Shown here: positions 1 through 51,192 of the stretch, piece after piece | Numbering within the stretch: the first letter of the stretch is position 1 | Layout of the letters: each line of letters begins with the position of its first letter | IMG/VR virus record: IMGVR_UViG_2627854098_000004 | Length of the DNA stretch: 51,192 bases | Reading direction: 5' to 3' (one strand) | Source of the DNA: a virus | Lineage: Duplodnaviria > Heunggongvirae > Uroviricota > Caudoviricetes | Notes under the pieces: model-generated | The model's input: only the letters and a program-made list of their open reading frames with translations | Database searches by the model: none | What the model was told of the DNA's origin: nothing | Program-made: the position numbers and the translations under genes

Positions 1-219
1 TTATGCAGCGTTCTGGCGTGAGTTTCGAATAGTCGTTTCAATCCATTCATCAATCTCACTTTCCACAAAAGCGACACACCTCGGTCCTATTTTTACCCTG
101 TCTGGAAAGTTTCCTTCCTTAATACGCTCATATAAGGTCGTACGACTGAATCCCACTCGATTTAAAACATCAGGAACGCGGATAAATCGTTTTACGCTGG
201 TTTCACTATTTTTTTTCAT
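1..219 (-). CDS. AlpA-family phage/island transcriptional regulator (DNA-binding excision-type regulator)
   Basis: ORF 1..291 on the - strand; internal ATG at 219-217 preceded by AGAGGA; helix-turn-helix-like segment RFIRVPDVLNRVGFSRTTLYERIKEGNFP typical of the AlpA family; lies outside the prophage boundary. Confidence 0.65.
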   Translation of the reverse strand: MKKNSETSVKRFIRVPDVLNRVGFSRTTLYERIKEGNFPDRVKIGPRCVAFVESEIDEWIETTIRNSRQNAA

Positions 220-435
220 TGTCTGTCCTCTTTTGTTGTACGGAATCTCTATGAGATTTCGTTTTTCTCTATGTTGTTTCGACGAGAACAATGATAGCGA
301 TTTTGCTTATGACAATTTAGGGACGTTCAAAGAAGTTTTTTTTGAAAAATTCGAAGGGGCACGGATGGAAAGATAACGGTTAACACTGGATGCGATCACG
401 TTCGCACGGAGCGAACGTAACCCTTTTTACTTGGC

Positions 436-1272
436 TTATTTTTTCTTATTCCTGTCGTCTTCTACATGCTTTTCAACAGGGGAGTCTTTCAAGTAGTTGT
501 TTTCCATCATGTAATCTTCAAGCGACTTCAGATAGCTCGCATCCGTCAGAAAAGCCATTGCTAACGGGTAATCTGTAGCCTTGAGCATTCCTTCATCACG
601 ATCGTTGTCGCTGTCCTCGTGAAGCAGCGAGGAAATCAGTGAAAGCGGGATTTTAATGCCGTTATCTTCTCCCCAGAAGATCAGGTCCATCATCGGGATA
701 AGACGATATTCAATAATTTTTCTGAACGTGCTTTTGCCAAAACGATACTCTCTTGGAACTGGAGACGTCATCTTAAGCTGCCTCTTCCATTGAGGGATCA
801 ACACTTTCAGATGTTCAATGATCTCTTCGGTTGATGCTTCTTCCAGATGAATATCGGCAGTAATACGTGAAAGATTATTAAGGGATGTCTCTTTCAGATA
901 CTCGGACAGAAATTCAGACTGGCTTAACCCAGAGAGTTCAGGCGTGGCTTCGGTTAATGCCAGCGTTTTCGCATAAAATTGCGCGTGGCTTCGTGTCGTA
1001 GGGTTTACTGCGTAGGTTCTGGCAAGCTCATGTCCAAGGGTCGCGGTATCACCACTGAAAAAGATTTCGCCTCGCAAAATTTTATAGCGGTAGTCATCCA
1101 GCAAAAGTCTGTTCAGGGTCGGTATGGTATTCCGGCTCAACAACATTCTGTAAGCCAAGATGCGCCGCTCAACCTCAACATAAAACTGCTGTAAGGTGAG
1201 TTTCTCTATCGCCTCATAGCGTTCAACATCAAACCATGCTTCCAGTGCTTTCCTGATTTCACTTCTTTTCAT
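436..1272 (-). CDS. hypothetical island-associated protein (279 aa)
   Basis: ORF 436..1329; start ATG at 1272-1270 preceded by GGAGGATGG; no motif I can assign; adjacent to the AlpA-like gene. Confidence 0.5.
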   Translation of the reverse strand: MKRSEIRKALEAWFDVERYEAIEKLTLQQFYVEVERRILAYRMLLSRNTIPTLNRLLLDDYRYKILRGEIFFSGDTATLGHELARTYAVNPTTRSHAQFYAKTLALTEATPELSGLSQSEFLSEYLKETSLNNLSRITADIHLEEASTEEIIEHLKVLIPQWKRQLKMTSPVPREYRFGKSTFRKIIEYRLIPMMDLIFWGEDNGIKIPLSLISSLLHEDSDNDRDEGMLKATDYPLAMAFLTDASYLKSLEDYMMENNYLKDSPVEKHVEDDRNKKK

Positions 1273-1550
1273 CCATCCTCCAACAATCCATTTCCTTTGA
1301 TATATCTTCACAGGATCCGTTTGGAACAATTGAAGTTCAACTGTTTTGTCATCAGAGACGGGGGAATGGCTAAGTTGTTGTTAAGAGTGTGAACTCGAGA
1401 GCATAAAAGTGGATGCCCGACGCGCGGCAAAATGGTAAAAAACAGCATCAGTAGTAAGAAAAATTGAGCGAGAGAAAGGAATTTTAATGCAGGGATTTAT
1501 GCATGACAAAATCAAAAATGCTTTGTAATTGATTGATTTTGTTGAATGAT

Positions 1551-1612
1551 TGGCGGAGAGAGGGGGATTTGAACCCCCGGTAGAGTTGCCCCTACTCCGG
1601 TTTTCGAGACCG
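1551..1612 (-). repeat. 3' 62-nt fragment of tRNA-Ser(CGA) (serU-like); candidate prophage attachment-site core, distal (attR-side) copy
   Basis: Reverse complement reads CGGTCTCGAAAACCGGAGTAGGGGCAACTCTACCGGGGGTTCAAATCCCCCTCTCTCCGCCA: anticodon loop (CGA), long variable arm, T-arm and acceptor/CCA of a class II Ser tRNA; the 5' part of the tRNA is absent (sequence diverges at 1613). Confidence 0.7.
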
Positions 1613-2470
1613 ATGATACAGAGTCGAAAAATCAAAGAGTTAAAAAATTTTCTTGGAATAAATGTCTTAAAATCGTGCACGAAAAATCAATAAATTACAT
1701 AACATTAAAGAAGAATATTCCAAGCCTTCATGAGGTCACCACCTGTTTTCTGGTGTCATTCAGACGTGATTTGCCCCAGATTGGGAAAGCAAGCTTTTTT
1801 TTCTCAGCTTATTCCGTTTTGCCTGTGTGTTGAATAATTCCACTGCAGTTATATAAAATCGGTAACGGCTAGAAATCATTCAATACTCGCACTATCGGAA
1901 GTTCACCAGTCAACCGCGGTACGTTCTTGTATACAAGGTGCCGCGGTTTCCTTAATAATTTTTAGCAGTACTGTGTGAATGATGAGCGCCCTAAATCCAT
2001 GCATGATGCGTAGTGCCTGTTGTGCATCTTTCCGCGTCTCTTTTTACTAGACCAAAACCAATGATGCTTGCAATACCATTCCCGCCAGGCTCACAGAACA
2101 AATATCCCTTATCATCGACGCATAAGCGACACTAATCAGCAAAACCTAGGATGTATTGCTCTTGCCGGCACCTCCGGGAAAAATGTTTACTGCGCAATAA
2201 ATGAAAATAGCTCATCAACGTGCCGAGAATTAGCTATGTCTTGTGAGAAAAGAAACATCAATGATGCGTACAGCCGCACGAATACTTCTTATATTTTACT
2301 GTTAAACCGATACTTTTGTATCCTAACGAATACTTGACAAGATTATCTCCATCTTGGTAGATAAACCTCAGAAGGTTTTTGACAGGTGGATTTCTGTTCA
2401 GAAGGTCAATAAAGCTCTTCTCTATCATTAGTCAAATGTACAACATGGCTGTCTAAATAACGGAGTACTC

Positions 2471-3250
2471 ATGAATTTTACGTTTACTGACTCTGGATAC
2501 ACTGAAACAAATAAAAACAATCCCCCAATCATATTCGTTCATGGATTTTTCATGAATAATGAAATGTTCAAATACCAGTTTGACGAACTAAAAGAAAAAC
2601 ATAGAGTTGTTTGCATTAATGTTCGGGGATTCGATGCTCTCTCCGAAAAAATTGAGCCATTCTCGCTCTATGACATCGTTGATGACATTTTAAACGTCGC
2701 AGACTCACTACAACTGGATAAGTTTATTTTAGGTGGAATGTCGATGGGCGGATATATATCATTACGATTTGCCCTGTCACATTCAGAACGTTTGTCAGGG
2801 CTAATCCTTATGGCAACTCAGGCAGAGCAGGATCCGCCAGAAATCGCGTCCAGTTACATGGAGTTATGTAATGGATGGCAAGACCCAATCATAAAGGAAA
2901 ATATAATCAACTCATTATTACCCGTTTTTTTCGGAAATGATATCTCTGAAGCAGAGACATGGAGACAGGTATGGCTAGGCCATAAACCTGAAAATATCAT
3001 AAAGGCCATGAATGCAATGCTGGAGCGCGACGACATTTCAGAAAGAATCCAGATAATCACAATCCCCACGCTGATTATTCATGGTGCCAACGATATGGGG
3101 ATACCATTAGAGAAAGCAATTCAAATGCACAAAATGATTGCGCATTCTAAGCTTGAAGTCATTCCCGACGCAAATCATGCTCTAAATATCACTCATGCAA
3201 AGGAAGTAAATACAGCGATAAAAAACTGGCTGCAAAACAATCATATATAA
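2471..3250 (+). CDS. alpha/beta-fold hydrolase (moron, att-proximal)
   Basis: 259-aa ORF with RBS GGAG upstream; nucleophile elbow GGMSMGG (G-x-S-x-G) and candidate acid and His residues near the C-terminus; AT-rich compared with the lambda-like genes. Confidence 0.75.
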   Translation: MNFTFTDSGYTETNKNNPPIIFVHGFFMNNEMFKYQFDELKEKHRVVCINVRGFDALSEKIEPFSLYDIVDDILNVADSLQLDKFILGGMSMGGYISLRFALSHSERLSGLILMATQAEQDPPEIASSYMELCNGWQDPIIKENIINSLLPVFFGNDISEAETWRQVWLGHKPENIIKAMNAMLERDDISERIQIITIPTLIIHGANDMGIPLEKAIQMHKMIAHSKLEVIPDANHALNITHAKEVNTAIKNWLQNNHI

Positions 3251-3287
3251 AATTAATTATAACACATATTAATTTCTTAATTATATT

Positions 3288-3313
3288 ACGCCCGTAAAAC
3301 TGTAGCGGGCGTA
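3288..3313. terminator. hairpin between convergent genes (possible bidirectional terminator)
   Basis: 8-bp stem TACGCCCG/CGGGCGTA with a 10-nt loop, in the gap between the hydrolase (+) and the membrane-protein gene (-); flanking runs are A/T-rich but not clean U-tracts. Confidence 0.35.
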
Positions 3314-3451
3314 TGTTGTCACTCTGGTAGTGCCAGCCTCTCAATATCAGGTGCAGTTGATGTATCAACACGGTTCAGCAACACCCGATACTTTTTCCAG
3401 GCTTCCAGCAACGGGGTTTCTTCCTCCGTTGCATATACAGCTCACCTTTTT

Positions 3452-3745
3452 TCACCCACGATTAACCAACAGCCAGACCAGCAGACACGCCACCACCGGC
3501 ACAGCAAAATCCATCAGGCTTGCCACATCCCAAGCACGCGGATCAAAACCGCCCCACCACGGCATATTCATTCGCTTGCCATGCCCGAACATTTCAATCC
3601 AGCGATATTCTGCCTGGGTATGTTCACGCGCAATGAAGAACGTACAACCGGCTATCGCTCCGTAAGCCCAGTTTCCGGTAAAAAGACCAACCAGTATCTG
3701 CGCAGCCACAGCACAAAGTGCATGAAGTAAGGGGCTTATATCCAT
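3452..3745 (-). CDS. small membrane protein (97 aa, two predicted hydrophobic helices)
   Basis: ORF with strong RBS AGGAGG overlapping the stop of the upstream gene; hydrophobic N- and C-terminal segments; function unknown. Confidence 0.55.
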   Translation of the reverse strand: MDISPLLHALCAVAAQILVGLFTGNWAYGAIAGCTFFIAREHTQAEYRWIEMFGHGKRMNMPWWGGFDPRAWDVASLMDFAVPVVACLLVWLLVNRG

Positions 3746-3757
3746 TATTTCCTCCTT

Positions 3758-4036
3758 TCAGCTCCATTCCCGAAGCGGTGTTTCCAGCTCCACGACATAA
3801 TCAGAGAATACAGAAACATCAAACAAGTCATCAAGAATGCGAATGTTGACAAAATAACCATCATTCCGGATACAGACAGGTTCTCCCTCTTCTGTTACCC
3901 CTGTTTCTGTGTAGGTGAAACCAATTTCATCAACTAACAGTTTATTCTGGAGGTCTTCATCTTCCGCCCAGCCAAGAGATGACAGGAAGGCCTTAAACTG
4001 CAGTTTGTCATGAAACTTCAAAGTTAAATCTTTCAT
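3758..4036 (-). CDS. hypothetical protein (92 aa) immediately downstream of the side tail fibre gene
   Basis: ORF start overlaps the stf stop by 4 nt (translational coupling); acidic protein; sits where a tail-fibre assembly gene would be but does not look like lambda Tfa. Confidence 0.5.
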   Translation of the reverse strand: MKDLTLKFHDKLQFKAFLSSLGWAEDEDLQNKLLVDEIGFTYTETGVTEEGEPVCIRNDGYFVNIRILDDLFDVSVFSDYVVELETPLREWS

Positions 4037-6096
4037 ACGACCTCTTTTAATTGCCTGTCATTTAATTCTTTATGCCATATGCGGAAATTGCGAATATGGC
4101 CAAACAGATGTCGTTCTCCAGTATTCGTCTGCCCTCCAAATCGGATATTTTTATCAGCGGTCACGCCATTATATTCACAATAAACTTCATTAACCGCTTT
4201 ACCATTTGTCACCACATGAAAGTGACCATCAGCTTTTGCAATACATCCAAATGTGGTTTTCTCTGCAAATACATCTGTCGCTGCGCTATTAACATACGAG
4301 CCTGAAGGGTTTGACAGACTCATATATAACTTACCACTACCTCTGTTGACTGCTGCAATTGCTGATTGCCCGGTATTGGCTGCTGCTATATCCCACACGC
4401 GGGGTGCGGCGTTTGGTGCAATATCCCAGTTTTTATGAATCTCAAGTAAAAAAGTAAATGGTAACTTATAAAGATTATTTCTGGTGGGGATACTAACCAA
4501 ATCACTGGCTCTTGTCGTTGCGCTGCCTCCTGAAATAATAAATGATGATACACACGGCCCATTCTCTACTTGTGGGGTGGCAAGATAAATATAGTCACCA
4601 GATACTGTTGCCCCACCCTTCTCAGGAGAATACTGTATCTGAGAGCCTATTTTTAACTCACCATCAATTGCCTGAATCGTTGCCTCTGCAAAAATCCAGC
4701 CCGTGGTCTTATCCTTCCTGACTCGTGCCGTAATTCTGCCGGCAGCACCACCTGTCATATTAATTTCAAGCGTTTGCGTATCAATGTACGCATCGCCAAG
4801 AAAAGTTGTTGCACTTCCGTCATATTTATCAAACCGGATTCGCAACCTTACCTGCAGTTCTGTTTTAAAGCGACATGAGGTTGTCACGTATTTATTATCG
4901 CCTGAGACATCAACTGACTTTGTTGCAGCAATTGATGCCATATTAATAGCCGAAGTTTGCCCAACCAGAGAATCGTTGCAGACAAACTTTCCATAAGTAA
5001 AACCAAAACTATCCGTCCCGGTTTCGGGCACATCCATGTTTGATGACTTCCCCCAGCTGGCTGGACTTTCCGAATTGAGCATGTAGTTCGTTCTTTGTCC
5101 CTCAATAAGCAGGCCATCACACTCAAATCGCGGCTCATTAATTTCCGCCGTTTTCAGTTCGCCAGATTTGTTGATATATGTTGCCGTTGATGCGCGACTG
5201 AAATTAACCTGTTTATCACTGGCGACCTGAACCACATCGTCACCAATAGCTATTTTTTTATAGCCCGGAGAAAAACCCGCAATCATATCCAGTGAATCGT
5301 TAAACGGTATCCACACATCAGGCAGCGGCGGCACTATATTCGCATAGGGCTCTGCAGTCACTTCCGCTGCGGCTTCTGCGCGGTCTGCCGCCTTTTCAGC
5401 TCGTGTCGCTGCCGACAGAGCCTCATCCTTTTTCTGCCCGGCCTTTGTTGCGTCTGCTGCAGCCTCCCGCGCTTTTGTGGTGGCGACTCCGGCATTTTCA
5501 GCGGCTGACTCTGCATTACGGCGGGAAGCCTCTTCACTGTCTGCGGAGGCTTCTTCTGACGCACGGGCATTTGTCTCTGAACGTTCTGCCGCTGTTGCTG
5601 CGTTTTGTGCGGCTGTTTTTGAAGAAGCTGCCGCTTTCGCGCTGTTACCTGCATTCGTCTCTGATGTTTTCGCCGCGTTCCTGGACGATGCCGCTGCTGT
5701 TTCTGATTTCTTTGCTGCCGCTGCGCTCTGAGAGGCGGCTTCAGCGTTGCGTGCCACATCCTCCACCATTTCCTGAAAACGGCGCAATGCCTCCGGCATG
5801 ACATCATCTTCCGTCATGGCACCGAGAAAATCATTCAGCGTCCCCGGACTGGAACCTTCATAGACGGTAATGGTCCCAACATGTGATGGCTGAGAACCCT
5901 CAATCCACAGGATGACGCTGTACTGACCATACTCAACGTCCATACTGTAACGCCCGGCTTCATCAGGATTTTCAGAGGCCACCGTGTTCACCAGTACCGT
6001 GGTGCTGTTACGCTTTGCCTTCAGTTGAATAGTGCAGTTCTGTATTGGTTTTCCCGCACCATCTTTCAGCACACCTGAGATTTTTACTGCTGCCAT
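4033..6096 (-). CDS. stf: side tail fibre protein (Stf-like; lambda-type N-terminus, Ala/Ser-rich low-complexity shaft, distinct C-terminal domain)
   Basis: ORF 4033..6102; likely start ATG 6096-6094 (MAAVKISGVLKDG, as in lambda Stf) with GGAG upstream. Confidence 0.8.
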   Translation of the reverse strand: MAAVKISGVLKDGAGKPIQNCTIQLKAKRNSTTVLVNTVASENPDEAGRYSMDVEYGQYSVILWIEGSQPSHVGTITVYEGSSPGTLNDFLGAMTEDDVMPEALRRFQEMVEDVARNAEAASQSAAAAKKSETAAASSRNAAKTSETNAGNSAKAAASSKTAAQNAATAAERSETNARASEEASADSEEASRRNAESAAENAGVATTKAREAAADATKAGQKKDEALSAATRAEKAADRAEAAAEVTAEPYANIVPPLPDVWIPFNDSLDMIAGFSPGYKKIAIGDDVVQVASDKQVNFSRASTATYINKSGELKTAEINEPRFECDGLLIEGQRTNYMLNSESPASWGKSSNMDVPETGTDSFGFTYGKFVCNDSLVGQTSAINMASIAATKSVDVSGDNKYVTTSCRFKTELQVRLRIRFDKYDGSATTFLGDAYIDTQTLEINMTGGAAGRITARVRKDKTTGWIFAEATIQAIDGELKIGSQIQYSPEKGGATVSGDYIYLATPQVENGPCVSSFIISGGSATTRASDLVSIPTRNNLYKLPFTFLLEIHKNWDIAPNAAPRVWDIAAANTGQSAIAAVNRGSGKLYMSLSNPSGSYVNSAATDVFAEKTTFGCIAKADGHFHVVTNGKAVNEVYCEYNGVTADKNIRFGGQTNTGERHLFGHIRNFRIWHKELNDRQLKEVV

Positions 6097-6105
6097 ATCC
6101 ACTCC

Positions 6106-6133
6106 ACAAAAAAGCCCGCCTGAACCGGCGGGC
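6106..6133 (-). terminator. intrinsic terminator downstream of lom
   Basis: On the - strand GCCCGCC-GGTTCA-GGCGGGC followed by TTTTTTGTGG. Confidence 0.6.
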
Positions 6134-6160
6134 TGTCATAACACTGTGTTGCCTGGTTAA

Positions 6161-6760
6161 TCAGAATTTATAACCGACACCAACGATGAAACCGTCAGTG
6201 CGCCAGTCGCCACTGCCGGAACCTTCATAAGCAATATCAATGGCCACGGATTCGGTCGGGTTAAACTGCACGCCAGCCCCCCACGCCAGAGACGTGTCGC
6301 TGTAGCGACCGTCATCACTTCCGGTCAGCACATCGTCCGTTTTCCCCTTGTTATCAGTTACGCGGAGATAATCCCCGGAGAAAGTCGACACACGGCTGTA
6401 AGCCACGCCCGCCATCGCATACGTGCTGAACCATTCATTCACGCGTACAGACGGCCCCGCCATCATGCTGAACCAGCGGTTACGCACGGAATCTTCATGC
6501 CAGCGGGTATCGCTGTAGTGCGTTTTTTGCTCATCCTCAGCATTGGCATAACTGAAGGACGTAATCAGCCCCAGCGCGTCCGTAAACTCATAACGGTATT
6601 TCACGTTAATCCCGTTCAGATTATCGCTGCCGGGAGCGTTCGTACGGGCATGAAGATACCCCGCGCTCAGTGTGGACTGATGTTCAGACGCCCATGCAGG
6701 CGCACCGGATACGGACAGACAGATGGCTGCGGACAAAATGGCTGCACATAATTTACGCAT
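6161..6760 (-). CDS. lom: Lom outer-membrane protein (Ail/Lom family)
   Basis: 199-aa ORF with signal peptide; near-identical to lambda Lom as I recall it; position between J and stf as in lambda. Confidence 0.85.
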   Translation of the reverse strand: MRKLCAAILSAAICLSVSGAPAWASEHQSTLSAGYLHARTNAPGSDNLNGINVKYRYEFTDALGLITSFSYANAEDEQKTHYSDTRWHEDSVRNRWFSMMAGPSVRVNEWFSTYAMAGVAYSRVSTFSGDYLRVTDNKGKTDDVLTGSDDGRYSDTSLAWGAGVQFNPTESVAIDIAYEGSGSGDWRTDGFIVGVGYKF

Positions 6761-6782
6761 AATTACCTCTCGCTTTTCTGCA

Positions 6783-6809
6783 ATAAAAAAGGCGCCATTT
6801 CTGGCGCCC
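6783..6809 (-). terminator. intrinsic terminator downstream of J
   Basis: On the - strand GGCGCC-AGAAAT-GGCGCC followed by TTTTTTATT, directly after the J stop at 6828. Confidence 0.65.
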
Positions 6810-6827
6810 GTATTGGGGTTATAAAAT

Positions 6828-9800
6828 TCAGCTAATCGTGATGCCTGCAGTGGCTTTCTTCATCACAACAACCAGCAAATCGCTGATACTTGCTGTGGGA
6901 TACCAGCCATTTACCCACCATGCTGATACAGAAAACTCCAGCGTCATGTCGCCGCGACCAGCAGGCATATCAATAACACCACTGTAAACCAGCGTATTAT
7001 CCATCGCGGTACGGTTATAAATTTCAGCACCGTTTTTCTTCACTATCAGGCGGCATGACGAATAAGTATCGCTGTTCTCCCGCTCATGTCTGGCACCGCT
7101 GAAAGCCACCGCCGGAATAACAATCTGCCGGTTAAACGGCTGATCGTCATAAACCCTGACGGTAATGGTTCCTGATGGCCAACGCTTCGGTGCACGGGAG
7201 TCACGAGGGAAAGCCTTACCCACTGTTTTAACGAGATCGCCTTCAATCTGGTTTGCAGACAGTTTCCCTCTGATGACACAGTTCTCGTTAATGGTGACAT
7301 TATTGAGCGTGCCGGTATTCGCCGTGATGGCTCCACTGATATCCGCATTGCGGGCTGTCAGCCTGCCATCCGGCGTCAGGGAAAACGTCGGAGGATTGCC
7401 GGATGACGTGATGCTCACCGCAAACAGTCGCTTCAGGAACACGTCGTTCATGAACAGCTGATTCCCCTGCGCCACAAACAGCGGCGTGGTGTTGCCGTTC
7501 TCCGGGGTAATCATCGCAATGCGATCGGCCTGCAGCAGAATGTTACTCAGGGTCTGACCATCAACATCCTCAATCCCCGCACCAATCCCGGCCACATAGG
7601 GAATACCGTTTTTTGTTTTCTGCACCTTCAGCATATACATGGCATTCAGCTCATTGCGCGTGTCTGACTGAACCCGCTGGATTTGCTGTATGGTCACGGC
7701 CTGGTCACCCAGCTTTTTATCCGTGGTCGAGGTAATTTCACTCCCTTTTTTATCCACGTACTGGCGGACCTGTGCTATCTGTCGGGCGTTTTCTGACTGC
7801 CCCTGGCTGACAGTCTGTGAGATTTCACTGCTCACCCGGTCCACTTTCTGGCTCACCTGCGCGATGGCCAGTGTCTGATCCTCATTCTTTTTCGCAACCA
7901 GCTGCGTGAGGCTGTTTTCCGCCTTCCCGATTTTCCGGGTCACTTCTGCGATATCCGTGTCCATCCGCTGACGGATATCTTCTTCCAGTTGCGTGACCTC
8001 CGTACGCAGCGCTGAAGCATCAATGCGCTCTTTCAGTGCCTGACCCAGAAGCGTCTCATCTATCAGCCCCCGGAAAATTTCCAGATACCCTTCACCATCA
8101 TTGCTGGGCTGCCCGCTGGCTTCCACAAAAGCAGATTTTCCCACCAGGTTGACGCTTCGCACGTAAAACCAGAAATCCGTTCCCGGCTTAATCCGGCTCC
8201 CCTGGACAGTCCACTGACTGCCGGTCCCCAGATAACGGGCAGATTTTTCCACCTGTGCTGTGTTCGTGATGCGTTTTTTCTGAGAACCAGAATTCAAACT
8301 GTACCGTCGGGTCATACACCGCAAGACGCGGGACCGCCGTTATCTGAAAATACCCCGGCGTCAGCTCAATGGTGGCGGGTTTTGCAGGTGCGTTAATCCG
8401 GAACGATACCGACGCCGGATCGCCCTGCTGTCCCCGGGCATTTACCGCCCGGACCGTCAGCGTGTAACGCCCCAGCGCCAGCTGCCTGAAGCGGTAAGTG
8501 GTTTCCGCCGTCCGGGCCGTGCTGACCAGCCGCTCACTGCCGTCATCCGCTGTTACGGTCAGACGGAGCAGGAAGCTCACGCCCTTCACCACCTTCGGCG
8601 TGTCCCAGCGCGCCAGCACCTGATATTCCCCGCTGTCTGCGGTGACTTCGGCGGTCAGGTGCTGCACCGCTGGCGGCGTGACACCATTCACCGTGCCGCT
8701 CTGGTCGCCGTCAAAGTGCGCTCCGTTATCCACGATGGCCTCTTTTTCCGGTACATGCTGCACGGCGGTGATGGCATACGTGCCGTCATCGTTCTCACGG
8801 ATACTCACGCAGCGGAACAGGCGCTGGCGCAACGTCGGCAGCTTCAGTCCCCATACGCTGTATTCTGCAACGCCGTCAGGAACACGGCTCACTTTTACCT
8901 TCACGCCGTCGGTGACGGACTGGACCTCCACGCTGACCGGATTCCCCTGTCCGTCAGCCAGGCTTATCAGCGTGGTGCCGGAGGATGGCAGCGTGATTTC
9001 ACGGTCGAGCGTCAGTGTCCGCGTCTGGTTGTTCACCGCCAGCACGCGCCCGCCGATGCTGATCCCCGCATAGTCATCATCACAGATTTCAATGACATCG
9101 CCCGGTACATGGCGAAGCCCTTCTGCACCCACGCTGAAGTCCACGGTCTGCGTTTCCAGCAGCTCCGTTTTAATCAGCCACAGCCCGGCGCGGTGTGCCT
9201 GCCCCCGGCTGGTACAGCCAAAGGCATCCATCTTCGTGACGTTACGACCGTAACGGGCAATGGCCTGCGTGTCCTCCACAAGCTCTGTCGCCGTCTCCCA
9301 GCCGTTATCCGGGTCAATCCAGTTCACCTCAACGGCATTATGGCGGTCTTTCAGGGCGCTGAAGCTGTAGCGGAACGGCGCGCCATCATCCGGCATCACC
9401 ACATTACTGCGGTTATAGGTCCACACCTTATCCGACGGTCGGTCCTGCACGAATGTCAGCGTCTGCCCGTTCCATACCGGCATACAGCGCATCGCCGAGC
9501 AAAAATCACTGAGCACATCCCACGCCTTGCGCTGTGTGGTCAGGTACGCATTACAGGTGATGCGCGGCTCCGTGCCGCCAAAGCCGTCCGGCACTGACTG
9601 GTCGCAATTCTGGCCGATGACATACAGCGCCCATTTATCCACATCTGCCGCACCAAGACGTTTCCCCATGCCGTAGCGCGGATGGGTCAGCATATCCCAC
9701 AGACACCAGGCCATGTTGTTGCTGTATGCTGGCTTAAACGTTCCGTCCCAGATACCGCTGTATTGCCGCGTCTGCGGGTTATAGTTCGACGGCACCTGCA

Positions 9801-10527
9801 GAATGCGCCCGCGAAGATGATAATTACGGCTCACCTGCTGGCTGCCGAACTGCTCCGAGTCCACCTGTACGCCGACCAGTGCCGTGTTCGGGTAGCACTG
9901 TTTCACATCGATGATTTCGGTGTATGACGACCAGAGCGTTTTGTTCTGCAACTGGTCTGTGGTGCTGTCCGGCGTCATCCTGCGCATCCGGATATTAAAC
10001 GGGCGCGGCGGCAGGTTATCCACCACCACCGAGGCCAGATACTGCGACGTGGTTTTGCCCTTAATGGTGATGTCTTTTTCCGTCACCCAGCCACCGTTAC
10101 GTTGAATCTGAACCAGCAGGCGGACTTCCGATGGATTCCTGTCCCCCTTTGAGGTGGTTTCCACCAGTGCCTGCACGCCGAAAGTAAAACGCAGACGGTC
10201 AATGTTTGCCGACGTGATGGTCCGGGTGATCGGCGTGTCATATTTCACTTCTGTACCGAGCACCGTCTCGGAGCCGGAGGATTCAAATCCCTCCGGCGGT
10301 GTCTGCTCCTGCTCACCGGCCCGGAACACCACCGTGACGCCGAATATATTGGTATTCCCCTCACTGTCCAGCACCGGCGTACTGTTCAGCAGCACGCTTT
10401 TTAATCCATCCACCGGACCTTCAACCGGCCCTTCGCTGATGGCGTCTATCACGCTCAGCATCTGGGATGATTTCAGGTTGTCCTTCGCTTCGCGCGGGGT
10501 ATGCCCCTTACTGCTGCCTTTACCCAT
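6828..10527 (-). pseudogene. J: tail tip/host-specificity protein J, split by a frameshift in a homopolymer at 8274-8279
   Basis: ORFs 8188..10527 (lambda J-like N-terminal 740 aa) and 6828..8324 (J C-terminal part) overlap; the reading frames join at the plus-strand T6 run 8274-8279 (A6 in the coding sense); removing one base restores [17 protein letters not shown]. Confidence 0.8.
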
Positions 10528-10540
10528 TCCTCATGCTCCA

Positions 10541-10569
10541 TAAACGATAAAACCGCCCGGAGGCGGTTT
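10541..10569 (-). terminator. hairpin with following U-run in the 60-nt I-J spacer (possible attenuator)
   Basis: On the - strand AAACCGCC-TCCG-GGCGGTTT followed by TATCGTTTATGG, between the I stop (10588) and the J start (10527). Confidence 0.3.
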
Positions 10570-10587
10570 CACATAAAACATTTTGCA

Positions 10588-11260
10588 TCAGCGACCAATC
10601 ACCACAACCTGACCACCATCCCCTTCGTCTGCCGTGCTGATCTCCTGAGAAACCACGCGTGACCCCACGCGCATTTCACCGTACAGAACCGGCAGAACAT
10701 TGCCCTGGGCAACCATGTTATCCAGTGAGGAGAAATAGGTGTTCTGTTTGCCGTTATCCGTTGTCTGTGTACGGGGAGTTCTGGCTTTCGGTGCCAGCAT
10801 CTGCGCCACACCACCGAGCACCATACTGGCACCGAGAGAAAACAGGATGCCGGTCATACCACCGGCCCCAATGGCTGCCCCCCATGCTGCAAGGGTGGCT
10901 CCGGCGGTAAAGAATGATCCGGCAATGGCGGCAGCCCCCAGGACAATCTGGAATACGCCACCTGACTTGGCCCCGGCGACTCTGGGAACAATATGAATCA
11001 CAGCGCCATCAGGCAGAGTCTCATGTAACTGCGCCGTTAACCCGGACGTGCTGACGTCCCGCCCGGCAATCCGTACCTGATACCAGCCGTCGCTCAGTTT
11101 CTGACGAAACGCCGGGAGCTGTGTGGCCAGCGCCCGAATGGCTTCAGCCCCCGTTTTCACACGAAGGTCGAGTGCGGCGGCCAAATCGTTGTAAATCCCC
11201 GTAAAGGCAGATGCGCGCCATGCCCGGTGACGCCAGAGGGAGTGTGTGCGTCGCTGCCAT
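10588..11260 (-). pseudogene. I: tail tip assembly protein I with a +1 insertion about 29 codons in (near 11172)
   Basis: I-body ORF 10588..11184 (lambda I-like); the I N-terminus MAATHTLPLASPGMARICLYGDLQRFGRR lies in the K frame starting at 11260; gene span is 673 nt against 672 expected. Confidence 0.6.
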
Positions 11261-11902
11261 TTGTCGGTATAACCTCTCTCGTTTGCTCAGTTGTTCAGGA
11301 ATATGGTGCAGCAGCTCGCCATCACCACAGTAAATGGCGGCATGATTCGGCACCGATGAACCAAAACAGCACAGCAGCACATCGCCCGGTTGTGCTGATG
11401 ACAACGGCACCTGATACAGCCCTGTGGCCTCCAGATTATCCAGATAGAGATTCTGGCCGTTACGCCACCAGTCATCCTCACGATAAAAGTCCGGCATCTC
11501 AATCCCCGCCAGATGATAAGCATCCCGGAACAGTGTGTAACAGTCCGTCACACCGTGCTCAAAGCGCCGCCCGGTGAGATGCGGCACACAGCGGAACTTA
11601 TGAATCGTCCCCCGGCAGACCAGCCACCACGGCAAATCACTCTGCACCTGCAGCCGCCGGTCGGCCTCACTCAGCCAGGGCAGACCACCGGGGTGGCTGT
11701 GGACCAGCGCCACAATCTCACCCTGCATTTCTGCCTGCAGCCAGTCTTCCGGCGACATACGGAAATACGCCTCCGGCTCACCGGAGATATTCACGCAGGG
11801 GAAATATCTTTCCCCCTCCGGCGTGCTTACCACGAAGCCGCACGACTCCGCTGGCGCACATCGCCGGGCGTGCGCCAGAATCGCTGATTCTGTCTGTGTC
11901 AT
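11144..11902 (-). CDS. K: tail tip assembly protein K (MPN/JAMM HSHPGG motif plus NlpC/P60-like Cys-His-His); C-terminus altered by frameshift
   Basis: 252-aa ORF starting 5 nt after the L stop; a lambda-type frame would end at 11159-11157; here an extra base near 11271 shifts the C-terminal about 40 residues into the I-start frame. Confidence 0.65.
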   Translation of the reverse strand: MTQTESAILAHARRCAPAESCGFVVSTPEGERYFPCVNISGEPEAYFRMSPEDWLQAEMQGEIVALVHSHPGGLPWLSEADRRLQVQSDLPWWLVCRGTIHKFRCVPHLTGRRFEHGVTDCYTLFRDAYHLAGIEMPDFYREDDWWRNGQNLYLDNLEATGLYQVPLSSAQPGDVLLCCFGSSVPNHAAIYCGDGELLHHIPEQLSKRERLYRQMAATHTLPLASPGMARICLYGDLQRFGRRTRPSCENGG

Positions 11903-11907
11903 GGGAT

Positions 11908-12606
11908 TTACTGCGAAAGTTTGTTAATGGAAAGGAAGCCGCCAAAGTTGCCGACGTTATTGCGGAACTTACAACCGCTCAGGCATTTGCTGCATTTATC
12001 CTTCGTGATATCGGACGTTGGCTGGTCATATTCATCCGCGACAGCCGGACCGCTATAACCGCACTCGTCACCGCGATAGGTCCAGGTGCAGGTGTTGGCC
12101 AGCATGATACGTCCCGGAAAAACAGCGCCATCCGTTTCCGTCGGCGTGGACAGTACAAAGGAGGCACTCACCGCGCTCAGTTCGCTGCACTGCTCAATGC
12201 GCCAGCGGCTGATCACCTCCTGCTCCGGATCGGCGTCACTGTTTCCGTTGACGAAGTTCACCGCATCCAGAAAACGGGCGTAAACCTTACGCCGGACCAC
12301 CGTTCCGCCGACCAGACTCTGCAGATCTTCCGCCATCCCTGTGACCATACCGTACAGGTTAGAAACCGTCAGCGTGGGGCGCGTACTGGTGCCTTTGCCA
12401 TTCAGTTCAAAACCGCTCCCCTGAATGGGATACGGCTGATACTGTCGCCCCTGCCAGGTGACCGGCTCACCTTTTTCGTTCTGCTCATTACAGAAAAAAT
12501 AACGTTCTCCACCGACCTCTGTCAGGTCGATTTCCCAGAGCACCACGCTGGCCGACTGCTCCGCACGGGTGCATTCATTCAGTGTTTCCTGCCGGATATC
12601 CTGCAT
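11908..12606 (-). CDS. L: tail tip assembly protein L
   Basis: 232 aa; near-identical to lambda gpL; ATGA overlap with the M stop. Confidence 0.9.
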   Translation of the reverse strand: MQDIRQETLNECTRAEQSASVVLWEIDLTEVGGERYFFCNEQNEKGEPVTWQGRQYQPYPIQGSGFELNGKGTSTRPTLTVSNLYGMVTGMAEDLQSLVGGTVVRRKVYARFLDAVNFVNGNSDADPEQEVISRWRIEQCSELSAVSASFVLSTPTETDGAVFPGRIMLANTCTWTYRGDECGYSGPAVADEYDQPTSDITKDKCSKCLSGCKFRNNVGNFGGFLSINKLSQ

Positions 12607-12935
12607 CAGTTCACCACCTGTTCAAACTCTGCGCTGAACTCAACACGCAGCATACTGACCCGCGACGACCATTTTGCGCAGGTCACCTTTATCTGCCGCC
12701 ACTCATAAGGCGGCGTCCACAGAAAGGCTTTCCAGCCCCCGTGCTCTTCCAGAAACAACTCCAGTACCGTGGCCTCCTCACGGGGGACAGAAAGCGTCAC
12801 GCTGTACGTTTTCAGGTTGGCATTCAGCCCGGCAGGCGCTCGCTGGGAATAGCCATCACCAAAGCGCACCTTTCTTACAGAAGGGACCGAAGCCACATCC
12901 ATACCGGGTTTCACTTTCCAGCGGAAGGTCTTCAT
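12606..12935 (-). CDS. M: tail tip assembly protein M
   Basis: 109 aa; near-identical to lambda gpM. Confidence 0.9.
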   Translation of the reverse strand: MKTFRWKVKPGMDVASVPSVRKVRFGDGYSQRAPAGLNANLKTYSVTLSVPREEATVLELFLEEHGGWKAFLWTPPYEWRQIKVTCAKWSSRVSMLRVEFSAEFEQVVN

Positions 12936-15496
12936 CGTCCACCTCCGGAGAACAGGCCACCATCACGCATCTGTGTCTGAATTTCATCACGGGCACCCTT
13001 GCGGGCCATGTCATACACTGCTTTCATCATCTGTGGACCTGGCAGACCATTCGTACCGTCGTTCTGAATCACCACGTTGTTGTTCTGCTCAAACCTGATA
13101 CCCTCTGAACGCCGCATTTGCGCCGGACTTCCGGTGCCACCGACATAACCGCCGGTGGCATAGCCGCGCATCAGCCGGTAGAGATTTCCCACGCCAATCC
13201 GGCTGGTTGCCTCCTTCGTGAAGACAAATTCACCACGGTGAACAATCCCCGCTGGCTCATATTTGCCGCCGGTTCCCGTAAATCCTCCGGTTGCAAAATG
13301 GAATTTCGCCGCAGCGGCCTGAATGGCTGTACCGCCTGACGCGGATGCGCCGCCACCAACAGCCCCGCCAATGGCGCTGCCGATACTCCCGACAATCCCC
13401 ACCATTGCCTGCTTAAGCAGAATTTCTGTCATCATGGACAGCACGGAACGGGTGAAGCTGCGCCAGTTCTGCTCACTGCCGGTCAGCATCGCCGCCATAT
13501 TCTGTGCAATACCATCAAAGGTCTGCGTGGCTGCACTTTTAACCTGCGACATACTGTCCGTGGCGCTCTCTTCCCACTCACTCCAGCCGGACTTCAGGCC
13601 TGCCATCCAGTTCCCGCGAAGCTGGTCTTCAGCCGCCCAGGTCTTTTTCTGCTCTGACATGACGTTATTCAGCGCCAGCGGATTATCGCCATACTGTTCC
13701 TTCAGGCGCTGTTCTGTGGCTTCCCGCGCTGCCTGCCGGTCAGTCAGCCCCCGGTTTTTCGCATCAATGGCGGCCCGTTTTGCCCGTTGCTGCTGTGCGA
13801 ATTTATCCGCCTGCTGCGCCAGCGCGTTCAGGCGCTCCTGATACGTAACCTTGTCGCCAAGTGCAGCCAGCTGGCGTTTGTACTCCAGCGTCTCATCTTT
13901 ATGCGCCAGCAGGGATTTCTCCTGTGCAGACAGCTGGCGACGTTGCGCCGCCTCCTCCAGTACCGCGAACTGACTCTCCGCCTTCCACAAATCCCGGCGC
14001 TGCTGGCTGATTTTCTCATTCGCTCCGGCATGCTTCTCCAGCGTCCGGAGTTCTGCCTGAAGCGTCAGCAGGGCAGCATGAGCACTGTCTTCCTGACGAT
14101 CGCCCGCAGACACCTTCACGCCGGACTGTTTCGGCGTTTTTCAGCGTCGCTTCATTAATCCTTTTTCGCCGCCGCCATCAGCGTGTTGTAATCCGCCTGC
14201 AGGATTTTCCCGTCTTTCAGTGCCTTATTCAGTTCTTCCTGACGGGCGGTATATTTCTCCAGCGGCGTCTGCAGCCGTTCGTAAGCCTTCTGCGCCTCTT
14301 CGGTATATTTCAGCCGTGACGCTTCGGTATCGCTCTGCTGCTGCGCATTTTTGTCCTGTTGAGTCTGCTGCTCAGCCTTCTTTCGGGCGGCTTCAAGCGC
14401 AAGACGGGCCTTTTCACGATCATCCCAGTAACGCGCCCGCGCTTCATCGTTAACAAAATAATCATCCTTGCGCAGATTCCAGATGTCGTCTGCTTTCTTA
14501 AACGCAGCCTCTGCCTTAATCAGCATCTCCTGCGCGGTATCAGGACGACCAATATCCAGCACCGCATCCCACATGGATTTGAATGCCCGCGCTGTCCTGT
14601 CTGCCCAGGTCTCCAGCGTGCCCATGTTCTCTTTCAGGCGGCGGGTCTGGTCATCAAACCCTTTCGTCGCGGCCTCGTTCGCCGCCTGCAATGCCCCGGC
14701 CTCTTCGCCGGAACGCTGCAACTGAGCAACATACGCAATCTGCTCCGCCGTCACGTTATGGAACTGGCGCGCCATCGCTGTCAGCCCCGACGTCGGGTCA
14801 GTGGTCAGCTTCCCGAAGGCTTCAGCGACCTTGTCCACCTCCACGCCGGATGCAGAGGAGAAACGCGCCACACTCTGGCTGATGGACGCAATCTGAGCCT
14901 CACCGCTTACCCCCGCCTTAACCAGTGCGCTGAGTGACTCGCTGGTCTGGTTAAACGTCAGCCCTGCCGCCTGCCCGGCTCTGGACAGGACCAGCATGCG
15001 ATCTGCCGTCAGACCCGACTGATTGCCGGAAAGGACCAGCGTTTTGTTGAAATCGGACAGGGTTGAGTTGCCCTGATACCAGGCATACGCCAGCGCACCG
15101 GTCGCCACCGCCAGCGAGGTGGCCCCCACCATCGGCAGGGTGATCGCACCGGCAAGCCCCCTGAACATGGGGATCATCCCGCCGAAGGAGTCCTTAACCT
15201 GACCACCCTGTTGCAGCAGGATCAGCCACGGACTTTGCCCGCCTGCAAGCTGCGTGGCCACGTCGGTGAACTGTGCAGGCAGCATACGCATGGCGGCTTT
15301 ATACTGCCCGACGGAAATCCCCGCTTTCTGTGCAGCCAGCGCCTGTCGGCCTCAGCGACTGTTCAACGACTGCCGCTGTTTTTTTCGCATCACTTTCCGT
15401 ACCGGAAAAATGACGCCTGACTCTGGCCATCTGCTCGTCAAATCTGGCCGCATCCAGACTTAAATCAACGACCAGATCGCCTACCGGTTCAGCCAT
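12932..15496 (-). pseudogene. H: tape measure protein H, broken into three ORFs by three +1 insertions
   Basis: ORFs 15299..15496 (H N-terminus, 65 aa), 14155..15291 (378 aa) and 12932..14119 (395 aa) are colinear with lambda gpH (853 aa); span is 2565 nt against 2562 expected; first and last ORFs share a frame, the middle 1.2 kb is +1. Confidence 0.8.
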
Positions 15497-15923
15497 ACCG
15501 GACTCCTCCTGCGATCCCTTCTGATACTGTCATCAGCATTACGTCATCCTCCGTCATGCCCGCCATATCCGGGGAAGCGGGGATAACTTCATTTCCGTCC
15601 GGGTCAAAGCGGACGCCTCCGGTAAGCCCTGCCGCTTTCTGCATCAGCACATCATCTTCAGGCTCTTCGTCATCCTCACGCCGGTTCAGCAAACTGAAAT
15701 CCAGCGGATGCATATCCGGATCGCTGAAAAACAGGCTGAGCACAGTGTACGTCAGCCCGGAAAAGTGCATATCCAGCAGAACATCATGAAAATAATGGGT
15801 ACTGTAAAAGCGGTGCCAGTCGGCATACTCCGTGGATGACATCCCGGCAAGCATGGCGCGCCAGTCAGGTCGCCCCATCTCTCGCGCCAGTTTCAGGGCA
15901 AAACTCAGCTCACCGTCGAACAC
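15489..15923 (-). CDS. T: T portion of the tail assembly chaperone G-T (made by programmed -1 frameshift from G)
   Basis: T ORF 15489..15923 overlaps the end of G; near-identical to lambda gpT. Confidence 0.85.
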   Translation of the reverse strand: MFDGELSFALKLAREMGRPDWRAMLAGMSSTEYADWHRFYSTHYFHDVLLDMHFSGLTYTVLSLFFSDPDMHPLDFSLLNRREDDEEPEDDVLMQKAAGLTGGVRFDPDGNEVIPASPDMAGMTEDDVMLMTVSEGIAGGVRYG

Positions 15924-16327
15924 TTTCCCGCAGAAACAGGCTCTGCAGGCCCGGAGTCCTCTGCCTGGTCAGGGGCATCATTCACCACAAACCCATACAT
16001 ACCGGACAGCCGGTACACCACGTTTTCAGCATGAGAAATTGCCTCCGCGGGCCAGGTGGTAAGCACTTCCTGCTCAATCTGTTTAACGGCTTCATTCATG
16101 GAAGGCTGCTTTGTCTTCTGCGGATGGTTATGCCACAGGGACATCGCCACCACAAAAGCACCGGTTCTGATGGCGTCTTCCACAGTAACCTGCCGGTTGC
16201 TGTCTGACTCCGCCTGTTCTGCCTGCTGTTTCATCAGGGCGAGATGCTCAATACGCTGCAGGGCTGACAGTTCAGAAAGCGTGACGGTCACGCCGTTATG
16301 TTCAAATGATTCGGTTTTCAGGAACAT
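15905..16327 (-). CDS. G: tail assembly chaperone G
   Basis: 140 aa; near-identical to lambda gpG. Confidence 0.9.
   Translation of the reverse strand: MFLKTESFEHNGVTVTLSELSALQRIEHLALMKQQAEQAESDSNRQVTVEDAIRTGAFVVAMSLWHNHPQKTKQPSMNEAVKQIEQEVLTTWPAEAISHAENVVYRLSGMYGFVVNDAPDQAEDSGPAEPVSAGKCSTVS
15923..15929 (-). promoter_or_regulatory. programmed -1 ribosomal frameshift slippery heptamer GGGAAAG (G to G-T)
   Basis: The - strand reads GCG GGA AAG TGT ... in the G frame; a -1 shift gives GGG AAA GTG TTC GAC GGT, which is the start of the T ORF. Confidence 0.8.
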
Positions 16328-16342
16328 CGCTGACTCTCCGGA

Positions 16343-17083
16343 TTAACTGTCGGTGACAGTGATTTCTGCAACCGCAGCAAGTTCACCATTACCGGATACA
16401 ACCGGAATGTTGACCTTGCCTGCAGCAACGCCGTTCACGGTGATGGTCATACCACTGACCGACACGGTGGCTTTTGTTTTATCCGCTGACACCGCACGGA
16501 AGCTCTTGTCAGTTGCGCCCTCCGGCTGGAAGGCCACGGTCAGCGTGGTGCTCTGCCCTTTCACCACCGAGGAGCTGGCAGGCGTCACGGTCATACCGGT
16601 TGCCGCCGTCACCGTACTGCGATCTTCTGCCATTGACGGACGGCCCACATTGGTGACCTTCACCGTACGGGTGATCACTTCCTTCGCCGTCACCGCCTTA
16701 CCGATACTGCTGACCCAGCCACGGAACACATCGACCGTGCCGTTCGGGAAGCGGATTTTATAGGCACGGGTATCACCTTCATTAAACCACGCCAGCAGCG
16801 CCTGCTGCCCCTGCTCTCCGGGCATCCACGCCAGCGTGAAGCTGGTATCTCCGGCGGATTTCTGCCCCTGCCCGGTCGCGGTCCAGTCCGCATCTTCATC
16901 ATCGAGATAACTGTCGTCATAGGACTCAGCGGTCAGTTCGCCGGGCGTCAGGTCTTTAATTTTTGCCAGACGCGACCAGTCATTGTCTGAAAGCGGGTTT
17001 GCATAAGGGTCGCCGCTCCCGTTATAAACCCACAGTGTGGTCCCGGCCCCTTTCACCGGTGCCAGAGGATTTGGTGTTGGCAT
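16343..17083 (-). CDS. V: major tail protein V
   Basis: ORF 16343..17113; start ATG 17083-17081 gives [14 protein letters not shown], lambda gpV-like. Confidence 0.9.
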
Positions 17084-17090
17084 ATCGTCC

Positions 17091-17486
17091 TCACATTTCA
17101 TAGGTAATGACATAAGTCAGATCGGCTGAACTCCACAGGCCCGCATCATCGTCGCGCCGGTAGTCATAGCCACTGGCCACCATACTGGTGATCAAATCTG
17201 ACAGTGCCGGGATATCGCTCATCACCGGATAAATCCGGGACTCCATCCACGAATCCAGCTCTGAATCCGGCACCTGAGCAGGCAGGAAAACTTCAATATG
17301 CAGCTCCGCCTGCCAGGTATCGCTGTCCAGCTCTTCGCCCGTGTATTCAGCGCCGGTGAGATAAACGGCAATTGCCGGAAAATCTTCCTCATCAAAAACA
17401 GCAGGGCGACCATCAAAAAGCGTCGCCCCGGTGTCATGCTTCTCCAGTGCATCCAGTACGGCTGCACGGAGTTCAGTATGTTTCAT
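17091..17486 (-). CDS. U: tail terminator protein U
   Basis: 131 aa; near-identical to lambda gpU. Confidence 0.9.
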
Positions 17487-18061
17487 CGCTTTATTACCAT
17501 TCTCAGTTGATGCTGCAGCGCATAGCCCAGCTCTTTCGGAAGACGCTCACGCCGTATCCGCTCAATATTCTGTTTAAACGCCGTGGTCAGCGGCACCGCC
17601 ATCGGGATTTTCACCACATCAATGGGGTAACGGTTTTTCCCGGCCACACGCTGCATGACATGCCACCGGCCATTTTTCAGTTGCTGAATAAACGCGCCGG
17701 GAATACGACGGTTTCCCACCACAAGCACGCTGCCGCCACCTTTCAGGGATGAACGCTGCCCCTTTTTACGACGCCTGCGTCGGGACAGGACAACCCGCGC
17801 GTTACCCAGCCTGATTACGGGCAAATCCCCCCGGTTAACTTTGATTCTGGCCTGCGGATTTTTGACCGTGGCCCTTTTCAGCCTGGCCCTTTCCTTTACC
17901 AGTTTCCGGCGTACCTTTGTCTCACGGGCAACCAGTGACGCCGACTGCGATATCGCGGATGAAGCAACGCGGTTAATGGCCATTGCGGCGGCACCAGGCA
18001 CTGCCGTTTTGCTGATACGGCTGAGGTTTTCAACGGCCTGCTCAAGACCTTTTATGGCCAT
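17483..18061 (-). CDS. Z: tail completion protein Z
   Basis: ORF 17483..18127; start at the internal ATG 18061 (MAIKGLEQ), matching lambda gpZ. Confidence 0.9.
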   Translation of the reverse strand: MAIKGLEQAVENLSRISKTAVPGAAAMAINRVASSAISQSASLVARETKVRRKLVKERARLKRATVKNPQARIKVNRGDLPVIRLGNARVVLSRRRRRKKGQRSSLKGGGSVLVVGNRRIPGAFIQQLKNGRWHVMQRVAGKNRYPIDVVKIPMAVPLTTAFKQNIERIRRERLPKELGYALQHQLRMVIKR

Positions 18062-18072
18062 ACATCCCCCTT

Positions 18073-18426
18073 TCAGCGGCGACGGCTGGCGGCAGGTGGT
18101 TGCCCCCGGTTGAGCCAGAGATAACAACTCCCTCCGTCATCCGGAGAAACACGGTCCACCCAGAACATCTCGCCGTTAATGGTCAGCGTGTCACCACGCC
18201 GTACAGCACAAACCGTATCCGTAAGCACAAATAATGACGGGTTACTTCCTTCAATACGGATCCCACTACTGGCAAAACCCAGCGACTCCGGATCGTCAAA
18301 AACGCCATGAACCTCGCCGCCACGCTGTGCACCGGAGGTGAACTGCGCACTGATGCCCATCACTTCAACAATCGTACTGTCCACCCCGGCAAGGGCGGCA
18401 TCAAAGGCATTCTGAAAATCACGCAT
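18073..18426 (-). CDS. FII: head-tail joining protein FII
   Basis: ORF 18073..18462; lambda-like start MRDFQNAFDAA at 18426. Confidence 0.85.
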   Translation of the reverse strand: MRDFQNAFDAALAGVDSTIVEVMGISAQFTSGAQRGGEVHGVFDDPESLGFASSGIRIEGSNPSLFVLTDTVCAVRRGDTLTINGEMFWVDRVSPDDGGSCYLWLNRGQPPAASRRR

Positions 18427-18793
18427 AAACAGCCATTCCACCATCAACGTGTGTTTTTGCATCTGAGGACATAATCAGAATCACCCGACCAACATCCGCA
18501 AGCTCAACGGATTCCCCCGTTTCACCATCAACGCCACAGAGATGGAGGCAGGTCAGAACTCTGATGCGCGTTAACGCGCCGGATGTTTCCTCACGAACAT
18601 CATGAGCCGCGGTTTCCCGCTCCCGGATATCCATATTCATAACCTGTACATCATCGCCGGATGACTGCATTTCCTCTTCCCATTCTGCCACCCGCTGCGC
18701 TATCTCTGCGGCACTCCCGGATATATCCGGCTCACGCCCCAGAATCAGGGCCAGTTCATCAAGCCGTTTCAGATTTTGCTCTTTCGTTGCCAT
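18419..18793 (-). CDS. FI: DNA packaging protein FI
   Basis: ORF 18419..18841; start ATG 18793 (MATKEQNLKRL) with RBS AGGGGG. Confidence 0.75.
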   Translation of the reverse strand: MATKEQNLKRLDELALILGREPDISGSAAEIAQRVAEWEEEMQSSGDDVQVMNMDIRERETAAHDVREETSGALTRIRVLTCLHLCGVDGETGESVELADVGRVILIMSSDAKTHVDGGMAVYA

Positions 18794-18806
18794 ATCAGCC
18801 CCCTGT

Positions 18807-18836
18807 GAAAAAAGACACGGGGGCATTTCGCCCCCG
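18807..18836 (-). terminator. hairpin plus U-run between E and FI (possible partial terminator after the major capsid gene)
   Basis: On the - strand CGGGGGC-GAAAT-GCCCCCG followed by TGTCTTTTTTC. Confidence 0.45.
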
Positions 18837-18844
18837 CTCACGGA

Positions 18845-19873
18845 TTATTTCACCTGTACCACCACAAACTCATCCGGGTCCGGCAACACCATCAGCGGCG
18901 CGGACTGCGTCATGGTAAATTCACGGGCGGGATCCCCTACCGTCAGCCAGTGTTTCGGATAACGGGAAGAGGCCACCACACCTTCGGACAACGCCTGAGC
19001 ATCCTGAATGGCACCGTAACAACGGATCCCATCTGCAGCAGTATTCCCCAGAACCAGCATGCCATCTGGAAGATAACGTTTTTCGATACCGTCTTCTGCT
19101 ATATAAGACGTTTTCGCCACCACAATGGCCAGATCGCCGTAATACCCCTTGAAGGACACCACTGCGCCCAGATCTTTCACTGCCGTTTCGAGTTGAGAAT
19201 TTGAACCGCGACGGGTATCCAGTTTTTCGCGGAACAGCTTAAAACCATTCAGAAGACGCCAGACGGTACCGTCCATAATGGCAATATTCACAAGACCGCT
19301 GGCCAGGTCGCAGTAGAGGTCAATATCATGTGTAGGATCGAACGTGTCACGATCCTGTTTTGACCACTCCTTACCACTACCCTGAGTGATGTTATTCTTC
19401 GTCGACCTGCCAAAATCGACCTCAATTTTCTCGAACTGGTCTCCTTCCATGGTGTATTTGCCATACAACACAGCATTTACCGCCTGCATTTCTTCCACCT
19501 GGACAATCGCGTGCTCTTCCTGTTTGAGGTTATCGGTAATGATACGCAGACGGCGGTAAGCCGGATCATTCAGTTGAGATGGATCTTCACCAGGAAGGCG
19601 CTCAACCGCCTGCTGGTAATTAAATTCGTGTTTCGGCTTGACGTAGCCCGGACGCAACACGCGGGTTTCACCACCACGATGACGCAGCACTTTTCCTTCA
19701 ACAACCGGGGAGACATAGGCCGCCACCGGCGTTTTTCCGGTAATTTTGTCCAGCATCACCTCTTCGGTATGGAAATTCACCGTACGGCGGAAAAACAGCT
19801 CCAGAAACAGCGCACGAAATTTAACTTTTTGTTCGGTATAACCGAGTAACTGGCGGGTCGTAAACAATCCCAT
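18845..19873 (-). CDS. E: major capsid protein E
   Basis: 342 aa; near-identical to lambda gpE. Confidence 0.9.
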   Translation of the reverse strand: MGLFTTRQLLGYTEQKVKFRALFLELFFRRTVNFHTEEVMLDKITGKTPVAAYVSPVVEGKVLRHRGGETRVLRPGYVKPKHEFNYQQAVERLPGEDPSQLNDPAYRRLRIITDNLKQEEHAIVQVEEMQAVNAVLYGKYTMEGDQFEKIEVDFGRSTKNNITQGSGKEWSKQDRDTFDPTHDIDLYCDLASGLVNIAIMDGTVWRLLNGFKLFREKLDTRRGSNSQLETAVKDLGAVVSFKGYYGDLAIVVAKTSYIAEDGIEKRYLPDGMLVLGNTAADGIRCYGAIQDAQALSEGVVASSRYPKHWLTVGDPAREFTMTQSAPLMVLPDPDEFVVVQVK

Positions 19874-19930
19874 AAATCAGTTCCTTTCATTCAGAAATCA
19901 GTCAGGCCACCGCGGTGGCCTGATAACGTG

Positions 19931-20278
19931 TTACGGCAGCGCCGCGTGACTCAGGGCACTGCCAGCAAAGGCGTTGGCCTTTTTGTGTTCATCCACACTT
20001 TCAGGCCAGTGGATTGCCTCCGTCGCAAAGGTTCCCGACTTGTAATACGTCAGCGCCGTCTCTGTGCCTTCAAGCGGCAGTACCAGTATGCCAACCGCAC
20101 TACCGGCTTTCTGTCCGTCCCAGACCACCAGTTTCCCGGTGGCTTCATCCAGCATCAGGGGCGTCAGTGCCGGTGTTGGCGAGGAAATCCCGCTGCTGCC
20201 TGTGGCGGTATGAGCCGGATCATTACCGGCAAAAATACGTACTTCCGCACGCTGTTCAGTGATGGTTTTCGTCACCAT
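19931..20278 (-). CDS. D: head decoration protein D
   Basis: 115 aa; lambda gpD-like (NDPAHTAT, YKSGTF motifs). Confidence 0.85.
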   Translation of the reverse strand: MVTKTITEQRAEVRIFAGNDPAHTATGSSGISSPTPALTPLMLDEATGKLVVWDGQKAGSAVGILVLPLEGTETALTYYKSGTFATEAIHWPESVDEHKKANAFAGSALSHAALP

Positions 20279-20314
20279 ATTGTAAAAACCTCCTATTGAT
20301 GGTCAGCACTGACT

Positions 20315-21820
20315 TCATGGCATGGCCATGAGCATTTTCACGTCCGCATCACCGTCTGCTGACGTCTGTGCCACGCCACCCTGTACCGCTGCCGGTGAAT
20401 GGTTCGCCATGAAATGTTCAAACATGGCGGTTGTGGATGCAGAGACCGGTTCTGCCTTACCTGATCCCGCAGCCAGCACAGCCCGGGCGCTCTCCACTGT
20501 CATTCCCGGGCAGGCAGCCAGCTGTTCAGCCTGCGCCTCAGCCCCTTTTGCCTCATCCAGTGCCATGATCTGATCACGGAGTGATGGTCCGGCATCCGCC
20601 TGCGGTGAAGCAGCCAGGATCGGGCGGGCTTTTTCCACCGTCATCTCCGGCATCGCCGCCAGCGTTGCCGCCAGTTGTTCACGACCGTTCGCTTCTTCAC
20701 ACACCATAATGCGATCGGCTTCACTCTGCGTGGATGCCACCGGCTGCTGCGGTGCCGCCGCGGCCAGAATCGCCCGGGCCTGTTCAACGCTCATGCCCTG
20801 TTGTCCTGCCAGCATCGTGGCAAGCTGTTCACGTCCTTTCGCTTCCTGGCATGTCAGGATCCCCATCACTCGCTGGTTCTCCTGCGCGGCGGCTTCCGTT
20901 GCAGTTAATTGCGGCATAGTGCCTCCTCTGACATTACTGTTCAGCGCCGTGGCCATCACACTGATGGCATCCGACGCATTGATTAATTCATCCGCCAGCC
21001 CGGCCTCAATGCCGGACTGACCTTCAAAAACGGCAGCCTCTGTTCCCGTGACGGCATCAACAGACAGACCGGTATACATCGCCACTTTTTCGGCAAACAT
21101 CCGGCGCGCCGCATCAATCCGCTGCTGCATGTCCTGGCGAACCTCTGCCGGCAACGCTTCAAACTGATTGCCATCCACCTTGTGCGCCCCTGAGTAAATC
21201 AGCGTGATATCCACACCGGCCTGCGCCAGATGACCGGCATAGCTGACATGGCTCATCATCACGCCAATGGAGCCGATACGGGATGTCTGGGTAACCAGCC
21301 GTCGGGAGCAGGCCGACGCCAGCAGCATGGCTGCAGAACAGGCCGTGTCATTGCACAGTGCCCAGACCGGCTTCTGCTGACGGAGGCGGTAAATCATGTC
21401 AGCGCAGTCAAACGCGCCGGCGGCCTGCCCGCCCGGACTGTCAATGTCCAGCAGTACGCCCCGCACCTGGCTATCCGCCATTGCCTGCTGAAGACAGGCG
21501 ACAATGCCGTCATAGCCTGTCATTCCGGAAAATGGCCGCATACCACCCAGCCGGTGCACCAGTGTGCCGGTCACCGGCAGTACAGCAATACCGTTCACCA
21601 CCCGGTAAACACGGGCCGGTCGTTTACCTCCGGCCATGTACTCGTCCGTTTCAGCCAGCATTCCGGGAGCATCAAACTGTACCTGCTGTTGTGGTACCGA
21701 AAGACTTGCTGCCCCCATCTCGCGCCCGAGCGCGCAAAAGAAAACCCGCGCATAGGCGGGCTCCAGAAGCAGCGGTTCATTGAATGCTGCGGCAATAATG
21801 TGTGAAAGATTACGTCTCAC
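20315..21820 (-). CDS. C: head protease/scaffold protein C (S49/SppA-like) with a triplicated C-terminal repeat
   Basis: 501 aa; DSPGG serine-protease motif; the C-terminal part carries three tandem degenerate copies of about 40-45 aa (EAKGREQLA...MSVEQARAILAA). Confidence 0.8.
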   Translation of the reverse strand: MRRNLSHIIAAAFNEPLLLEPAYARVFFCALGREMGAASLSVPQQQVQFDAPGMLAETDEYMAGGKRPARVYRVVNGIAVLPVTGTLVHRLGGMRPFSGMTGYDGIVACLQQAMADSQVRGVLLDIDSPGGQAAGAFDCADMIYRLRQQKPVWALCNDTACSAAMLLASACSRRLVTQTSRIGSIGVMMSHVSYAGHLAQAGVDITLIYSGAHKVDGNQFEALPAEVRQDMQQRIDAARRMFAEKVAMYTGLSVDAVTGTEAAVFEGQSGIEAGLADELINASDAISVMATALNSNVRGGTMPQLTATEAAAQENQRVMGILTCQEAKGREQLATMLAGQQGMSVEQARAILAAAAPQQPVASTQSEADRIMVCEEANGREQLAATLAAMPEMTVEKARPILAASPQADAGPSLRDQIMALDEAKGAEAQAEQLAACPGMTVESARAVLAAGSGKAEPVSASTTAMFEHFMANHSPAAVQGGVAQTSADGDADVKMLMAMP

Positions 21821-23402
21821 GTGGTGTTGTCTCCTCTTCCGGCCTACGACTCTCCGCTATCTGCTGCTGATACGCCTGCTCTATCCACACCGGACGTGAG
21901 AGTCCGGCTTTTTGCCGCTCAGCAGATTCCCTGACCTGCTGGCGGAAAATGTCCTGATAATCCTCGCCCATCAGCGCCAGCTCTTTCTCATACGTGCTCA
22001 GTCCGGCCTCAATGCGCATCACTGATTCCTGGACTTCCTTGAGCCCGTCAATGGCCATTCTTCCGGCACCAATCCACTCTGCCCGTGACCAGGCTGATCG
22101 CGCCTGATAAAAATCAAAACGTGCCCGTGGCGGACGAATAATCCCCCGAAGAAGTGCCTCTTCCAGCCAGCAGGAAAACATCTGCGTGGCCAGCCGGGCC
22201 GCAATAAATTTTCGCCGCCCCATAAAATAGCGCCACGACTCATTGGCGGAGGCGCGGGCACTTGAGTAACTGACCTTCGAGTAATCACGGGACAACTGTT
22301 CGTAGGAAACGCCAAGACCGGCGGCGATATACCGCAGCAGCGCCTGTTCAAGCGCAGAAAATCCATTGTCTGAATCCTGCGCAGTCTGTAGTTTCAGATC
22401 ATCACCAGGGAAAAGGTGCGGAATTTTGACACCGCCCAGTGTCACGTTATTCGTGTCATACCAGCTGGAAAACTTCTCCAGAATATTAATAAGCGGATTA
22501 TCCTTCTGCTCCTGTGGCGCGCCGGCGATATATTCAAAGGCCTTTTCGGTATCAAGTTCACTTTCAATCGTCGCTGCATACATCGCCTTCACTATGGCCG
22601 ACTGAAGCTGTGTTGCCTGCAGGGAATCGAGCATCTTCAGCCGTTCCATGACGCTGTAAAACTGATTAGCCCCACGGGTCTGCCCGTCCTCCACCGGCTC
22701 GAAAATATGCAGCATGGCCGGACGCCCGGTGGGAAGTTCACGCGGGATCCGTTCCCATCGTCCACTACCAGAGAACGGAAAATCATCCTCACAGATATGG
22801 TACGCGACGGCACGGCCATATCGATCGACCTCCACACCGGCCCGCAGAAAACGGTTCCCCATACCGTGTCCAGGCGTGTCCACCCGTTTCGGACTCACGG
22901 CTTTAAAACGCGTACGGAATAACTGCGTGGTTTCCGTATCCCAGACCGGCTGCACAAAGATTTCGCCGTTAAACGCATGAACGCCCACACCTTCACGGAT
23001 AAATTCCGTGAACGTGCGTTTTCCTTCCACGTCGATCTCGCCAAACATCCCTTCGGCGTATTCCGACCAGGCCGCCTCCACCTCATCGACAAAGCTTTTT
23101 GCTGCGGTCTCCCGCATCCCCAGCCAGCGCCAGTTCGGACGGTAGCTGATCAGAAACATATGCCCGACAATGTGATCCTTATGCAGAGCCACCGCATTAG
23201 CCGCTATTCCGTTATTGCGCACCAGATCATCTGCCCGGGCATTCCCCAGACGCAACGCGGGCAGCAGGGCCGCATCGGCACTCTGCGCCGGTGGCAACCA
23301 CTCAGCCATTTGCCCGCCAAATCCTGCACCGCCCCCGTTGTAGCTGAGACTCTCACGAAGCGGAACGCCGTTCACATCAATCAGGACAGGCGTTCGTTTC
23401 AT
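21810..23402 (-). CDS. B: portal protein B
   Basis: ORF 21810..23432; start MKRTPVLIDVNGVPL at 23402 in an ATGA overlap with the W stop; near-identical to lambda gpB. Confidence 0.9.
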   Translation of the reverse strand: MKRTPVLIDVNGVPLRESLSYNGGGAGFGGQMAEWLPPAQSADAALLPALRLGNARADDLVRNNGIAANAVALHKDHIVGHMFLISYRPNWRWLGMRETAAKSFVDEVEAAWSEYAEGMFGEIDVEGKRTFTEFIREGVGVHAFNGEIFVQPVWDTETTQLFRTRFKAVSPKRVDTPGHGMGNRFLRAGVEVDRYGRAVAYHICEDDFPFSGSGRWERIPRELPTGRPAMLHIFEPVEDGQTRGANQFYSVMERLKMLDSLQATQLQSAIVKAMYAATIESELDTEKAFEYIAGAPQEQKDNPLINILEKFSSWYDTNNVTLGGVKIPHLFPGDDLKLQTAQDSDNGFSALEQALLRYIAAGLGVSYEQLSRDYSKVSYSSARASANESWRYFMGRRKFIAARLATQMFSCWLEEALLRGIIRPPRARFDFYQARSAWSRAEWIGAGRMAIDGLKEVQESVMRIEAGLSTYEKELALMGEDYQDIFRQQVRESAERQKAGLSRPVWIEQAYQQQIAESRRPEEETTPRET

Positions 23403-23605
23403 AACCTCACTCCCAGCGGACGACGGCGACACCGGGTTGTCCCCAGTACCGACTCCGCATCATTGATCGCCCGGTTAAGCTCATCCAGAGAAGCCGCCGT
23501 ATATTCAATTCTGCGACCATCTTTCTGGACAGACACCACCCGTTTACCGGTTAATAAATCAAGGCGCGCCTGACGCAGCGCCTGCAGTTCAGCGACTGTA
23601 ACCAT
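23399..23605 (-). CDS. W: head-tail joining protein W
   Basis: 68 aa; lambda gpW-like. Confidence 0.85.
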   Translation of the reverse strand: MVTVAELQALRQARLDLLTGKRVVSVQKDGRRIEYTAASLDELNRAINDAESVLGTTRCRRRPLGVRL

Positions 23606-25517
23606 TCACTCCTCCGGACAGCTTCGCTGCCAGTTCTTTAAGGGTTGGCCGGGTCGTCTCTTCTTCCCGGGATTTTGCCAGTACAGCCAGATCAAGCTGC
23701 CAGCGTTGCACGGACACACGTAATGCCGCGTAGGCATACACCAGGCAGTCCAGCGCTTCGTTACGCCGCTTTTTGTTATCCCACAGCAGACGCATCTTTC
23801 CTTTTTCCCACTTCTCCACAAGCTCTTCCGCGACCAGTTGCTGCGCCTCTGTCTGCGAAAAAATCTCCGGATCATCAGGAAAACGGATAGCATACGACGT
23901 GGCTTCATCCACAGGCGTGGGATCGGCTTTCATACGGGCATAGAGAATTTCTTTTGCGGTGTCCGTCCCCACTTCACACAGATACACGCCCCGCTGATTG
24001 CGGGTTTTTGGCATGGTGATCACCGGCTTGCCATAGACAGATGCGCCTTTTACCGGCAGCACCCGGAAAACACCGTGTTTTTTTGACCTCTGATAAACGA
24101 TTTCGCCATCGATCCCCCCGATGTCCCAGCAGACACGGGAAATGGTCATTTCGGTTCCGTCTGCATGGCGGTATTTTTTGTTGATCGCCGCATCCACACG
24201 TAACAGCGTCTCTTCCTCATCGGGACGCCCCATAATGATGATTTTATCCACCAGAAAGGCTTCCTCTCCCGGAGCCCATCCCCAGACATACATCTCAAAA
24301 CGGTTTCGCTGCGAGTCAATGCCCGCCGTCAGATAAACCACCCGGGCAGGCACCGCCGCCGTGTAACGCACAACCTTATCCATCAGCACCTGGTGATCGA
24401 GTTTTTCGCCCACAGCCTCTTCCCAGGTCTCGCCCAGCGTGGTGTTCACAAAGGTTTTCAGGCCGTTGGGATCTTTCAGTGCATCCAGCCAGTCATAGAC
24501 AATCTGTACCCAGGTGGTGAACGGACTGTACGCCGTCCAGATATGGAAAGTGATGGAGCGCGGCGGCGGAATTTCATCACCCCGGGCGCTGAAAAACATC
24601 AGGCCGTCACGGGTCCACATGCCCGTGTTTTCACAGATCCACCGCCCGTTACTCTGGTCAAGCTCAGACTGATGGATCACACAGCCATGATGCTCACAAA
24701 GGTAGAAAACACTTTCTGGCTTATTCTTCTCCCACTTAAGACCGAAAGGCGAGGCATCATCGCCAAATTTCAGATACTGCTCCTCCCCACAGTGCGGACA
24801 GGGCACATAAAAACGCATGAAGTGTGCCGACTCGTTAGCGGCTTTTTCGATCTGGCAGGAGCCTTTGATTTTAGGCGTCGAGCCGCGAATGGATTTTGGC
24901 CATACAGAGCCCTCAATACGTTTATCCCCCAGCAGGGTTGGCGAACCCTCTTTTTCAACATCCGGTTCGAACGAGGAAAGCTCGTCATAACAGACCACAT
25001 CCACGGATTTTTCACGGTAGTTTTTTGCTGCCGCACCACCCAGACACCAGAACCCCACACCGGAGGAAAAACGCTTCAGGGTGAGCGTATTATCGCGGTG
25101 TTTTCTTCCGAACCATGGAGCCAGCTCCAGCAATGCAGGAACATCCCTTATCGTTGGCTCAACATGAGATTTCATAAAATCTTCAGCAGCTGAGTCCGTG
25201 GGCTGAAAAAGAAGGCTGTTGCGTGATTTATGCTCAATAAAATAAGCCTCCACTCCCAGCAACATCTTTGTATAACCAACACGGGCAGATTTAATCAGGT
25301 TAACCGTGCGAATCAGATCGTTGCCCATACAGTTCATGATGCCAACCTGAAACGGCAGTGTTTCCCATCGCCCCGGGGTATAAGACGACTCTTTAGGAAG
25401 GTAATAATGTTTATTGGCCCACTGAACTGTCGTCAGTGGAACAGGAATAATGAGAGATAAAAGCCCTGTAGCTATCGCACCGGCTGCATTAGCTGCCTTC
25501 TGCGCGTCTGAAATCAT
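23589..25517 (-). CDS. A: terminase large subunit A
   Basis: ORF 23589..25559; likely start ATG 25517 overlapping the end of Nu1 as in lambda; lambda gpA-like throughout. Confidence 0.9.
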
Positions 25518-26037
25518 CGATCCACCCGCCCACGTTTTCACCGGCCTTAGCTGCAACATTGGAGGCTTTCGCGATTTCAGTTTTCACCACATCAAGGTGT
25601 GATGGTGAAATGTCCGGATATTTACGCTGTAATGTCAACGGCACACGCACAAGTATCCCCGAAATCTCCTGTGCCACACGTTGCAGAATGAAGGTAAACA
25701 GTTCAGTTTCCAGCACTACTCCGTCTTCACGGGCATTTTTCAGTTCCTGCGCATCTGCCTGCGCTTTTGTGAGCCGGTAGCGTTCATAGTCAATGGTGCC
25801 GGGTTGTAAATCTGACTCCGCTGCCGCACGCAAATCGTCCAGTTCTTTGCGGAGCTTTTCGTTTTCGATATCAGTTTCCCTCTGCGCATACCACTGAATT
25901 GCCATGGCAGTATCAAATACAGATTCAATGCCCTTACTACCTTTGGAGGCGCAAGGGAGTCCCTGAGACTGCCAGCGTTCAATCGTCCGCGGGTCCACGT
26001 TGAAAATTTCGGCAAGCCTCTTTTTATTAACCTTCAT
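25489..26037 (-). CDS. nu1: terminase small subunit Nu1
   Basis: 182 aa; lambda Nu1-like but with a diverged N-terminal helix-turn-helix. Confidence 0.85.
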
Positions 26038-26063
26038 GAAAACAACCCATTATCAAATACAAG

Positions 26064-26117
26064 GCCCGACATGAAAACGCCAGAAAAAGGCATTTTCGGA
26101 CACTTTCATGTCGGACC
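26064..26117. promoter_or_regulatory. inverted repeat in the cosB remnant (candidate terminase small-subunit binding elements)
   Basis: GGCCCGACATGAAA at 26064-26077 and its near-complement TTTCATGTCGGACC at 26104-26117, 27-106 nt upstream of Nu1. Confidence 0.35.
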
Positions 26118-26219
26118 TTTACGGATGCAATATTAAAAAAACAAAAAGTTATATTCGAGAAGTACCGTAACCGGCTCATTTAAACCGTCTGGTCTGTTTC
26201 CTCCGGCTCTACAAAAATA

Positions 26220-26897
26220 ATGTCCATCATTTTTAATGGACACTATCGTATGAAACACCGGACCTGGATCACTGAAGCTTTACGTCTTCACTTTGAAGAA
26301 CATTTACCCCGGGTTGTGGCCGGGCGTCGCCTGGGTGTACCAAAATCAACAGTTTGTAGTATGTTCGTGCGCTTTCGGAGAGCTGGCCTTTCGTGGCCTT
26401 TGCCCGCAGGCATGTCGGAGCAGGAACTTGATGCCTGCCTTTACGGACAATTTTCCACGGTACCAGTCGTACGTCCTGAAAGCACCGTTATATCCGAAGC
26501 CCCCGTGGTAAAAAAACGTCCCCGGCGGCCCAACTTCCCTTATGAGTTTAAAATCGCCTTAGTGGAGCAGTCACTGCAGCCCGGAGCCTGTGTGGCGCAG
26601 ATCGCCCGGGAAAACGGAATCAACGATAACCTGCTCTTCAACTGGCGCCATCAATACCGGAAAGGTGGCCTGCTGCCTTCCGGAAAAAATATGCCGGCAC
26701 TGCTTCCCGTGACGTTAACGCCGGAGCCGGATAATAAAATCCCGGCCCCCGCACAGGAACCAGAGCAGATAAATACACCGTCCGACAGTCTGTGTTGTGA
26801 GCTGGTTCTGCCGGCCGGAACTCTCAGGCTTAAAGGTAAACTGACGCCGGCGTTATTACAGACACTTATCCGCGAAATAAAAGGGAGCAGCCACTGA
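26220..26897 (+). CDS. IS66-family accessory protein TnpA (start uncertain)
   Basis: ORF has an IS66 orf1-like C-terminal part (PNFPYEFKIALVEQSL...LLFNWRHQYRKG); the N-terminal extension may not be translated. Confidence 0.6.
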   Translation: MSIIFNGHYRMKHRTWITEALRLHFEEHLPRVVAGRRLGVPKSTVCSMFVRFRRAGLSWPLPAGMSEQELDACLYGQFSTVPVVRPESTVISEAPVVKKRPRRPNFPYEFKIALVEQSLQPGACVAQIARENGINDNLLFNWRHQYRKGGLLPSGKNMPALLPVTLTPEPDNKIPAPAQEPEQINTPSDSLCCELVLPAGTLRLKGKLTPALLQTLIREIKGSSH

Positions 26898-27244
26898 TGA
26901 TATCTCTCCCTGCAGGTTCGCGTATCTGGCTGGTTGCAGGTATCACCGATATGCGAAATGGCTTTAACGGCCTGGCATCAAAAGTTCAGAACGTCCTGAA
27001 GGATGACCCGTTCTCCGGACACCTGTTCATCTTCCGCGGACGCCGGGGTGACCAGATAAAAGTGTTGTGGGCTGACAGTGACGGACTGTGCCTCTTCACC
27101 AAACGCCTGGAGCGGGGCCGCTTCGTCTGGCCAGTCACCCGTGACGGCAAGGTGCACCTTACTCCGGCTCAGTTATCCATGCTTCTTGAAGGTATCAACT
27201 GGAAGCACCCGAAACGAACGGAACGCGCTGGAATCCGCATATAA
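26897..27244 (+). CDS. IS66-family TnpB
   Basis: 115 aa; [27 protein letters not shown] signature. Confidence 0.85.
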   Translation: MISLPAGSRIWLVAGITDMRNGFNGLASKVQNVLKDDPFSGHLFIFRGRRGDQIKVLWADSDGLCLFTKRLERGRFVWPVTRDGKVHLTPAQLSMLLEGINWKHPKRTERAGIRI

Positions 27245-27263
27245 CCCGTTGTAAAGTGAGGAT

Positions 27264-28835
27264 ATGGACACCTCACTTGCTCATGAGAACGCCCGCCTGC
27301 GGGCACTGTTGCAGACGCAACAGGACACCATCCGCCAGATGGCTGAATACAACCGCCTGCTCTCACAGCGGGTGGCGGCTTATGCTTCCGAAATCAACCG
27401 GCTGAAGGCGCTGGTTGCGAAACTGCAACGTATGCAGTTCGGTAAAAGCTCAGAAAAACTTCGTGCAAAAACCGAACGGCAGATACAGGAAGCACAGGAG
27501 CGAATCAGCGCACTTCAGGAAGAAATGGCGGAAACGCTGGGTGAGCAATATGACCCGGTACTGCCATCCGCCCTGCGCCAGTCTTCAGCCCGTAAACCGT
27601 TACCGGCCTCACTTCCCCGTGAAACCCGGGTTATCCGGCCGGAAGAGGAATGCTGTCCTGCCTGTGGTGGTGAACTCAGTTCTCTGGGATGTGATGTGTC
27701 AGAGCAACTGGAGCTTATCAGCAGCGCCTTTAAGGTTATCGAAACACAACGTCCGAAACAGGCCTGTTGCCGGTGCGACCATATCGTGCAGGCACCAGTA
27801 CCTTCAAAACCCATTGCACGCAGTTATGCCGGAGCGGGGCTTCTGGCCCATGTTGTCACCGGGAAATATGCAGACCATCTGCCGTTATACCGCCAGTCAG
27901 AAATATACCGTCGTCAGGGAGTGGAGCTGAGCCGTGCCACACTGGGGCGCTGGACAGGTGCTGTTGCTGAACTGCTGGAGCCGCTGTATGACGTCCTGCG
28001 CCAGTATGTGCTGATGCCCGGTAAAGTCCATGCTGATGATATCCCCGTCCCGGTCCAGGAGCCGGGCAGCGGTAAAACCCGGACAGCCCGGCTGTGGGTC
28101 TACGTCCGTGATGACCGTAACGCCGGTTCACAGATGCCCCCGGCGGTCTGGTTCGCGTACAGTCCGGACCGGAAAGGTATCCATCCACAAAATCACCTGG
28201 CCGGTTACAGCGGTGTGCTTCAGGCCGATGCTTACGGTGGTTACCGGGCGTTATACGAATCCGGCAGAATAACGGAAGCCGCGTGTATGGCTCATGCCCG
28301 GAGAAAAATCCACGATGTGCATGCAAGAGCGCCCACCTACATCACCACGGAAGCCCTGCAGCGTATCGGTGAACTGTATGCCATCGAGGCAGAGGTCCGG
28401 GGCTGTTCAGCAGAACAGCGTCTGGCGGCAAGAAAAGCCAGAGCCGCGCCACTGATGCAGTCACTGTATGACTGGATACAGCAACAGATGAAAACACTGT
28501 CGCGTCACTCAGATACGGCAAAAGCGTTCGCATACCTGCTGAAACAGTGGGATGCACTGAACGTGTACTGCAGTAATGGCTGGGTGGAAATCGACAACAA
28601 CATCGCAGAGAACGCCTTACGGGGAGTGGCCGTAGGCCGGAAAAACTGGATGTTCGCGGGTTCCGACAGCGGTGGTGAACATGCGGCGGTGTTGTACTCG
28701 CTGATCGGCACATGCCGTCTGAACAATGTGGAGCCAGAAAAGTGGCTGCGTTACGTCATTGAACATATCCAGGACTGGCCGGCAAACCGGGTACGCGATC
28801 TGTTGCCCTGGAAAGTTGATCTGAGCTCTCAGTAA
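27264..28835 (+). CDS. IS66-family transposase TnpC
   Basis: 523 aa; zinc-ribbon CxxC...CxxC and IS66 transposase core. Confidence 0.85.
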
Positions 28836-28919
28836 ATATCAATACGGTTCTGACGAGTCGCTTACGAAGTACCGACACGATTTTCCCTGAAAAATTTTCA
28901 TAAATAGTGAAAAACCGCG

Positions 28920-28931
28920 AGGTCGCCGCCC
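28920..28931 (-). other. cosN cohesive-end site (lambda-type 12-nt sequence GGGCGGCGACCT on the - strand)
   Basis: The - strand reads GGGGCGGCGACCTCGCGGTTTTTCACTATTTATGAAAATTTT, closely matching the lambda cos region as I recall it; separated from Nu1 by the IS66 element. Confidence 0.75.
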
Positions 28932-29079
28932 CGTAACCTGTTGGATCGACGGAAAGGACCCGAAAACGAGAATAATTATCACTTACAGCAAGAATCGAAT
29001 CTGATCTATTATGGTGCTTGCTATTATGTGCCGGCACAAGTGCGTCGTTTACCGTCATTTCACACAGAGGCATCATCAA

Positions 29080-29331
29080 ATGAAAATCAGAAATATTCTC
29101 GCTATCTCCCTTGCGACATCATCCTTCAGTTGCCTGGCATTTAAATCCTCGCCCAATGTGCTACCAGGACCAACGAATCAACTAACTGCGGTAGAAAGTA
29201 AAATTATCGGACATTTTTATGCCCCACACAGTACATTACCCGGAACAACCATCACAGGGACATGTGACGCCTCCCCCGTCCCGGGATGCACCTGTCCGTT
29301 TTGTACTATGCTGCGTAGCCAAAACCGATAA
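29080..29331 (+). CDS. small secreted Cys-rich protein (83 aa, signal peptide)
   Basis: ATG 29080 with AGAGG upstream; hydrophobic N-terminus MKIRNILAISLATSSFSCLAF; C-terminal CxC...CPFC. Confidence 0.4.
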   Translation: MKIRNILAISLATSSFSCLAFKSSPNVLPGPTNQLTAVESKIIGHFYAPHSTLPGTTITGTCDASPVPGCTCPFCTMLRSQNR

Positions 29332-29392
29332 CATCCGCATTTACCTGGTATTCCATGATGAGTTCACGCAGCGACTGATAGAGGAAGGAAAG

Positions 29393-29572
29393 ATGGTTAG
29401 TAAAAGCAAGGCGCATTGCCGCCGCATGCTGCAGGCATTGCAACAGACGAGAGCAGGTATTTTTGACCAGTTGGAAAACTGCCAGCATACTTTGCCCGAG
29501 TATATCGCCATCTCATCGGAAACCAGTGCAACTCTTATTCATCGGGTTCCACCAGAGAAAAAGAAGAAATGA
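29393..29572 (+). CDS. hypothetical small protein (59 aa)
   Basis: ATG 29393 with strong RBS GAGGAAGGAAAG; ends in KKKK. Confidence 0.35.
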   Translation: MVSKSKAHCRRMLQALQQTRAGIFDQLENCQHTLPEYIAISSETSATLIHRVPPEKKKK

Positions 29573-29694
29573 ACAGTGAGGCGTTGTGTGGCATACAACG
29601 CCTTCTTCCATCATTCCTCGTCAGCCATGACAAAAATATAACCGCTGGCTCTTTCATTTTTCTCCTGCTTCCAGCCCCTCTCTACCTGGAAGCA

Positions 29695-30021
29695 TCAAGG
29701 ACGTGACGGCGTAAAGATAAATTGTCTCTTCACTCCCTGACAGGGGCGATTCTTTTCAAATCGCCATTTCGCCATGGCCTTCACCACTTCATCACGAAAC
29801 AAATTATGAGGCTCTGAGCGGAGAAAAACGATCCGTGTCACAGTCCCATCAGCACCAATATCGAACTTAACCTCAACCAGCCCCTTGATATAATTTGCTG
29901 CAGCATATTCCGGATATCGTGGATACACCGTCACTAATTGCCGGGGCTCATCAGCTTTTTGCTGCGAGCATCCCACTGCCAGGACAGATAACAGAAAAAG
30001 TAGTAAAAGGCGTCTTTTCAT
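29695..30021 (-). CDS. lipoprotein with a TonB C-terminal-like domain (108 aa)
   Basis: Start ATG 30021 with RBS AGGAA; lipobox LAVGC followed by Ser; PRYPEYAAANYIKGLVEVKFDIGADGTVTRIVFLRSEPHNLFRDEVVKAMAKWRF aligns with the E. coli TonB C-terminal domain. Confidence 0.7.
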   Translation of the reverse strand: MKRRLLLLFLLSVLAVGCSQQKADEPRQLVTVYPRYPEYAAANYIKGLVEVKFDIGADGTVTRIVFLRSEPHNLFRDEVVKAMAKWRFEKNRPCQGVKRQFIFTPSRP

Positions 30022-30501
30022 TTTTATTCCTACGGGTCTTATTCTGACAATATATCCTGTGTTCCAGACTGCCACATCACCACATCCTGTGCCATTATCT
30101 GACTCACATTACATACATCGCATCGGGATACAGTAGTAGCACTTTCTGTAATACAGCTTCCTGTTTCTTCCACCATCGCACCGGGATAAACCCGCGAATC
30201 ATTAACGCGGTAAAAACCCGGTGTGCATCGTTTTTAATTATTCCCGCACACTCACGCAGAAGGAATTCCCCGTCGGGCTACGGTCATGGTTAATGCGGGA
30301 ATACGGCGACGATACAGCGCAGCTAAAAGGGTAATGGACGGATAGACCGGTTTATTTCATTCCACAGGATTCTGAGTGTCCCCAACTTCCTCCAATAGTC
30401 TGAGCCCACCTGTGTAGTTTTAATTTTCATCAATCCATTTAACTATCGTTTAATTGTTGTCACATAGGATTCTGCCGTTTTTAACAATGCAGGATAATAA
30501 G

Positions 30502-30795
30502 ATGAAAAAAATGTTGTTTTCTGCCGCTCTGGCAATGCTTATTACAGGATGTGCTCAACAGACGTTTACTGTTGGAAACAAACCTACAGCAGTAACACCA
30601 AAGGAAACCATCACCCATCATTTCTTCGTTTCGGGAATTGGGCAGAAGAAAACTGTCGATGCAGCAAAAATTTGTGGTGGTGCAGAAAATGTTGTTAAAA
30701 CAGAAACCCAGCAAACATTCGTAAATGGATTGCTCGGTTTTATTACTTTAGGCATTTATACTCCGCTGGAAGCGCGTGTGTATTGCTCACAATAA
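30502..30795 (+). CDS. bor: Bor lipoprotein (serum-resistance family)
   Basis: Start MKKMLFSAALAMLITGCAQQ; near-identical to lambda Bor; opposite strand to the lysis genes as in lambda. Confidence 0.9.
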   Translation: MKKMLFSAALAMLITGCAQQTFTVGNKPTAVTPKETITHHFFVSGIGQKKTVDAAKICGGAENVVKTETQQTFVNGLLGFITLGIYTPLEARVYCSQ

Positions 30796-30826
30796 TTGCA
30801 TGAGTTGCCCATCGATATGGGCAGCT

Positions 30827-31300
30827 CTATCTGCACTGCTCATTAATATACTTCTGGGTTCCTTCCAGTTGTTTTTGCATAGTGATCAGCCTCTCTCTGA
30901 GGGTGAAATAATCCCGTTCAGCGGTGTCTGCCAGTCGGGGGGAGGCTGCATTATCCACGCCGGAGGCGGTGGTGGCTTCACGCACTGACTGACAGACTGC
31001 TTTGATGTGCAACCGACGACGACCAGCGGCAACATCATCACGCAGAGCATCATTTTCAGCTTTCGCATCAGCTAACTCCTTCGTGTATTTTGCATCGAGC
31101 GCAGCAACATCACGCTGACGCATCTGTATGTCAGTAATTACCGCGTTCGCCAGCGTCAGTTCTCTGGCATTTTTGTCGCGCTGGGCTTTGTAGGTAATGG
31201 CGTTATCACGGTAATGATTAACAGCCCATGACAGGCAGACGATGATGCAGATAACCAGAGCGGAGATAATCGCGGTTACTCTGTTCATTGCTGACCCCAC
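30827..31300 (-). CDS. Rz: i-spanin Rz
   Basis: 157 aa; N-terminal transmembrane segment then coiled-coil region; last gene of the lysis cassette. Confidence 0.85.
30886..31068 (-). CDS. Rz1: o-spanin Rz1 (embedded in Rz, +1 frame)
   Basis: 60 aa; lipobox VVGC; proline-rich; lies entirely within Rz. Confidence 0.8.
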
Positions 31301-31782
31301 AAACAGATTTCACGCTCAATCTCACGACGAGTCATGAGACCTTTCCATTGCTTACCGCCAGCATATGTCCAGCGACGTAGCTGATCACATGCGCCTTTGA
31401 TATCGCCCTGGTTTATTTTGCGAAGAAGCGTCGATGTTCTGAAATTGCCAGCACCCACGTTGTAAACGAATGAGTAAAGAGCGCCGCGCATTGTTTCCGG
31501 TATATCGACTTTGATGTACGGGTTAATTTGTCTGGCGACCGTGGCAAGGTCTTTATTCAGGAGGGCTTTGCATTCTGCTTTGGTATACGTTTTACCGAGC
31601 ATGATGTCTTTTCCTGTATGCCCGTGACATACAGTCCATACACCAACAATATCTTTGTATGGTATGTAGCTGACACCTTCCAGACCATCGTTACCACTTG
31701 GGCCAGTGATTAACACTGATGCTATAGCAATTGCTCCGCCACCAATAGCAGCAGCAACGGCTTTTCGTAATGATGGAGGCAT
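31285..31782 (-). CDS. R: SAR endolysin (T4-lysozyme-type, phage-21 R-like)
   Basis: 165 aa; Gly/Ala-rich N-terminal signal-anchor-release segment; catalytic E-x8-D-x5-T ([16 protein letters not shown]). Confidence 0.85.
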
Positions 31783-31997
31783 TATTCACCTCTCGCAGCC
31801 TTGCGCTTATCTTCTTTAATCTTGAAATAAAGGTTTGTCAGGTACGTCAGCAGGCCAAATACCAGGCTACCCAGCACACCTATTGCCGCCCACTGTGAGG
31901 GCGTGACTTTATCGAGCAACTGTAAAAACCAGTACCCGGCACTACCTGCTGAGGTACCATAGGCGACACCCGTTGTTAACTTATCCATGGATTTCAT
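31782..31997 (-). CDS. S: class II holin (pinholin, S21-like) with dual-start motif MKSM
   Basis: 71 aa; two transmembrane segments; Met1 and Met4 give antiholin/holin starts; ATGA-type overlap with R. Confidence 0.85.
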
Positions 31998-32135
31998 AAC
32001 CCCACCTCGCAGACAAAGCGGGTGTAAATTAAGGGGATACTACGTATCGCAATAAAGGCAGAAACGTAACAGATTCGGAGTCAGTGAATAACTCAGGTAT
32101 TGGGTTATCAGCTAATATCGAGACTCAAAAAATGG

Positions 32136-32159
32136 AAAAACCCGCTCGACGGCGGGTTT
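32136..32159 (-). terminator. hairpin plus U-run about 140 nt upstream of S
   Basis: On the - strand AAACCCGC-CGTCGA-GCGGGTTT followed by TTCCATTTTTTGAG. Confidence 0.4.
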
Positions 32160-32585
32160 AAGCTGTGTGACGAAGTAACCACTCTTAACAGCATAACCAA
32201 TTTTTTACGTACGTAAACTACTAAATGATATTTGTGAGAATGCCACCGAGTGTTCAAAACACCACCACAAATGCATAAGAAAACTTCAACAAATAACCAG
32301 TTAATAATTTCCGATGTTATTTTTAGTTTGTTTAAATTAAGCTAAAGAATTATAGAGCACTTATAAATAAGTGCCATTAATATAAATTAGCTAATAGATT
32401 TATTTTTGTTCAGACAAGAGCCATGAATAGGATTAGATAGAAAAGGTTCAGATAAAAATAGAGATCTACTTCACAAATTAAATGAGAAACTAAAACTTAC
32501 ATCTTGAAATAATCACATTGATTAGATGAATATTTATCGCGCAGTGACATCATTTTTTAATAATAGTTCAAAAAAAGGGCGTACA

Positions 32586-33668
32586 ATGAAAAAATTAACA
32601 GTGGCAATTTCTGCTGTAGCTGCATCAGTACTGATGGCGATGTCTGCTCAGGCAGCTGAAATTTATAATAAAGACAGTAACAAGCTGGATCTATACGGGA
32701 AAGTTAATGCCAAGCACTACTTCTCCTCTAATGATGCAGATGATGGTGATACTACTTATGCCCGTCTTGGCTTCAAAGGTGAAACCCAAATCAACGATCA
32801 ACTGACTGGTTTCGGTCAGTGGGAATATGAATTCAAAGGCAACCGTGCTGAATCTCAAGGTTCTTCCAAAGACAAAACCCGTCTTGCATTTGCAGGCCTG
32901 AAATTTGGTGATTACGGCTCAATCGATTACGGCCGTAACTACGGTGTAGCATACGACATCGGTGCGTGGACTGACGTTCTGCCAGAATTCGGTGGTGATA
33001 CCTGGACCCAAACAGATGTGTTCATGACTGGTCGCACTACTGGTGTTGCAACTTATCGTAACAACGACTTCTTTGGTCTGGTCGATGGCCTGAACTTTGC
33101 TGCTCAGTATCAGGGTAAAAATGACCGCACTGACGTAACTGAAGCCAATGGTGATGGTTTCGGTTTCTCCACTACTTATGAGTATGAAGGATTCGGCGTG
33201 GGTGCAACCTATGCTAAATCAGATCGCACTGACGGTCAGGTCGCCTATGGTAAGAGCAAATTCAATGCCTCCGGCAAAAATGCGGAAGTATGGGCTGCAG
33301 GCCTGAAATATGATGCGAACAATATCTATCTGGCTACCACATATTCTGAAACTCAGAATATGACCGTTTTTGGTAATAACCATATTGCAAACAAAGCACA
33401 AAACTTTGAAGCAGTAGCACAATATCAGTTTGACTTCGGTCTGCGTCCATCTGTTGCTTACCTTCAGTCAAAAGGTAAAGACCTTGGTGTTCATGGTGAC
33501 CGAGACTTAGTCAAGTATGTCGATGTCGGTGCTACTTACTACTTTAATAAAAACATGTCCACTTTTGTTGATTACAAAATCAACTTAATTGACGATAGTA
33601 AGTTTACCAAAACAGCTGGTATTGATACCGACGACATCGTCGCTGTAGGTCTGGTTTATCAGTTCTAA
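32586..33668 (+). CDS. phage-borne general porin (OmpC/OmpF/NmpC-Lc family)
   Basis: ORF 32526..33668; start ATG 32586 with RBS AAGGG; signal peptide ...AMSAQA then AEIYNKD, C-terminal F; between Q and S on the opposite strand, as for nmpC in DLP12. Confidence 0.9.
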
Positions 33669-33685
33669 TCTGACTTACGAAAAAG

Positions 33686-33719
33686 ATATGTTGCGGGAGG
33701 CTTTGCCTCCGCAACATAT
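33686..33719. terminator. long hairpin between porin and Q; candidate tR' on the - strand
   Basis: ATATGTTGCGGGAGGC-TTT-GCCTCCGCAACATAT; a U-run (CTTTTTC) follows only on the - strand. Confidence 0.4.
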
Positions 33720-33803
33720 AAGTGGAGCCCTCAAGCCACTTCCTTTAGAAGCACTACCTTGCTTCTTACTATATAAACCTTCTGTTATATATTACCCTTT
33801 ATT

Positions 33804-33832
33804 TTGGGGGCGTTTCCACGCCCCATTTTTAA
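33804..33832 (+). terminator. intrinsic terminator after the porin gene
   Basis: GGGGGCG-TTTCCA-CGCCCC followed by ATTTTTAAT on the + strand. Confidence 0.55.
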
Positions 33833-33856
33833 TAACTTTTAGTAAACAATTGCATA

Positions 33857-34240
33857 TCAATTAGAATTATTAGCAACGATATCCATATCTAACCGGATAT
33901 CTAATGCCATTAACATCCCTTCAATTATGCCCTCAGCCTTCTGTAACCTTTTCCCGATATAACCATCCGAGCAGCAATGCTTACTTGCCAGTGACATGAA
34001 TGTCATACCACATACATAATAATCTACTAATAAATCGTGTAAATCGCTGTTGTTCTTTTTCAGACGGGCCATGCACCCGCAAATGATCATCGCGTCATCG
34101 TCACAACATTGCGGGCGAGATTTTACTTTTGAAGGAATTAATCCCTTAAAACCGGCGGCAATGGACGACCAGGTCACATCTTCATGATTATTAGCCGCCC
34201 ACGCACCCCAACGCTCAAGAACCATCTGAATATCACGCAT
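33857..34240 (-). CDS. Q: late-gene antiterminator Q (phage 82/DLP12 QuuD type)
   Basis: ORF 33857..34255; start [11 protein letters not shown] at 34240 with GGAG upstream; Cys-rich zinc-binding region. Confidence 0.85.
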
Positions 34241-34325
34241 CAACTTACTCCACAAAAATCAGACCAGAACGCCAATTACAAGCAAAAATCAACAAAACAG
34301 TATTAGTTGATTGTTATCTCTGACT

Positions 34326-34448
34326 TCATACTCCTGTTCCTGTCAGGGTTTTGGCGTAATTCTTCAGTATTCGGTAATCGGTCAAAACAGAACCGAGGAA
34401 ACGATATAAGCGCAGACGCCCCCAGCGGTGGCGAAGAAGTTCTGCCAT
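34326..34448 (-). CDS. small ORF between rusA and Q (ylcG-like position, 40 aa)
   Basis: ATG 34448 to TGA 34326, below the ORF-track cutoff; no clear RBS; assigned by position only. Confidence 0.3.
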   Translation of the reverse strand: MAELLRHRWGRLRLYRFLGSVLTDYRILKNYAKTLTGTGV

Positions 34449-34462
34449 ATTAAACTCAAACA

Positions 34463-34825
34463 TCATTCATTCCCCATTTCGGTGATGGTCAGTTCCAGCC
34501 TCCCACCTTTGGTAACAGGCATCTTCACAACGCGGTAATCAACGACCTGAGCATCATCCAGCCAGAAACCTGCTTTAGTGAGTGCGTCAAAAGCGGCTTT
34601 TTGCAGATTATCCAGGTCACGGCGACGGCGATCCGGCATGTGGCACTCAATGCGGATTTTCACAGGCATAGCCAGGCCGATATCCAGCATTGCGTTTTTA
34701 ATGATTCGGGCGACGTTATCGCGGTATGCCTGCCCCTCTGCGCTGACGTGCGTGCGCCCGCGATTATGGCGGTAATAGCGATTATTGCTCGGAGGCCAGG
34801 GTAATGTGATGCTGTAGGTATTCAC
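34463..34825 (-). CDS. rusA: RusA Holliday-junction resolvase
   Basis: 120 aa; matches E. coli DLP12 RusA as I recall it; GTG start with GGGGG RBS. Confidence 0.9.
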
Positions 34826-34947
34826 GCCTTAATAACCCCCTCTTTCAGCCACATAACCTGTGTTCTCGCCATACCTTCCAGCGCGCATTCTTTTGCATAT
34901 GCAGCATCGACTTGCTTGGCATGCCCTTTACCGGCAATCTTCTGTAT
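34822..34947 (-). pseudogene. truncated remnant of a ybcO-like (DUF1364) gene
   Basis: Only the C-terminal part (...[24 protein letters not shown]) is open, with a TAG upstream; stop overlaps the rusA start. Confidence 0.3.
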
Positions 34948-35031
34948 GCGCTAAACCTAGATAGAATCCACTCTGTGCACATTGAAGCCCGCTCTATGCT
35001 TTCTTTCAGGTATTGAAGGGATTGAGATGGG

Positions 35032-35373
35032 CTAAGCATTATTGGCCTCCTGCATCAGGAGAAAGACAATCATGGCGGCGCGGAGAGGTCTGGTATCAAA
35101 TATTGGGCTTACGCCTTTTGCATCCACACACCATTCAGTTAACTGGTCTAAGATAGAAATCCTGTATTTCTCAATAATCGGCCATGAAGCGCTCGGATCA
35201 TTGCAGTAGTCAGGCAAATGATTTAATGGCTCAAAAGTTGTATCAGCATTTCCGTAATACCATTTGTTGGTGTTATTCCCTGATGTTTCCGGTTTACTTG
35301 CCCAAAGGCCTTTAAAAATTATGTCTCCTACCATTCTGTTAATTTCAAAATCACTTAACTGTGAATAATCCAT
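35032..35373 (-). CDS. hypothetical nin-region protein (113 aa)
   Basis: ORF 35032..35415; likely start ATG 35373 ([12 protein letters not shown]) 6 nt after GAGGAA. Confidence 0.55.
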
Positions 35374-35375
35374 TG

Positions 35376-35552
35376 TCATTTCCTCGCACGATATCTTAGC
35401 CACCGGATATCCCACAGGTGGGCTGTGTAATTGAAGGTTTTTACGTCAGATTCTTTTGGGATTAGCTTGCGTTTATTTCTGGAGCGTTTCGTTGGAAGGT
35501 ATTTGCAGTTTTCGCAGATTATGTCGGTGATGCTTCGTCGCTGTCGTCTCAT
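35376..35552 (-). CDS. ninE: NinE-like small basic protein
   Basis: 58 aa [29 protein letters not shown]...; ATGA overlap with the dam stop. Confidence 0.6.
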
Positions 35553-36076
35553 GCAGCCCTCCTGACGCCCTGCCCGATCGCCATCAATGCCGCTTTGGAT
35601 ACGGTAGTAAACATCCGCCGAGGACTGATGAACGGTCGCCAAATCAGCAGCATGGAGCCTTTGCTGTTTCCCTTCTTCTCCAGCCCTGTCGATGGTTCGA
35701 TAAAATTAATCCGTCCATCAGTGATAATACGAACTTCGTCAACACTCTCCAGAGCCTTGCTGAACCATCCGACAGACATATCCTCTGGCACAAGCATCAC
35801 TACCGTCTGTCGCTGTTGTATACACTGCTCAGCGGCTTTTTCCACCCACGGCCTGATATTGCTGTACGGTGGGTTATTCCAGATTGCACCGTGGCTTACC
35901 CACTCAGAATTGAGCGCGTCGTCGTCCTCAGTTAGCCAGTGAGCGCACAGAGCATTTTTGTCGCTCGCTGCCGAATCCAGCCAGAATCCAAACTCAATAT
36001 CCAGTGCATCAAAAAGCCAAAGCGGCGTTTGCCAGCAGTCCTTGTCGTGTGCTGGCGTATTTGATTTGATAGTCAT
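35549..36076 (-). CDS. phage DNA N6-adenine methyltransferase
   Basis: ORF 35549..36136; start ATG 36076 in an ATGA overlap with ninB; methyltransferase motif IV NPPY (IWNNPPYS). Confidence 0.75.
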
Positions 36077-36513
36077 GCAGCCCGATCTCCCCATCGCGCT
36101 TTCCATTCGAGAGCCAGTCGCGCTTCGTCTGACCACTTAACGCCACGCTCTGTACCGAATGCCTGTATAAGCTCTAATAGCTCCGCAAATTCGCTTACAC
36201 GCATCCTGCTGGTTGACTGGCCTATTACCACAAAGCCATTCCCGGCAAGGTTAGGAACAACATCCTGCTGCTTTAATGCTGCGGTAAACACACACTTCCA
36301 GCTTTCTGCATCCAGCCAGCGACCATGCCATTCAACCTGACGAGAGACGTCACCTAAGCAGGCCCATAGCTTCCTGTTTTGGTCTAAGCTGCGGTTGCGT
36401 TCCTGAATGGTTACTACGATTGGTTTGGTTGGGTCTGGAAGGATTTGCTGTACTGCGTGAATAGCGTTTTGCTGATGTGCCGGAGATCGAATTTCAAAGG
36501 TTAGTTTTTTCAT
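36073..36513 (-). CDS. ninB: NinB (Orf-family recombination mediator)
   Basis: ORF 36073..36531; start MKKLTFEI at 36513; near-identical to lambda NinB. Confidence 0.85.
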   Translation of the reverse strand: MKKLTFEIRSPAHQQNAIHAVQQILPDPTKPIVVTIQERNRSLDQNRKLWACLGDVSRQVEWHGRWLDAESWKCVFTAALKQQDVVPNLAGNGFVVIGQSTSRMRVSEFAELLELIQAFGTERGVKWSDEARLALEWKARWGDRAA

Positions 36514-36530
36514 GACTTCCCTCTCCCCCA

Positions 36531-36561
36531 AATAAAAAGGCCTGCGATTACCTGCAGGCCT
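36531..36561 (-). terminator. intrinsic terminator between ren and ninB (tR2-like position)
   Basis: On the - strand AGGCCTGC-AGGTAATC-GCAGGCCT followed by TTTTTATTT. Confidence 0.6.
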
Positions 36562-36586
36562 GTTATTAGCTCAGTGATGTAGATGG

Positions 36587-36877
36587 TCATCTTTTAACTC
36601 CATATACCGCCAATATCCGTTTCATCGTGGCACTCTGGCGACACTCCTTAAAAATCAGGTTCGTGCTCATCTTTCCTTCCCGTTCTTCCTTGGTAGCAAA
36701 CCGGTAATACACCGTTCGCCAGACCTTACCTTCGATAACCAGAAGACCTGCCCGTGCCATTTTAGCCGCGGCCTGATTTATGCTGGTTACTGTTGCGCCT
36801 GTTAGCGCGGCAACGTCCGGCGCACAGAAGCTATTATGCGTCCCCAGGTAATGAATAATTGCCTCTTTGCCCGTCAT
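36587..36877 (-). CDS. ren: Ren
   Basis: 96 aa; near-identical to lambda Ren. Confidence 0.85.
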   Translation of the reverse strand: MTGKEAIIHYLGTHNSFCAPDVAALTGATVTSINQAAAKMARAGLLVIEGKVWRTVYYRFATKEEREGKMSTNLIFKECRQSATMKRILAVYGVKR

Positions 36878-37575
36878 ACACTTGCTCCTTTCAGTCCTAA
36901 CTTAGCTTTAATTTCTGCGATCTTCGCCAGCGCCTGAACACGATTTAGAGGTCTGCCGCCCATGACAGGAAGTTGTTTTACTGGTTCAGGTATCGTCTCA
37001 CCACGGTTAATTCGCGCTGTCATACAGGTCAGTTCATCGGCAGCCTTGCGTCGTAATTCCGCGTCAGTCAGCGCATTGGCCCGCATGTTCTGGTACAGGT
37101 TGGTAACCAGCCAGTAGTGCGCGTTCGATTTCCACGGATAAGACTCTGCATCCGGATACAGGCCTCGCTTCCGGCAATACTCGTAAACCATATCAACCAG
37201 CTCGCTGACGTTTGGCAGTCCGGCGATAACGGATGCTTCTTCCCGGCACCATGCAACAAACTGCCCGGGTGATGGCAGAAATGGTCGATTCTGCCGACGG
37301 GCTACGCGCATTCCTGCGTTAACCTGTTCCATTGTGGTGATCCCGTTTTCCCGGAAAGCCAGAACCCACTGGCGGCGGATTTCGTTCAGTTCGTTCTGGT
37401 CACGGTTAGCCAGACTCGCCGGGAAAGTTGCCAGTAACTGGCTGAACACACCGTTGATGATCTGCGCTACCTGCTGTACCTGCGGCTTTTCGTCGTACTG
37501 TTCCGGCATGTTGTTGGCGATCCGACGCATCTGCTCACGGTCAAAATTAACCATCTGTGCGGCGATGTTTTTCAT
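36874..37575 (-). CDS. P: replication protein P (DnaB loader)
   Basis: 233 aa; near-identical to lambda P; ATGA overlap with the O stop. Confidence 0.9.
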   Translation of the reverse strand: MKNIAAQMVNFDREQMRRIANNMPEQYDEKPQVQQVAQIINGVFSQLLATFPASLANRDQNELNEIRRQWVLAFRENGITTMEQVNAGMRVARRQNRPFLPSPGQFVAWCREEASVIAGLPNVSELVDMVYEYCRKRGLYPDAESYPWKSNAHYWLVTNLYQNMRANALTDAELRRKAADELTCMTARINRGETIPEPVKQLPVMGGRPLNRVQALAKIAEIKAKLGLKGASV

Positions 37576-38470
37576 AAATCCACCCCGTAAATCCAGTCAG
37601 TGTTTGTCAGGTCGAGTTTTGGTTTGCAGGCTGTCACACCTGCCTGTTGCTTGTTACGGTTGATTTCGAGCTGGGTCCACTTGTCGCGGAGTTTGGCCGG
37701 GCTCAGCACGTTACCGGACCAGAAGTTGTCCTGGCATGCCCAGCGGAACAGTACACACATGTCGCGATGGTTACGTCCGTCACGTTCACGCATCAGGCGG
37801 ATATCGTTAGCCCACCCTGCAAAATTCGGTTTTCTGGCTGATGGCGCGATGGTCTTCACCATGTCAAACATCCATTCTGCGGCGGTCAGGTCTTCTGCTG
37901 TCCCCCACTTGCTGCCGCTCTGAATTGCAGCATCCGGTTTCACCACAGAAAGGTCGTTTTCTGGCTGGTCAGAGGATTCGCCAGAATTCTCTGACGAATA
38001 ATCTTTTCTTTTTCTTTTGTAATAGTGTCTTTTGTGTCCCCCTGTTTTGAGGGATAGCAATCCCCCAATTTGAGGGATGTTTTATCCCTCGTTTTAGGGG
38101 ATTTTCCCTCGTTTTGAGGGATACACCATTCTGAGATGTTTTTATTTGGTCCAAACATGCCGCCTTGCTGCTTGATAATATTCATTCTGACGAGTTCTAA
38201 CTTGGCTTCATTGCACCGTTTGACGGGTAACTTTGTAATCTCGCTAAGTTGAGAATCGGTGATTCTGTCCATTGGTTTATTCCATCCATAGGTTTTACGC
38301 AGAATGGCAAGCAGCACTTTAAACTGTCGCTTGGTCAGATCTGCGCCTGAATAAGCCTCAAGCAGCATATTTGATAGTCTGGCGTAACCATCATCGAGAT
38401 CTGCCACATTACGCTCCTGTTTGGCAAAGTTACCTCTGCAGAAGTTGAGTATTTTTGCTGTATTTGTCAT
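37572..38470 (-). pseudogene. O: replication initiator O, split by a 1-nt deletion in the AT-rich ori segment
   Basis: ORFs 37940..38470 (O N-terminus) and 37572..38060 (O C-terminus) overlap; total 899 nt against 900 expected; the frame change maps to the plus-strand T5 run 38009-38013. Confidence 0.75.
38041..38120. repeat. ori iterons (four roughly 19-bp O-binding repeats) inside the O gene
   Basis: On the - strand four tandem copies of TCCCTCAAAACGAGGGA-like repeats, followed by an A/T-rich segment at 37990-38040. Confidence 0.85.
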
Positions 38471-38502
38471 AATGACTCCTGTGGATTGATCCAGTAATGA
38501 CC

Positions 38503-38799
38503 TCAGAATTCCATCTGGATTTGTTCAGAACGCTCGGTTGCCGCCGGGCGTTTTTTATTGGTGAGTCCATCAAGCGCATACTTAAAAGCCCTGCTAATCG
38601 GACTGATGTCTGATGCCATTCCGAAAGCACACAAGACCGAAGCAATAAATCTCCAGTCCGTTCTGCTTATCTTCGATTCATGACAGCCAATCATCTTTGC
38701 CAGACCGCGCTGGGTAATAGCTGACAGATTGATAAGTAAATCTGTTTCTGCGCGATCAACGTCACGCTGTGATAGTTTGCTGTAACTTGTTCTTTCCAT
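38503..38799 (-). CDS. cII: CII transcriptional activator (lambda-type C-terminus, divergent N-terminal part)
   Basis: 98 aa ending LTNKKRPAATERSEQIQMEF as in lambda CII; positioned between nutR and O. Confidence 0.75.
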   Translation of the reverse strand: MERTSYSKLSQRDVDRAETDLLINLSAITQRGLAKMIGCHESKISRTDWRFIASVLCAFGMASDISPISRAFKYALDGLTNKKRPAATERSEQIQMEF

Positions 38800-38884
38800 T
38801 TCTTAAGATTTCCAATAGTGAATAGTTAGTTGAAAGGTATGCGTGGAAACGCATATGGCCTTAGTTGGTCAGATATCTTGGAAC

Positions 38885-38930
38885 TCGCTTTTCAGCGACG
38901 TAGGACGAATGTCCGTTGTTACAAAGAGCG
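38885..38930 (-). promoter_or_regulatory. nutR: boxA-like CGCTCTTTG, an intervening hairpin, and boxB-like hairpin TCGCU-GAAA-AGCGA
   Basis: Immediately downstream of the cro stop on the - strand; same element order as the nutL candidate, with paired base changes in both stems. Confidence 0.55.
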
Positions 38931-38940
38931 GATCCGCTTA

Positions 38941-39156
38941 TTAAGCGGCTTTGTGTTCCGGCGGGAACACGTCATCAAGACTGACTTTTGCGCCTAACTT
39001 GTTTAGGCACGCAACAAGAGCACGGCATGTTTTAAGGTCTGGGAAGCGACGACCAGATTCCCAATGTCCGATAGCTCCCTGTGTGCATCCAACTGCCTTA
39101 GCAAGTGTTGTTTGAGAGATATTCAGTGACTCTCGATATTTTCGTAGGTTGCTCAT
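38941..39156 (-). CDS. cro: Cro-like repressor (XRE-family helix-turn-helix, 71 aa)
   Basis: ORF 38941..39327; start ATG 39156 with RBS GGAGGG; HTH LNISQTTLAKAVGCTQGAIGHWESG; divergent from cI across the operator region. Confidence 0.8.
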   Translation of the reverse strand: MSNLRKYRESLNISQTTLAKAVGCTQGAIGHWESGRRFPDLKTCRALVACLNKLGAKVSLDDVFPPEHKAA

Positions 39157-39267
39157 ATGCCCTCCATAGTAAACACGAATAAAAAAATACAATATGTACT
39201 TTGCGAATACAAGTAAAAATACACATTGTGCATGGATGGTTCCAGTACAGAGCGTAATAATAAGGAC
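39157..39267. promoter_or_regulatory. OR operator / pR / pRM region
   Basis: Divergent cI/cro spacer with repeated ATACA-containing quasi-palindromes; candidate pR on the - strand has -35 TTGTAT and -10 TATTTT (plus-strand 39184-39212); the element AAAGTACATAT is shared with the pL region. Confidence 0.5.
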
Positions 39268-39927
39268 ATGAAAATGAAATGGTATGAACTGGCTAGATCC
39301 AGAATGAAAGAGCTCGGCATAACTCAAGAGAAGTTAGCCGAAGAGCTAGGTATGACGCAGGGTGGGATTGGACACTGGTTGCGCGGATCTCGTCATCCAT
39401 CTCTTAGTGATATTGGTGTGGTGTTTAAATACCTTGGTATTGATAACATATCATTCAACCACGACGGGACATTTTCACCTGTTGGCGAATACTCATCGGC
39501 CCCAGTTAAAAAACAATATGAGTACCCTGTTTTTTCTCATGTTCAGGCTGGGATGTTCTCTCCAGAACTCAGAACCTTTACCAAAGGCGATGCGGAGAGA
39601 TTGGTAAGCACAACCAAAAAAGCCAGTGACTCTGCATTCTGGCTTGAGGTTGAAGGTAACTCAATGACCGCACCAACAGGTTCCAAACCCAGCTTTCCTG
39701 ACGGGATGTTAATTCTGGTTGACCCTGAGCAAGCTGTTGAGCCCGGCGATTTCTGCATAGCCAGACTTGGTGGTGATGAATTTACCTTCAAGAAACTGAT
39801 CAGGGATAGCGGTCAGGTGTTTCTACAGCCACTAAACCCACAATACCCAATGATCCCATGCAATGAGAGTTGTTCCGTTGTGGGGAAAGTTATCGCCAGC
39901 CAATGGCCTGAAGAGACGTTTGGGTGA
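39268..39927 (+). CDS. cI: CI repressor (lambda-identical C-terminal cleavage/dimerisation domain, different N-terminal DNA-binding domain)
   Basis: ORF 39226..39927; C-terminal about 130 aa match lambda CI as I recall it; N-terminal HTH differs, implying a non-lambda immunity; start could be 39232, 39268 or 39274. Confidence 0.85.
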
Positions 39928-39966
39928 TGAAACCACTTTTATCTACAATTTACAGGGCGGTAAACA

Positions 39967-40524
39967 TTGGCAAAAATAGATGATTATCAGCCAAGCCAAG
40001 TAGAAGTTGATAAAGTACTTTATTGTAAAAAAATAGTTAACTTTTCTGGCGTTAAATGGAAACAGAAACCAAGTCGCTCTGATATGTGGCTACAAGCCCA
40101 TATCATCCCCTTGGATGAGGATTGTATACCTATACAAGGGCTAAAGTTTGAACTGAAATGGAAACCAGATCAGGATTCAGAACCTGATGACCCGATTTCT
40201 TACCCTAAAATAAATATTATTGCTTTCTATCATAACAAGAGGGTTTTCGCGGTAGATACCTATCACTTTGACAAACACACGAATAGTTACAAGGTCGATC
40301 ATCCGAAGTACCAAGATATCATTTACGGTGCTCACTACCATGTATACTATGAAGAAGCTGGATACTATAGTGATAGAATAGCGTTTCCAATCGAAGATGA
40401 CATAAACCCAGATGACCTGGTAGGGTATTGGAATTACTTCTGTAAACATCTGAACATAACTTACTCTGGGAGAATACCTTTACCGCTTGAAGATGAGTCG
40501 GGGCAAATGGGGTTTGGAATATGA
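39967..40524 (+). CDS. hypothetical protein A of the cI-downstream cassette (185 aa, possible TTG start)
   Basis: Begins 39 nt after the cI stop on the same strand; AT-rich; no transmembrane segment or motif I recognise. Confidence 0.6.
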   Translation: MAKIDDYQPSQVEVDKVLYCKKIVNFSGVKWKQKPSRSDMWLQAHIIPLDEDCIPIQGLKFELKWKPDQDSEPDDPISYPKINIIAFYHNKRVFAVDTYHFDKHTNSYKVDHPKYQDIIYGAHYHVYYEEAGYYSDRIAFPIEDDINPDDLVGYWNYFCKHLNITYSGRIPLPLEDESGQMGFGI

Positions 40525-41273
40525 TGTGCTCAACAGTGATCTCACAACTAGGTTTCGAATGCCATCCAATAGGCAAGACCTTGAGAATTATCAGTCCATT
40601 CACTTACTGTGATGATGGAGAGCATGTCGGTGCCTTTATCCGTGAAGTCAATGGTAGGTATTTAGTTAGTGACAGATGCGATGCCTTAATGAATATGGAG
40701 GCAAGAGGGATCTCGCTTACCAAAAAACGACTTGATGAGATACGACAATTACTGCTTAAAGAAGGCGCAGAACTCAATGCTCGAGGAGAAATCATTGCTT
40801 GGGCAACAGAAAAGGATGTCGGTGCGATTACATCGAACATAATTAGAGCTGGTATACTCGCATCAACTTTGTCGTTAGACTGGTATCAGCCAGTTCAAGC
40901 TGAAAAGTTTGAAAGTATGGTTATTGATTATCTATATCACACAGAGCTTAGAGACGCACTTTCTCTTCGTGAAAACGTATATGGCTTGAGTGGACATCAA
41001 ATTACCGTCCCTGTAACAATAAAAACCGACATACCTAAATACGTTTTTACATCAAGCGTGAAACACGGAGGAAGCTGGAATAGTGCTTACTCATTGCTTG
41101 GGAAACTAATTGATCTTAAAGCTTCAAGTGAGGAGTATAACAACAGATTTGTTGTTATAGACAGCGAAGCAATTGGTGATCAAATGCAACAACTCTCCTT
41201 ACTCTTCCATGAATCAAGCCAAGTTCTACCATTCTCCAAAAGAGAGACTTGGGTTAAGAGACTTGCAGCATAA
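40521..41273 (+). CDS. hypothetical protein B of the cI-downstream cassette (250 aa)
   Basis: ATG overlaps the stop of gene A (ATGA at 40521-40524); AT-rich; no recognisable motif; followed by a terminator. Confidence 0.65.
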   Translation: MMCSTVISQLGFECHPIGKTLRIISPFTYCDDGEHVGAFIREVNGRYLVSDRCDALMNMEARGISLTKKRLDEIRQLLLKEGAELNARGEIIAWATEKDVGAITSNIIRAGILASTLSLDWYQPVQAEKFESMVIDYLYHTELRDALSLRENVYGLSGHQITVPVTIKTDIPKYVFTSSVKHGGSWNSAYSLLGKLIDLKASSEEYNNRFVVIDSEAIGDQMQQLSLLFHESSQVLPFSKRETWVKRLAA

Positions 41274-41277
41274 TACA

Positions 41278-41304
41278 ACCCGGCCTCAGCGCCGGGTTTT
41301 CTTT
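41278..41304 (+). terminator. intrinsic terminator ending the cI-cassette operon
   Basis: CCCGGC-CTCAGC-GCCGGG followed by TTTTCTTT. Confidence 0.65.
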
Positions 41305-41492
41305 GCCTCACGTTCGCCCACCTAAAAACACATAACCAATTATATTTATTGAAAAATAAATAGATGCAACCCACTAAACCACGCAATTCTGATCTCTCCT
41401 TACATCGCCGAGGCAATACATCCACGCTAAAAAACAACACTATTAAATACAAAGCGTTATAAAAAACCACGCCAACTTACAACAAATTGTAT

Positions 41493-41520
41493 TGATCTTG
41501 TAAAGTACATATCGTACTAT
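41493..41520 (+). promoter_or_regulatory. candidate pL promoter with overlapping operator
   Basis: -35 TTGATC, 16-bp spacer, -10 TACTAT; the spacer contains AAAGTACATATCGTACT, the same quasi-palindrome class as in OR. Confidence 0.45.
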
Positions 41521-41566
41521 TTAACCGTCAGCAGGACGCTGGAAGCCAAATGGAACAGACTGGCAG

Positions 41567-41611
41567 GCTCTTTAAACAACGTCGACTCTCGACTACGTGG
41601 CTGAAAAGCCA
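41567..41611 (+). promoter_or_regulatory. nutL: boxA-like GCTCTTTA, intervening hairpin GTCGA-CTC-TCGAC, boxB-like hairpin GGCU-GAAA-AGCC
   Basis: Between the pL candidate and the N start; architecture parallels nutR. Confidence 0.55.
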
Positions 41612-41709
41612 GATCACCCAACCACATAAGCTGTGGGATGCAATGCCGAAGCAACCGTCTCAGGAGGAGCTTCGAGATTGCATCGCCAAAGTTTATTCGG
41701 GAGGAATCC

Positions 41710-41798
41710 ATGTCCAGAAAAACAGAATTTAAAGGCACCGCAGCTTCTCGCCGTAGAGCTCGTCGCGCAAATCTGCAAAGTCAGGAGGCGATCAGCTC
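41710..41798 (+). pseudogene. N: N antiterminator, 5' fragment (codons 1-29), interrupted by IS66
   Basis: ATG 41710 with RBS GGAGGAA; arginine-rich N-terminus MSRKTEFKGTAASRRRARRA; reading frame continues at 44249 after the IS and one copy of the target duplication. Confidence 0.55.
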
Positions 41799-41835
41799 GT
41801 AAGCGTGCAGCAAGAACCGTATTGACGGGGATGTG

Positions 41836-43374
41836 TTATTCAGTCGGCAGTGCTACGCGCCAGGGGAGCAGTTCGCCGACCCGGTTTATCGGCCAGTCGG
41901 CTATGACGTCAAGGACATAGCGGAGGTAGCTTTCTGGCTCCACTCCGTTCAGTTTGCACGTCCCGATCAGGCTGTACAGCAGCGCTCCCCGCTCTCCTCC
42001 ATGATCCGAACCGAAGAACAGGTAGTTTTTGCGGCCCAGACTGACCATCCGCAACGCATTTTCAGCGATGTTATTGTCCGCCTCAGCCCAGCCATCATCT
42101 GCATAGTACGTCAGCGCCGGCCACTGGTTCAGGGCGTATGCGAACGCTTTCGCCAGTTCTGAGTGTCGCGACAGGGTTTTCATCTTTTCACGCAGCCAGC
42201 TTTCCAGGGATTTCAGCAGCGGTTTCGTTTTCAACTGACGTTCGGCAAGGCGCTGCTCCGCCGTCATTCCCCTTATCTCTGCCTCGATGGCGTACAGTTC
42301 GCCGATCCGTTTCAGCGCTTCCTCCGTCAGGGCTGACGGGGTGCGAACGTGCACATCGTGGATTTTACGGCGGGCGTGAGCCCAACAGGCGGCTTCCGTT
42401 ATCCGGCCATCCCGGTACAGCTCGTTGAACCCGGCGTATGCATCCGCCTGCAGTACACCACTGAACCCCGCAAGATGGGTCTGCGGATGGATGCCTTTTC
42501 TGTCCGGGCTGTAAGCGAACCACACCGCCGGCGCCAGCGTTGACCCGGCGTTACGGTCGTCACGAACGTAGGTCCATAACCGCCCGGTCTTCGTTTTCTT
42601 ATTGCCTGGCAACAGCACCGGGACAGGCGTGTCATCAGCATGGAGCTTACCGTCAGTCAGCACATAGCCATGAAGCGCCTCTTCCAGCGGAGACAGCAGC
42701 CGGCAGCATGCATCCACCCAGCCCGACAGCAGTGAACGGCTCAGCTCCACACCTTGCCGGCCGTATATTTCTGACTGGCGATACAGCGGGGTGTGCTCTG
42801 CATACTTCGAGGTCAGCACGCGGGCCAGCAGCCCCGGTCCGGCGATACCCCGCTCGATGGGCCGCGAAGGTGCAGGTGCCTGCACGATGGCATCGCACTG
42901 AGTACAGGCATGTTTTTCCCGTACCGTCCGGATAACCCGGAAGGCGCTACGCATCAACTCCAGCTGTTCGGCGGTATCCTCGCCCAGATAGCTCAGTGAA
43001 CCGCCGCAGTTCGGGCAGCACGGCGCCGCAGGCAACAGTCGCTTTTCGTCACGGGGTAGTGATTCAGGGAACGGCTTACGGGTGCGGGTCTGACGCAACG
43101 GACGCTGTACTGCCGGGTCATACACCCTACCAGTCAGCGTATCGCTCTCTTTCTGAAGCCGGTTCAGATCGGCTTCCATTTGTGCGATACGGCGGGAGAC
43201 TTTTTCGGAACGACTGCCGAAGTTCATCCGGCGGAGTTTATCCAGCTGCGCCTGCAGATGGTCTATTTCGCGCTCCCGGTTGCTCAGCTTTTCCTGCAGG
43301 GCGTGGATCAGCGCTTCCTGTTCGGCCAGGCGCTGTTTCAGCAGGAAGATGTCGTCAGAAGAGATGTCGTTCAT
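41836..43374 (-). CDS. IS66-family transposase TnpC
   Basis: 512 aa; IS66 transposase with zinc-ribbon CxxC motifs. Confidence 0.85.
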
Positions 43375-43423
43375 AAGCCCGTATTTTACCGGGCTTATTC
43401 TGTGACAACCAGGATAAAGAGAT

Positions 43424-43771
43424 TTACAGCATGGTCAGGGAGGTCAGCAGCCGCTTAGGCTGTCGCCAGTCGATACCTTCCAGCAGCATCGCCAGCTGCG
43501 CCTGTGTAAGGAACACTTTGCCATCACGGGCTGACGGCCAGGCGAAGCGCCCACGCTCCAGCCGTTTGGTCAGGAGGCACAGTCCGTCACCGGTGGACCA
43601 CAGCAGTTTAACCTGACTGCCGCTGCGGCCCCGGAAAATGAAAACATGGCCGGACATGGGATCGTCTTTCAGCGCCGTCTGTACTTTCGCAGCCAGGCCG
43701 TTGAAGCCATTTCTCATATCAGTGATACCGGCAACCAGCCAAATTTTGGTCCCGGAAGGTAACGGGATCAT
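43424..43771 (-). CDS. IS66-family TnpB
   Basis: 115 aa; [27 protein letters not shown]. Confidence 0.85.
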
Positions 43772-44169
43772 CGCTTCAGTTCCTGTATCAGCAGAGTCAG
43801 GAGCTTTTCGCTGACATTGCCATTGAAGCGGAGCGTCCCGTGCCGGAACGTTACCTCACAGCTGATACTGAGGGTTTCCGGGTCCTCTGCGAGCGATTCT
43901 GGCTGTTCGGCAGCTGCATCGAGAGTCACAGGAAGTAGCTGGGGGCTCTCTGAAGAAGGTAATAGCAGCTTTCCCTCGCGCCATTGTTGTCGCCATTTGA
44001 ACAACAGATTGGCGTTAATGCCATTTTCAAGAGCAAGTTTTGAGATGGATATCCCGGGTTCACAGGAGGCAGCAACGAGCTGCTGTTTAAATTCGGGAGG
44101 ATAATTAGGGCAGCCTTTTCGCCTGCCGGGAGTCACATTTTTCTGCATATCTGACACTTTGGTTCCCAC
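43768..44169 (-). CDS. IS66-family TnpA
   Basis: 133 aa; ATGA-type overlap with tnpB. Confidence 0.8.
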   Translation of the reverse strand: MGTKVSDMQKNVTPGRRKGCPNYPPEFKQQLVAASCEPGISISKLALENGINANLLFKWRQQWREGKLLLPSSESPQLLPVTLDAAAEQPESLAEDPETLSISCEVTFRHGTLRFNGNVSEKLLTLLIQELKR

Positions 44170-44240
44170 TACTTATTTGGTGGACACCACTTTGTCTAAT
44201 TCGTCAGATTCTGACCAGACGGTTCAGGCTGTACGCTTAC

Positions 44241-44432
44241 ATCAGCTCCGACAAGCTACACAGGCCAACCCCTTCACGAGTGGTCTTGCAATGCAAGCTC
44301 AAACCAGCAATGAGAGCAGAAGTGATAACTCTGACAACGTTGACCAGAAAATATGAAGGTTCAACTTGTCTTCCGAACGTAGCTCTTTACGCGGCAGGCT
44401 ACCGGAAATCAAAACAACTGACGGCGAGATGA
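44241..44432 (+). pseudogene. N: N antiterminator, 3' fragment
   Basis: In-frame continuation of the 41710 ORF once the IS and one target-duplication copy are removed; stop TGA at 44430-44432; reconstructed N is 90 aa. Confidence 0.5.
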
Positions 44433-44448
44433 TAAATTCATTTGCTAA

Positions 44449-45030
44449 TTACTTGTTTTTGCCATGCTTATCCTGAGCGATAAGTTCATCCATAAGGCTG
44501 TCTGCCTTCCCGGCAAACCTAATGTAGCACTCATGTCTATAGCTTTCAGGGATAACGAAACGGTCGGTATCAGGATATCCAACAGCAGGAGGCCTTCGAA
44601 CGAGGAGTCCTTTTTTGAGCAATGAAATTGATTCATGAGCGCCCTTTTCCGTTTGTAGCTGGTTATTAGCGGCTACAGCGAATGCCAAATACGCTCTTTC
44701 TCCAAGAGTTAACGAATCAAACAAATCTTGCACATATTTTTCTTCTTTAGATTTGCGCTTCTGAGCAGCGAATACCTCAATTCTTTCAGTCACAGCGTGA
44801 TAAGCGGAATTAACAACGCCGTTAAGCACATAGCTAACGCAAAACAACAGGATGTAATACATCCAGTAATGAGGAAGGATTTCTGGATTATGCAGGTTTA
44901 TCCATTCTTTTACGCTTACCGGCATAACAATAATCAATATGATCAGGATGATTAGCATATGAATCAACTGTTTAAGTGTCATTCCTTGCAGGAAAAAATG
45001 CATTAGTTCCTGCCACCATGAGTTGTTCAT
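44449..45030 (-). CDS. sieB: superinfection exclusion protein SieB-like membrane protein
   Basis: 193 aa; N-terminal hydrophobic segment LIHMLIILIILIIVMPV; located between N and ral as sieB is in lambda. Confidence 0.65.
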   Translation of the reverse strand: MNNSWWQELMHFFLQGMTLKQLIHMLIILIILIIVMPVSVKEWINLHNPEILPHYWMYYILLFCVSYVLNGVVNSAYHAVTERIEVFAAQKRKSKEEKYVQDLFDSLTLGERAYLAFAVAANNQLQTEKGAHESISLLKKGLLVRRPPAVGYPDTDRFVIPESYRHECYIRFAGKADSLMDELIAQDKHGKNK

Positions 45031-45243
45031 CGGCGTTTCTCTTTTGCTCTCTGTAGGGGTGAATAGAGTTTATCCGATTTCTCGTTGTAGGGGTACACGA
45101 GAACCACCGAGCCTGATGTGGTTAAAAGACAGGCACAATCTTTACTACCGCAATCCACTATTTAAGGTGATATATGGAAGAAGAATTTGAAGAGTTCGAA
45201 GAGCATCCTCAAGATGTGATGGAACAATACCAGGACTATCCGT

Positions 45244-45444
45244 ATGACTACGACTATTGATACAAATCAATGGTGTGGACAATTCAAACGATGCAATGGA
45301 TGCAAGCTGCAATCGGAATGCATGGTTAAGCCTGAAGAAATGTTTCCTGTAATGGAAGATGGGAAATATGTCGATAAATGGGCAATACGAACGACGGCAA
45401 TGATTGCCAGAGAACTTGGTAAACAGAACAACAAAGCTGCCTGA
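45244..45444 (+). CDS. ral: Ral restriction-alleviation protein
   Basis: 66 aa; near-identical to lambda Ral. Confidence 0.85.
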   Translation: MTTTIDTNQWCGQFKRCNGCKLQSECMVKPEEMFPVMEDGKYVDKWAIRTTAMIARELGKQNNKAA

Positions 45445-45580
45445 TAGTGGCCTTTATTTTTGGCATAAATAACAGAATAAACACTGCACTGTGTATTCAT
45501 TCCAACGAGTGAATACACGGAGCAATGTCGCTCGTAACTAAACAGGAGCCGACTTGTTCTGATTATTGGAAATCTTCTTT

Positions 45581-45606
45581 GCCCTCCAGTGTGAGGGCGA
45601 TTTTTT
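45581..45606 (+). terminator. intrinsic terminator between ral and ea10 (tL-type)
   Basis: GCCCTC-CAGTGT-GAGGGC followed by GATTTTTTAT. Confidence 0.55.
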
Positions 45607-45626
45607 ATCTATGAGGATATGAATAG

Positions 45627-45995
45627 ATGTCAAACATCAAAAAATACATCATTGATTACGACTGGAAAGCATCAATAGAAATTGAAATTGACCATGACGT
45701 AATGACAGAGGAAAAACTTCACCAGATTAATAATTTCTGGTCAGACTCTGAATACCGACTCAATAAACACGGCTCTGTATTAAATGCTGTATTAATCATG
45801 CTGGCGCAACATGCTCTGCTTATAGCAATTTCAAGCGACTTAAATGCATATGGTGTTGTGTGTGAGTTCGACTGGAATGATGGAAATGGTCAGGAAGGAT
45901 GGCCTCCAATGGATGGTAGTGAAGGAATAAGAATTACCGATATCGATACATCAGGAATATTTGATTCAGATGATATGACTATCAAGGCCGCCTGA
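45627..45995 (+). CDS. ea10: Ea10-like protein
   Basis: 122 aa; matches lambda Ea10 as I recall it. Confidence 0.7.
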   Translation: MSNIKKYIIDYDWKASIEIEIDHDVMTEEKLHQINNFWSDSEYRLNKHGSVLNAVLIMLAQHALLIAISSDLNAYGVVCEFDWNDGNGQEGWPPMDGSEGIRITDIDTSGIFDSDDMTIKAA

Positions 45996-46067
45996 GCGCG
46001 GCGTTACCGCATACCAATTACGCTTCACTCGAGGCGTTTTTCGTTATGTATAAATAAGGAGCACACC

Positions 46068-46232
46068 ATGCAATATGCCATTGCAGGGTGGCCTGTTGCT
46101 GGCTGCCCTTCCGAATCTTTACTTGAACGAATCACCCGTAAATTACGTGACGGATGGAAACGCCTTATCGACATACTTAATCAGCCAGGAGTCCCAAAAA
46201 ATGGATCAAACAATTATGGCTATCCAGACTAA
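46068..46232 (+). CDS. cIII: CIII (FtsH inhibitor, 54 aa)
   Basis: ATG 46068 with [64 protein letters not shown]; below the ORF-track cutoff. Confidence 0.85.
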   Translation: MQYAIAGWPVAGCPSESLLERITRKLRDGWKRLIDILNQPGVPKNGSNNYGYPD

Positions 46233-46344
46233 ATTCACTATCGCCACTTTTATTGGCGATGAAAAGATGTTTCGTGAGGCCGTCGACGCTTATAAAAAAT
46301 GGATATTAATACTGAAACTGAGATCAAGCAAAAGCATTCACTAA
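46201..46344 (+). CDS. kil: Kil (host cell-division inhibitor, 47 aa)
   Basis: ATG 46201 overlapping the end of c[25 protein letters not shown]...; lambda Kil-like. Confidence 0.65.
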
Positions 46345-46419
46345 CCCCCTTTCCTGTTTTCCTAATCAGCCTGGCATTTCGCGGGCGATATTTTCACAGC
46401 CATTTTCAGGAGTTCAGCC

Positions 46420-46716
46420 ATGAACGCTTATTACATTCAGGATCGTCTTGAGGCTCAGAGCTGGGCGCGTCACTACCAGCAGATCGCCCGTGAAGAGAAA
46501 GAGGCAGAACTGGCAGACGACATGGAAAAAGGCCTGCCCCAGCACCTGTTTGAATCGCTATGCATCGATCATTTACAACGCCACGGGGCCAGCAAAAAAG
46601 CCATTACCCGTGCGTTTGATGACGATGTTGAGTTTCAGGAGCGCATGGCAGAACACATCCGGTACATAGTTGAAACCATTGCTCACCATCAGGCTGATAT
46701 TGATTCAGAGGTATAA
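46420..46716 (+). CDS. gam: Gam (RecBCD inhibitor, short form; the long-form start at 46299 is out of frame)
   Basis: 98-aa ORF equal to lambda GamS; the upstream GamL start ATG 46299 runs into a stop; 418 nt from that ATG to the gam stop against 417 expected. Confidence 0.85.
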
Positions 46717-46721
46717 AACGG

Positions 46722-47507
46722 ATGAGTACAGCACTCGCAACGCTGGCAGGGAAGCTGGCTGAACGTGTCGGCATGGATTCTGTCGACCCACAGGAACTGA
46801 TCACCACTCTTCGCCAGACGGCATTTAAAGGTGATGCCAGCGATGCGCAGTTCATCGCATTGTTGATCGTCGCCAACCAGTACGGCCTTAATCCGTGGAC
46901 GAAAGAAATTTACGCCTTCCCTGATAAGCAGAACGGCATTGTTCCGGTGGTGGGCGTTGATGGCTGGTCCCGCATCATCAATGAAAACCAGCAGTTTGAT
47001 GGTATGGACTTTGAGCAGGACAATGAATCATGTACATGCCGGATTTACCGCAAAGACCGCAATCATCCGATCTGCGTTACCGAGTGGATGGATGAATGCC
47101 GCCGCGAACCATTCAAAACCCGCGAAGGCAGAGAAATCACGGGGCCGTGGCAGTCGCATCCCAAACGGATGTTACGGCATAAAGCCATGATTCAGTGTGC
47201 CCGTCTGGCCTTCGGATTTGCTGGTATCTATGACAAGGATGAAGCCGAGCGCATTGTCGAAAATACCGCATACACTGCAGAACGTCAGCCGGAACGCGAC
47301 ATCACTCCGGTTAACGATGAAACCATGCAGGAGATTAACACTCTGCTGATTGCCCTGGACAAAACATGGGATGACGACTTATTGCCGCTCTGTTCCCAGA
47401 TATTTCGCCGCGACATTCGCGCATCGTCAGAACTGACACAGGCCGAAGCAGTGAAAGCTCTTGGATTCCTGAAACAGAAAGCCACTGAGCAGAAGGTGGC
47501 AGCATGA
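46722..47507 (+). CDS. bet: Bet (Red-beta single-strand annealing protein)
   Basis: 261 aa; near-identical to lambda Bet. Confidence 0.9.
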
Positions 47508-48184
47508 CACCGGACATTATCCTGCAGCGTACCGGGATCGACGTGAGAGCTGTCGAACAGGGGGATGATGCATGGCACAAATTACGGCTCGGCGTCATCA
47601 CCGCTTCAGAAGTTCACAACGTGATAGCAAAGCCCCGCTCAGGAAAGAAGTGGCCTGACATGAAAATGTCCTACTTCCACACCCTGCTGGCTGAGGTTTG
47701 CACCGGTGTGGCTCCGGAAGTTAATGCTAAGGCGCTGGCGTGGGGAAAACAGTACGAGAACGACGCCAGAACCCTGTTTGAATTCACTTCCGGCGTGAAT
47801 GTTACTGAATCCCCGATCATCTATCGCGACGAAAGTATGCGCACCGCCTGCTCTCCCGATGGTTTATGCAGTGACGGCAATGGCCTTGAGCTGAAATGCC
47901 CGTTTACCTCCCGGGATTTCATGAAGTTCCGGCTCGGTGGTTTCGAGGCCATAAAGTCGGCTTACATGGCCCAGGTGCAGTACAGCATGTGGGTGACACG
48001 AAAAGATGCCTGGTACTTTGCCAACTATGACCCACGAATGAAGCGTGAAGGCCTGCATTATGTCGTGGTTGAGCGGGATGAAAAGTACATGGCGAGTTTT
48101 GACGAGATGGTGCCGGAGTTCATCGAAAAAATGGACGAAGCACTGGCTGAAATTGGTTTTGTATTTGGAGAGCAATGGCGATGA
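47504..48184 (+). CDS. exo: Exo (lambda exonuclease)
   Basis: 226 aa; near-identical to lambda Exo. Confidence 0.9.
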
Positions 48185-48363
48185 CCCATCCTCACGATAA
48201 TATCCGGGTAGGCGCGATCACTTTCGTCTACTCCGTTACAAAGCGAGGCTGGGTATTTCACGGTCTTTCTGTTATCCGAAATCCGCTGAAAGCCCAGCGG
48301 CTGGCTGAGGAGATAAATAATAAACGGGGGGCGGTATGCACAAAGCATCTCCTGTTGAGTTAA
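48175..48363 (+). CDS. lambda orf60a-like protein
   Basis: 62 aa; lies directly downstream of exo. Confidence 0.55.
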
Positions 48364-48527
48364 GAACGAGTATTGATTTGGCACATAGCCTTGCTCAAAT
48401 TGGAGTCAGGTTTGTGCCAATACCAGCAGAAACAGACGAAGAATTTCATACGTTAGCCACATCCCTTTCACAAAAGCTGGAAATGATGGTGGCGAAAGCA
48501 GAAGCAGATGAGAGAGACCAGGTATGA
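48336..48527 (+). CDS. lambda orf63-like protein
   Basis: 63 aa; lies between exo and xis. Confidence 0.55.
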   Translation: MHKASPVELRTSIDLAHSLAQIGVRFVPIPAETDEEFHTLATSLSQKLEMMVAKAEADERDQV

Positions 48528-48537
48528 CAACCACTGA

Positions 48538-48720
48538 ATGCATTTTTCTGGCAGCGGGCTTCATATTCTGTGTGCTTATGCTTGCCGACATGGGGCTTGT
48601 TCAGTGACACCTCAGCAAGAAAACGCCCTTCGCAGCATTGCCCGTCAGGCTAATTCTGAAATCAAAAAAGTCAGACAGCAGTTTCCAAAAACGTCAATGA
48701 CATTTGCCGTAGCGTACTGA
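48538..48720 (+). CDS. hypothetical protein (lambda orf61 region; possibly frameshifted)
   Basis: 60-aa ORF; a separate 27-codon ORF starting at 48524 (MTTTECIFLAAGFIFCVLMLADMGLVQ) lies in another frame just upstream. Confidence 0.3.
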   Translation: MHFSGSGLHILCAYACRHGACSVTPQQENALRSIARQANSEIKKVRQQFPKTSMTFAVAY

Positions 48721-48913
48721 AGAAGCACCGCGAAACGGTAACGCTGAAGGGATTCACACCGACTCATTTAAGCCTGGCAATCGGCATGTTAAACGGCGTC
48801 TTTAAGGAACGATGAACATGAAAAGCAAAATTATCAGGGAGCTACAGGCTCCTTTTTTATTGTTCGCATTCACCCTCAAGCGTATTAACCAACAGTTCAG
48901 GGATTAATGAAAG

Positions 48914-49135
48914 ATGGCAGACATCATTGATTCAGCATCAGAAATAGAAGAATTACAGCGCAACACAGCAATAAAAATGCGCCGCCTGAACTACCTGGCT
49001 GTATCTGCCACTCATTGTTGTGAGTGTGGCGATCCGATAGATGAACGAAGACGCCTGGCCGTTCAGGGTTGTCGGACTTGCGCCAGTTGCCAGCAAGATC
49101 TGGAGCTTATCCGCAAACAAAGGGGGATTAAGTGA
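48914..49135 (+). CDS. TraR/DksA-family C4 zinc-finger protein
   Basis: 73 aa with CCECGDPID...CRTCASC four-cysteine motif. Confidence 0.65.
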   Translation: MADIIDSASEIEELQRNTAIKMRRLNYLAVSATHCCECGDPIDERRRLAVQGCRTCASCQQDLELIRKQRGIK

Positions 49136-49461
49136 TGGCTAACCTGCAACTTGCTGTTAAAAGTGAATACTTCGATGCCATGATTCGCGGAGAGAAAACG
49201 GAAGAGTATCGCTTGTGTAATGACTACTGGAATAAGCGAATTATGTTCCGGGAATATGACCGCCTGATTATCACAAAGGGATATCCGAAGCGCGACGATT
49301 CCAGTCGCAGAATTGATGTTCCGTATGACGGATATGAAGTGAAGACAATCACACATCCGCACTTTGGCGATAAACCGGTAAAGGTGTTCGCTATAAAGGT
49401 GAATATCAGCACTGAATATCAATCCGCACAACACAAGGTCAAGAATGTTCAGAGTGATTGA
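49132..49461 (+). CDS. hypothetical early-left protein (109 aa)
   Basis: Start overlaps the upstream stop; no recognisable motif. Confidence 0.5.
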   Translation: MMANLQLAVKSEYFDAMIRGEKTEEYRLCNDYWNKRIMFREYDRLIITKGYPKRDDSSRRIDVPYDGYEVKTITHPHFGDKPVKVFAIKVNISTEYQSAQHKVKNVQSD

Positions 49462-49684
49462 CCCTAACACCTGGTACGTCGACCACCACGGCACTCCCTG
49501 CAAAATCCTGCGTTCTACCCACAACAAAGTTCACTACATCCGAAAAGGCAGAACATGTATCGCCAGCATGTTCCGCTTTAATCATGACTTTGAACCTGTG
49601 AATAAAGCTGATGCAGATCGGATAGCAGAAGAGATCGAAACGGCAGAACACATTAAGAAGTTACGTGACATGCGCAGGAAATAG
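49445..49684 (+). CDS. hypothetical early-left protein (79 aa)
   Basis: ORF in the early-left operon; no recognisable motif. Confidence 0.45.
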   Translation: MFRVIDPNTWYVDHHGTPCKILRSTHNKVHYIRKGRTCIASMFRFNHDFEPVNKADADRIAEEIETAEHIKKLRDMRRK

Positions 49685-49823
49685 AAAAATTGATAAATTC
49701 AATACTGCATTTCTCAGCATTAAATTTATCTCTATGACCAGTCAAGAGATGTACCTGCCATGAGCTTAATATCATGTCAGATATATCGGTCACAAACTCC
49801 CTCAGCAGCTAAGAGGAGGACAA

Positions 49824-50060
49824 ATGTCTCGACTAATCACTTTACAGGACTGGGCTAAAGAAGAATTTGGGGACTTAGCACCAAGTGAGCGAGTTCTGAA
49901 AAAATACGCGCAAGGGAAAATGATGGCCCCACCCGCTATAAAAGTTGGTCGCTACTGGATGATTGACCGAAATTCCCGTTTTGTAGGAACGCTTGCAGAA
50001 CCGCAACTCCCAATAAACGCAAACCCAAAACTCCAAAGGATAATCGCTGATGGCTGCTAG
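49824..50060 (+). CDS. xis: excisionase Xis
   Basis: 78 aa; RBS GGAGGA; overlaps the int start by 11 nt as in lambda. Confidence 0.8.
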   Translation: MSRLITLQDWAKEEFGDLAPSERVLKKYAQGKMMAPPAIKVGRYWMIDRNSRFVGTLAEPQLPINANPKLQRIIADGC

Positions 50061-51192
50061 ACCCCGATCTCACAAAATCTCTATACCCAATTTATATTGC
50101 AAATTAGATAAGCGAACCGGAAAGGTATATTGGCAATACAAACATCCACTATCCGGTCGTTTTCATAGCTTAGGAACTGATGAGAATGAAGCAAAACAAG
50201 TTGCTACTGAAGCAAATACCATTATTGCTGAACAACGTACCAGACAAATATTAAGCGTCAATGAGCGTCTGGAAAGAATGAAAGGCAGGCGCTCAGACAT
50301 TACGGTGACAGAATGGCTTGATAAATATATTTCTATCCAAGAGGACAGGCTGCAACATAATGAACTAAGACCCAACTCCTATCGGCAAAAAGGCAAACCC
50401 ATTCGTCTTTTCCGTGAGCATTGTGGAATGCAACACCTCAAGGATATTACCGCACTTGATATTGCCGAAATAATTGATGCTGTAAAGGCTGAAGGTCATA
50501 ACAGGATGGCGCAAGTCGTGAGAATGGTGTTGATCGACGTCTTCAAAGAAGCACAACACGCAGGACATGTTCCGCCAGGATTTAACCCAGCGCAGGCAAC
50601 AAAACAACCGCGAAATCGAGTAAACCGCCAAAGATTGTCACTGCCCGAATGGCAGGCAATATTTGACAGCGTAAGCAGACGGCAGCCCTATTTAAAATGC
50701 GGCATGCTACTTGCTCTTGTTACTGGACAACGTTTAGGCGATATCTGCAATTTGAAATTCTCTGATATATGGGACGACATGTTGCACATTACTCAGGAAA
50801 AAACCGGTTCAAAACTTGCTATTCCGCTTAACCTGAAATGCGATGCTCTGAATATTACCCTTCGTGAAGTTATATCTCAGTGCAGGGATGCTGTTGTTAG
50901 TAAATATCTGGTCCATTACCGTCACACTACCTCTCAAGCAAACAGAGGAGACCAGGTTTCTGCGAATACTCTGACAACGGCTTTTAAAAAGGCCCGGGAA
51001 AAATGTGGCATAAAATGGGAGCAAGGAACTGCGCCCACATTTCATGAGCAGCGATCTCTGTCAGAACGGTTATATCGGGAACAGGGTCTGGATACGCAAA
51101 AGTTGTTAGGCCATAAATCCAGAAAAATGACCGACCGATACAATGATGATCGTGGTAAAGACTGGATTATCGTAGATATCAAAACAGCATAG
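50050..51192 (+). CDS. int: lambda-family tyrosine integrase
   Basis: 380 aa; C-terminal catalytic region HEQRSLSERLY...LLGHKSRKMTDRYNDDRG parallels lambda Int HELRSLSARLY...LLGHKSDTMASQYRDDRG; ends at the window edge. Confidence 0.9.
   Translation: MAARPRSHKISIPNLYCKLDKRTGKVYWQYKHPLSGRFHSLGTDENEAKQVATEANTIIAEQRTRQILSVNERLERMKGRRSDITVTEWLDKYISIQEDRLQHNELRPNSYRQKGKPIRLFREHCGMQHLKDITALDIAEIIDAVKAEGHNRMAQVVRMVLIDVFKEAQHAGHVPPGFNPAQATKQPRNRVNRQRLSLPEWQAIFDSVSRRQPYLKCGMLLALVTGQRLGDICNLKFSDIWDDMLHITQEKTGSKLAIPLNLKCDALNITLREVISQCRDAVVSKYLVHYRHTTSQANRGDQVSANTLTTAFKKAREKCGIKWEQGTAPTFHEQRSLSERLYREQGLDTQKLLGHKSRKMTDRYNDDRGKDWIIVDIKTA

Follow-up and report, generated by a model that had tools for sequence, protein, structure and literature searches.

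The locus examined here is already known: an Lc/NmpC-type porin gene between the late antiterminator gene Q and the lysis genes is common in E. coli lambdoid prophages, and the porin belongs to a textbook type of lysogenic-conversion gene (PA-2 lc, DLP12 nmpC). In the K-12 cryptic prophage DLP12 (qsr'), the gene order is quuD - nmpC - essD - rrrD - rzpD - borD, with nmpC broken by IS5 after codon 346. The K-12 nmpC promoter lies within 199 bp of the ATG, is activated by CRP, and has been found active and CRP-dependent by 5' RACE and promoter deletion (PMC11677980). For PA-2, whose lysogens make the Lc or "protein 2" porin, the record (J02580) is a 2.8-kb fragment that annotates CRP sites upstream of lc; Q, S, and the late promoter are not recognised in its annotation.

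The window, meaning the whole 51,192-nt stretch of DNA that was analysed, holds a lambdoid prophage in its integrated form. Its structural genes resemble those of phage 21, and its Q-S-R-Rz region, on the - strand, is of the DLP12 type. Gene order and strands are those of DLP12, with identities of 96% for Q (against K-12 QuuD), 91% for the porin, ~94% for both spacers, and 100% for the block from the late promoter (pR') to its terminator. The two differ in that the window's porin copy is intact, that DLP12 lacks 17 bp upstream of S, and that the porins diverge in four short segments. PA-2 resembles the window on both flanks of lc: the Q-side spacer is the same, the CRP sites annotated in its record and the pR' block are shared, and R/Rz follow downstream. 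Phage ev017 and many E. coli prophages are 100% identical to the window across a 3.1-kb region, at least 80% of which is contained in 2310 of 5426 complete E. coli genomes (~43%), where the matching loci are annotated quuD / porin / essD / rrrD / rzpD.

The porin gene and its cassette

The porin gene (+) sits antisense between Q (33857-34240, -) and the holin gene S (31782-31997, -). Q is a 127-aa antiterminator of the QuuD type (PF06530, E 6.7e-54) that distantly matches the solved Q21 structure, and S, the first late gene, encodes a holin of the phage 21 (S21) type (PF04971, E 2e-35). Beyond S lie an RrrD-type endolysin gene, R (31285-31782, -; PF00959, E 1.3e-45), and the spanin gene Rz (30827-31300, -; PF03245, E 1.7e-53), in which the ORF list places an embedded Rz1-like lipoprotein ORF (30886-31068).

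An earlier note on this DNA had described a complete porin gene antisense between Q and S, and the intact ORF flanked by a PF06530 Q and a PF04971 S bears this out. The ORF spans 32526-33668, and its likely start, the ATG at 32586, yields a general porin precursor of 360 aa (32586-33668, +). Pfam Porin_1 covers the protein end to end (1-337 of 337, E 1.9e-151), the signal peptide (32586-32654) is a 23-aa leader followed by AEIYNK, and the C-terminus, VGLVYQF, ends on an aromatic residue. The best solved-structure matches are OmpC/OmpK36/PhoE/OmpF, and identity is 91% to both PA-2 Lc (331/365) and K-12 NmpC (316/346). Judged by its full-length domain, signal peptide, C-terminal aromatic residue, 91% identity, and antisense position between Q and S, the product is an Lc/NmpC prophage porin.

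Such a gene could in principle be a decaying passenger without a role, in which case the layout would be only a recombination scar and the hairpins incidental. Interruption of the porin gene by IS5 in both K-12 and the 434B hybrid phage, together with IS1 in the region in some genomes, would suit this idea. We nonetheless consider it highly improbable. The ORF in the window is intact, with its full-length domain and signal peptide; 100% identical copies of the porin occur in many unrelated isolates, and the region is found in about 43% of complete E. coli genomes; the homologous K-12 promoter is active; and the differences from Lc and NmpC are concentrated in a few short segments, unlike the scatter of a pseudogene.

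Porin expression in lysogens, put forward as plausible in the earlier note, is supported by the activity and CRP dependence of the homologous K-12 nmpC promoter (PMC11677980) and by the CRP sites annotated in the PA-2 record. Part of the porin promoter region is a CRP-site homologue (32458-32478, +; TGTGA-N6-TCTCT on the late strand) whose sequence is identical to PA-2, where the matching misc_binding feature stands at 1434-1454 (L004). At the far end of the gene, the terminator scan and folding place an intrinsic terminator at 33807-33834 (+), as had been proposed for the porin: a 7-bp GC stem, GGGGCGT-TTCC-ACGCCCC, runs into the T-run ATTTTTAATA / AUUUUUAAUA. The stem is kept in K-12 and the loop differs. 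This hairpin would end the porin mRNA, and the porin would form an autonomous, prophage-expressed cassette with a CRP-dependent promoter and a terminator of its own.

The edges of the cassette are visible as breaks in homology with 933W and VT2-Sakai, which ends at ~33881 and restarts at ~32220. Residues 1-120 of Q are 81-84% identical to Q of 933W, VT2-Sakai, and other Stx phages (76% over the whole alignment with 933W Q). The C-terminal tails of the window, 933W, and ev066 proteins then part ways exactly at codon 120 (DNA junction ~33881), marking a recombination junction between Q and the downstream DNA. The porin cargo cassette, or moron, extends over 32221-33880, from Q codon 120 to the late promoter, and comprises a 7-codon Q tail, two hairpins, the porin gene, and a ~365-bp AT-rich regulatory region; GC content drops to 25-31% at 32150-32600. 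Within it, the 188-bp spacer between Q and the porin (33669-33856) was found only in 36 porin-bearing phage records and so appears to travel with the cargo and not with Q. This spacer shares no homology with pR' regions, and the terminator/promoter scan returned no promoter-like site on its late strand (33856-33690).

The spacer does hold a strong 34-nt hairpin (33686-33719, -), placed 138-171 nt past the Q stop. Its folding energy is ~-27 to -28 kcal/mol, with z scores of -4.1 on the + strand and -4.7 on the - strand, and a U-run (CUUUUUCG) is present on the - strand only. No homologue was found in 933W, SfII, or ev066. Scanned against Rfam at a permissive threshold, 31000-35000 gave only a chance match, to this hairpin, and no known RNA family; the accessible part of an E. 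coli 3' end mapping supplement (PMC7815308) contains no entry for the locus. The label "tR'-like", previously attached to this hairpin, is not appropriate: the surrounding spacer is without pR' homology, and the homologue of tR' is found at 32138-32159 instead. More likely, the hairpin terminates transcripts leaving the Q gene, and it would in this way shield the porin from antisense read-through in lysogens.

Homologues of the late promoter and first terminator

A homologue of the annotated pR' of 933W and VT2-Sakai is located past the porin, just before S (32190-32217, -). It consists of a -35 hexamer, TTTACG (32217-32212), a 16-bp spacer, and a -10 hexamer, TATGCT (32195-32190). Phage 82 carries its Q-binding element in the interval from -35 to -10 (PMC4914094). 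The corresponding spacer in the window holds the conserved CGTAAAAA, a candidate Q-binding element whose core, CG..CG.AAAAA, is invariant in six sequences. Next comes an invariant start-region block, TAAGAGTGGTTAC (32175-32187, -), with a predicted start at ~32184. This block has a single exact copy in the window and occurs once each in K-12, PA-2, 434B, SfII, 933W, and VT2-Sakai. One of the CRP sites annotated in PA-2 overlaps the pR' start region as read here.

The terminator scan places a tR' homologue at 32128-32159 (-); 933W and VT2-Sakai have its counterpart annotated as the first terminator downstream of pR'. Its hairpin (32159-32138) reads AAACCCGCC-GUCGAG-CGGGUUU, followed by the U-run UUUUUCCAUUUUUU / UUCCAUUUUUU; the stem is shared with 933W/VT2-Sakai and the loop is different. 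This agrees with the terminator-like - strand hairpin proposed earlier at 32136-32159, and indeed all three hairpins named in the earlier note exist, at coordinates correct to within a few bases (terminator scan, folding). It is the sole intrinsic-terminator-like site that the scan returned between pR' and S, with no second terminator following it before S.

Overall, the alignment of 32220-32136 with 933W and VT2-Sakai covers their annotated pR' / qut / first terminator. The -10 core, spacer core, start block, and terminator stem are common to the window, DLP12, PA-2, SfII, 933W, and VT2-Sakai; the -35 hexamer is kept in all of these except SfII. The promoter is 100% identical to those of K-12 DLP12 and PA-2, and PA-2 has one mismatch, in the terminator stem. 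The -10-like pause element, which in phage 82 is a good TATAAT match followed by GCC (PMC5001585), is recognisable in 933W (TACATTGCC). It is degenerate in the window, DLP12, and PA-2 (TACTTCGTC) and in SfII (TACTTCGCC); in all of these the final position of the hexamer is not T. Taken as a unit of the 82/933W type, the region has a PF06530 Q in the same phage, a pR'-homologous sigma-70 promoter, and a predicted terminator before the first late gene. A further candidate for pR', ATGGCA-17-TATAAT at 32377-32349, was rejected, as its -35 is not kept in K-12 and no K-12 start site is found there.

The promoter is not adjacent to Q. From the Q stop at 33857 to the -35 at 32217 is 1.64 kb, including the porin, and DLP12, PA-2, and SfII are alike in this separation. 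Because the pR' homologue lies between the porin start and S, we regard the porin cassette as cargo whose insertion separated Q from the promoter it targets. The late promoter thus appears on the lysis side of the porin, and our preferred reading, with a probability of roughly 0.78, is that late transcripts start near 32184 and probably do not run antisense through the porin.

Under this reading, Q would be made from the early rightward transcript and would act in trans, ~1.6 kb away, at an 82/933W-type late promoter (32217-32190). RNA polymerase would start at ~32184 and, without Q, would stop at the hairpin at 32159-32128; with Q, it would carry on past the hairpin to transcribe S, R, Rz, and the structural genes. 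Transcription of the porin and of the late operon would diverge, and Q-modified transcripts would not traverse the porin ORF. Unmodified transcripts leaving Q would be stopped by the - strand hairpin at 33719-33686, and N-modified early transcripts could presumably still cross the porin during lytic growth. By analogy with lambda biology, only early rightward transcripts reading through past Q would be expected to cross the porin antisense.

Mapped start sites and competing promoter positions

Start sites mapped in relatives bear on this prediction. The K-12 Cappable-seq data used here (+ strand start sites only) contain a late-strand start at U00096.2 576452, the G/A of TAAGAG, 6-7 nt after TATGCT. 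The surrounding sequence is identical in the window; the start is mapped in K-12 and predicted at ~32184 in the window. The K-12 start is weak (score 1.7, near the calling threshold), and the chance of a start site falling within +/-1 nt is ~0.5%, at about one called site per 570 nt per strand. After the late-strand start at 573406, inside quuD, the same data list none up to 575093. In Sakai, the pR' start was mapped by dRNA-seq 258 nt before tR', and the full pR' transcript passes the first hairpin and ends at a second terminator 258 nt away (PMC7547250). The Sakai start is the base homologous to the window's predicted start, to within +/-1. Since the Sakai transcript passes the first hairpin, the structure homologous to 32159-32138 is not a complete stop in that phage.

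The earlier note had held that Q-antiterminated late transcripts must cross the porin antisense before reaching S. This is not supported by the position of the pR', start, and first-terminator homologues at 32217-32128 (-), nor by the K-12 data, in which a start is mapped at the predicted base and none is found on the late strand from quuD to the nmpC 3' end. Shutdown of the porin by convergent late transcription is likewise not supported, the pR' homologue being downstream of the porin in the late direction. In the model behind the claim, the late promoter would lie right after Q, with 33719-33686 as tR', and Q-modified polymerase would cross both the porin and 32159-32138, shutting the porin off on induction. 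The late promoter does adjoin Q in lambda, 933W, and phage 82, and the strong - strand hairpin with its U-run is suitably placed after the Q stop. A K-12 late-strand start also lies inside quuD (U00096.2 573406, ~34014 in the window), beside a promoter-like TTTACA-16-TATTAT at 34043-34016. We judge this arrangement very unlikely all the same: the late strand at 33856-33690 offers no promoter-like site, no K-12 start is mapped in the stretch from quuD to the nmpC 3' end, the spacer is restricted to porin-bearing phages and unrelated to pR', and the homologue of the pR' mapped in related phages lies past the porin.

Phage ev066 provides evidence against our preferred reading. Its Q is 84-87% identical to that of the window over aa 1-120, yet the conserved pR' block was sought in ev066 and not found, indicating that Q type does not strictly predict promoter type. 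Moreover, ev066 may have a promoter and terminator pair right after its similar Q, ahead of an antisense cargo gene, as the adjacent-promoter arrangement would have it.

The Q-responsive promoter of DLP12 has reportedly been placed instead at an RpoE-type site near 32537 (Rueggeberg 2013 and 2015). Two late-strand start sites mapped in K-12 lie here, head-to-head with the porin promoter (32537-32554, -), in sequence that is identical in the window; identity to K-12 extends from 32578 downward. One, at ~32554, is a strong sigma-70-type start (K-12 Cappable-seq U00096.2 576081, score 90). The other, at ~32537, is the +1 of the RpoE-type essDp, with -35 GAACT (32568-32564) and -10 TCACT (32547-32543). 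Its position was worked out from the primers and the "-121 to +650" amplicon in PMC7918800, a paper citing the original work.

If Q acted at essDp, transcription would begin 49 nt upstream of the porin ATG, reading away from it, and would pass the 32159-32128 terminator after a ~540-nt leader. PMC7918800 cites the 2013 and 2015 Rueggeberg studies for a DLP12 lysis operon under a Q-type antiterminator and RpoE, and its amplicon puts the essDp +1 at L002 4875, behind a GAACT-N16-TCACT that is identical in the window; 17 nt further upstream, K-12 has a very strong start (score 90). Known Q proteins of this family, on the other hand, load at sigma-70-dependent pauses beside a Q-binding element within pR' (PMC4914094, PMC5001585), and the 82/933W-type element is found at 32217-32175, not at 32570-32530. 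We therefore hold action of Q at essDp to be unlikely. Late transcripts from essDp would in any case also stay off the porin ORF and would not rescue the crossing claim.

No late-strand promoter in the homologous K-12 locus is stronger than the one at ~32554, which neighbours the RpoE-type site. A more speculative combined reading, for which we hold out little expectation, is that Q and its promoter are routinely split by cargo in this lineage and that transcription from ~32554 yields a non-coding RNA of ~425 nt, with its 3' end at the tR' hairpin. This RNA could extend over the porin 5' leader and connect expression of the porin with envelope stress and with the lysis cassette, and it might act in trans in the manner of StxS, the terminated pR' transcript of Stx phages. 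A StxS-like small RNA was considered and rejected; the StxS part of the Stx transcript falls beyond the homologous region.

Architecture and comparison with known systems

The useful correction offered by our preferred reading, with late transcripts starting near 32184, is one of architecture: in this lineage, cargo would be inserted between Q and its promoter, outside the late operon. Terminators on both sides of the cargo would leave prophage-expressed cargo and lethal lysis genes transcriptionally insulated from each other. This is relevant to annotating late promoters by proximity to Q, to engineering these prophages, and to foreseeing which cargo genes, like stx, would be switched on together with the late operon.

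The late control module of 933W and VT2-Sakai has a Q of the same family, and its -35, spacer core, -10, start block, and first terminator hairpin are homologous to those of the window. Its promoter overlaps the 3' end of Q, whereas that of the window is 1.64 kb away with the porin cassette between, and its Q tail is 24 aa as compared to 7 aa. Relative to the 933W/VT2-Sakai module, the window has a degenerate pause element and lacks a second terminator and a StxS-like 3' segment. Stx phage cargo (tRNAs, stx) lies downstream of pR', in sense orientation. The likeness to the phage 82 module rests on 933W, VT2-Sakai, and verbal descriptions of phage 82.

A gene with the relationship to late transcription that the earlier note assumed for the porin is lambda bor, a prophage-expressed outer-membrane lipoprotein gene on the strand opposite to the late genes (Bor homologue at 30502-30795 in the window). 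It differs from the porin in lying inside the late transcription unit, downstream of Rz, where late transcripts do cross it antisense. Shigella phage SfII differs from the window in its cargo, which consists of two unrelated hypothetical ORFs, in its Q (43% identical), and in its holin and endolysin types. It nonetheless shows the layout described here: a related Q, 15 nt, two antisense ORFs, and then a pR'-terminator block directly before S.

Gene layout around the porin

The late genes of the window lie on the - strand: Q (33857-34240, Pfam PF06530), the phage 21-type holin S (31782-31997), the endolysin R (31285-31782) and Rz with an embedded Rz1 (30827-31300). The porin ORF (32526-33668, +) has its likely start at ATG 32586, giving a 360-aa protein with a classical signal peptide, end-to-end coverage of Porin_1 (E 1.9e-151) and a C-terminal YQF. 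On the porin side, a + strand hairpin at 33807-33824 is followed by AUUUUUAAUA (terminator unit 33807-33834). A stable hairpin at 33686-33719 (about -27 kcal/mol and z -4.1 on the + strand, -28 and -4.7 on the - strand) has a U-run on the - strand only, and a - strand hairpin upstream of S (32159-32138) is followed by UUUUUCCAUUUUUU. All three hairpins named in the earlier note are present, and its description of a porin gene with its own terminator, antisense between Q and S, is borne out by the ORF, the Porin_1 match and the + strand hairpin. The remaining window is an integrated prophage, with phage 21-like structural genes at low coordinates and replication, recombination and integrase genes at high coordinates. 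The first 3.4 kb (1-3375) are uncovered by the best phage matches and could represent flanking host DNA or a variable tail-fibre end.

The porin feature is already known from nmpC of DLP12 and lc of phage PA-2. Escherichia phage ev017, like prophages in many E. coli isolates, matches the 3.1-kb Rz-Q region with 100% identity; of 5426 complete E. coli genomes, 2310 have at least 80% of this region, with the annotation quuD / porin / essD / rrrD / rzpD. DLP12 of K-12 has exactly the same order and strands (quuD +, nmpC -, essD +), with nmpC split by IS5 and both intergenic spacers ~94% identical to the window, and lc is flanked in the same way in the PA-2 GenBank fragment. Lc and NmpC each share 91% identity with the porin; nearly all differences fall in four short segments (~181-186, 218-232, 263-267 and 336-350), which include two small indels, and the rest is almost identical. 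From sequence, this clustering suggests diversified surface-exposed loops.

Probable position of the late promoter

The earlier note took the late promoter to lie directly after Q, on the lambda pattern; four sets of findings point elsewhere. Residues 1-120 of Q are 81-84% identical to Q of 933W, VT2-Sakai and many other Stx phages, and all copies part abruptly after codon 120. With the porin-S spacer as query, 32220-32136 (-) matches Stx phages at the annotated late promoter, qut and first terminator, a position that in 933W and VT2-Sakai overlaps the end of the Q gene. In a six-way alignment (window, DLP12, PA-2, SfII, 933W, VT2-Sakai), the -35 TTTACG is conserved in all sequences except SfII (5/6), and the spacer core CG..CG.AAAAA, the -10 TAT..T and the terminator stem CCCGCC/GCGGG are kept. 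The start-region block TAAGAGTGGTTAC is invariant and occurs as a single copy in the window and in each relative. By alignment, the pR' homologue has its -35 at 32217-32212, its -10 at 32195-32190 and a predicted start at ~32184 (all -), with the tR' homologue at 32159-32128 (-); the tR' label previously given to 33686-33719 does not stand.

In O157 Sakai, Term-seq puts a 3' end at tR', 258 nt downstream of the pR' start given by dRNA-seq (PMC7547250); on the VT2-Sakai record this start is the base homologous to 32184, +/-1. K-12 start sites were taken from a Cappable-seq list (PMC4782308 supplement, U00096.2 coordinates). A late-strand start at 576452 falls on the G/A of TAAGAG, 6-7 nt past TATGCT, in sequence identical in the window, with a weak signal (score 1.7). 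Between U00096.2 and U00096.3 we take the shift to be 776-777 nt, from lacZ coordinates, in agreement with older quoted coordinates. The K-12 data show no late-strand start from 573406 (inside quuD) to 575093 (inside nmpC), and hence none in the quuD-nmpC spacer. The corresponding spacer of the window (33669-33856) lacks promoter-like sites on the late strand and is limited to the 36 phage records that also have the porin.

Several further features were seen in these regions. The start inside quuD (U00096.2 573406, score 9.3; ~window 34014, -), ~157 nt before the Q stop, adjoins a promoter-like TTTACA-16-TATTAT (34043-34016), and its transcripts would run to the 33719-33686 hairpin. Antisense starts within the nmpC coding region lie at U00096.2 575093 (score 16.8), just past the IS5 end, and 575453 (score 2.8), or ~3870 and ~4230 of the K-12 DLP12 region (L002), roughly window 33540 and 33180 (-). 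From the -35 hexamer onward, DLP12 differs from the window by one mismatch up to a 17-bp indel (~32033-32049) in the leader that separates the tR' hairpin from S. The second 'CRP site' of the PA-2 record (L004 1730-1750; window 32163-32183, -) overlaps the conserved pR' start region AGTGGTTACTTCGTCACACAG, and late control is a likelier reason for its conservation than CRP.

A -10-like pause element is described for phage 82 (PMC5001585); it is recognisable in 933W (TACATTGCC) and degenerate in the window (TACTTCGTC). Sakai transcripts read through the first hairpin to a second terminator, where they end (PMC7547250), and a terminator scan of the window found no second terminator of this kind. 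Work on DLP12 reportedly describes a Q- and RpoE-responsive promoter, essDp, at a site other than the pR' homologue, and Q might, less probably, act at this RpoE-type site instead. Placed by way of the primers in PMC7918800, its +1 maps to ~32537 (-; L002 4875), 49 nt upstream of the porin ATG and directed away from the porin. It lies 17 nt downstream of a very strong K-12 late-strand start (score 90; ~window 32554, L002 4858), itself 33 nt upstream of the nmpC ATG. Both starts are head-to-head with the porin promoter, in sequence conserved in the window; RNA from ~32554/~32537 would end at the 32159-32128 hairpin after roughly 400-425 nt, with no convincing ORF. Use of essDp by Q would likewise leave the porin ORF uncrossed by late transcripts.

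The porin as probable cargo and its transcription

Most likely, a porin cassette (~32221-33880) is inserted cargo that separates Q codon 120 from the late promoter; besides the porin gene, it includes a Q tail of 7 codons, two hairpins and a regulatory region of 25-31% GC. Q would act in trans at a promoter 1.64 kb off: in its absence polymerase from ~32184 would halt at 32159-32128, and Q-modified polymerase would proceed to S-R-Rz and beyond. The - strand hairpin 33719-33686 probably serves to halt unmodified transcripts out of Q, including those from the quuD-internal start of K-12 (~34014); the + strand hairpin 33807-33834 is the porin terminator. A start at ~32184 would make the porin and the late operon divergent, so that Q-modified transcripts would not have to run through the porin ORF. 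Since the pR' homologue lies past the porin, the obligatory antisense crossing proposed earlier is not upheld, and the suggested porin shutdown by convergent late transcription falls with this divergent arrangement. By analogy with lambda, N-modified early transcripts could still cross the porin antisense in lytic growth.

The antisense crossing envisaged for the porin holds for the Bor homologue (30502-30795, +; Bor-family lipoprotein, PF06291, E 1.1e-30). Located just past Rz on the opposite strand, like bor in lambda and borD in DLP12, it is within the late transcription unit, as is lambda bor, whereas the porin is outside; late transcripts must therefore cross it antisense. An ORF at 29695-30075 (-), with a lipoprotein-like leader, bears the label TonB-family protein in the ev017 annotation.

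In the PA-2 literature, the porin reportedly alters the phage sensitivity of lysogens. The K-12 porin promoter is active by 5' RACE and promoter deletion, and is reported to be activated by CRP and repressed by OmpR, IHF and MprA (PMC11677980). With this homologous promoter active and the CRP site annotated for PA-2 conserved at 32458-32478, porin expression in lysogens remains plausible, as the earlier note had it.

Q and probable late promoters in other phages

In Shigella phage SfII (NC_021857, 35266-37481), 15 nt separate Q from two antisense hypothetical ORFs, SfII_49 and SfII_50 (340 aa), and an 82/933W-type promoter-terminator block stands directly before S; judged by sequence, Q and pR' are split here as in the window, with other cargo. 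Phage ev066 (LR597653, 41000-44700) has a Q 84-87% identical over aa 1-120, then a + strand terminator, an antisense lipocalin (Blc) gene, three sense ORFs and S. A search of ev066 for the TAAGAGTGGTTAC block found none; a different promoter-like sequence and terminator lie ~85 nt before S, and the Q core seems here to go with another late promoter. The phage 434 isolate 434B (OL657227, 41277-44868) has the DLP12 Q-nmpC::IS5-S region, annotated as 'region of 434 nonhomology'. This 434 derivative forms plaques, and evidently tolerates an additional 1.2-kb IS5 between its Q and late promoter.

Follow-up and report, generated by a model that had tools for sequence, protein, structure and literature searches.

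In bacteriophage lambda, the C-terminal half of the replication protein O is the part that interacts with protein P. A 39-bp High-AT-rich region of the lambda origin has been described, sequenced lambda O amber mutants include Oam317 (160 aa) and Oam8 (205 aa), and the ori96 mutation removes 15 bp at positions 39139-39153 of lambda (PMC6022878). The replication module considered here closely resembles that of lambda, and lies in a window (the whole stretch of DNA that was analysed, 51,192 nucleotides, to whose positions the coordinates below refer unless another sequence is named) that is 100% identical, in reverse orientation, to positions 4102897-4154088 of the genome of E. coli APEC IMT5155 (NZ_CP005930.1). 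The window represents a lambdoid prophage inserted beside icd, with iss and an ompC-like porin gene among its cargo. UTI89, APEC O1 and UM146 harbour related forms of it.

Gene O of this prophage, which encodes a lambda-type replication initiator, is located on the minus strand at 37572-38470 and shows 97.8% identity to lambda O and 99.9% identity to the O gene of UTI89. Four 18-nt iterons, the sites in the origin to which O binds, lie within the gene at 38039-38123 with a spacing of 20-24 nt and are identical to those of lambda, whose iteron annotation maps onto 38038-38122; the preliminary description of this DNA had placed them at 38041-38120, which is right to within 2-3 nt. Next to the iterons is a segment of high A/T content at 37990-38038 (about 27.5% GC, as measured at about 37990-38039), and on the opposite side of this segment from the iterons a repeat search located an inverted repeat (GTCAGAGGATTC / GAATTCTCTGAC) at 37968-37995. 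Replication gene P (36874-37575, minus strand) is intact, encodes a helicase loader of 233 aa that matches PF06992, and is found directly downstream of O, its start overlapping the O stop. With a Phage_rep_O (PF04492) domain, four iterons and an A/T-rich segment inside O, and P downstream, this module is of the ordinary lambda O/P type, its origin lying inside O, and nothing in the module itself is new.

As deposited, however, the O gene is 899 nt long and is split into two overlapping ORFs, whereas it is 900 nt long in its relatives, including each of the many ExPEC prophages whose O matches this interval at 99.9% identity. The annotation of the source genome (PGAP) labels the interval 'replication protein, frameshifted'. 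The upstream ORF (37940-38470, minus strand) encodes 176 aa beginning MTNTAKILNF, of which the last 24 residues are out of frame, and contains the complete Phage_rep_O origin-binding domain at residues 22-115 (Pfam, E = 8e-37). The downstream ORF (37572-38060, minus strand) encodes 162 aa and, from about 38008 downward, supplies the authentic C-terminal half of O (RKDYSSENSG...DWIYGVDL); this ORF had no match in Pfam, and among solved structures compared by sequence none matched O. The two ORFs overlap by 120 nt at 37940-38060. Both this overlap and the one-nucleotide deficit had been noticed earlier from the sequence and are borne out by the ORF list, and the location proposed for the frame change holds as well. 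Alignment with lambda and UTI89, pairwise differences and a direct run count all point to a homopolymer at 38009-38013 within the A/T-rich segment, which has five T on the plus strand and hence five A in the sense of O (A5), where lambda, UTI89, APEC O1 and the two genomes DE17 and VTB96815v discussed below have six bases (A6). The length of this run is the single difference that causes the shift of frame; its counterpart in lambda is 39143-39148, as we mapped it from the lambda annotation. The difference in run length is a discrete sequence fact, for which chance is not at issue.

For IMT5155, the genome paper describes only 454 GS Junior/Titanium data, from shotgun and paired-end runs at about 23x, with Sanger sequencing confined to gaps (PMC4232414). 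A comparison paper on BEN2908 gives no information about the quality of the IMT5155 assembly. The assembly comes from a flow-based platform and received no polishing by another chemistry (PMC4232414). Because the assembly is 454-only, because O is intact in the sister genomes, and because the other private differences of IMT5155 outside one segment of tail genes are all homopolymer changes of plus or minus one base without substitutions, we consider it very likely that the O frameshift is a 454 homopolymer miscall in the deposited IMT5155 assembly. An A6 run would have been undercalled by one base in pyrosequencing and the error carried into the ~23x consensus, and the real O would most likely be an intact gene of 299 codons, identical to that of the sisters. 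For the same reasons, it is most likely incorrect to regard the prophage as O-null, as had been suggested earlier. An alternative, which we regard as unlikely, is a real replication-slippage deletion that is private to IMT5155 and arose independently in UM146 and others, leaving the prophage O-null. Under this alternative, transcription from pR would yield a 176-aa fragment that has the iteron-binding domain and no C-terminal half, and the replication complex would not be assembled; by analogy with Oam317 and Oam8 in lambda genetics, the O allele would be null.

The evidence that bears most directly on these two readings comes from comparison with sister genomes. Both junctions of the IS insertions described below were found in only 3 of 5426 genomes, namely IMT5155, DE17 and VTB96815v, and since these rare junctions are common to them, DE17 and VTB96815v are the closest sequenced relatives of IMT5155. 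Both have an intact 900-nt O gene, with the uninterrupted frame of 299 codons that is absent from the deposited sequence, and its product is WP_000185431.1, the same protein as in UTI89. Across the whole window, DE17 and VTB96815v agree with each other wherever IMT5155 departs from them. Over the ~46 kb that exclude 11137-15351, the window differs from both sisters by 0 substitutions and 3 indels, all of plus or minus one base in runs of 6-8 bases. One is in J at 8274-8279, where T6 replaces the T5 of both sisters and 'frameshifts' J only in IMT5155; the second is in the intergenic region upstream of nu1 at 26135-26141, where IMT5155 has A7 and the sisters, APEC O1 and UM146 have A8; the third is the T5 in place of T6 in O. 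The intergenic run is A9 in UTI89. A genuine pseudogene would be expected to resemble the lesions N::IS66 and cos::ISCro1, which the sisters share; the O lesion, in contrast, is not inherited by them.

The same pattern extends to the chromosome. In the adjacent 50 kb from yceF to icd (NZ_CP005930.1 4052897-4102896, outside the window), which served as a core-chromosome calibration segment, no substitution distinguishes IMT5155 from DE17, and the only differences are 2 homopolymer indels of 1 nt, which 'frameshift' fabH, a central fatty-acid synthesis gene (run at 4055918-4055924 of the record), and ymfA (about 4087788) in IMT5155 but not in DE17. In total, 5 homopolymer indels and 0 substitutions separate IMT5155 from DE17 in about 96 kb, made up of the prophage outside the paralogue-derived tail segment and the 50 kb of chromosome. 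Five homopolymer indels without substitutions, one of them in fabH, are the signature of flow-based base-calling error and not of evolution. Since the window and flank hold about 116 runs of at least 6 bases, these five indels correspond to a per-run error frequency of a few percent, which is enough for O to have been hit. A real deletion, on the other hand, has to contend with A6 in both sisters and with the 0 substitutions over the ~96 kb compared with DE17, which leave hardly any time in which one particular 6-nt run could truly have mutated, and with the other private differences of IMT5155, which are of the same kind and, in hitting fabH, are difficult to regard as genuine. An origin of the frameshifts that are confined to IMT5155 (in four genes, tape measure, K, J and O) in pervasive decay of the prophage was likewise rejected, because the signature extends to the chromosome and to fabH.

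The segment set aside above, 11137-15351, covers the tape-measure, M, L and K genes and differs from the sisters by 99 substitutions and 8 indels. This cluster of SNPs could be taken as divergence from the sisters, but it is explained otherwise by a match at 99.8% to a second lambdoid prophage of VTB96815v (2984617-2988912). When 11100-15400 is compared with this second prophage, four substitutions and five single-base insertions private to IMT5155 remain, and the five insertions 'frameshift' the tape-measure and K genes. The segment could result either from collapse of paralogous prophages or a gap-closure error in the 454 assembly, or from a real gene conversion overlaid with errors.

The distribution of the A5 allele bears on both readings. 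With a query of 96 nt centred on the run, an exact match to A5 was found in 3 of the 1347 complete E. coli genomes that carry the stretch (about 0.2%): IMT5155, UM146 and FELIX_MS516. The last of these is a lambda lysogen with frameshifts in more than 20 genes over 30 kb and a second homopolymer deletion inside iteron 2, and is plainly an error-prone assembly. UM146, probably a 454 genome, has the prophage without either IS insertion, and its O region aligns to the window without gaps and with a single substitution. Comparison of its 50-kb core flank with that of DE17 gives 14 substitutions, 8 indels and 4 Ns; 5 of the indels are homopolymer undercalls, which frameshift pepT, ymfA and ycfT. 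The T6 allele of ymfA is present in only 2 of 3371 genomes, which are again IMT5155 and UM146. Inheritance of A5 by IMT5155 and UM146 from a common ancestor was rejected, because UM146 lacks the IS insertions and is 14 SNPs per 50 kb away from DE17; it is also contradicted by the A6 of DE17 and VTB96815v, the two genomes that have these insertions in common with IMT5155, and by the 0 SNPs between the DE17 and IMT5155 flanks. UM146 is clearly further from IMT5155 than are these two genomes, neither of which has the A5 run or the T6 of ymfA. The oddities in O and ymfA that IMT5155 and UM146 share therefore point to recurrent miscalls at the same sites, and the coincidence fits context-dependent miscalling. 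A real deletion is further disfavoured by the fact that UM146, the only other otherwise well-assembled complete genome with the allele, shares the ymfA oddity and has undercalls of its own.

There are also observations that speak for a real deletion. Slippage occurs naturally at homopolymers, the prophage is already inactivated by its IS insertions in N and close to cos, so that O is presumably unselected, and truncations at 160 and 205 aa correspond to classic lambda O ambers (PMC6022878). In addition, A5 occurs on several backgrounds in public contigs, some of which have no other nearby indels. In a large protein collection, the exact 176-aa product is found on 35 contigs, compared with at least 1000 for the intact protein, and in the ten encoding contigs that were inspected, A5 is associated with at least four backgrounds. 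Additional homopolymer deletions less than 2 kb away make four of these contigs look error-prone, and UM146 is a fifth; in the other five (ERR12659578, SRR26800025, ERR10498030 and ERR8007793, which are Logan/SRA contigs, and DEC5C), no second indel occurs within 4.5 kb, and these five represent at least three backgrounds, with two of them sharing a substitution. Genuine A5 alleles may exist in nature, and the A6 run is a plausible slippage site, which leaves the evidence specific to IMT5155 unchanged. One could go further and propose that the A6 run in the A/T-rich unwinding segment may be a natural hotspot at which slippage turns O off time and again, perhaps reversibly, in resident lambdoid prophages, with some A5 alleles being real and that of IMT5155 possibly among them; we consider this quite improbable. 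If it were true, derepression of such a lysogen would yield no more of O than its N-terminal, iteron-binding fragment.

It is very hard to credit a situation in which A5 is real but compensated, by -1 ribosomal slippage involving tRNA-Lys or by transcriptional slippage, as a form of recoding or a phase-variable replication switch. A -1 change of frame at any point where the two ORFs overlap (120 nt) would restore the authentic C-terminal frame, and GAA AAA G would, judging from the sequence, permit a single-tRNA slip of AAA onto AAA. However, the zero frame reads ACA AAA GAA AAA GAA AAG, with no canonical X XXY YYZ heptamer, the two-frame form is limited to the same 3 of 1347 complete genomes, all of them error-prone assemblies, and all well-assembled relatives encode O in one frame. 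A run of five A is too short for efficient transcriptional slippage. Programmed -1 frameshifting was rejected, since the slippery heptamer and conservation are both absent.

While a homopolymer miscall is the reading we prefer for O, the same does not apply to gam, which the preliminary description had said to show the same kind of one-nucleotide change. A 1-nt difference from lambda does exist there: the plus strand has T4 at 46403-46406, upstream of the start of the 98-aa Gam, where lambda has T3, and this T4 closes the frame between an upstream ATG (46299) and the 98-aa Gam ORF (46420-46716). The phenomenon is not that seen in O, as the change is also present in UTI89, APEC O1, DE17 and VTB96815v. 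DE17 and VTB96815v match the interval 44241-51192 without any difference, UTI89 and APEC O1 each depart from it by one substitution, and PGAP annotates the same intact 98-aa Gam in IMT5155 and in all four of these genomes. The gam T4 is therefore a fixed lineage difference from lambda that is unrelated to the run in O.

Two IS insertions bear on what the state of O could mean for the prophage. An IS66-family element (tnpA/tnpB/tnpC) at 41799-44240 splits the antiterminator gene N and is flanked by an 8-bp target duplication (ATCAGCTC). A second element, ISCro1 (also of the IS66 family), is located at 26168-28865 between cosN and the small-terminase gene, with an 8-bp target duplication of its own (GAAGTACC). 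A sequence search located the cohesive-end sequence of cosN (GGGCGGCGACCT) at 28920-28931 on the minus strand, and ISCro1 is inserted about 50 nt beyond it, with nu1 (start 26037, minus strand) following about 130 nt downstream of the element. Both insertions are real, since they are common to the sisters DE17 and VTB96815v, and the one in N defines the lineage. ISCro1 separates cosN from the terminase-binding side and, by analogy with lambda, probably abolishes packaging. More generally, what is known of lambda biology suggests that the insertions at N and cos should block antitermination and packaging, which would make the prophage defective for lytic growth whatever the state of O. With N split and cosN separated from nu1, the competence of O after induction is moot.

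Several further features were observed in and around the prophage. Its cargo at about 30500-33700, between Q and the lysis/cos region, comprises the ompC-like porin gene, iss, which is annotated as 'increased serum survival lipoprotein', and a TonB-family gene. At the far end of the prophage, UTI89, APEC O1 and UM146 have sitABCD, and the IMT5155 lineage has a different tail-fibre/lom end. Past window position 1, immediately flanking the end of the prophage (NZ_CP005930.1 about 4155049 onward), is a gene for a SMODS-domain nucleotidyltransferase that, judging from the domain name, may be a CBASS-type defence gene. A ZapA-like gene at about 48604-48815 is 'frameshifted' in IMT5155, UM146, UTI89, APEC O1, DE17 and VTB96815v alike; this is an old shared pseudogene or a mismatch of the annotation model, and not an assembly error.

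The apparent frameshift in O is very probably ordinary and tells us little about phage biology. A real frameshift would add a further lesion to a prophage that two IS elements have already disabled, a case of routine prophage decay. The more practical consequence concerns the deposited genome, which has roughly one homopolymer miscall per 20 kb. The 'frameshifted' O, J, fabH and ymfA of IMT5155 should be given no biological reading without resequencing, and the same caution applies to UM146. Sister genomes that share rare IS junctions offer a quick control for frameshift calls of this kind.

The closest described counterpart of this locus is the O/ori region of lambda. The two are alike in nucleotide sequence over the whole gene (97.8% identity), in their identical iterons, in an A/T-rich segment that is identical except for the length of the run, in the Phage_rep_O domain, and in the position of P immediately downstream with overlapping stop and start. 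They differ in the A6 run, which is one base longer in lambda than in the deposited window, and the prophages that carry them differ in that the one studied here has an immunity region (cI/cro) other than that of lambda, has icd as its integration site, and includes iss and an ompC-like porin gene. With respect to lambda mutants, the run falls within the 15 bp deleted in ori96 (39139-39153), and the stop after 176 residues lies between those of Oam317 (160 aa) and Oam8 (205 aa). In contrast, ori95 and ori96 are in-frame deletions in the A/T region whose O still complements in trans, whereas the loss of 1 nt, if genuine, would shift the frame; moreover, the lambda ori- and O- mutants were experimentally selected. 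Among defective lambdoid prophages of E. coli, the window prophage resembles others disrupted by IS elements, with IS66-family lesions that have 8-bp duplications and are shared by sister strains, while Rac, DLP12 and Qin are heavily deleted remnants and the prophage studied here, by contrast, keeps most of its genome. Finally, the O run itself has the features of known homopolymer miscalls in 454 (and early nanopore) assemblies: a change of plus or minus one base in a run of at least 6, in a 454-only assembly with spurious frameshifts that include fabH, and with identical sites miscalled in another error-prone assembly. From such miscalls, the O run shows no difference in kind.

Follow-up and report, generated by a model that had tools for sequence, protein, structure and literature searches.

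The window analysed here, 51,192 nucleotides of viral DNA (IMGVR_UViG_2627854098_000004), very probably carries two nut sites, nutL and nutR, from a lambdoid prophage of H-19B/VT2-Sakai type, at which the N/Nus mechanism would operate with a spacer hairpin serving as a passive reducer. Both sites have the same composite order of boxA, ACAAC, a small hairpin, UACG and a 5-bp boxB with a GAAA loop, and comparison with related sites argues that the additional hairpin, placed between boxA and boxB, truly exists and has been kept in evolution. The finding marks an ordinary early-control region, that of a VT2-Sakai-like lambdoid prophage, and has little import for the window itself; the structured spacer and the sites are already known, from the H-19B layout and from annotation in near-identical phages. 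In Stx phages, early genes are expressed under the control of N-dependent antitermination, and the comparative data lend the structured nut spacer statistical support that is independent of mutagenesis. Modestly new are the true GNRA tetraloop boxB (GAAA or GCAA) and the way in which loop class goes with N motif.

The two nut sites and their setting

The elements of both sites were read directly from the sequence of the window, while its promoter, operator and tR1 features were transferred from VT2-Sakai.

41567-41611, + strand: nutL
41567-41574, + strand: nutL boxA, GCTCTTTA (GCUCUUUA), rrn-like consensus
41575-41580, + strand: linear 5' part of the nutL spacer, AACAAC
41581-41593, + strand: nutL spacer hairpin, GTCGA-CTC-TCGAC (RNA GUCGA-CUC-UCGAC)
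41594-41597, + strand: nutL linker TACG (UACG), between the two hairpins
41598-41611, + strand: nutL boxB, TGGCT-GAAA-AGCCA (UGGCU-GAAA-AGCCA), 5-bp stem with GNRA tetraloop
38930-38885, - strand: nutR
38930-38922, - strand: nutR boxA, CGCTCTTTG (CGCUCUUUG)
38921-38915, - strand: nutR post-boxA TAACAAC
38914-38903, - strand: nutR spacer hairpin, GGAC-ATTC-GTCC (GGAC-AUUC-GUCC)
38902-38899, - strand: nutR linker TACG (UACG)
38898-38885, - strand: nutR boxB, TCGCT-GAAA-AGCGA (UCGCU-GAAA-AGCGA)
41492..41520, + strand: pL, early leftward promoter (TTGATC, 17 nt, TACTAT) transcribing nutL and N, placed by VT2-Sakai homology only (AP000422.1 'putative major leftward promoter', L001:416-444)
39184..39212, - strand: pR, early rightward promoter transcribing cro, nutR and cII, placed by VT2-Sakai homology only ('putative major rightward promoter', L002:369-397)
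38830..38855, - strand: putative tR1 region, the first terminator for N-modified polymerase, placed by VT2-Sakai homology ('putative rho dependent terminator for pR transcript', L002:726-751)

ORFs and Pfam matches give the gene order cII - nutR - cro - pR/pRM - cI - two ORFs - pL - nutL - N. An earlier note on this DNA had called the two sites nutL and nutR, and both are in the right positions for these names: nutL lies 3' of pL and 5' of N, while nutR lies between cro and cII, before the first terminators, with its boxA starting 10 nt past the cro stop codon. Every sequence element that the note had described is present where it was placed, but the novelty it implied is not supported, as the layout was already known for H-19B and its relatives and the sites were already annotated as nut. 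In particular, the VT2-Sakai record (AP000422.1), which is 97-98 % identical, annotates 'putative N-utilization leftward' and 'rightward' over both sites, and the records of 933W, mEp234 and g341c also label them nut. In VT2-Sakai, related Stx phages and the non-Stx coliphages 2G7b, ev017, ev207 and PhiR11_1, nutL is unchanged, nutR has 1-2 differing nt outside the core, and the pL-nutL-N and cro-nutR-cII stretches are 97-100 % identical to the window. Unlike the list above, the VT2-Sakai-type annotations end inside the boxB loop and leave the sub-elements unmarked.

The boxA sequences of nutL and nutR are both close to the consensus (C/U)GCUCUU(U)A (boxA consensus sequences are given in PMC2724277), and that of nutL fits UGCUCUUUA, the boxA of rrn, and not CGCUCUUA, that of lambda (both from PMC2724277). 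The nutL boxA is conserved in most relatives, and the ACAA[CT] that follows boxA is near-invariant across homologous nut sites; the linear part of the nutL spacer resembles the rrn post-boxA spacer, which is ACAAU (PMC2724277 Table 1).

From what is known of lambda, P22 and H-19B, we infer that N, the Nus factors and polymerase would bind at these sites as follows. RNA polymerase starting at pL or pR would transcribe each nut site, and in the nascent RNA the single-stranded boxA and ACAAC would form the landing site for NusB-NusE (S10) and NusA. The short spacer hairpin would come next, then the UACG linker and the boxB hairpin, whose GNRA tetraloop the phage N protein would bind through its arginine-rich N-terminus. 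N would then bridge to NusA and RNA polymerase, giving read-through of tR1 and of the terminators in the pL operon.

Folding and covariation of the two hairpins

Short hairpins of 4-5 bp are common in any sequence, and the resemblance of the two sites could be read as a leftover of duplication or as chance, with hairpins that have no role. In line with this, 61-nt nut pieces were not significantly more stable as a whole than shuffled sequences (z = -1.1 and -1.6). However, the composite GCTCTTT-N{15,25}-TACGTSGCTGAAAAGCSA has exactly two matches in the window, nutL and nutR, where 0.00 were expected (100 shuffles), and conservation of the sites extends to hundreds of phage and prophage records, with two-sided compensatory changes in the stems. 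RNase probing has also been published for the identical nutR hairpin (PMC3526286). This reading is already contradicted by the comparative data, and we regard it as barely credible. TACG plus boxB alone, with up to 3 mismatches allowed, also returned nutL and nutR only (0.17 expected by chance), and a covariance model scored the two sites at 64.3 and 50.5 bits, the next-best match in the window reaching 8.5 bits.

When folded singly, all of the small hairpins formed as drawn (z = -1.9 to -4.6), with free energies of -4.7 kcal/mol for the nutL spacer hairpin, -6.3 kcal/mol for the nutL boxB (z = -2.8), -5.0 kcal/mol for the nutR spacer hairpin (z = -3.9) and -5.7 kcal/mol for the nutR boxB (z = -4.6). 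In the full 156-nt pL leader, both hairpins are part of the minimum-energy fold (z = -3.26), and none of 200 shuffles was as stable. The minimum-energy fold of the 61-nt pieces instead paired boxA with the 3' half of boxB. The first boxA base fits the boxB stem at both window sites (GGCU/AGCC and CGCU/AGCG), but in relatives boxA starts of UGCU, AGCU or CGCU all occur with a UGGCU/AGCCA boxB; boxA position 1 therefore does not track the boxB stem, and we rejected this pairing as a conserved structure. An Rfam scan of positions 36000-46000 (E <= 10) gave chance matches only, with no family at threshold and none over the nut sites on the right strand, and Rfam appears to have no matching nut or boxB model.

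The earlier note had taken stems that differ between the sites and still pair as a sign of real RNA hairpins, and had proposed covariation across homologues as the check, with loss of the hairpins in relatives as the refuting outcome. The comparison bears it out: across about 60 distinct homologous sites, both hairpins stay paired through two-sided changes, with 96-100 % of cells paired versus 27-49 % after sliding the partners. With the arms set by pairing-independent anchors, 96.4 % of cells were paired versus 27-41 % with slid partners, two-sided changes occurred in four of the five spacer-hairpin pairs and three of the five boxB pairs, and the covariation score was reached by none of 500 shuffles. 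A model-based alignment of 57 distinct real sequences gave 100 % versus 29-49 %. For boxB, a short GNRA-loop hairpin 3' of boxA, 3-4 of the 5 stem pairs change two-sidedly in relatives. Such two-sided changes with pairing kept argue for genuine RNA structures. A plain MAFFT alignment of 64 unique sites placed the H-19B nutL and pentaloop rows out of register and was excluded from pair counting, and the diversity was taken from IMG/VR and a phage collection, a one-genome-per-species scan giving 11 loci only.

In relatives, the nutL spacer stem occurs in the same place as GGUGA/UCACC, GGCGA/UUGCC, GAUUC/GAAUC or GAGC/GCUC, with variable loops. The nutR spacer stem is almost invariant, while its loop may be AUUC, AUGAA, AUGAC, GUAAC, AUAA, AUUCA, AACCU, ACGAA or GUCCU; the loops of the spacer hairpins are thus hypervariable and the stems kept. 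The nutL boxB stem varies as AGGCU/AGCCU, UGGCC/GGCCA and CGGCU/AGCCG, and its loop as GCAA, the boxB loop of the GNRA class varying only between GAAA and GCAA. The UACG linker was present in every nutL found, though it was not a search condition, as well as in H-19B and a third boxB class, and that of nutR was likewise recovered without being imposed.

These variants also bear on whether the hairpins could act on the DNA or on the opposite strand, as protein-binding palindromes or small antisense terminators. GTCGAC is a SalI-type palindrome, and a terminator scan flagged the nutL spacer repeat on the - strand (41593..41581, GTCGAGAGTCGAC then GTTGTTTAAA), where the hairpin is followed by GUUGUU; ACAAC reads GUUGU on that strand at both sites. 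However, the sense stems contain G-U pairs (GGGC/GUCC in several loci, and GGCGA/UUGCC) which become A-C mismatches on the opposite strand and make the DNA non-palindromic, and as these pair only on the transcribed strand, they argue for RNA rather than a DNA palindrome. The stems have just 4-5 bp (about -5 kcal/mol) with no U run directly after them, the nutL stem sequence is not conserved between variants, which leaves no common DNA-binding site, and terminator-like sites occur at about the shuffle level (6 vs 3.0 ± 1.9). A role in DNA or in antisense is thus very improbable, and we rejected the spacer repeat as an intrinsic terminator or DNA palindrome on its G-U pairs, weak stems and variable stem sequence.

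Role of the spacer hairpin

The middle hairpin is, as the earlier note had stated, no part of the classical lambda nut site, and neither lambda (PMC2724277) nor P22-type sites carry it. Lambda nut spacers are 8-9 nt long (PMC2724277 Table 1), and the linear spacers of P22-type ST104, counted from the end of GCTCTTTA, are 11 nt in nutL and 9 nt in nutR. In 29 variant sites whose boxA could be recognised, the hairpin takes up 12-15 nt of a total spacer of 22-25 nt, and the unpaired spacer is 9-11 nt. This constant length without the hairpin, like that of P22 and lambda, fits a distance-reducing role. By analogy, the hairpin is most likely a passive 'reducer' that would fold away 12-15 nt and leave 9-11 unpaired nt, the spacing that separates boxA from boxB in P22 and lambda.

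Neely and Friedman studied the structure of the H-19B nut spacer in 2000. Working with H-19B rather than with the variant in the window, they reportedly saw the site lose activity when one arm of the dyad was disrupted and regain it with compensating changes; removal of the dyad reportedly mattered little, and boxA and NusB were dispensable. In the open literature, we found no H-19B paper that uses 'reducer' in the relevant sense or speaks of 'dyad symmetry'. A role as a passive spacer alone does not account for the near-invariance of the nutR stem GGAC/GUCC and of UACG next to a freely varying nutR loop and freely varying nutL stems, nor for the retention of a hairpin whose deletion is reportedly tolerated.

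Alternatively, the spacer hairpin and UACG could be a specific recognition element: a NusA contact, a second N contact or, at nutR, part of a Rho loading (rut) site, in which case it would set the balance between termination at tR1 and antitermination. We consider this unlikely, albeit with several points in its favour. The nutR stem and UACG stayed near-invariant while hairpin loops, boxA flanks and N proteins diverged, and the boxA-ACAAC-hairpin-UACG module is retained with three different boxB/N classes, the comparative data showing its exchange among at least three. On the other hand, the nutL stems vary freely (GUCGA, GGUGA, GGCGA, GAUUC, GAGC) and the loops are hypervariable, which is the signature of a need for structure only, and neither specific spacer nucleotides nor the dyad itself are said to be required in H-19B. 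Muteeb et al. 2012 (PMC3526286) used H-19B nut sites with the structured spacer and found that the nutR spacer is protected by Rho alone and by N with NusA/NusG, and that NusA and Rho have this binding region in common; NusA also binds the lambda spacer sequence-specifically (PMC2724277). However, the hairpin is also kept in nutL, which no Rho-dependent terminator overlaps (PMC3526286).

Loop class of boxB and the N protein

H-19B has the same order of boxA, ACAA[CU], spacer hairpin, UACG and 5-bp boxB, and both window sites have the structured spacer of an H-19B-type nut site. Its nutR reads CGCTATTTT CACAAT GGAC-ATTC-GTCC TACG TCGCT-GACAA-AGCGA, and is thus identical to that of the window from ACAA to the boxB stem (UCGCU/AGCGA) except for the loop; the spacer hairpin is also identical in the nutR of 933W and mEp234, and UACG is found in all four H-19B and window sites. 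The H-19B nutL (GATTC-GAATAT-GAATC TACG GCGCT-GACAA-AGCGC) has a GAUUC/GAAUC stem and no consensus boxA, in contrast to the GUCGA/UCGAC stem and consensus boxA of the window. The loops also differ, with the 5-nt GACAA in H-19B and the 4-nt GAAA in the window. The N proteins belong to the same Pfam family and share the first half of the arginine-rich motif, M(S/T)R(K/R)T.FKG…SRRR, but that of H-19B continues RLKAKALANGV, a 7-residue insertion in the alignment, where the window N continues RRANLQS, and the proteins (127 aa in H-19B and 90 aa in the window type) are about 41 % identical. In place of the pentaloop and …RRRERLKAKALAN… motif of H-19B, the window has GAAA and …RRRARRANLQS…, and its sites are, on these comparisons, assigned to a sister specificity class rather than to the H-19B class proper.

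Across the loci, N motifs ending in RRRxRRAxLQ go with GAAA or GCAA loops and those ending in RRRERLK with GACAA, and no locus mixes loop classes (76 GACAA/GACAA, 47 GNRA/GNRA). Loop class follows the motif's second half in each of the backbone combinations sampled, and the rule holds in all four backbone/motif combinations (locus L277; Oslo, 146851_sal5, SF6, MII_001); the pentaloop side comprises only three distinct GACAA-associated motifs and the Oslo-type motif, so the rule rests on few independent events. This co-variation suggests that N recognises boxB. It is possible, though we hold the whole reading only tentatively, that the GNRA-tetraloop boxB and the short …RRRxRRAxLQ… motif form a distinct N-boxB specificity class, orthogonal to the GACAA/…RRRERLK… pair of H-19B and P22, in which the latter half of the arginine-rich helix, where the alignment has a 7-residue insertion/deletion, would encode the switch. 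In lambda, an extruded boxB loop base is needed for NusA to join the complex. A tetraloop has no such base, so in a distinct class NusA assembly would have to differ from lambda, and the invariant UACG and spacer hairpin might supply the NusA contact instead. The peptide partner of a natural true-tetraloop boxB class could be another orthogonal RNA-tethering pair; the lambda and P22 N-boxB pairs are used in engineering in this way (PMC10908868).

The nutR of Salmonella phage g341c (GGAC-AUUC-GUCC UACG UCGCU-GAAA-AGCGA) is like that of the window except for a degenerate boxA, and its record labels the GAAA hairpin 'Putative NutR (similar to NutR Epsilon34)'. Villafane et al. 2008 (PMC2629481) noted that the first 27 residues of the epsilon34 N are unlike other N proteins and predicted 'a novel BoxB specificity', reporting no experiment. 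Unlike the window N, epsilon34 N has a long H-19B-like C-terminal part (about 120 aa; SF6 is an example). The P22 gene 24 protein, seen in ST104, is of the same N family with a conserved C-terminus (…CLPNVALYAAGYRKSKQLTAR), and P22-type nut sites share the consensus boxA and 5-bp boxB with the window, but their spacer is linear, UACG is absent, the loop is a pentaloop and the arginine-rich motif (GNAKTRRHERRRKLAIERD) differs. The P22-type nutL boxB (GCGCU-GACAA-AGCGC) is that of H-19B nutL. A 'class 3' nutR upstream of some cII genes was rejected as a new type, being the P22-type nutR. Lambda has the same order of boxA, spacer and boxB 3' of pL and pR, but with a linear spacer and a GAAAA or GAAGA pentaloop (PMC2724277, PMC9074901), which, going by the title of Legault et al. 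1998 and by PMC10908868, presents a GNRA-type fold to an arginine-rich peptide. Lambda N was absent among the homologues found for the window N, and a sequence search of solved structures with this N gave no match.

The cognate N is encoded just 3' of nutL and carries the arginine-rich motif SRRRARRANLQ, but unlike in VT2-Sakai-type phages, where N is intact, the gene is interrupted here.

41710..41802, + strand: 5' fragment of gene N, ending at a stop codon inside the insertion
41799..44240, - strand: IS66-family element (tnpA, tnpB, tnpC) interrupting N (sequence, Pfam)
44241..44432, + strand: 3' fragment of gene N, …ISSDKLHRPTPSRVVLQCKLKPAMRAEV…YAAGYRKSKQLTAR, then stop

In Pfam, the reconstructed N matches PF25694 N_peptide (E = 1.5e-32), and an intact 90-aa N is found in phage PhiR11_1. 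In the window, the 5' fragment would yield a peptide of 30 aa (MSRKTEFKGTAASRRRARRANLQSQEAISS) that comprises nothing beyond the arginine-rich RNA-binding motif. As N is split after codon 30, the nut sites would be active only with a compatible N from another prophage; they are probably idle in this window, and may be non-functional relics. The O gene is also frameshifted, and with N split by IS66 the prophage is crippled. The element has the ends GTAAGCG...CGCTTAC, an 8-bp target duplication (ATCAGCTC at 41791-41798 and 44241-44248) and Pfam matches to DDE_Tnp_IS66, TnpB_IS66 and HTH_Tnp_1, and the identical IS66/N junction occurs in only 3 of 5426 complete E. coli genomes.

Nut sites, immunity region and interrupted N gene

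Both nut sites of the window combine a boxA, a small extra hairpin and a boxB hairpin with a GAAA loop. The earlier note, which had described this three-part architecture and read it as RNA structure, was right in observation and interpretation, and its sequences and coordinates proved exact to the base when we re-read the window.

Nut sites
41567-41611, + strand: nutL, GCTCTTTA AACAAC GTCGA-CTC-TCGAC TACG TGGCT-GAAA-AGCCA
38930-38885, - strand: nutR, CGCTCTTTG TAACAAC GGAC-ATTC-GTCC TACG TCGCT-GAAA-AGCGA

A composite pattern (GCTCTTT, 15-25 nt, TACGTSGCTGAAAAGCSA) matched the window only at nutL and nutR, with 0.00 matches in 100 shuffles, and these were also the sole matches to a TACG-plus-boxB pattern allowing up to 3 mismatches (0.17 expected). 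Folded singly, the four small hairpins (spacer and boxB at both sites) form as drawn, at -4.7 to -6.3 kcal/mol and z = -1.9 to -4.6. For 61-nt nut pieces stability was not significant, and the minimum-energy fold paired boxA with the 3' half of boxB. The minimum-energy fold of the 156-nt pL leader contains both nutL hairpins and is stabler than 200 of 200 shuffles (-54.6 kcal/mol, z = -3.26). This leader fold is dominated by a long imperfect hairpin at 41634-41692 (+ strand; GGGAUGCAAUGCCGAAG … CUUCGAGAUUGCAUCGCC), whose position resembles that of the RNase III-sensitive structure in the leader of lambda N and which ends near the N ribosome-binding site. There is also a third small hairpin 3' of the nutL boxB, at 41622-41636 (+ strand). 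Almost all relatives have it 5-10 nt past boxB (for example loci L180, L267 and L374), P22-type sites included, as CCAAAG(C)-loop-(G)CTTTGG with a G/T-rich stretch (GGGATG or GGGGTGTGGTG) behind it; the window version, CCACA-TAAGC-TGTGG, carries a single A-T to C-G swap. No such hairpin was seen after nutR, and the one at nutL may be the counterpart of the boxC region.

The region that holds the two sites is a lambdoid immunity region, in which nutR lies between cII and cro, and pL, nutL and N follow in that order after two open reading frames.

Immunity region
38503-38799, - strand: cII (Pfam Phage_CII)
38941-39156, - strand: cro (helix-turn-helix)
39226-39927, + strand: CI-type repressor (HTH and Peptidase_S24)
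39967-40524 and 40521-41273, + strand: two ORFs between cI and pL with weak or uninformative Pfam matches (DUF6978 below threshold, DUF1828)
41710-41802, + strand: N, 5' part
41799-44240: IS66-family element, 2442 bp, with tnpA, tnpB and tnpC and ends GTAAGCG…CGCTTAC
44241-44432, + strand: N, 3' part

The two ORFs occupy the same place as lambda rexA and rexB, and they might form an exclusion or defence cassette. The N gene beside the nut sites is broken, being interrupted after codon 30 by the IS66-family element, which is flanked by an 8-bp target duplication, ATCAGCTC. Joining the N fragments again gives a 90-aa protein that differs by 1 residue from N of phage PhiR11_1 and matches Pfam N_peptide (PF25694) with E = 1.5e-32. 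Among 5426 complete E. coli genomes the N::IS66 junction occurs in only 3, all avian (APEC IMT5155, DE17 and VTB96815v). The ORF left at 41710-41802 encodes the 30-aa arginine-rich RNA-binding motif alone, followed by a stop; speculatively, this remnant could still bind boxB and might hinder superinfection by phages sharing its boxB class. The replication gene O (37572-38470, - strand) appears frameshifted: in an alignment to H-19B O, residues 1-169 fall in one reading frame and 131-312 in a different one, and the overlap lies within iteron-like repeats (ATCCCTCAAA…GGGGGA). A frameshifted O and a broken N in one prophage suggest that it is defective.

Identity over the pL-nutL-N and cro-nutR-cII stretches is 100% with coliphages 2G7b, ev017, ev207 and PhiR11_1, and 97-98% with VT2-Sakai, Stx1 and Stx2 converting phages, Nil2, 1717 and 2851. 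The VT2-Sakai record (AP000422.1) annotates a ‘putative N-utilization leftward’ and ‘rightward’ feature, corresponding to 41566-41606 and 38930-38891 of the window, and labels its N as ‘similar to bacteriophage 933W L0080 and H-19B N’. The homologous nutR is annotated in the records of 933W, mEp234 and Salmonella phage g341c as well, in the last case covering precisely the hairpin TCGCT-GAAA-AGCGA. The sites of the window are of the known H-19B/VT2-Sakai nut type, already annotated in near-identical phages.

The spacer hairpin: pairing, spacing and possible contacts

For comparison, loci were gathered via cII, the window N, H-19B N and two diverged N proteins, and single phage records were added. 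In close relatives only the loop of the nutL hairpin varies (CTC, ACTC, ACAC, ATC, GCAC) while the stem is unchanged. In the wider family the nutL stems between ACAA[CT] and TACG are GTCGA/TCGAC, GGTGA/TCACC, GGCGA/TTGCC, GATTC/GAATC and GAGC/GCTC; at the same position in nutR we found GGAC/GTCC, with GGGC/GTCC and GGC/GCC once each. When the spacer arms were set independently of pairing (5 nt following an AA[CT] anchor, 5 nt preceding TACG), 96.4% of cells were paired across 14 distinct arm combinations, against 27-41% with partners slid by 1-3 columns. Changes on both sides were seen in 4 of 5 spacer pairs and in 3 of 5 boxB pairs, the boxB arms counting as evidence through their pair types alone because they were preselected for pairing, and the covariation score was reached by 0 of 500 shuffles. 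A covariance model built from 15 sites found nutL, nutR and nothing else in the window, and 137 sites in 100 diverse loci. The resulting alignment (57 distinct rows), which is biased toward the model's own structure, had 100% of cells paired against 29-49% when slid, with two-sided changes in 7 of 10 pairs. Two of the variant stems, GGGC/GUCC and GGCGA/UUGCC, contain G-U pairs and so pair on the transcribed strand only. With two-sided changes and pairing kept in both alignments, the hairpins are real RNA structures, as first proposed.

In H-19B (AF034975), nutR reads CGCTATTTT CACAAT GGAC-ATTC-GTCC TACG TCGCT-GACAA-AGCGA and nutL …ATATACAAC GATTC-GAATAT-GAATC TACG GCGCT-GACAA-AGCGC. The window therefore shares with this phage its three-part layout, its UACG linker and even the sequence of its nutR hairpin, and the extra hairpin, judged by sequence, is the H-19B spacer structure. 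Neely and Friedman reportedly described in 2000 dyad symmetries in the H-19B nut spacers that are absent from other nut sites. Changing one arm is said to inactivate the site and compensating changes to restore it, while deletion of the dyad reportedly had little effect; the stem-loop was reportedly named a ‘reducer’ that draws the flanking elements together. In footprints by Muteeb et al. (PMC3526286), spacer and boxB were protected by N together with NusA/NusG.

The spacing agrees with the reducer prediction. In 29 variant sites where boxA could be recognised, 22-25 nt in total separate boxA from boxB; the hairpin takes up 12-15 nt, while the unpaired spacer (ACAAC side plus UACG) is near constant at 9-11 nt, mostly 10. 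These lengths match the linear spacers of ST104, a P22-type phage with the same N family and no hairpin (nutL 11 nt, nutR 9 nt, measured from where GCTCTTTA ends), and the 8-9 nt of lambda (PMC2724277, Table 1). A purely passive spacer does not explain why the nutR stem GGAC/GUCC and the linker UACG (38899-38914) are almost invariant in relatives beside a loop with at least 9 forms, whereas nutL stems vary freely. This leaves room for the main rival to the reducer, a specific contact of the nutR stem and UACG with NusA, or with Rho at an overlapping rut site.

boxB loop classes, N motifs and exchange

Lambda and P22 N bind pentaloops (PMC9074901), four bases of which adopt a GNRA-like fold (PMC10908868). 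In contrast, the boxB loops of the window are true tetraloops, and in relatives with such loops variation is confined to GNRA, as GAAA or GCAA. The loop class tracks the second half of the N arginine-rich motif. No locus mixes the classes, with GACAA at both nut sites in 76 loci and GNRA at both in 47.

N motif and boxB loop
…RRRxRRAxLQ…: GAAA or GCAA (24 distinct motifs with GAAA; 3 with GCAA, 2 of these among the 24)
…RRRERLK…: GACAA

Backbone and motif combinations
Sakai-like backbone, RRAxLQ: GNRA loops (window)
Sakai-like backbone, RLKSAAISR: GACAA at both sites (locus L277)
H-19B-like C-terminal domain with GATTC/GAATC nutL spacer, RLKAKALAN: GACAA or C-GUCAA-C loop (H-19B, Oslo, 146851_sal5)
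H-19B-like C-terminal domain with GATTC/GAATC nutL spacer, RRAALQN: GAAA at both sites (SF6, Enterobacter phage MII_001)

The rule is true in 4 of 4 combinations, but it is suggestive rather than statistical because the pentaloop-associated motif class comprises few lineages. This link between tetraloop boxB and the short N motif, drawn from comparison, would be the sole part with some novelty, and it was partly foreseen in 2008, when differences in the first 27 residues of the epsilon34 N led the authors of that phage's genome paper to predict ‘a novel BoxB specificity’ for it (PMC2629481). Our literature search found no experimental work on this tetraloop boxB/short-motif N class.

A third class (IMG/VR loci L326, L328-L333, L355, L357 and L358) has an N that starts MANIVYGKSLNPVGKDNAKSRRNARRAEEAIKARE and the boxB loop CGAGAAC, resembling P22 nutR (ACCGC-CGACAAC-GCGGU).

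Third-class boxB
near 1430-1768 of these loci: nutR, GCCAC-CGAGAAC-GUGGC
near 4714-4869 of these loci: nutL, GUGC-CGAGAAC-GCAC

At both of its nut sites boxA-ACAAC-hairpin-UACG is kept, followed by 4 extra nt (GAAG), which indicates that the structured spacer is an exchangeable module not bound to one boxB. Five other IMG/VR loci (L335, L339 and L344-L346, about 4830-4890) have a lambda-like N (MTMNAQEKRRAARAEKQSAWKQANPL…) with boxB GCGCU-GAAAA-AGCGC; here a hairpin, GGGAC-(9-10 nt)-GUCCC, lies upstream of boxA, not between boxA and boxB. In L033, L042-L044, L058, L059 and others, a P22-type nutR (CGCTCTTTA TCAATCTGC ACCGC-CGACAAC-GCGGT) replaces the hairpin type ahead of cII. The cII genes behind it are nearly identical (96-97% identity), and such similarity behind different nutR types shows that nutR and cII meet at a recombination joint.

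What the first reader, a model, noticed from the sequence alone, without database searches (positions are those of the whole stretch)
39967..41304. Unrecognised AT-rich two-gene operon in the rexAB slot directly downstream of cI: candidate anti-phage or exclusion system
Two genes (185 aa and 250 aa) start 39 nt after the cI stop on the same strand with no terminator in between, so they should be co-transcribed with the repressor in lysogens. They are translationally coupled (ATGA overlap at 40521-40524) and closed by a clean intrinsic terminator (41278-41304). The DNA is visibly more AT-rich than the flanking lambda-like genes. In lambda this position holds rexA-rexB, and lambdoid immunity regions are known hot spots for defence cargo. 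Neither protein looks like RexA/RexB (no polytopic membrane protein), and I cannot place either in a family I know.
Basis: partly seen in the sequence, partly recalled or inferred. Interest (0 to 1): 0.8.

Follow-up and report, generated by a model that had tools for sequence, protein, structure and literature searches.

The report
Untested two-gene cassette replacing rexAB
A lambda-like prophage carries, exactly where phage lambda has its rexA-rexB exclusion genes, a conserved pair of uncharacterised genes that is very probably an anti-phage system; two published computational screens already flag it, but nobody has tested it.

Summary
Two overlapping genes follow cI by 39 nt on the same strand: A (39967-40524, TTG start, 185 aa) and B (40521-41273, 250 aa). 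A hairpin terminator closes them, and GC is 40% against 50% for the window.

Alignment to phage lambda shows that the pair replaces rexA-rexB base for base, between the cI stop codon and the shared terminator. Prophages with the identical CI protein carry other cargo between the same breakpoints.

The pair is a real, strongly conserved module. A sat directly upstream of B in all 80 viral contigs and in every other relative examined. A CI-like repressor gene preceded it in 78 of the 80, spread over 30 repressor types. A never starts with ATG.

B combines a DUF1828 domain (secretion-chaperone-like fold) with a restriction-endonuclease-like domain that lacks the canonical catalytic motif. A has no fold match and carries an invariant Asp/His cluster.

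The cassette is not unrecognised. It is a distant relative of the PADLOC candidate PDC-M24, and DefensePredictor lists both exact proteins as predicted defence genes, uncloned.

Best reading: a lysogen-expressed anti-phage system of unknown mechanism. It is a good but unsurprising candidate.

The parts
39182..39202 (.). Operator-like sequence in the cro/cI divergent region (oR side)
   Evidence: It has an inverted copy at 41502-41522, 86% complementary over 21 nt (pair I1; also I9).
39232..39927 (+). cI-like repressor gene (HTH plus S24 peptidase). This is the RefSeq start; the likely true start is the ATG at 39268 or 39274.
   Evidence: ORF. It is annotated as LexA family protein WP_001302016.1 in identical prophages. 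It is 71% identical to lambda CI over 212 aa.
39928..39966 (+). 39-nt spacer between cI and gene A, with no terminator. It is the left end of the exchangeable segment.
   Evidence: No terminator-like site here. Homology to lambda and to prophages with other cargo stops at 39925-39928.
39967..40524 (+). Gene A, 185 aa, TTG start. Acidic, cytosolic, mostly beta, with no known fold. Invariant residues are K22, W31, R92, D97, N106, G121, H123, H125, F158 and P173; H104 is nearly invariant. It ends in a conserved, low-confidence C-terminal tail (SGQxG).
   Evidence: Family and homologue searches: phrog_2017, 6e-67; weak DUF6978; weak PDC-M24A. Structure and fold searches: 29, 36, 77. Alignment: 55. 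Conserved non-ATG start: 85, 100.
40521..41273 (+). Gene B, 250 aa, with its ATG inside the ATGA overlap. The N-terminal DUF1828 domain (residues 1-122) has a YbjN / type III secretion chaperone-like fold. The C-terminal DUF1829-like domain (128-250) has a restriction-endonuclease-like alpha-beta-beta-beta-alpha-beta core without a conserved PD-(D/E)xK motif.
   Evidence: Family searches: DUF1828, 33.5 bits, above the cutoff of 22; PDC-M24B, full length, 4.7e-10 to 1.8e-15; phrog_1960, 1.6e-106. Structure: 30, 38. Alignment: 70. Published HHblits DUF1829 annotation: 91.
41277..41304 (+). Intrinsic terminator (hairpin AACCCGGCC..GGCCGGGTT plus T-run). It is homologous to the terminator after lambda rexB and forms the conserved right boundary of the slot.
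   Evidence: pair I11; 43 of 45 distinct relatives have such a hairpin.
41482..41522 (.). Operator-like repeats of the oL/pL region, downstream of the cassette
   Evidence: Inverted copies of the oR-side sequences (pairs I1 and I9). The order is the same as in lambda, from rexB through the oL operators to N.
41710..41798 (+). 5' part of antiterminator gene N, cut by an IS66-family insertion. The remainder is at 44249-44432.
   Evidence: N reads as 90 aa once the IS is removed.

Best explanation
The two genes form one prophage-borne module that occupies the rexA-rexB position of a lambda-like immunity region. It is most likely transcribed with the repressor gene cI in the lysogen and stopped by the shared terminator.

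Its most likely job is to protect the lysogen against other phages, by exclusion or abortive infection.

The proposed mechanism is inferred, not shown. A and B are made in coupled amounts and form a cytoplasmic complex. B acts as sensor and regulator: its chaperone-like DUF1828 domain holds a polypeptide, either the conserved C-terminal tail of A or a phage protein, and its restriction-endonuclease-like domain engages nucleic acid. A carries an invariant Asp/His/Asn cluster and has a translation start kept weak (never ATG). It would be the effector that is unleashed on infection.

Shown here: the anatomy, the allelic replacement of rexAB, the strict A-B pairing, the position after the repressor, purifying selection, the fold assignments for B, and the remote homology to PDC-M24.

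Inferred: expression from pRM, the defence function, the A-B complex, and which protein is the effector.
For: - Replacement of rexAB is exact. Window 39517-39928 matches lambda 37637-37226, and window 41277-41398 matches lambda 35826-35708.
- The slot exchanges cargo. Prophages with the identical CI (WP_001302016.1) and Cro carry other cargo between the same breakpoints. One of those cargo proteins hits the candidate PDC-S43.
- The cI-N interval is a documented mosaic hot spot that holds rexAB and bstA (PMC8585504).
- The pairing is strict. A lies immediately upstream of B in 80 of 80 IMG/VR loci (frameshifted in one). The same holds in all 12 other relatives examined, down to 22% identity for A and out to Aeromonas, Xenorhabdus and Pseudomonas phages. 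The stop/start overlap is conserved.
- The position after the repressor is conserved. A CI-like gene lies on the same strand 29-442 nt upstream in 78 of 80 loci. Those repressors fall into 30 clusters at 70% identity, against 7 clusters for A and 4 for B.
- Both proteins hit the two components of PADLOC candidate PDC-M24. B hits full length at 4.7e-10 to 1.8e-15. A hits weakly but through three separate PDC-M24A models.
- DefensePredictor lists both exact proteins as predicted novel defence genes. Log-odds are 5.64 for B and 4.90 to 5.42 for A, above its stringent cutoff of 4.
- Both genes are under purifying selection.
- Plaque-forming phages carry the cassette: ev017, ev207, PhiR57_1, PhiR63_2 and an Stx1a phage.
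Against: - No experiment exists. The cassette is absent from the 118 units cloned in the DefensePredictor study, and PDC systems are untested candidates. No paper mentions either protein.
- DefensePredictor validated only about 45% of the units it tested, and it uses neighbouring genes as input. It is therefore not independent of the prophage context.
- The A hits to PDC-M24A and DUF6978 are weak and partial: E about 5e-4, 22 bits against a Pfam cutoff of 29.6.
- B's endonuclease-like domain lacks a conserved PD-(D/E)xK motif. K173 varies. Only S157, G158, T177 and D198 are invariant, and H159 nearly so. Nuclease activity is doubtful.
- The link to the only validated DUF1829-containing protein, DS-6B of HipAD, was not reproduced by profile comparison.
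- Expression in the lysogen rests on analogy with lambda alone.
Confidence: 0.55

Rival explanations
1. It is a toxin-antitoxin style addiction module. It stabilises the prophage by killing or arresting cells that lose it, and has no primary anti-phage role.
For: The pair is compact and overlapping with strict co-occurrence. The start codon of A is kept weak in all 80 loci, which fits tight control of a harmful protein. A has a conserved catalytic-looking residue cluster. A frameshifted copy of A exists in L046.
Against: Neither protein resembles a known toxin or antitoxin family. The module sits in the repressor operon of phages that integrate stably, where addiction brings little. No plasmid among 72,556 carries B. 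Many toxin-antitoxin pairs act in defence anyway, so this rival overlaps the main reading.
Confidence: 0.12
2. It is an accessory of the lysogeny switch itself. It would modulate induction, repressor cleavage or the SOS response, and is functionally tied to LexA-like (S24) repressors rather than directed at other phages.
For: The association with an S24-type repressor gene directly upstream is near-absolute, 78 of 80 loci plus Aeromonas, Xenorhabdus, Pseudomonas and metagenome cases. B has a DNA-enzyme-like fold and a protein-binding fold.
Against: The same cassette variant is found with up to four unrelated repressor types, and 30 types overall, which argues against a specific partnership. 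Phages with the identical CI do without it and carry other cargo. Lambda itself carries rexAB at this spot. High lysogenic expression explains the position equally well (PMC8585504).
Confidence: 0.12
3. It is a lysogenic-conversion gene pair that benefits the host in a way unrelated to phages, such as stress tolerance or colonisation.
For: Base composition is AT-rich and foreign-looking. The cassette is enriched in extraintestinal and avian pathogenic lineages and in Nissle 1917. Such accessory genes are often terminator-bounded units expressed in lysogens.
Against: Both proteins are cytosolic, with no secretion signal or membrane segment. The family is confined to phage immunity regions across several bacterial orders, not to one niche. 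Both defence predictors flag it.
Confidence: 0.1

Closest known systems
Phage lambda RexA-RexB exclusion system
   Same: It occupies the identical genomic slot. Both lie between the cI stop codon and the same terminator hairpin, upstream of oL/pL and N, on the cI strand. Both are two genes with a similar AT bias: GC 0.409 for rexAB against 0.452 for lambda cI, and 0.401 against 0.463 here.
   Different: There is no sequence similarity by BLASTP, by profile search, or by PADLOC's RexA and RexB models, which do detect lambda's proteins. There is no membrane protein, whereas RexB is polytopic. The genes overlap by 4 nt instead of being 15 nt apart.
PADLOC phage defence candidate PDC-M24 (Payne et al., bioRxiv 10.1101/2024.01.29.577857)
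   Same: It is a two-gene unit whose B component matches PDC-M24B over its full length, and whose A component matches three PDC-M24A models and DUF6978.
   Different: The A matches are weak and partial. The family here is a small, separate, phage-borne branch: only 20 clusters at 50% identity among 1.84 billion representative proteins. PDC systems were found embedded in BREX, DISARM and type I restriction-modification loci and have not been tested.
DefensePredictor 'predicted novel defense genes' (Science 2026, PMC13092281)
   Same: The exact proteins WP_000968518.1 and WP_001062368.1 are listed with log-odds above the stringent cutoff. B is annotated there as DUF1828 plus DUF1829.
   Different: It is a prediction only. 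The cassette is not among the 118 cloned units or the validated DS systems. The validated DUF1829-bearing protein DS-6B shows no detectable relation to B.
BstA of Salmonella prophage BTP1
   Same: It is a defence gene placed directly downstream of the prophage repressor, presumed to share its promoter and ending in its own terminator. Its association with repressor genes is conserved across taxa (PMC8585504).
   Different: BstA is a single, unrelated protein with a DNA-based self-immunity element. No such element was looked for or found here.
PD-(D/E)xK nuclease-based defence proteins such as Shedu SduA and restriction endonucleases of the NgoMIV/Cfr10I group
   Same: The architecture is an N-terminal regulatory domain followed by a C-terminal restriction-endonuclease-like fold.
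   Different: The catalytic Asp and (D/E)xK residues are not conserved in B. There is no sequence-level match to any solved nuclease.

Membership tests
RexAB (lambda) | Sequence homology to RexA and RexB | tested here: not met
   PADLOC's RexA and RexB models score lambda's proteins at 9e-110 and 9e-61 but give no hit for A or B. BLASTP and profile searches against RexA and RexB find nothing.
RexAB (lambda) | A polytopic membrane component (RexB) | tested here: not met
   Maximum 19-residue hydropathy is 0.45 for A and 1.19 for B, against 2.39 for RexB.
RexAB (lambda) | Location between cI and oL/pL, on the cI strand, ended by the immunity-region terminator | tested here: met
   The flanks are homologous to lambda on both sides of rexAB. 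The operator repeats lie downstream.
PADLOC PDC-M24 | A protein matching the PDC-M24B model | tested here: met
   E = 4.7e-10, residues 2-249 against model positions 4-254 of 256. Distant family members score 4e-8 to 1.8e-15.
PADLOC PDC-M24 | A protein matching a PDC-M24A model | tested here: inconclusive
   E = 4.8e-4 over residues 104-163 only. Between 2 and 6 of the 18 family members hit each of three PDC-M24A models, all weakly.
PADLOC PDC-M24 | The two genes adjacent on one strand | tested here: met
   The genes overlap by 4 nt here and are adjacent in all relatives.
PADLOC PDC-M24 | Demonstrated anti-phage activity | not testable with these tools
   The 145 PDC systems are described as untested candidates. 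No paper mentions PDC-M24.
Pfam DUF1828 / DUF1829 proteins | DUF1828 domain scoring above the gathering cutoff | tested here: met
   33.5 bits against a cutoff of 22, residues 26-110.
Pfam DUF1828 / DUF1829 proteins | DUF1829 domain in the C-terminal half | tested here: inconclusive
   hmmscan of the C-terminal half gave no hit, and one distant relative scored 14.6 bits, below the cutoff. A published HHblits annotation gives DUF1829 at 98.8% probability for residues 155-241.
Pfam DUF6978 | Score above the gathering cutoff | tested here: not met
   22 bits against a cutoff of 29.6. Ten of 18 family members hit, all below the cutoff. This counts as remote similarity only.
PD-(D/E)xK nuclease superfamily (B, C-terminal domain) | Restriction-endonuclease-like alpha-beta-beta-beta-alpha-beta core fold | tested here: met
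PD-(D/E)xK nuclease superfamily (B, C-terminal domain) | Conserved catalytic Asp ... (Asp/Glu)-x-Lys residues | tested here: not met
   Across diverse members only S157, G158, T177 and D198 are invariant, with H159 nearly so. K173 is variable.
HipAD / DS-6 (validated DUF1829-bearing system) | Homology of B to DS-6B | tested here: not met
   hhalign probability 0.1%, E = 0.76.

The most novel reading that the evidence does not exclude
The pair is a mechanistically new kind of prophage immune module. A protein with a previously unseen fold and an Asp/His active site would be held in check through its conserved C-terminal tail by a partner. That partner would combine a secretion-chaperone-like peptide-binding domain with a catalytically degenerate endonuclease-like DNA sensor. 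A phage protein or phage DNA structure would release the effector. If so, lambda-like phages swap whole, unrelated immune mechanisms at a single fixed recombination site bounded by the cI stop codon and one terminator.
Probability: 0.2. Interest if true: 0.65.

Novelty: new variant of a known kind. Interest (0 to 1): 0.42.

Why it matters
If the pair defends against phages, it adds a new protein family, one member of which has no known fold, to the systems carried at the classic rexAB position.

It would also give a clean natural experiment. The same repressor and the same terminator flank rexAB, this pair, or other cargo, so the effect of each cargo can be compared in one genetic background.

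The cassette is identical in 241 of 5,426 complete E. coli genomes. These include the probiotic Nissle 1917, the reference strain ATCC 25922, and urinary and avian pathogenic lineages. It could therefore affect phage therapy and phage-based engineering of those strains.

The work needed is small: one clone and a phage panel.

Tried and rejected
- **RexAB homology.** Rejected, using lambda's own proteins as a positive control.
- **Known defence families in PADLOC, other than PDC-M24.** None found.
- **NCBIfam.** Only a meaningless glutathione peroxidase hit at E = 0.15.
- **Sequence search of solved structures.**
  - The close-family profiles gave only chance hits.
  - The broad A profile hit a designed Kelch-repeat protein (8pjr) at 6e-12. 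That score is the sum of six repeats, each individually insignificant (E about 40), matching one short hairpin motif. Rejected.
  - The broad B profile gave nothing.
- **A as a cupin or HNH enzyme.** Considered because of the G-x-H-x-H motif. Neither the fold hits nor the order of secondary structure elements support it.
- **B as an active PD-(D/E)xK nuclease.** The fold is supported, but the catalytic motif is not conserved.
- **A link to validated defence through DUF1829 (DS-6B of HipAD).** Not reproduced.
- **The Nissle 1917 'phage repressor' shown to reduce lambda plating (PMC5987069).** Its primers map to 38477-38844, which is the cII-family gene. It is neither cI nor the cassette, so it offers no experimental support here.
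- **An internal or private promoter for the pair.** Promoter-like sites are no more frequent than in shuffled sequence.
- **Genome-collection scan with the B alignment.** It returned only six close relatives.
- **Plasmids.** None carries a homologue of B.
- **Literature.** Searches for the protein accessions, PDC-M24, DUF1828 and DUF6978 found no functional study.

Full report
**1. The observation**

- A cI-like ORF ends with TGA at 39925-39927.
- Thirty-nine bases later, gene A begins with TTG at 39967 and runs to 40524 (185 aa).
- Gene B begins with the ATG at 40521, inside an ATGA overlap, and ends at 41273 (250 aa).
- A consensus scan finds one strong terminator-like site on this strand, a stem at 41277-41298 followed by a T-run. 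It finds none between cI and A.
- The cassette has 40.1% GC, against 46.3% for cI and 50.5% for the window. That puts it in the lowest 3.3% of windows of the same size.

The start of A is secure. An in-frame stop lies two codons upstream, and protein conservation begins at residue 2.

Both genes are under purifying selection. Non-synonymous divergence is 0.15-0.30 while synonymous sites are saturated.

**2. Where it sits**

The window is a lambda-like prophage. The replication and late-regulatory genes lie on the minus strand. cI, the pair, N, cIII and the recombination genes lie on the plus strand. A lambda cIII thermoregulator element at 46055-46113 confirms this orientation. Operator-like repeats flank the cI-A-B block at 39182-39202 and 41482-41522.

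A direct alignment with phage lambda settles the question of the 'slot'.

- Window 39517-39928 matches lambda 37637-37226 at 93%. This is the 3' part of cI, up to its stop codon.
- Homology breaks there and resumes at window 41277, which matches lambda 35826. That is the end of rexB and the hairpin that follows it (90% over 122 nt).

The pair is therefore an allelic replacement of rexA-rexB. The terminator is conserved flank rather than cassette.

The same two breakpoints separate this prophage from others that encode the identical CI protein (WP_001302016.1) and the identical Cro but carry different cargo:

| Prophage | cI relative to the window | Cargo in the slot |
|---|---|---|
| E. coli O157:H7 strain F6667 | identical protein | 66-aa and 173-aa proteins |
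| E. coli strain LHM10-1 | identical protein | Clp-fold serine protease plus a 56-aa protein |
| E. coli strain JNQH497 | DNA 93% identical | 345-aa protein |

The literature already describes the cI-N interval as a mosaic hot spot that holds rexAB and bstA (PMC8585504).

**3. How conserved the module is**

The identical cassette occurs in 241 of 5,426 complete E. coli genomes. These include Nissle 1917, ATCC 25922, the type strain, and urinary and avian pathogenic lineages. It also occurs in plaque-forming phages: ev017, ev207, PhiR57_1, PhiR63_2 and an Stx1a phage.

Diverged copies occur in Salmonella, Klebsiella, Yersinia, Providencia, Xenorhabdus, Pantoea, Aeromonas and a Pseudomonas aeruginosa phage. 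In that phage the A homologue is unannotated.

I examined 80 viral contigs that carry B:

- A lies directly upstream of B in all 80, and is frameshifted in one.
- A CI-like gene lies on the same strand, ending 29-442 nt upstream of A, in 78.
- Those repressors fall into 30 clusters at 70% identity. A falls into 7 clusters and B into 4.
- One cassette variant can be found with up to four repressor types.
- The start codon of A is never ATG: GTG in 56 loci and TTG in 24, across 22 distinct variants.
- A hairpin followed by a T-run follows B in 43 of 45 distinct downstream sequences.

Very distant pairs from metagenomes keep the same order and the overlap. In these, A is only 22-28% identical to the window protein.

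The A family is small. An exhaustive profile search of 1.84 billion representative proteins found 20 clusters.

**4. What the proteins look like**

*Protein B.*
- It has a Pfam DUF1828 domain above the curated cutoff.
- Its predicted structure has mean pLDDT 83 and two domains.
- Residues 1-122 have the secondary-structure order of the YbjN / type III secretion chaperone fold.
- Residues 128-250 form the alpha-beta-beta-beta-alpha-beta core of restriction endonucleases.
- The canonical catalytic residues are not conserved. Across diverse members the invariant C-terminal residues include S157, G158, T177 and D198, with H159 nearly invariant, and K173 varies.
- The N-terminal domain keeps C3, C14, D32, E34, D51 and E90.

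*Protein A.*
- It is mostly beta (pLDDT 82, pTM 0.81).
- It has no convincing fold match in the PDB or in the viral structure library.
- Its invariant residues look like a catalytic or ligand-binding site: K22, R92, D97, N106, H123 and H125, with H104 nearly invariant.
- Its last ten residues are conserved but predicted with low confidence.

Neither protein has a membrane segment.

**5. Relation to known systems**

The pair is not RexAB. PADLOC's Rex models detect lambda's proteins but not these, and no pairwise or profile similarity exists.

Both proteins do hit the two components of the PADLOC candidate PDC-M24.
- B hits over its full length, at 4.7e-10 here and down to 1.8e-15 for relatives.
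- A hits weakly, at about 5e-4 over its C-terminal third. The hits are consistent across three PDC-M24A models, and 10 of 18 family members also hit DUF6978.

PDC systems were proposed because they are found embedded in BREX, DISARM and type I restriction-modification loci, and they are untested.

DefensePredictor lists the exact proteins as predicted novel defence genes.
- WP_000968518.1 (B) has log-odds 5.64.
- WP_001062368.1 (A) has log-odds 4.90 and 5.42 in two genomes.
- The stringent cutoff is 4.
- B is annotated there as DUF1828 plus DUF1829.
- The cassette is absent from the list of cloned units and from the validated systems.

That paper implicates DUF1829 in defence through DS-6B. 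A profile comparison found no relation between DS-6B and B.

The phage-resistance gene reported for the Nissle 1917 prophage maps to the cII-family gene, not to this operon.

**6. Most likely function**

The best-supported reading is a lysogen-expressed anti-phage module. It rests on:
- the exact replacement of an exclusion system;
- cargo exchange at fixed breakpoints;
- the conserved position after many unrelated repressors;
- the strict two-gene coupling;
- two computational defence predictions.

The mechanism is inferred. I propose a complex in which B senses and regulates, with a peptide-binding domain joined to a nucleic-acid-binding, endonuclease-like domain. A, kept scarce by its weak start codon, would be the effector.

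I put about 0.55 on the defence function with this general logic, and much less on the details.

Three rivals remain open at roughly 0.1 each: an addiction module, an accessory of the lysogeny switch, and a phage-unrelated host benefit.

**7. Verdict**

The finding is real and well described. Its interpretation is reasonable but unproven, and it is not new as a candidate.

It is a new variant within a known kind: defence cargo in the lambdoid immunity region. One protein has an unknown fold. A specialist would find it plausible rather than surprising, so interest is moderate.

Noticed in passing
window 41799-44240: A 2,442-bp IS66-family element (three minus-strand genes; terminal repeats starting GTAAGCGT; 8-bp target duplication ATCAGCTC) is inserted in the antiterminator gene N. 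N reads as 90 aa once the element is removed. Only three complete genomes, all from poultry (APEC IMT5155, DE17, VTB96815v), share this junction. The prophage is probably unable to grow lytically, while the cI operon stays intact.
   Followed up: yes
window 39967 and loci L003-L102: Gene A never starts with ATG. The count is GTG 56 and TTG 24 in 80 viral contigs (22 distinct variants), and mostly GTG or TTG in the other relatives. A conserved weak start codon suggests that the amount of A is deliberately kept low.
   Followed up: partly
window 41277-41304; lambda 35826-35708: The terminator hairpin is shared, almost base for base, by lambda (after rexB), by this prophage and by prophages with other cargo. 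Together with the cI stop codon it marks the fixed boundaries at which cargo is exchanged.
   Followed up: yes
L019 4759-5719; L021 4769-5842; L020 4719-5756: Other cargo sits in the same slot behind the same or nearly the same CI. O157:H7 has a 66-aa protein (partial hit to candidate PDC-S43, 7.5e-9) plus a 173-aa protein. Strain LHM10-1 has a Clp-fold serine protease plus a 56-aa protein. Strain JNQH497 has a 345-aa protein. None matches a known defence model.
   Followed up: partly
window 38477-38844 (gene 38503-38799, minus strand): The 'phage repressor (pr)' gene of Nissle 1917, reported to reduce plating of lambda and Stx phages about 200-fold (PMC5987069), maps by its published primers to the cII-family gene of this prophage, not to cI.
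   Followed up: yes
L022 4486-5004 (Pseudomonas phage VB_PaD_phPA-G, PP083311.1): An unannotated homologue of gene A overlaps the start of the annotated B homologue. It lies downstream of the CI-like repressor, with one extra 216-aa gene in between.
   Followed up: partly
window 44449-45030 (minus strand): A superinfection exclusion protein B (sieB) gene lies just beyond N. The immunity region therefore carries a second exclusion function next to the cassette.
   Followed up: no
window 41550-41732: A 60-aa ORF annotated as hypothetical in RefSeq lies in the leader between oL/pL and N and overlaps the start of N. It may simply be the nutL leader region.
   Followed up: no
L046 4448-5004: One viral contig carries the E. 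coli cassette with gene A split by a frameshift while B is intact.
   Followed up: no
window 46055-46113: A lambda cIII thermoregulator RNA element is present (Rfam RF01804, 88.5 bits).
   Followed up: no

Follow-up and report, generated by a model that had tools for sequence, protein, structure and literature searches.

The gene for antitermination protein N is split by an IS66-family insertion sequence in a lambda-like prophage integrated beside icd in the avian pathogenic Escherichia coli lineage represented by APEC IMT5155 (Table 1). Very probably, simple transposition of a resident, multi-copy element of this family split an N gene of the VT2-Sakai type and crippled the lytic programme of the prophage. 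The insertion is real, it was interpreted correctly in a preliminary description of the window (the whole stretch of 51,192 nucleotides analyzed here) and represents an ordinary kind of prophage decay. The halves of N that flank the element are already annotated as pseudogene fragments in RefSeq, the 5' half as 'antitermination protein N, incomplete, missing C-terminus' and the 3' half as 'antitermination protein N, incomplete, missing N-terminus'. A literature search brought up no description of an IS interrupting N in a lambdoid prophage, and the IMT5155 genome paper does not mention the N insertion (PMC4232414).

In the IS66 family the terminal inverted repeats are imperfect, measure about 20-30 bp and start with 5'-GTAA, a feature given by ISfinder. 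The element in N features such GTAA-type repeats together with consecutive tnpA, tnpB and tnpC genes, an IS66-type DDE transposase and an 8-bp target duplication. Its ends form the best inverted repeat of the region (22 nt, 86% complementary, GTAAGCGTGCAGC.../...GCTGTACGCTTAC), with both arms beginning with GTAAGCG. The tnpC product matches Pfam family DDE_Tnp_IS66 (2e-106) and furthermore zf-IS66, LZ_Tnp_IS66 and DDE_Tnp_IS66_C, while TnpB_IS66 (1e-38) and HTH_Tnp_1 (2e-12) are matched by the tnpB and tnpA products, respectively. The preliminary description had reported a 2442-bp IS66-family element and a duplication of ATCAGCTC, and both statements hold: the octamer is present in exactly two copies in the 51-kb window, each of them directly adjoining one end of the element. 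G+C content amounts to 57% within 41799-44240 vs 42% in each flank. Further full-length copies with 100% identity occur at other sites of IMT5155 as well as in numerous other genomes. PGAP labels near-identical tnpC genes (97-99.5%) 'IS66-like element ISEc22 family' and uses 'ISEc8 family' for copies that match at about 93%; a literature search for ISEc22 returned nothing useful for naming the element.

Table 1. Features of the N region, the nut sites and the second IS66-family element in the window.
Feature	Position	Strand	Details and basis
pL candidate	41492..41520	+	-35 TTGATC, 17-nt spacer, -10 TACTAT; alignment to VT2-Sakai
nutL	41567..41611	+	identical to curated nutL of VT2-Sakai
nutL boxA	41567-75	+	GCTCTTTAA
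nutL spacer hairpin	41581-93	+	GTCGA-CTC-TCGAC
nutL boxB	41598-41611	+	TGGCT-GAAA-AGCCA
N 5' fragment	41710..41802	+	native codons 1-30, IS-supplied TAA stop; translation, RefSeq
Target-site duplication, left copy	41791..41798		ATCAGCTC, 8 bp; adjoins IS end
IS66-family insertion sequence	41799..44240	-	2442 bp; Pfam domains, inverted repeats
IS inverted repeats	41799-41820 and 44219-44240		22 nt each
tnpC of N-splitting IS	41836-43374	-	antisense to pL
tnpB of N-splitting IS	43424-43771	-	antisense to pL
tnpA of N-splitting IS	43768-44148	-	antisense to pL
Target-site duplication, right copy	44241..44248		ATCAGCTC, 8 bp; adjoins IS end
N 3' fragment	44249..44432	+	remainder of codon 30 through codon 90 and stop; translation, RefSeq
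nutR	38885..38930	-	downstream of cro
nutR boxA	38930-38916	-	CGCTCTTTGTAACAA
nutR spacer hairpin	38914-38903	-	GGAC-ATTC-GTCC
nutR boxB	38898-38885	-	TCGCT-GAAA-AGCGA
Other IS66-family element, ISCro1-like	26167-28865	+	2699 bp
Target duplication of ISCro1-like element	26159-66 and 28866-73		GAAGTACC

The interrupted reading frame starts with the ATG at 41710, which is preceded by a GGAGG Shine-Dalgarno sequence and corresponds to the start codon of the 273-nt gene annotated as N in PhiR57_1 and VT2-Sakai. The element entered after the second base of codon 30 and not after codon 29 as originally stated. As it begins with G-TAA, the interrupted gene encodes precisely the first 30 native residues and then stops (MSRKTEFKGTAASRRRARRANLQSQEAISS*). 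With its frame disrupted in codon 30, the locus is an N pseudogene. The complete arginine-rich motif is kept in the 5' fragment and the conserved C-terminal block lies in the 3' fragment. Removal of 41799-44248 in silico, that is of the element and one copy of the duplication, yields the uninterrupted 90-aa reading frame that had been predicted, with its stop codon at 44430-44432.

The rebuilt protein is a full-length member of Pfam PF25694 (N_peptide; 1.5e-32, residues 1-90, 112.5 bits with a cut-off of 27.9) and of PHROG 271 ('anti-termination protein N-like', 2e-24), it is identical to VT2-Sakai N in 89 of 90 residues and its gene heads a pL operon with cognate nut sites. The split reading frame had been proposed to be N, and this assignment is borne out; the comparison with lambdoid N proteins that had been suggested as a check was carried out and brought up N homologues in abundance. 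The arginine-rich motif of the rebuilt protein occupies residues 13-20 (SRRRARRA), of which R14, R15 and R18 recur without change in P22 gp24 and 933W N. An NCBIfam scan assigned no family, and a PDB sequence search remained without match at E <= 10. Most RefSeq genomes continue to list the 90-aa gene, where intact, as 'hypothetical protein', and in the ev017 phage record N is truncated to a 40-aa ORF.

Promoter pL and nutL were placed by transferring curated features of VT2-Sakai via alignment, and these features also corroborate the earlier statement that the reading frame lies directly downstream of pL and nutL. The pL candidate coincides in every alignment column with the 'putative major leftward promoter' curated for VT2-Sakai. 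With a score of only 8/12 against the consensus it was missed by a strict sigma-70 scan of 41200-44700, which returned no promoter. The boxB hairpin of nutL folds with -7.1 kcal/mol (z = -3.05). The nutR site exhibits the same architecture and the same GAAA loop as nutL, and a G-C pair in its boxB stem is exchanged for C-G, a compensatory change. Conservation of both sites including a compensatory change argues for a system that depended on N. A consensus scan yielded no convincing terminator downstream of N.

On entering codon 30 of N, the IS66-family element generated the 8-bp target duplication customary for such elements. Once the repressor is cleaved, pL would yield only a 30-residue peptide with the arginine-rich boxB-binding motif, devoid of the central and C-terminal regions through which lambda and H-19B N make contact with NusA and RNA polymerase. 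Because these regions are lacking, transcription complexes starting from pL and pR would not be made termination-resistant, and processive antitermination would probably be lost. In addition, the pL transcript would have to traverse 2.4 kb of untranslated antisense IS RNA, for which strong Rho polarity is expected. In the leftward direction ral, cIII, kil, gam, bet, exo, xis and int would be under-expressed; in the rightward direction the same would apply to Q, such that the late lysis and morphogenesis genes would stay off. The block of delayed-early expression put forward in the preliminary description is consequently one that we would predict from the biology of lambda, H-19B and 933W. Transcripts depend on N to pass terminators and to arrive at Q, and induction ceases to be lethal in the case of an engineered 933W prophage in which N::spc is combined with O-P::amp (PMC3610611). 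Only at a Rho-dependent terminator close to nut can N do without its C-terminal domain, and with RNA polymerase mutants defective for N binding, N-mediated antitermination is lost at hairpin-dependent terminators (PMC3526286). The genetics of 933W and H-19B can be transferred at the family level only, since their N proteins are only about 41-55% identical to that studied here. The prophage would be locked in the chromosome, non-lethal on SOS induction, and would retain its cargo, which consists of iss, a porin gene annotated as ompC and a TonB-family gene. The insertion in N would account for the expected failure of the iss-carrying prophage to be induced in the IMT5155 lineage.

The insertion would be inconsequential if the prophage were N-independent or if N were supplied in trans by another resident prophage. 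Co-resident prophages can rescue defective O157 prophages (PMC2669165), five prophage islands have been reported for IMT5155 (PMC4232414) and no terminators (tL1, tR1-tR4) have been mapped in the prophage with the split N. Still, we consider this reading improbable. Each half of N, the nutL/N-5' segment included, is present as a single copy per carrier chromosome when queries with only 20 nt of the IS are used. No other N-like coding capacity was detected in the window by tblastn with four N proteins; an intact N-like gene elsewhere in the prophage would have contradicted the preliminary description. Recognition between N and nut is type-specific in the lambda, P22 and phi21 systems, which also argues against help from another resident prophage. 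The host chromosome contains no second copy of N at megablast sensitivity; a divergent N that recognizes the same boxB, be it encoded in the genome or on plasmids, would go unnoticed at this level. N-independence is opposed by the ninB-ninE-ninX-rusA-ylcG interval, whose presence between P and Q speaks against a large nin-type deletion, and by the conserved nut sites with their compensatory change, which imply past dependence on N.

The 30-residue arginine-rich peptide might retain boxB binding and interfere with Rho locally. That it is indeed active, either by blocking nearby Rho loading through boxB binding or as a decoy that counters superinfecting phages whose nut sites are of the Sakai type, appears very unlikely. 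Because the IS end contributes an immediate in-frame stop, native residues 1-30 and nothing else are encoded downstream of the intact pL and Shine-Dalgarno sequence, and H-19B and lambda N proteins without the RNA polymerase-binding C-terminal domain overcome a nut-proximal Rho terminator (PMC3526286). However, those truncated proteins kept the central part of N, which is absent here, and pL is repressed in the lysogen, so synthesis would only occur after induction. Moreover, short unstructured peptides are usually unstable, and there is no conservation beyond three clonal genomes that would argue for selection.

Transposition into a previously intact N gene is corroborated by the empty site. 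A rebuilt 1051-nt stretch is identical at 100% and without gaps to four distinct phages (ev017, ev207, PhiR57_1 and PhiR63_2; six records), and a rebuilt 524-nt site is found with 100% identity in about 250 E. coli genome records; chance is thereby excluded. The empty site is also present at 100% in many prophages of B2 ExPEC strains, among them the icd-side prophage of APEC O1, which is the same prophage with an intact N and with identical protein accessions throughout. The exact junction of N and IS occurs in three of 5426 complete genomes, all from avian isolates (chicken, duck and chicken; one recorded from South Africa), in which the lesion is vertically inherited. An assembly artefact with the repeat placed at a wrong locus can practically be dismissed, as the 8-bp duplication is perfect and coincides with the ends of the inverted repeats, and as three genomes that were sequenced independently and come from different hosts agree in both junctions, even though the IS is multi-copy and probable homopolymer errors exist elsewhere in the IMT5155 prophage. 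These probable errors include the undercount of an A-run. A frameshift in O, considered as a third real lesion, was downgraded: O is intact in VTB96815v, and a further A-run is undercounted in IMT5155.

A second, ISCro1-like element of the IS66 family is located between cosN and the terminase gene. The two elements are only 69-78% identical over their alignable parts, are oppositely oriented and have their own target duplications, which points at separate transposition events and is in full accordance with the independent insertions postulated in the preliminary description. Together, the insertion in N and that between cosN and terminase constitute stepwise prophage decay. The N::IS66 and cosB::ISCro1 junctions are found in exactly the same three genomes and provide two clean clonal markers for a small avian E. 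coli lineage. A more far-reaching view would hold that both are selected 'grounding' lesions in an avian O2:K1-type APEC clade, fixed there for preventing SOS-induced killing and keeping the prophage with iss from being lost, with the 30-residue peptide maybe acting as boxB decoy; we regard this as highly doubtful.

When compared with known systems, the closest relatives of the split gene are N of the Stx2 phage VT2-Sakai (H0091, 90 aa), 'n' of Nil2 and the N proteins of ev017, ev207, PhiR57_1 and PhiR63_2, with 89/90 to 90/90 identical residues. Start codon, Shine-Dalgarno sequence, pL, nutL boxA, spacer hairpin and boxB of this group all occur in the same form in the IMT5155 prophage, as does the gene order cI-side terminator, pL, nutL, N, whereas the interruption of codon 30 by the 2442-bp element and the immunity operators just upstream set the latter apart. 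The longer N of H-19B and 933W (127 aa) and gp24 of the Salmonella phage P22 (100 aa) belong to the same Pfam family and are likewise encoded by the first gene of the pL operon, which adjoins sieB in P22. 933W N and P22 gp24 share F7 and G9 in addition to the three arginines at arginine-rich-motif positions as well as an invariant C-terminal block, LPxVAxYAAGxRKSKQxTAR. The H-19B/933W proteins and gp24 differ from the N studied here in their limited identity and in the length of the central region, and the GAAA tetraloop of the boxB sites is unlike those of H-19B, 933W and P22. The idea that 933W carries the same type of N was rejected, its N being of the 127-aa H-19B type.

With respect to the insertion itself, a counterpart exists in prophage Sp4 of E. 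coli O157:H7 Sakai, in which nu1 is interrupted by ISEc8 (Asadulghani et al., 2009; PMC2669165). In both cases an IS66-family element inactivates one essential gene of a lambda-like prophage in the course of stepwise decay, but in Sp4 the target is the small terminase subunit instead of N and the host lineage is another one. In a prophage of O157 strain Al Ain, an ISEc8 element of the same size class and antisense orientation resides in the same pL operon with the same type of N. There, however, N is intact and the element is situated about 0.3-0.4 kb past the N stop codon, between a small ORF and an ea10-like (DUF2528) gene. A two-piece match similar to that in Al Ain was observed for O157 strain 10671. 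The N insertion in IMT5155 thus adds a further example of IS66-family elements eroding lambdoid prophages, its significance being otherwise slight.

The interrupted open reading frame lies on the plus strand within positions 41710-44432, starts with an ATG preceded by a GGAGG Shine-Dalgarno sequence and encodes MSRKTEFKGTAASRRRARRANLQSQEAISS before it ends at a stop codon contributed by the first bases of the insertion (G-TAA). The inserted 2442-bp segment has a G+C content of 57% versus 42% in its flanks, its ends form the strongest inverted repeat of the region (22 nt, 86% complementary, each beginning with GTAAGCG) and it is bordered on both sides by the target duplication ATCAGCTC, an octamer absent from the rest of the window. 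Genes tnpA, tnpB and tnpC reside on its minus strand and match HTH_Tnp_1, TnpB_IS66 and DDE_Tnp_IS66, respectively; for tnpC, the associated zinc-finger, leucine-zipper and C-terminal domains are matched too. With inverted repeat, octamer duplication and three transposase-type open reading frames, all testable features of the family are present and the segment is thus an IS66-family element. When the element is excised together with a single octamer, a 90-aa reading frame ending at 44432 reappears, just as a preliminary description had proposed with exact coordinates for element, duplications and reading frame. The same description had the gene broken after codon 29; the insertion indeed lies within the reading frame but falls inside codon 30.

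Coordinates of features in the N region, at cos and in the prophage cargo
Feature	Position	Strand	Remarks
Second IS66-family element	26167-28865	+	2699 bp, target duplication GAAGTACC
nu1 start	26037	minus	small-terminase gene
TonB-family gene (cargo)	29695-30021		RefSeq annotation
iss (cargo)	30502-30795		RefSeq annotation
ompC-annotated porin gene (cargo)	32586-33668		RefSeq annotation
O	37572-38470	minus	frameshift site 38000-38022
nutR	38930-38885	minus	downstream of cro, architecture as nutL
pL	41492-41520	+	putative; aligned to curated VT2-Sakai feature
nutL boxA	41567-41575	+	aligned to curated VT2-Sakai feature
nutL spacer hairpin, small	41581-41593	+	boxA-boxB interval
nutL boxB	41598-41611	+	5-bp stem, GAAA loop
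IS66-family element in N	41799-44240	minus (ORFs)	2442 bp

That the split gene encodes the N antiterminator, as had been suggested, is borne out by its homologues. Along its entire length, the rebuilt protein scores 112.5 bits (cut-off 27.9, E = 1.5e-32) against Pfam PF25694 'Transcriptional antitermination N peptide', and it also hits PHROG 271, 'anti-termination protein N-like'. It shares 89 of 90 residues with N of Stx2 phage VT2-Sakai and is 100% identical to an ev207-encoded phage protein. The rebuilt site including the N gene is 100% identical at the DNA level in ev017, PhiR57_1 and PhiR63_2, and in both PhiR57_1 and VT2-Sakai, N is annotated as a gene of 273 nt that uses this start codon. 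In an alignment with the P22 gene 24 product, taken from the deposited P22 record, and 933W N, positions F7, G9, R14, R15 and R18 of the arginine-rich motif and a C-terminal block LPxVAxYAAGxRKSKQxTAR are invariant; the insertion point falls between the two. Since the N subtype of 933W and H-19B is longer (127 aa) and ~41-55% identical to the rebuilt protein, the latter is assigned to a 90-aa 'Sakai type'. Intact N of this type (WP_000088199.1) bears the label 'hypothetical protein' in APEC O1 (locus L005, 20193-20465) and in 39 of 40 RefSeq genomes among the matches listed, the exception being S88 with 'transcriptional antitermination N peptide'. In the ev017 record (L001, 4561-4683), N is annotated solely as a 40-aa C-terminal reading frame.

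From pL through codon 29, the alignment with the VT2-Sakai leader reveals few differences and none within nutL, and curated Sakai features could therefore be transferred. The nutL boxB folds with -7.1 kcal/mol (z = -3.05). Its counterpart in nutR (38898-38885) differs by a compensatory G-C to C-G stem swap that preserves pairing, while both sites share the 'CTACGT' linker, the GAAA loop and a small hairpin between boxA and boxB. With pL, nutL and a matching nutR, the N/nut system was thus complete before the insertion. In the Sakai type, the 5-bp stem of boxB closes a GAAA loop of 4 nt, whereas the loops of lambda and P22 comprise 5 nt. A 60-aa 'hypothetical protein' in RefSeq (WP_000438342.1, 41550-41732, plus strand) extends across nutL into the beginning of N in a different frame and is probably a spurious call over the regulatory RNA leader.

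N of lambdoid phages is formed from pL and turns RNA polymerase termination-resistant at nut sites, whereby delayed-early genes and Q are reached. The split gene would yield N residues 1-30 only, which should still bind boxB, but a processive complex could not assemble. Moreover, the pL transcript would have to traverse 2.4 kb of untranslated antisense IS RNA; as is familiar from IS polarity, untranslated IS RNA is prone to Rho termination, and the antisense RNA should bring about just that. Genes ral, cIII, kil, gam, bet, exo, xis and int as well as Q would consequently be poorly expressed, and it is quite probable that excision, late transcription and lysis would then fail to occur. A consensus scan for terminators downstream of N yielded nothing convincing. 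N of H-19B and lambda can do without its C-terminal RNA-polymerase-binding domain solely at a nut-proximal Rho-dependent terminator; at hairpin-dependent terminators, N-mediated antitermination is lost when polymerase mutations impair N binding (PMC3526286). Induction of an engineered 933W prophage in which N::spc and O-P::amp are combined has ceased to be lethal (PMC3610611).

A distant N of the same specificity or a plasmid-borne N might still exist. An intact N-like gene elsewhere in the prophage, which the preliminary description had named as a refutation, was not found: tblastn of the window with rebuilt N and with lambda, P22 and phi21 N sequences gave no further N (best unrelated E = 0.37). 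With queries built to bring junction-bearing genomes to the top and to prevent seeding by IS copies, the nutL/N-5' segment and the N-3' segment were each located exactly once per carrier chromosome.

The window sequence corresponds to the chromosome of E. coli APEC IMT5155 (NZ_CP005930.1), in which the lambda-like prophage adjoins icd. The cargo of the prophage comprises iss, an ompC-annotated porin gene and a TonB-family gene. The iss gene, encoding the increased serum survival lipoprotein, adjoins the lysis cassette, the porin gene sits between Q and the lysis genes, and all three cargo genes are identical in APEC O1. Among 5426 complete E. coli genomes, just three contain the exact left and right N::IS junctions, namely IMT5155 from chicken, DE17 from duck and VTB96815v from a chicken in South Africa, while the nutL-N 5' segment is found in 763. 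The uninterrupted 524-nt site is present with 100% identity in APEC O1, UTI89, S88, CFT073, Nissle 1917 and many more; in APEC O1 this prophage occupies the same position, its protein accessions are identical and N and O are intact. Full-length IS copies of 100% identity are found at further places in the IMT5155 chromosome as well as in numerous other strains. Given the restriction of the junction to three genomes, the widespread empty site and the identical resident copies, the lesion goes back to a recent transposition of an IS that is resident in multiple copies, and has been inherited vertically.

The second element, whose transposase is named 'ISCro1 family' by PGAP, has its junction in exactly the same three genomes. 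Its nucleotide identity to the element in N ranges from 69% (tnpC) to 78% (tnpB), and because the elements, duplications and orientations differ, the two insertions are separate events, in agreement with the preliminary description. It sits ~58-66 nt inward from the left end of the phage, between the small-terminase gene and cosN (region 26038-28931), the lambda-like cosN being the reverse complement of GGGCGGCGACCT at 28920-28931. Its insertion point corresponds to the position of the cosB R3 element in lambda, and the insertion should disable packaging. The sister prophage of APEC O1 has no IS at cos but lacks a 91-bp segment including cosN, so that cos was damaged independently in both lineages.

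In IMT5155, an A-run of the O gene is shorter by 1 nt (A5 instead of A6) than in APEC O1 and ev017, which puts O out of frame; the sequences are otherwise 100% identical. O is intact in VTB96815v, which has both IS insertions, and a second A-run at ~26135-26141 is undercounted in IMT5155 compared with APEC O1. The O frameshift is therefore either confined to IMT5155 or an assembly error at a homopolymer. Within the 240-nt stretch that includes the second A-run, DE17 and VTB96815v have a 1-nt indel.

A literature search found no description of this particular N::IS66 allele. It is explicit in RefSeq, where both N pieces are incomplete 'antitermination protein N' pseudogene fragments flanking IS66 genes, and represents an ordinary, already annotated pseudogenisation of a known type of prophage decay. 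In E. coli O157 strain Al Ain (locus L009, 3611-6593), ISEc8 follows an intact Sakai-type N at a distance of ~0.3-0.4 kb; it is antisense like the element studied here and sits between a small reading frame and an ea10-like gene. This is another IS66-family insertion into the early-left operon, independent of the first. Strain 10671 yields a similar two-piece match. Inactivation of single essential genes of lambdoid prophages by IS elements is well documented, with nu1::ISEc8 in Sakai Sp4 as precedent for the IS66 family (PMC2669165).
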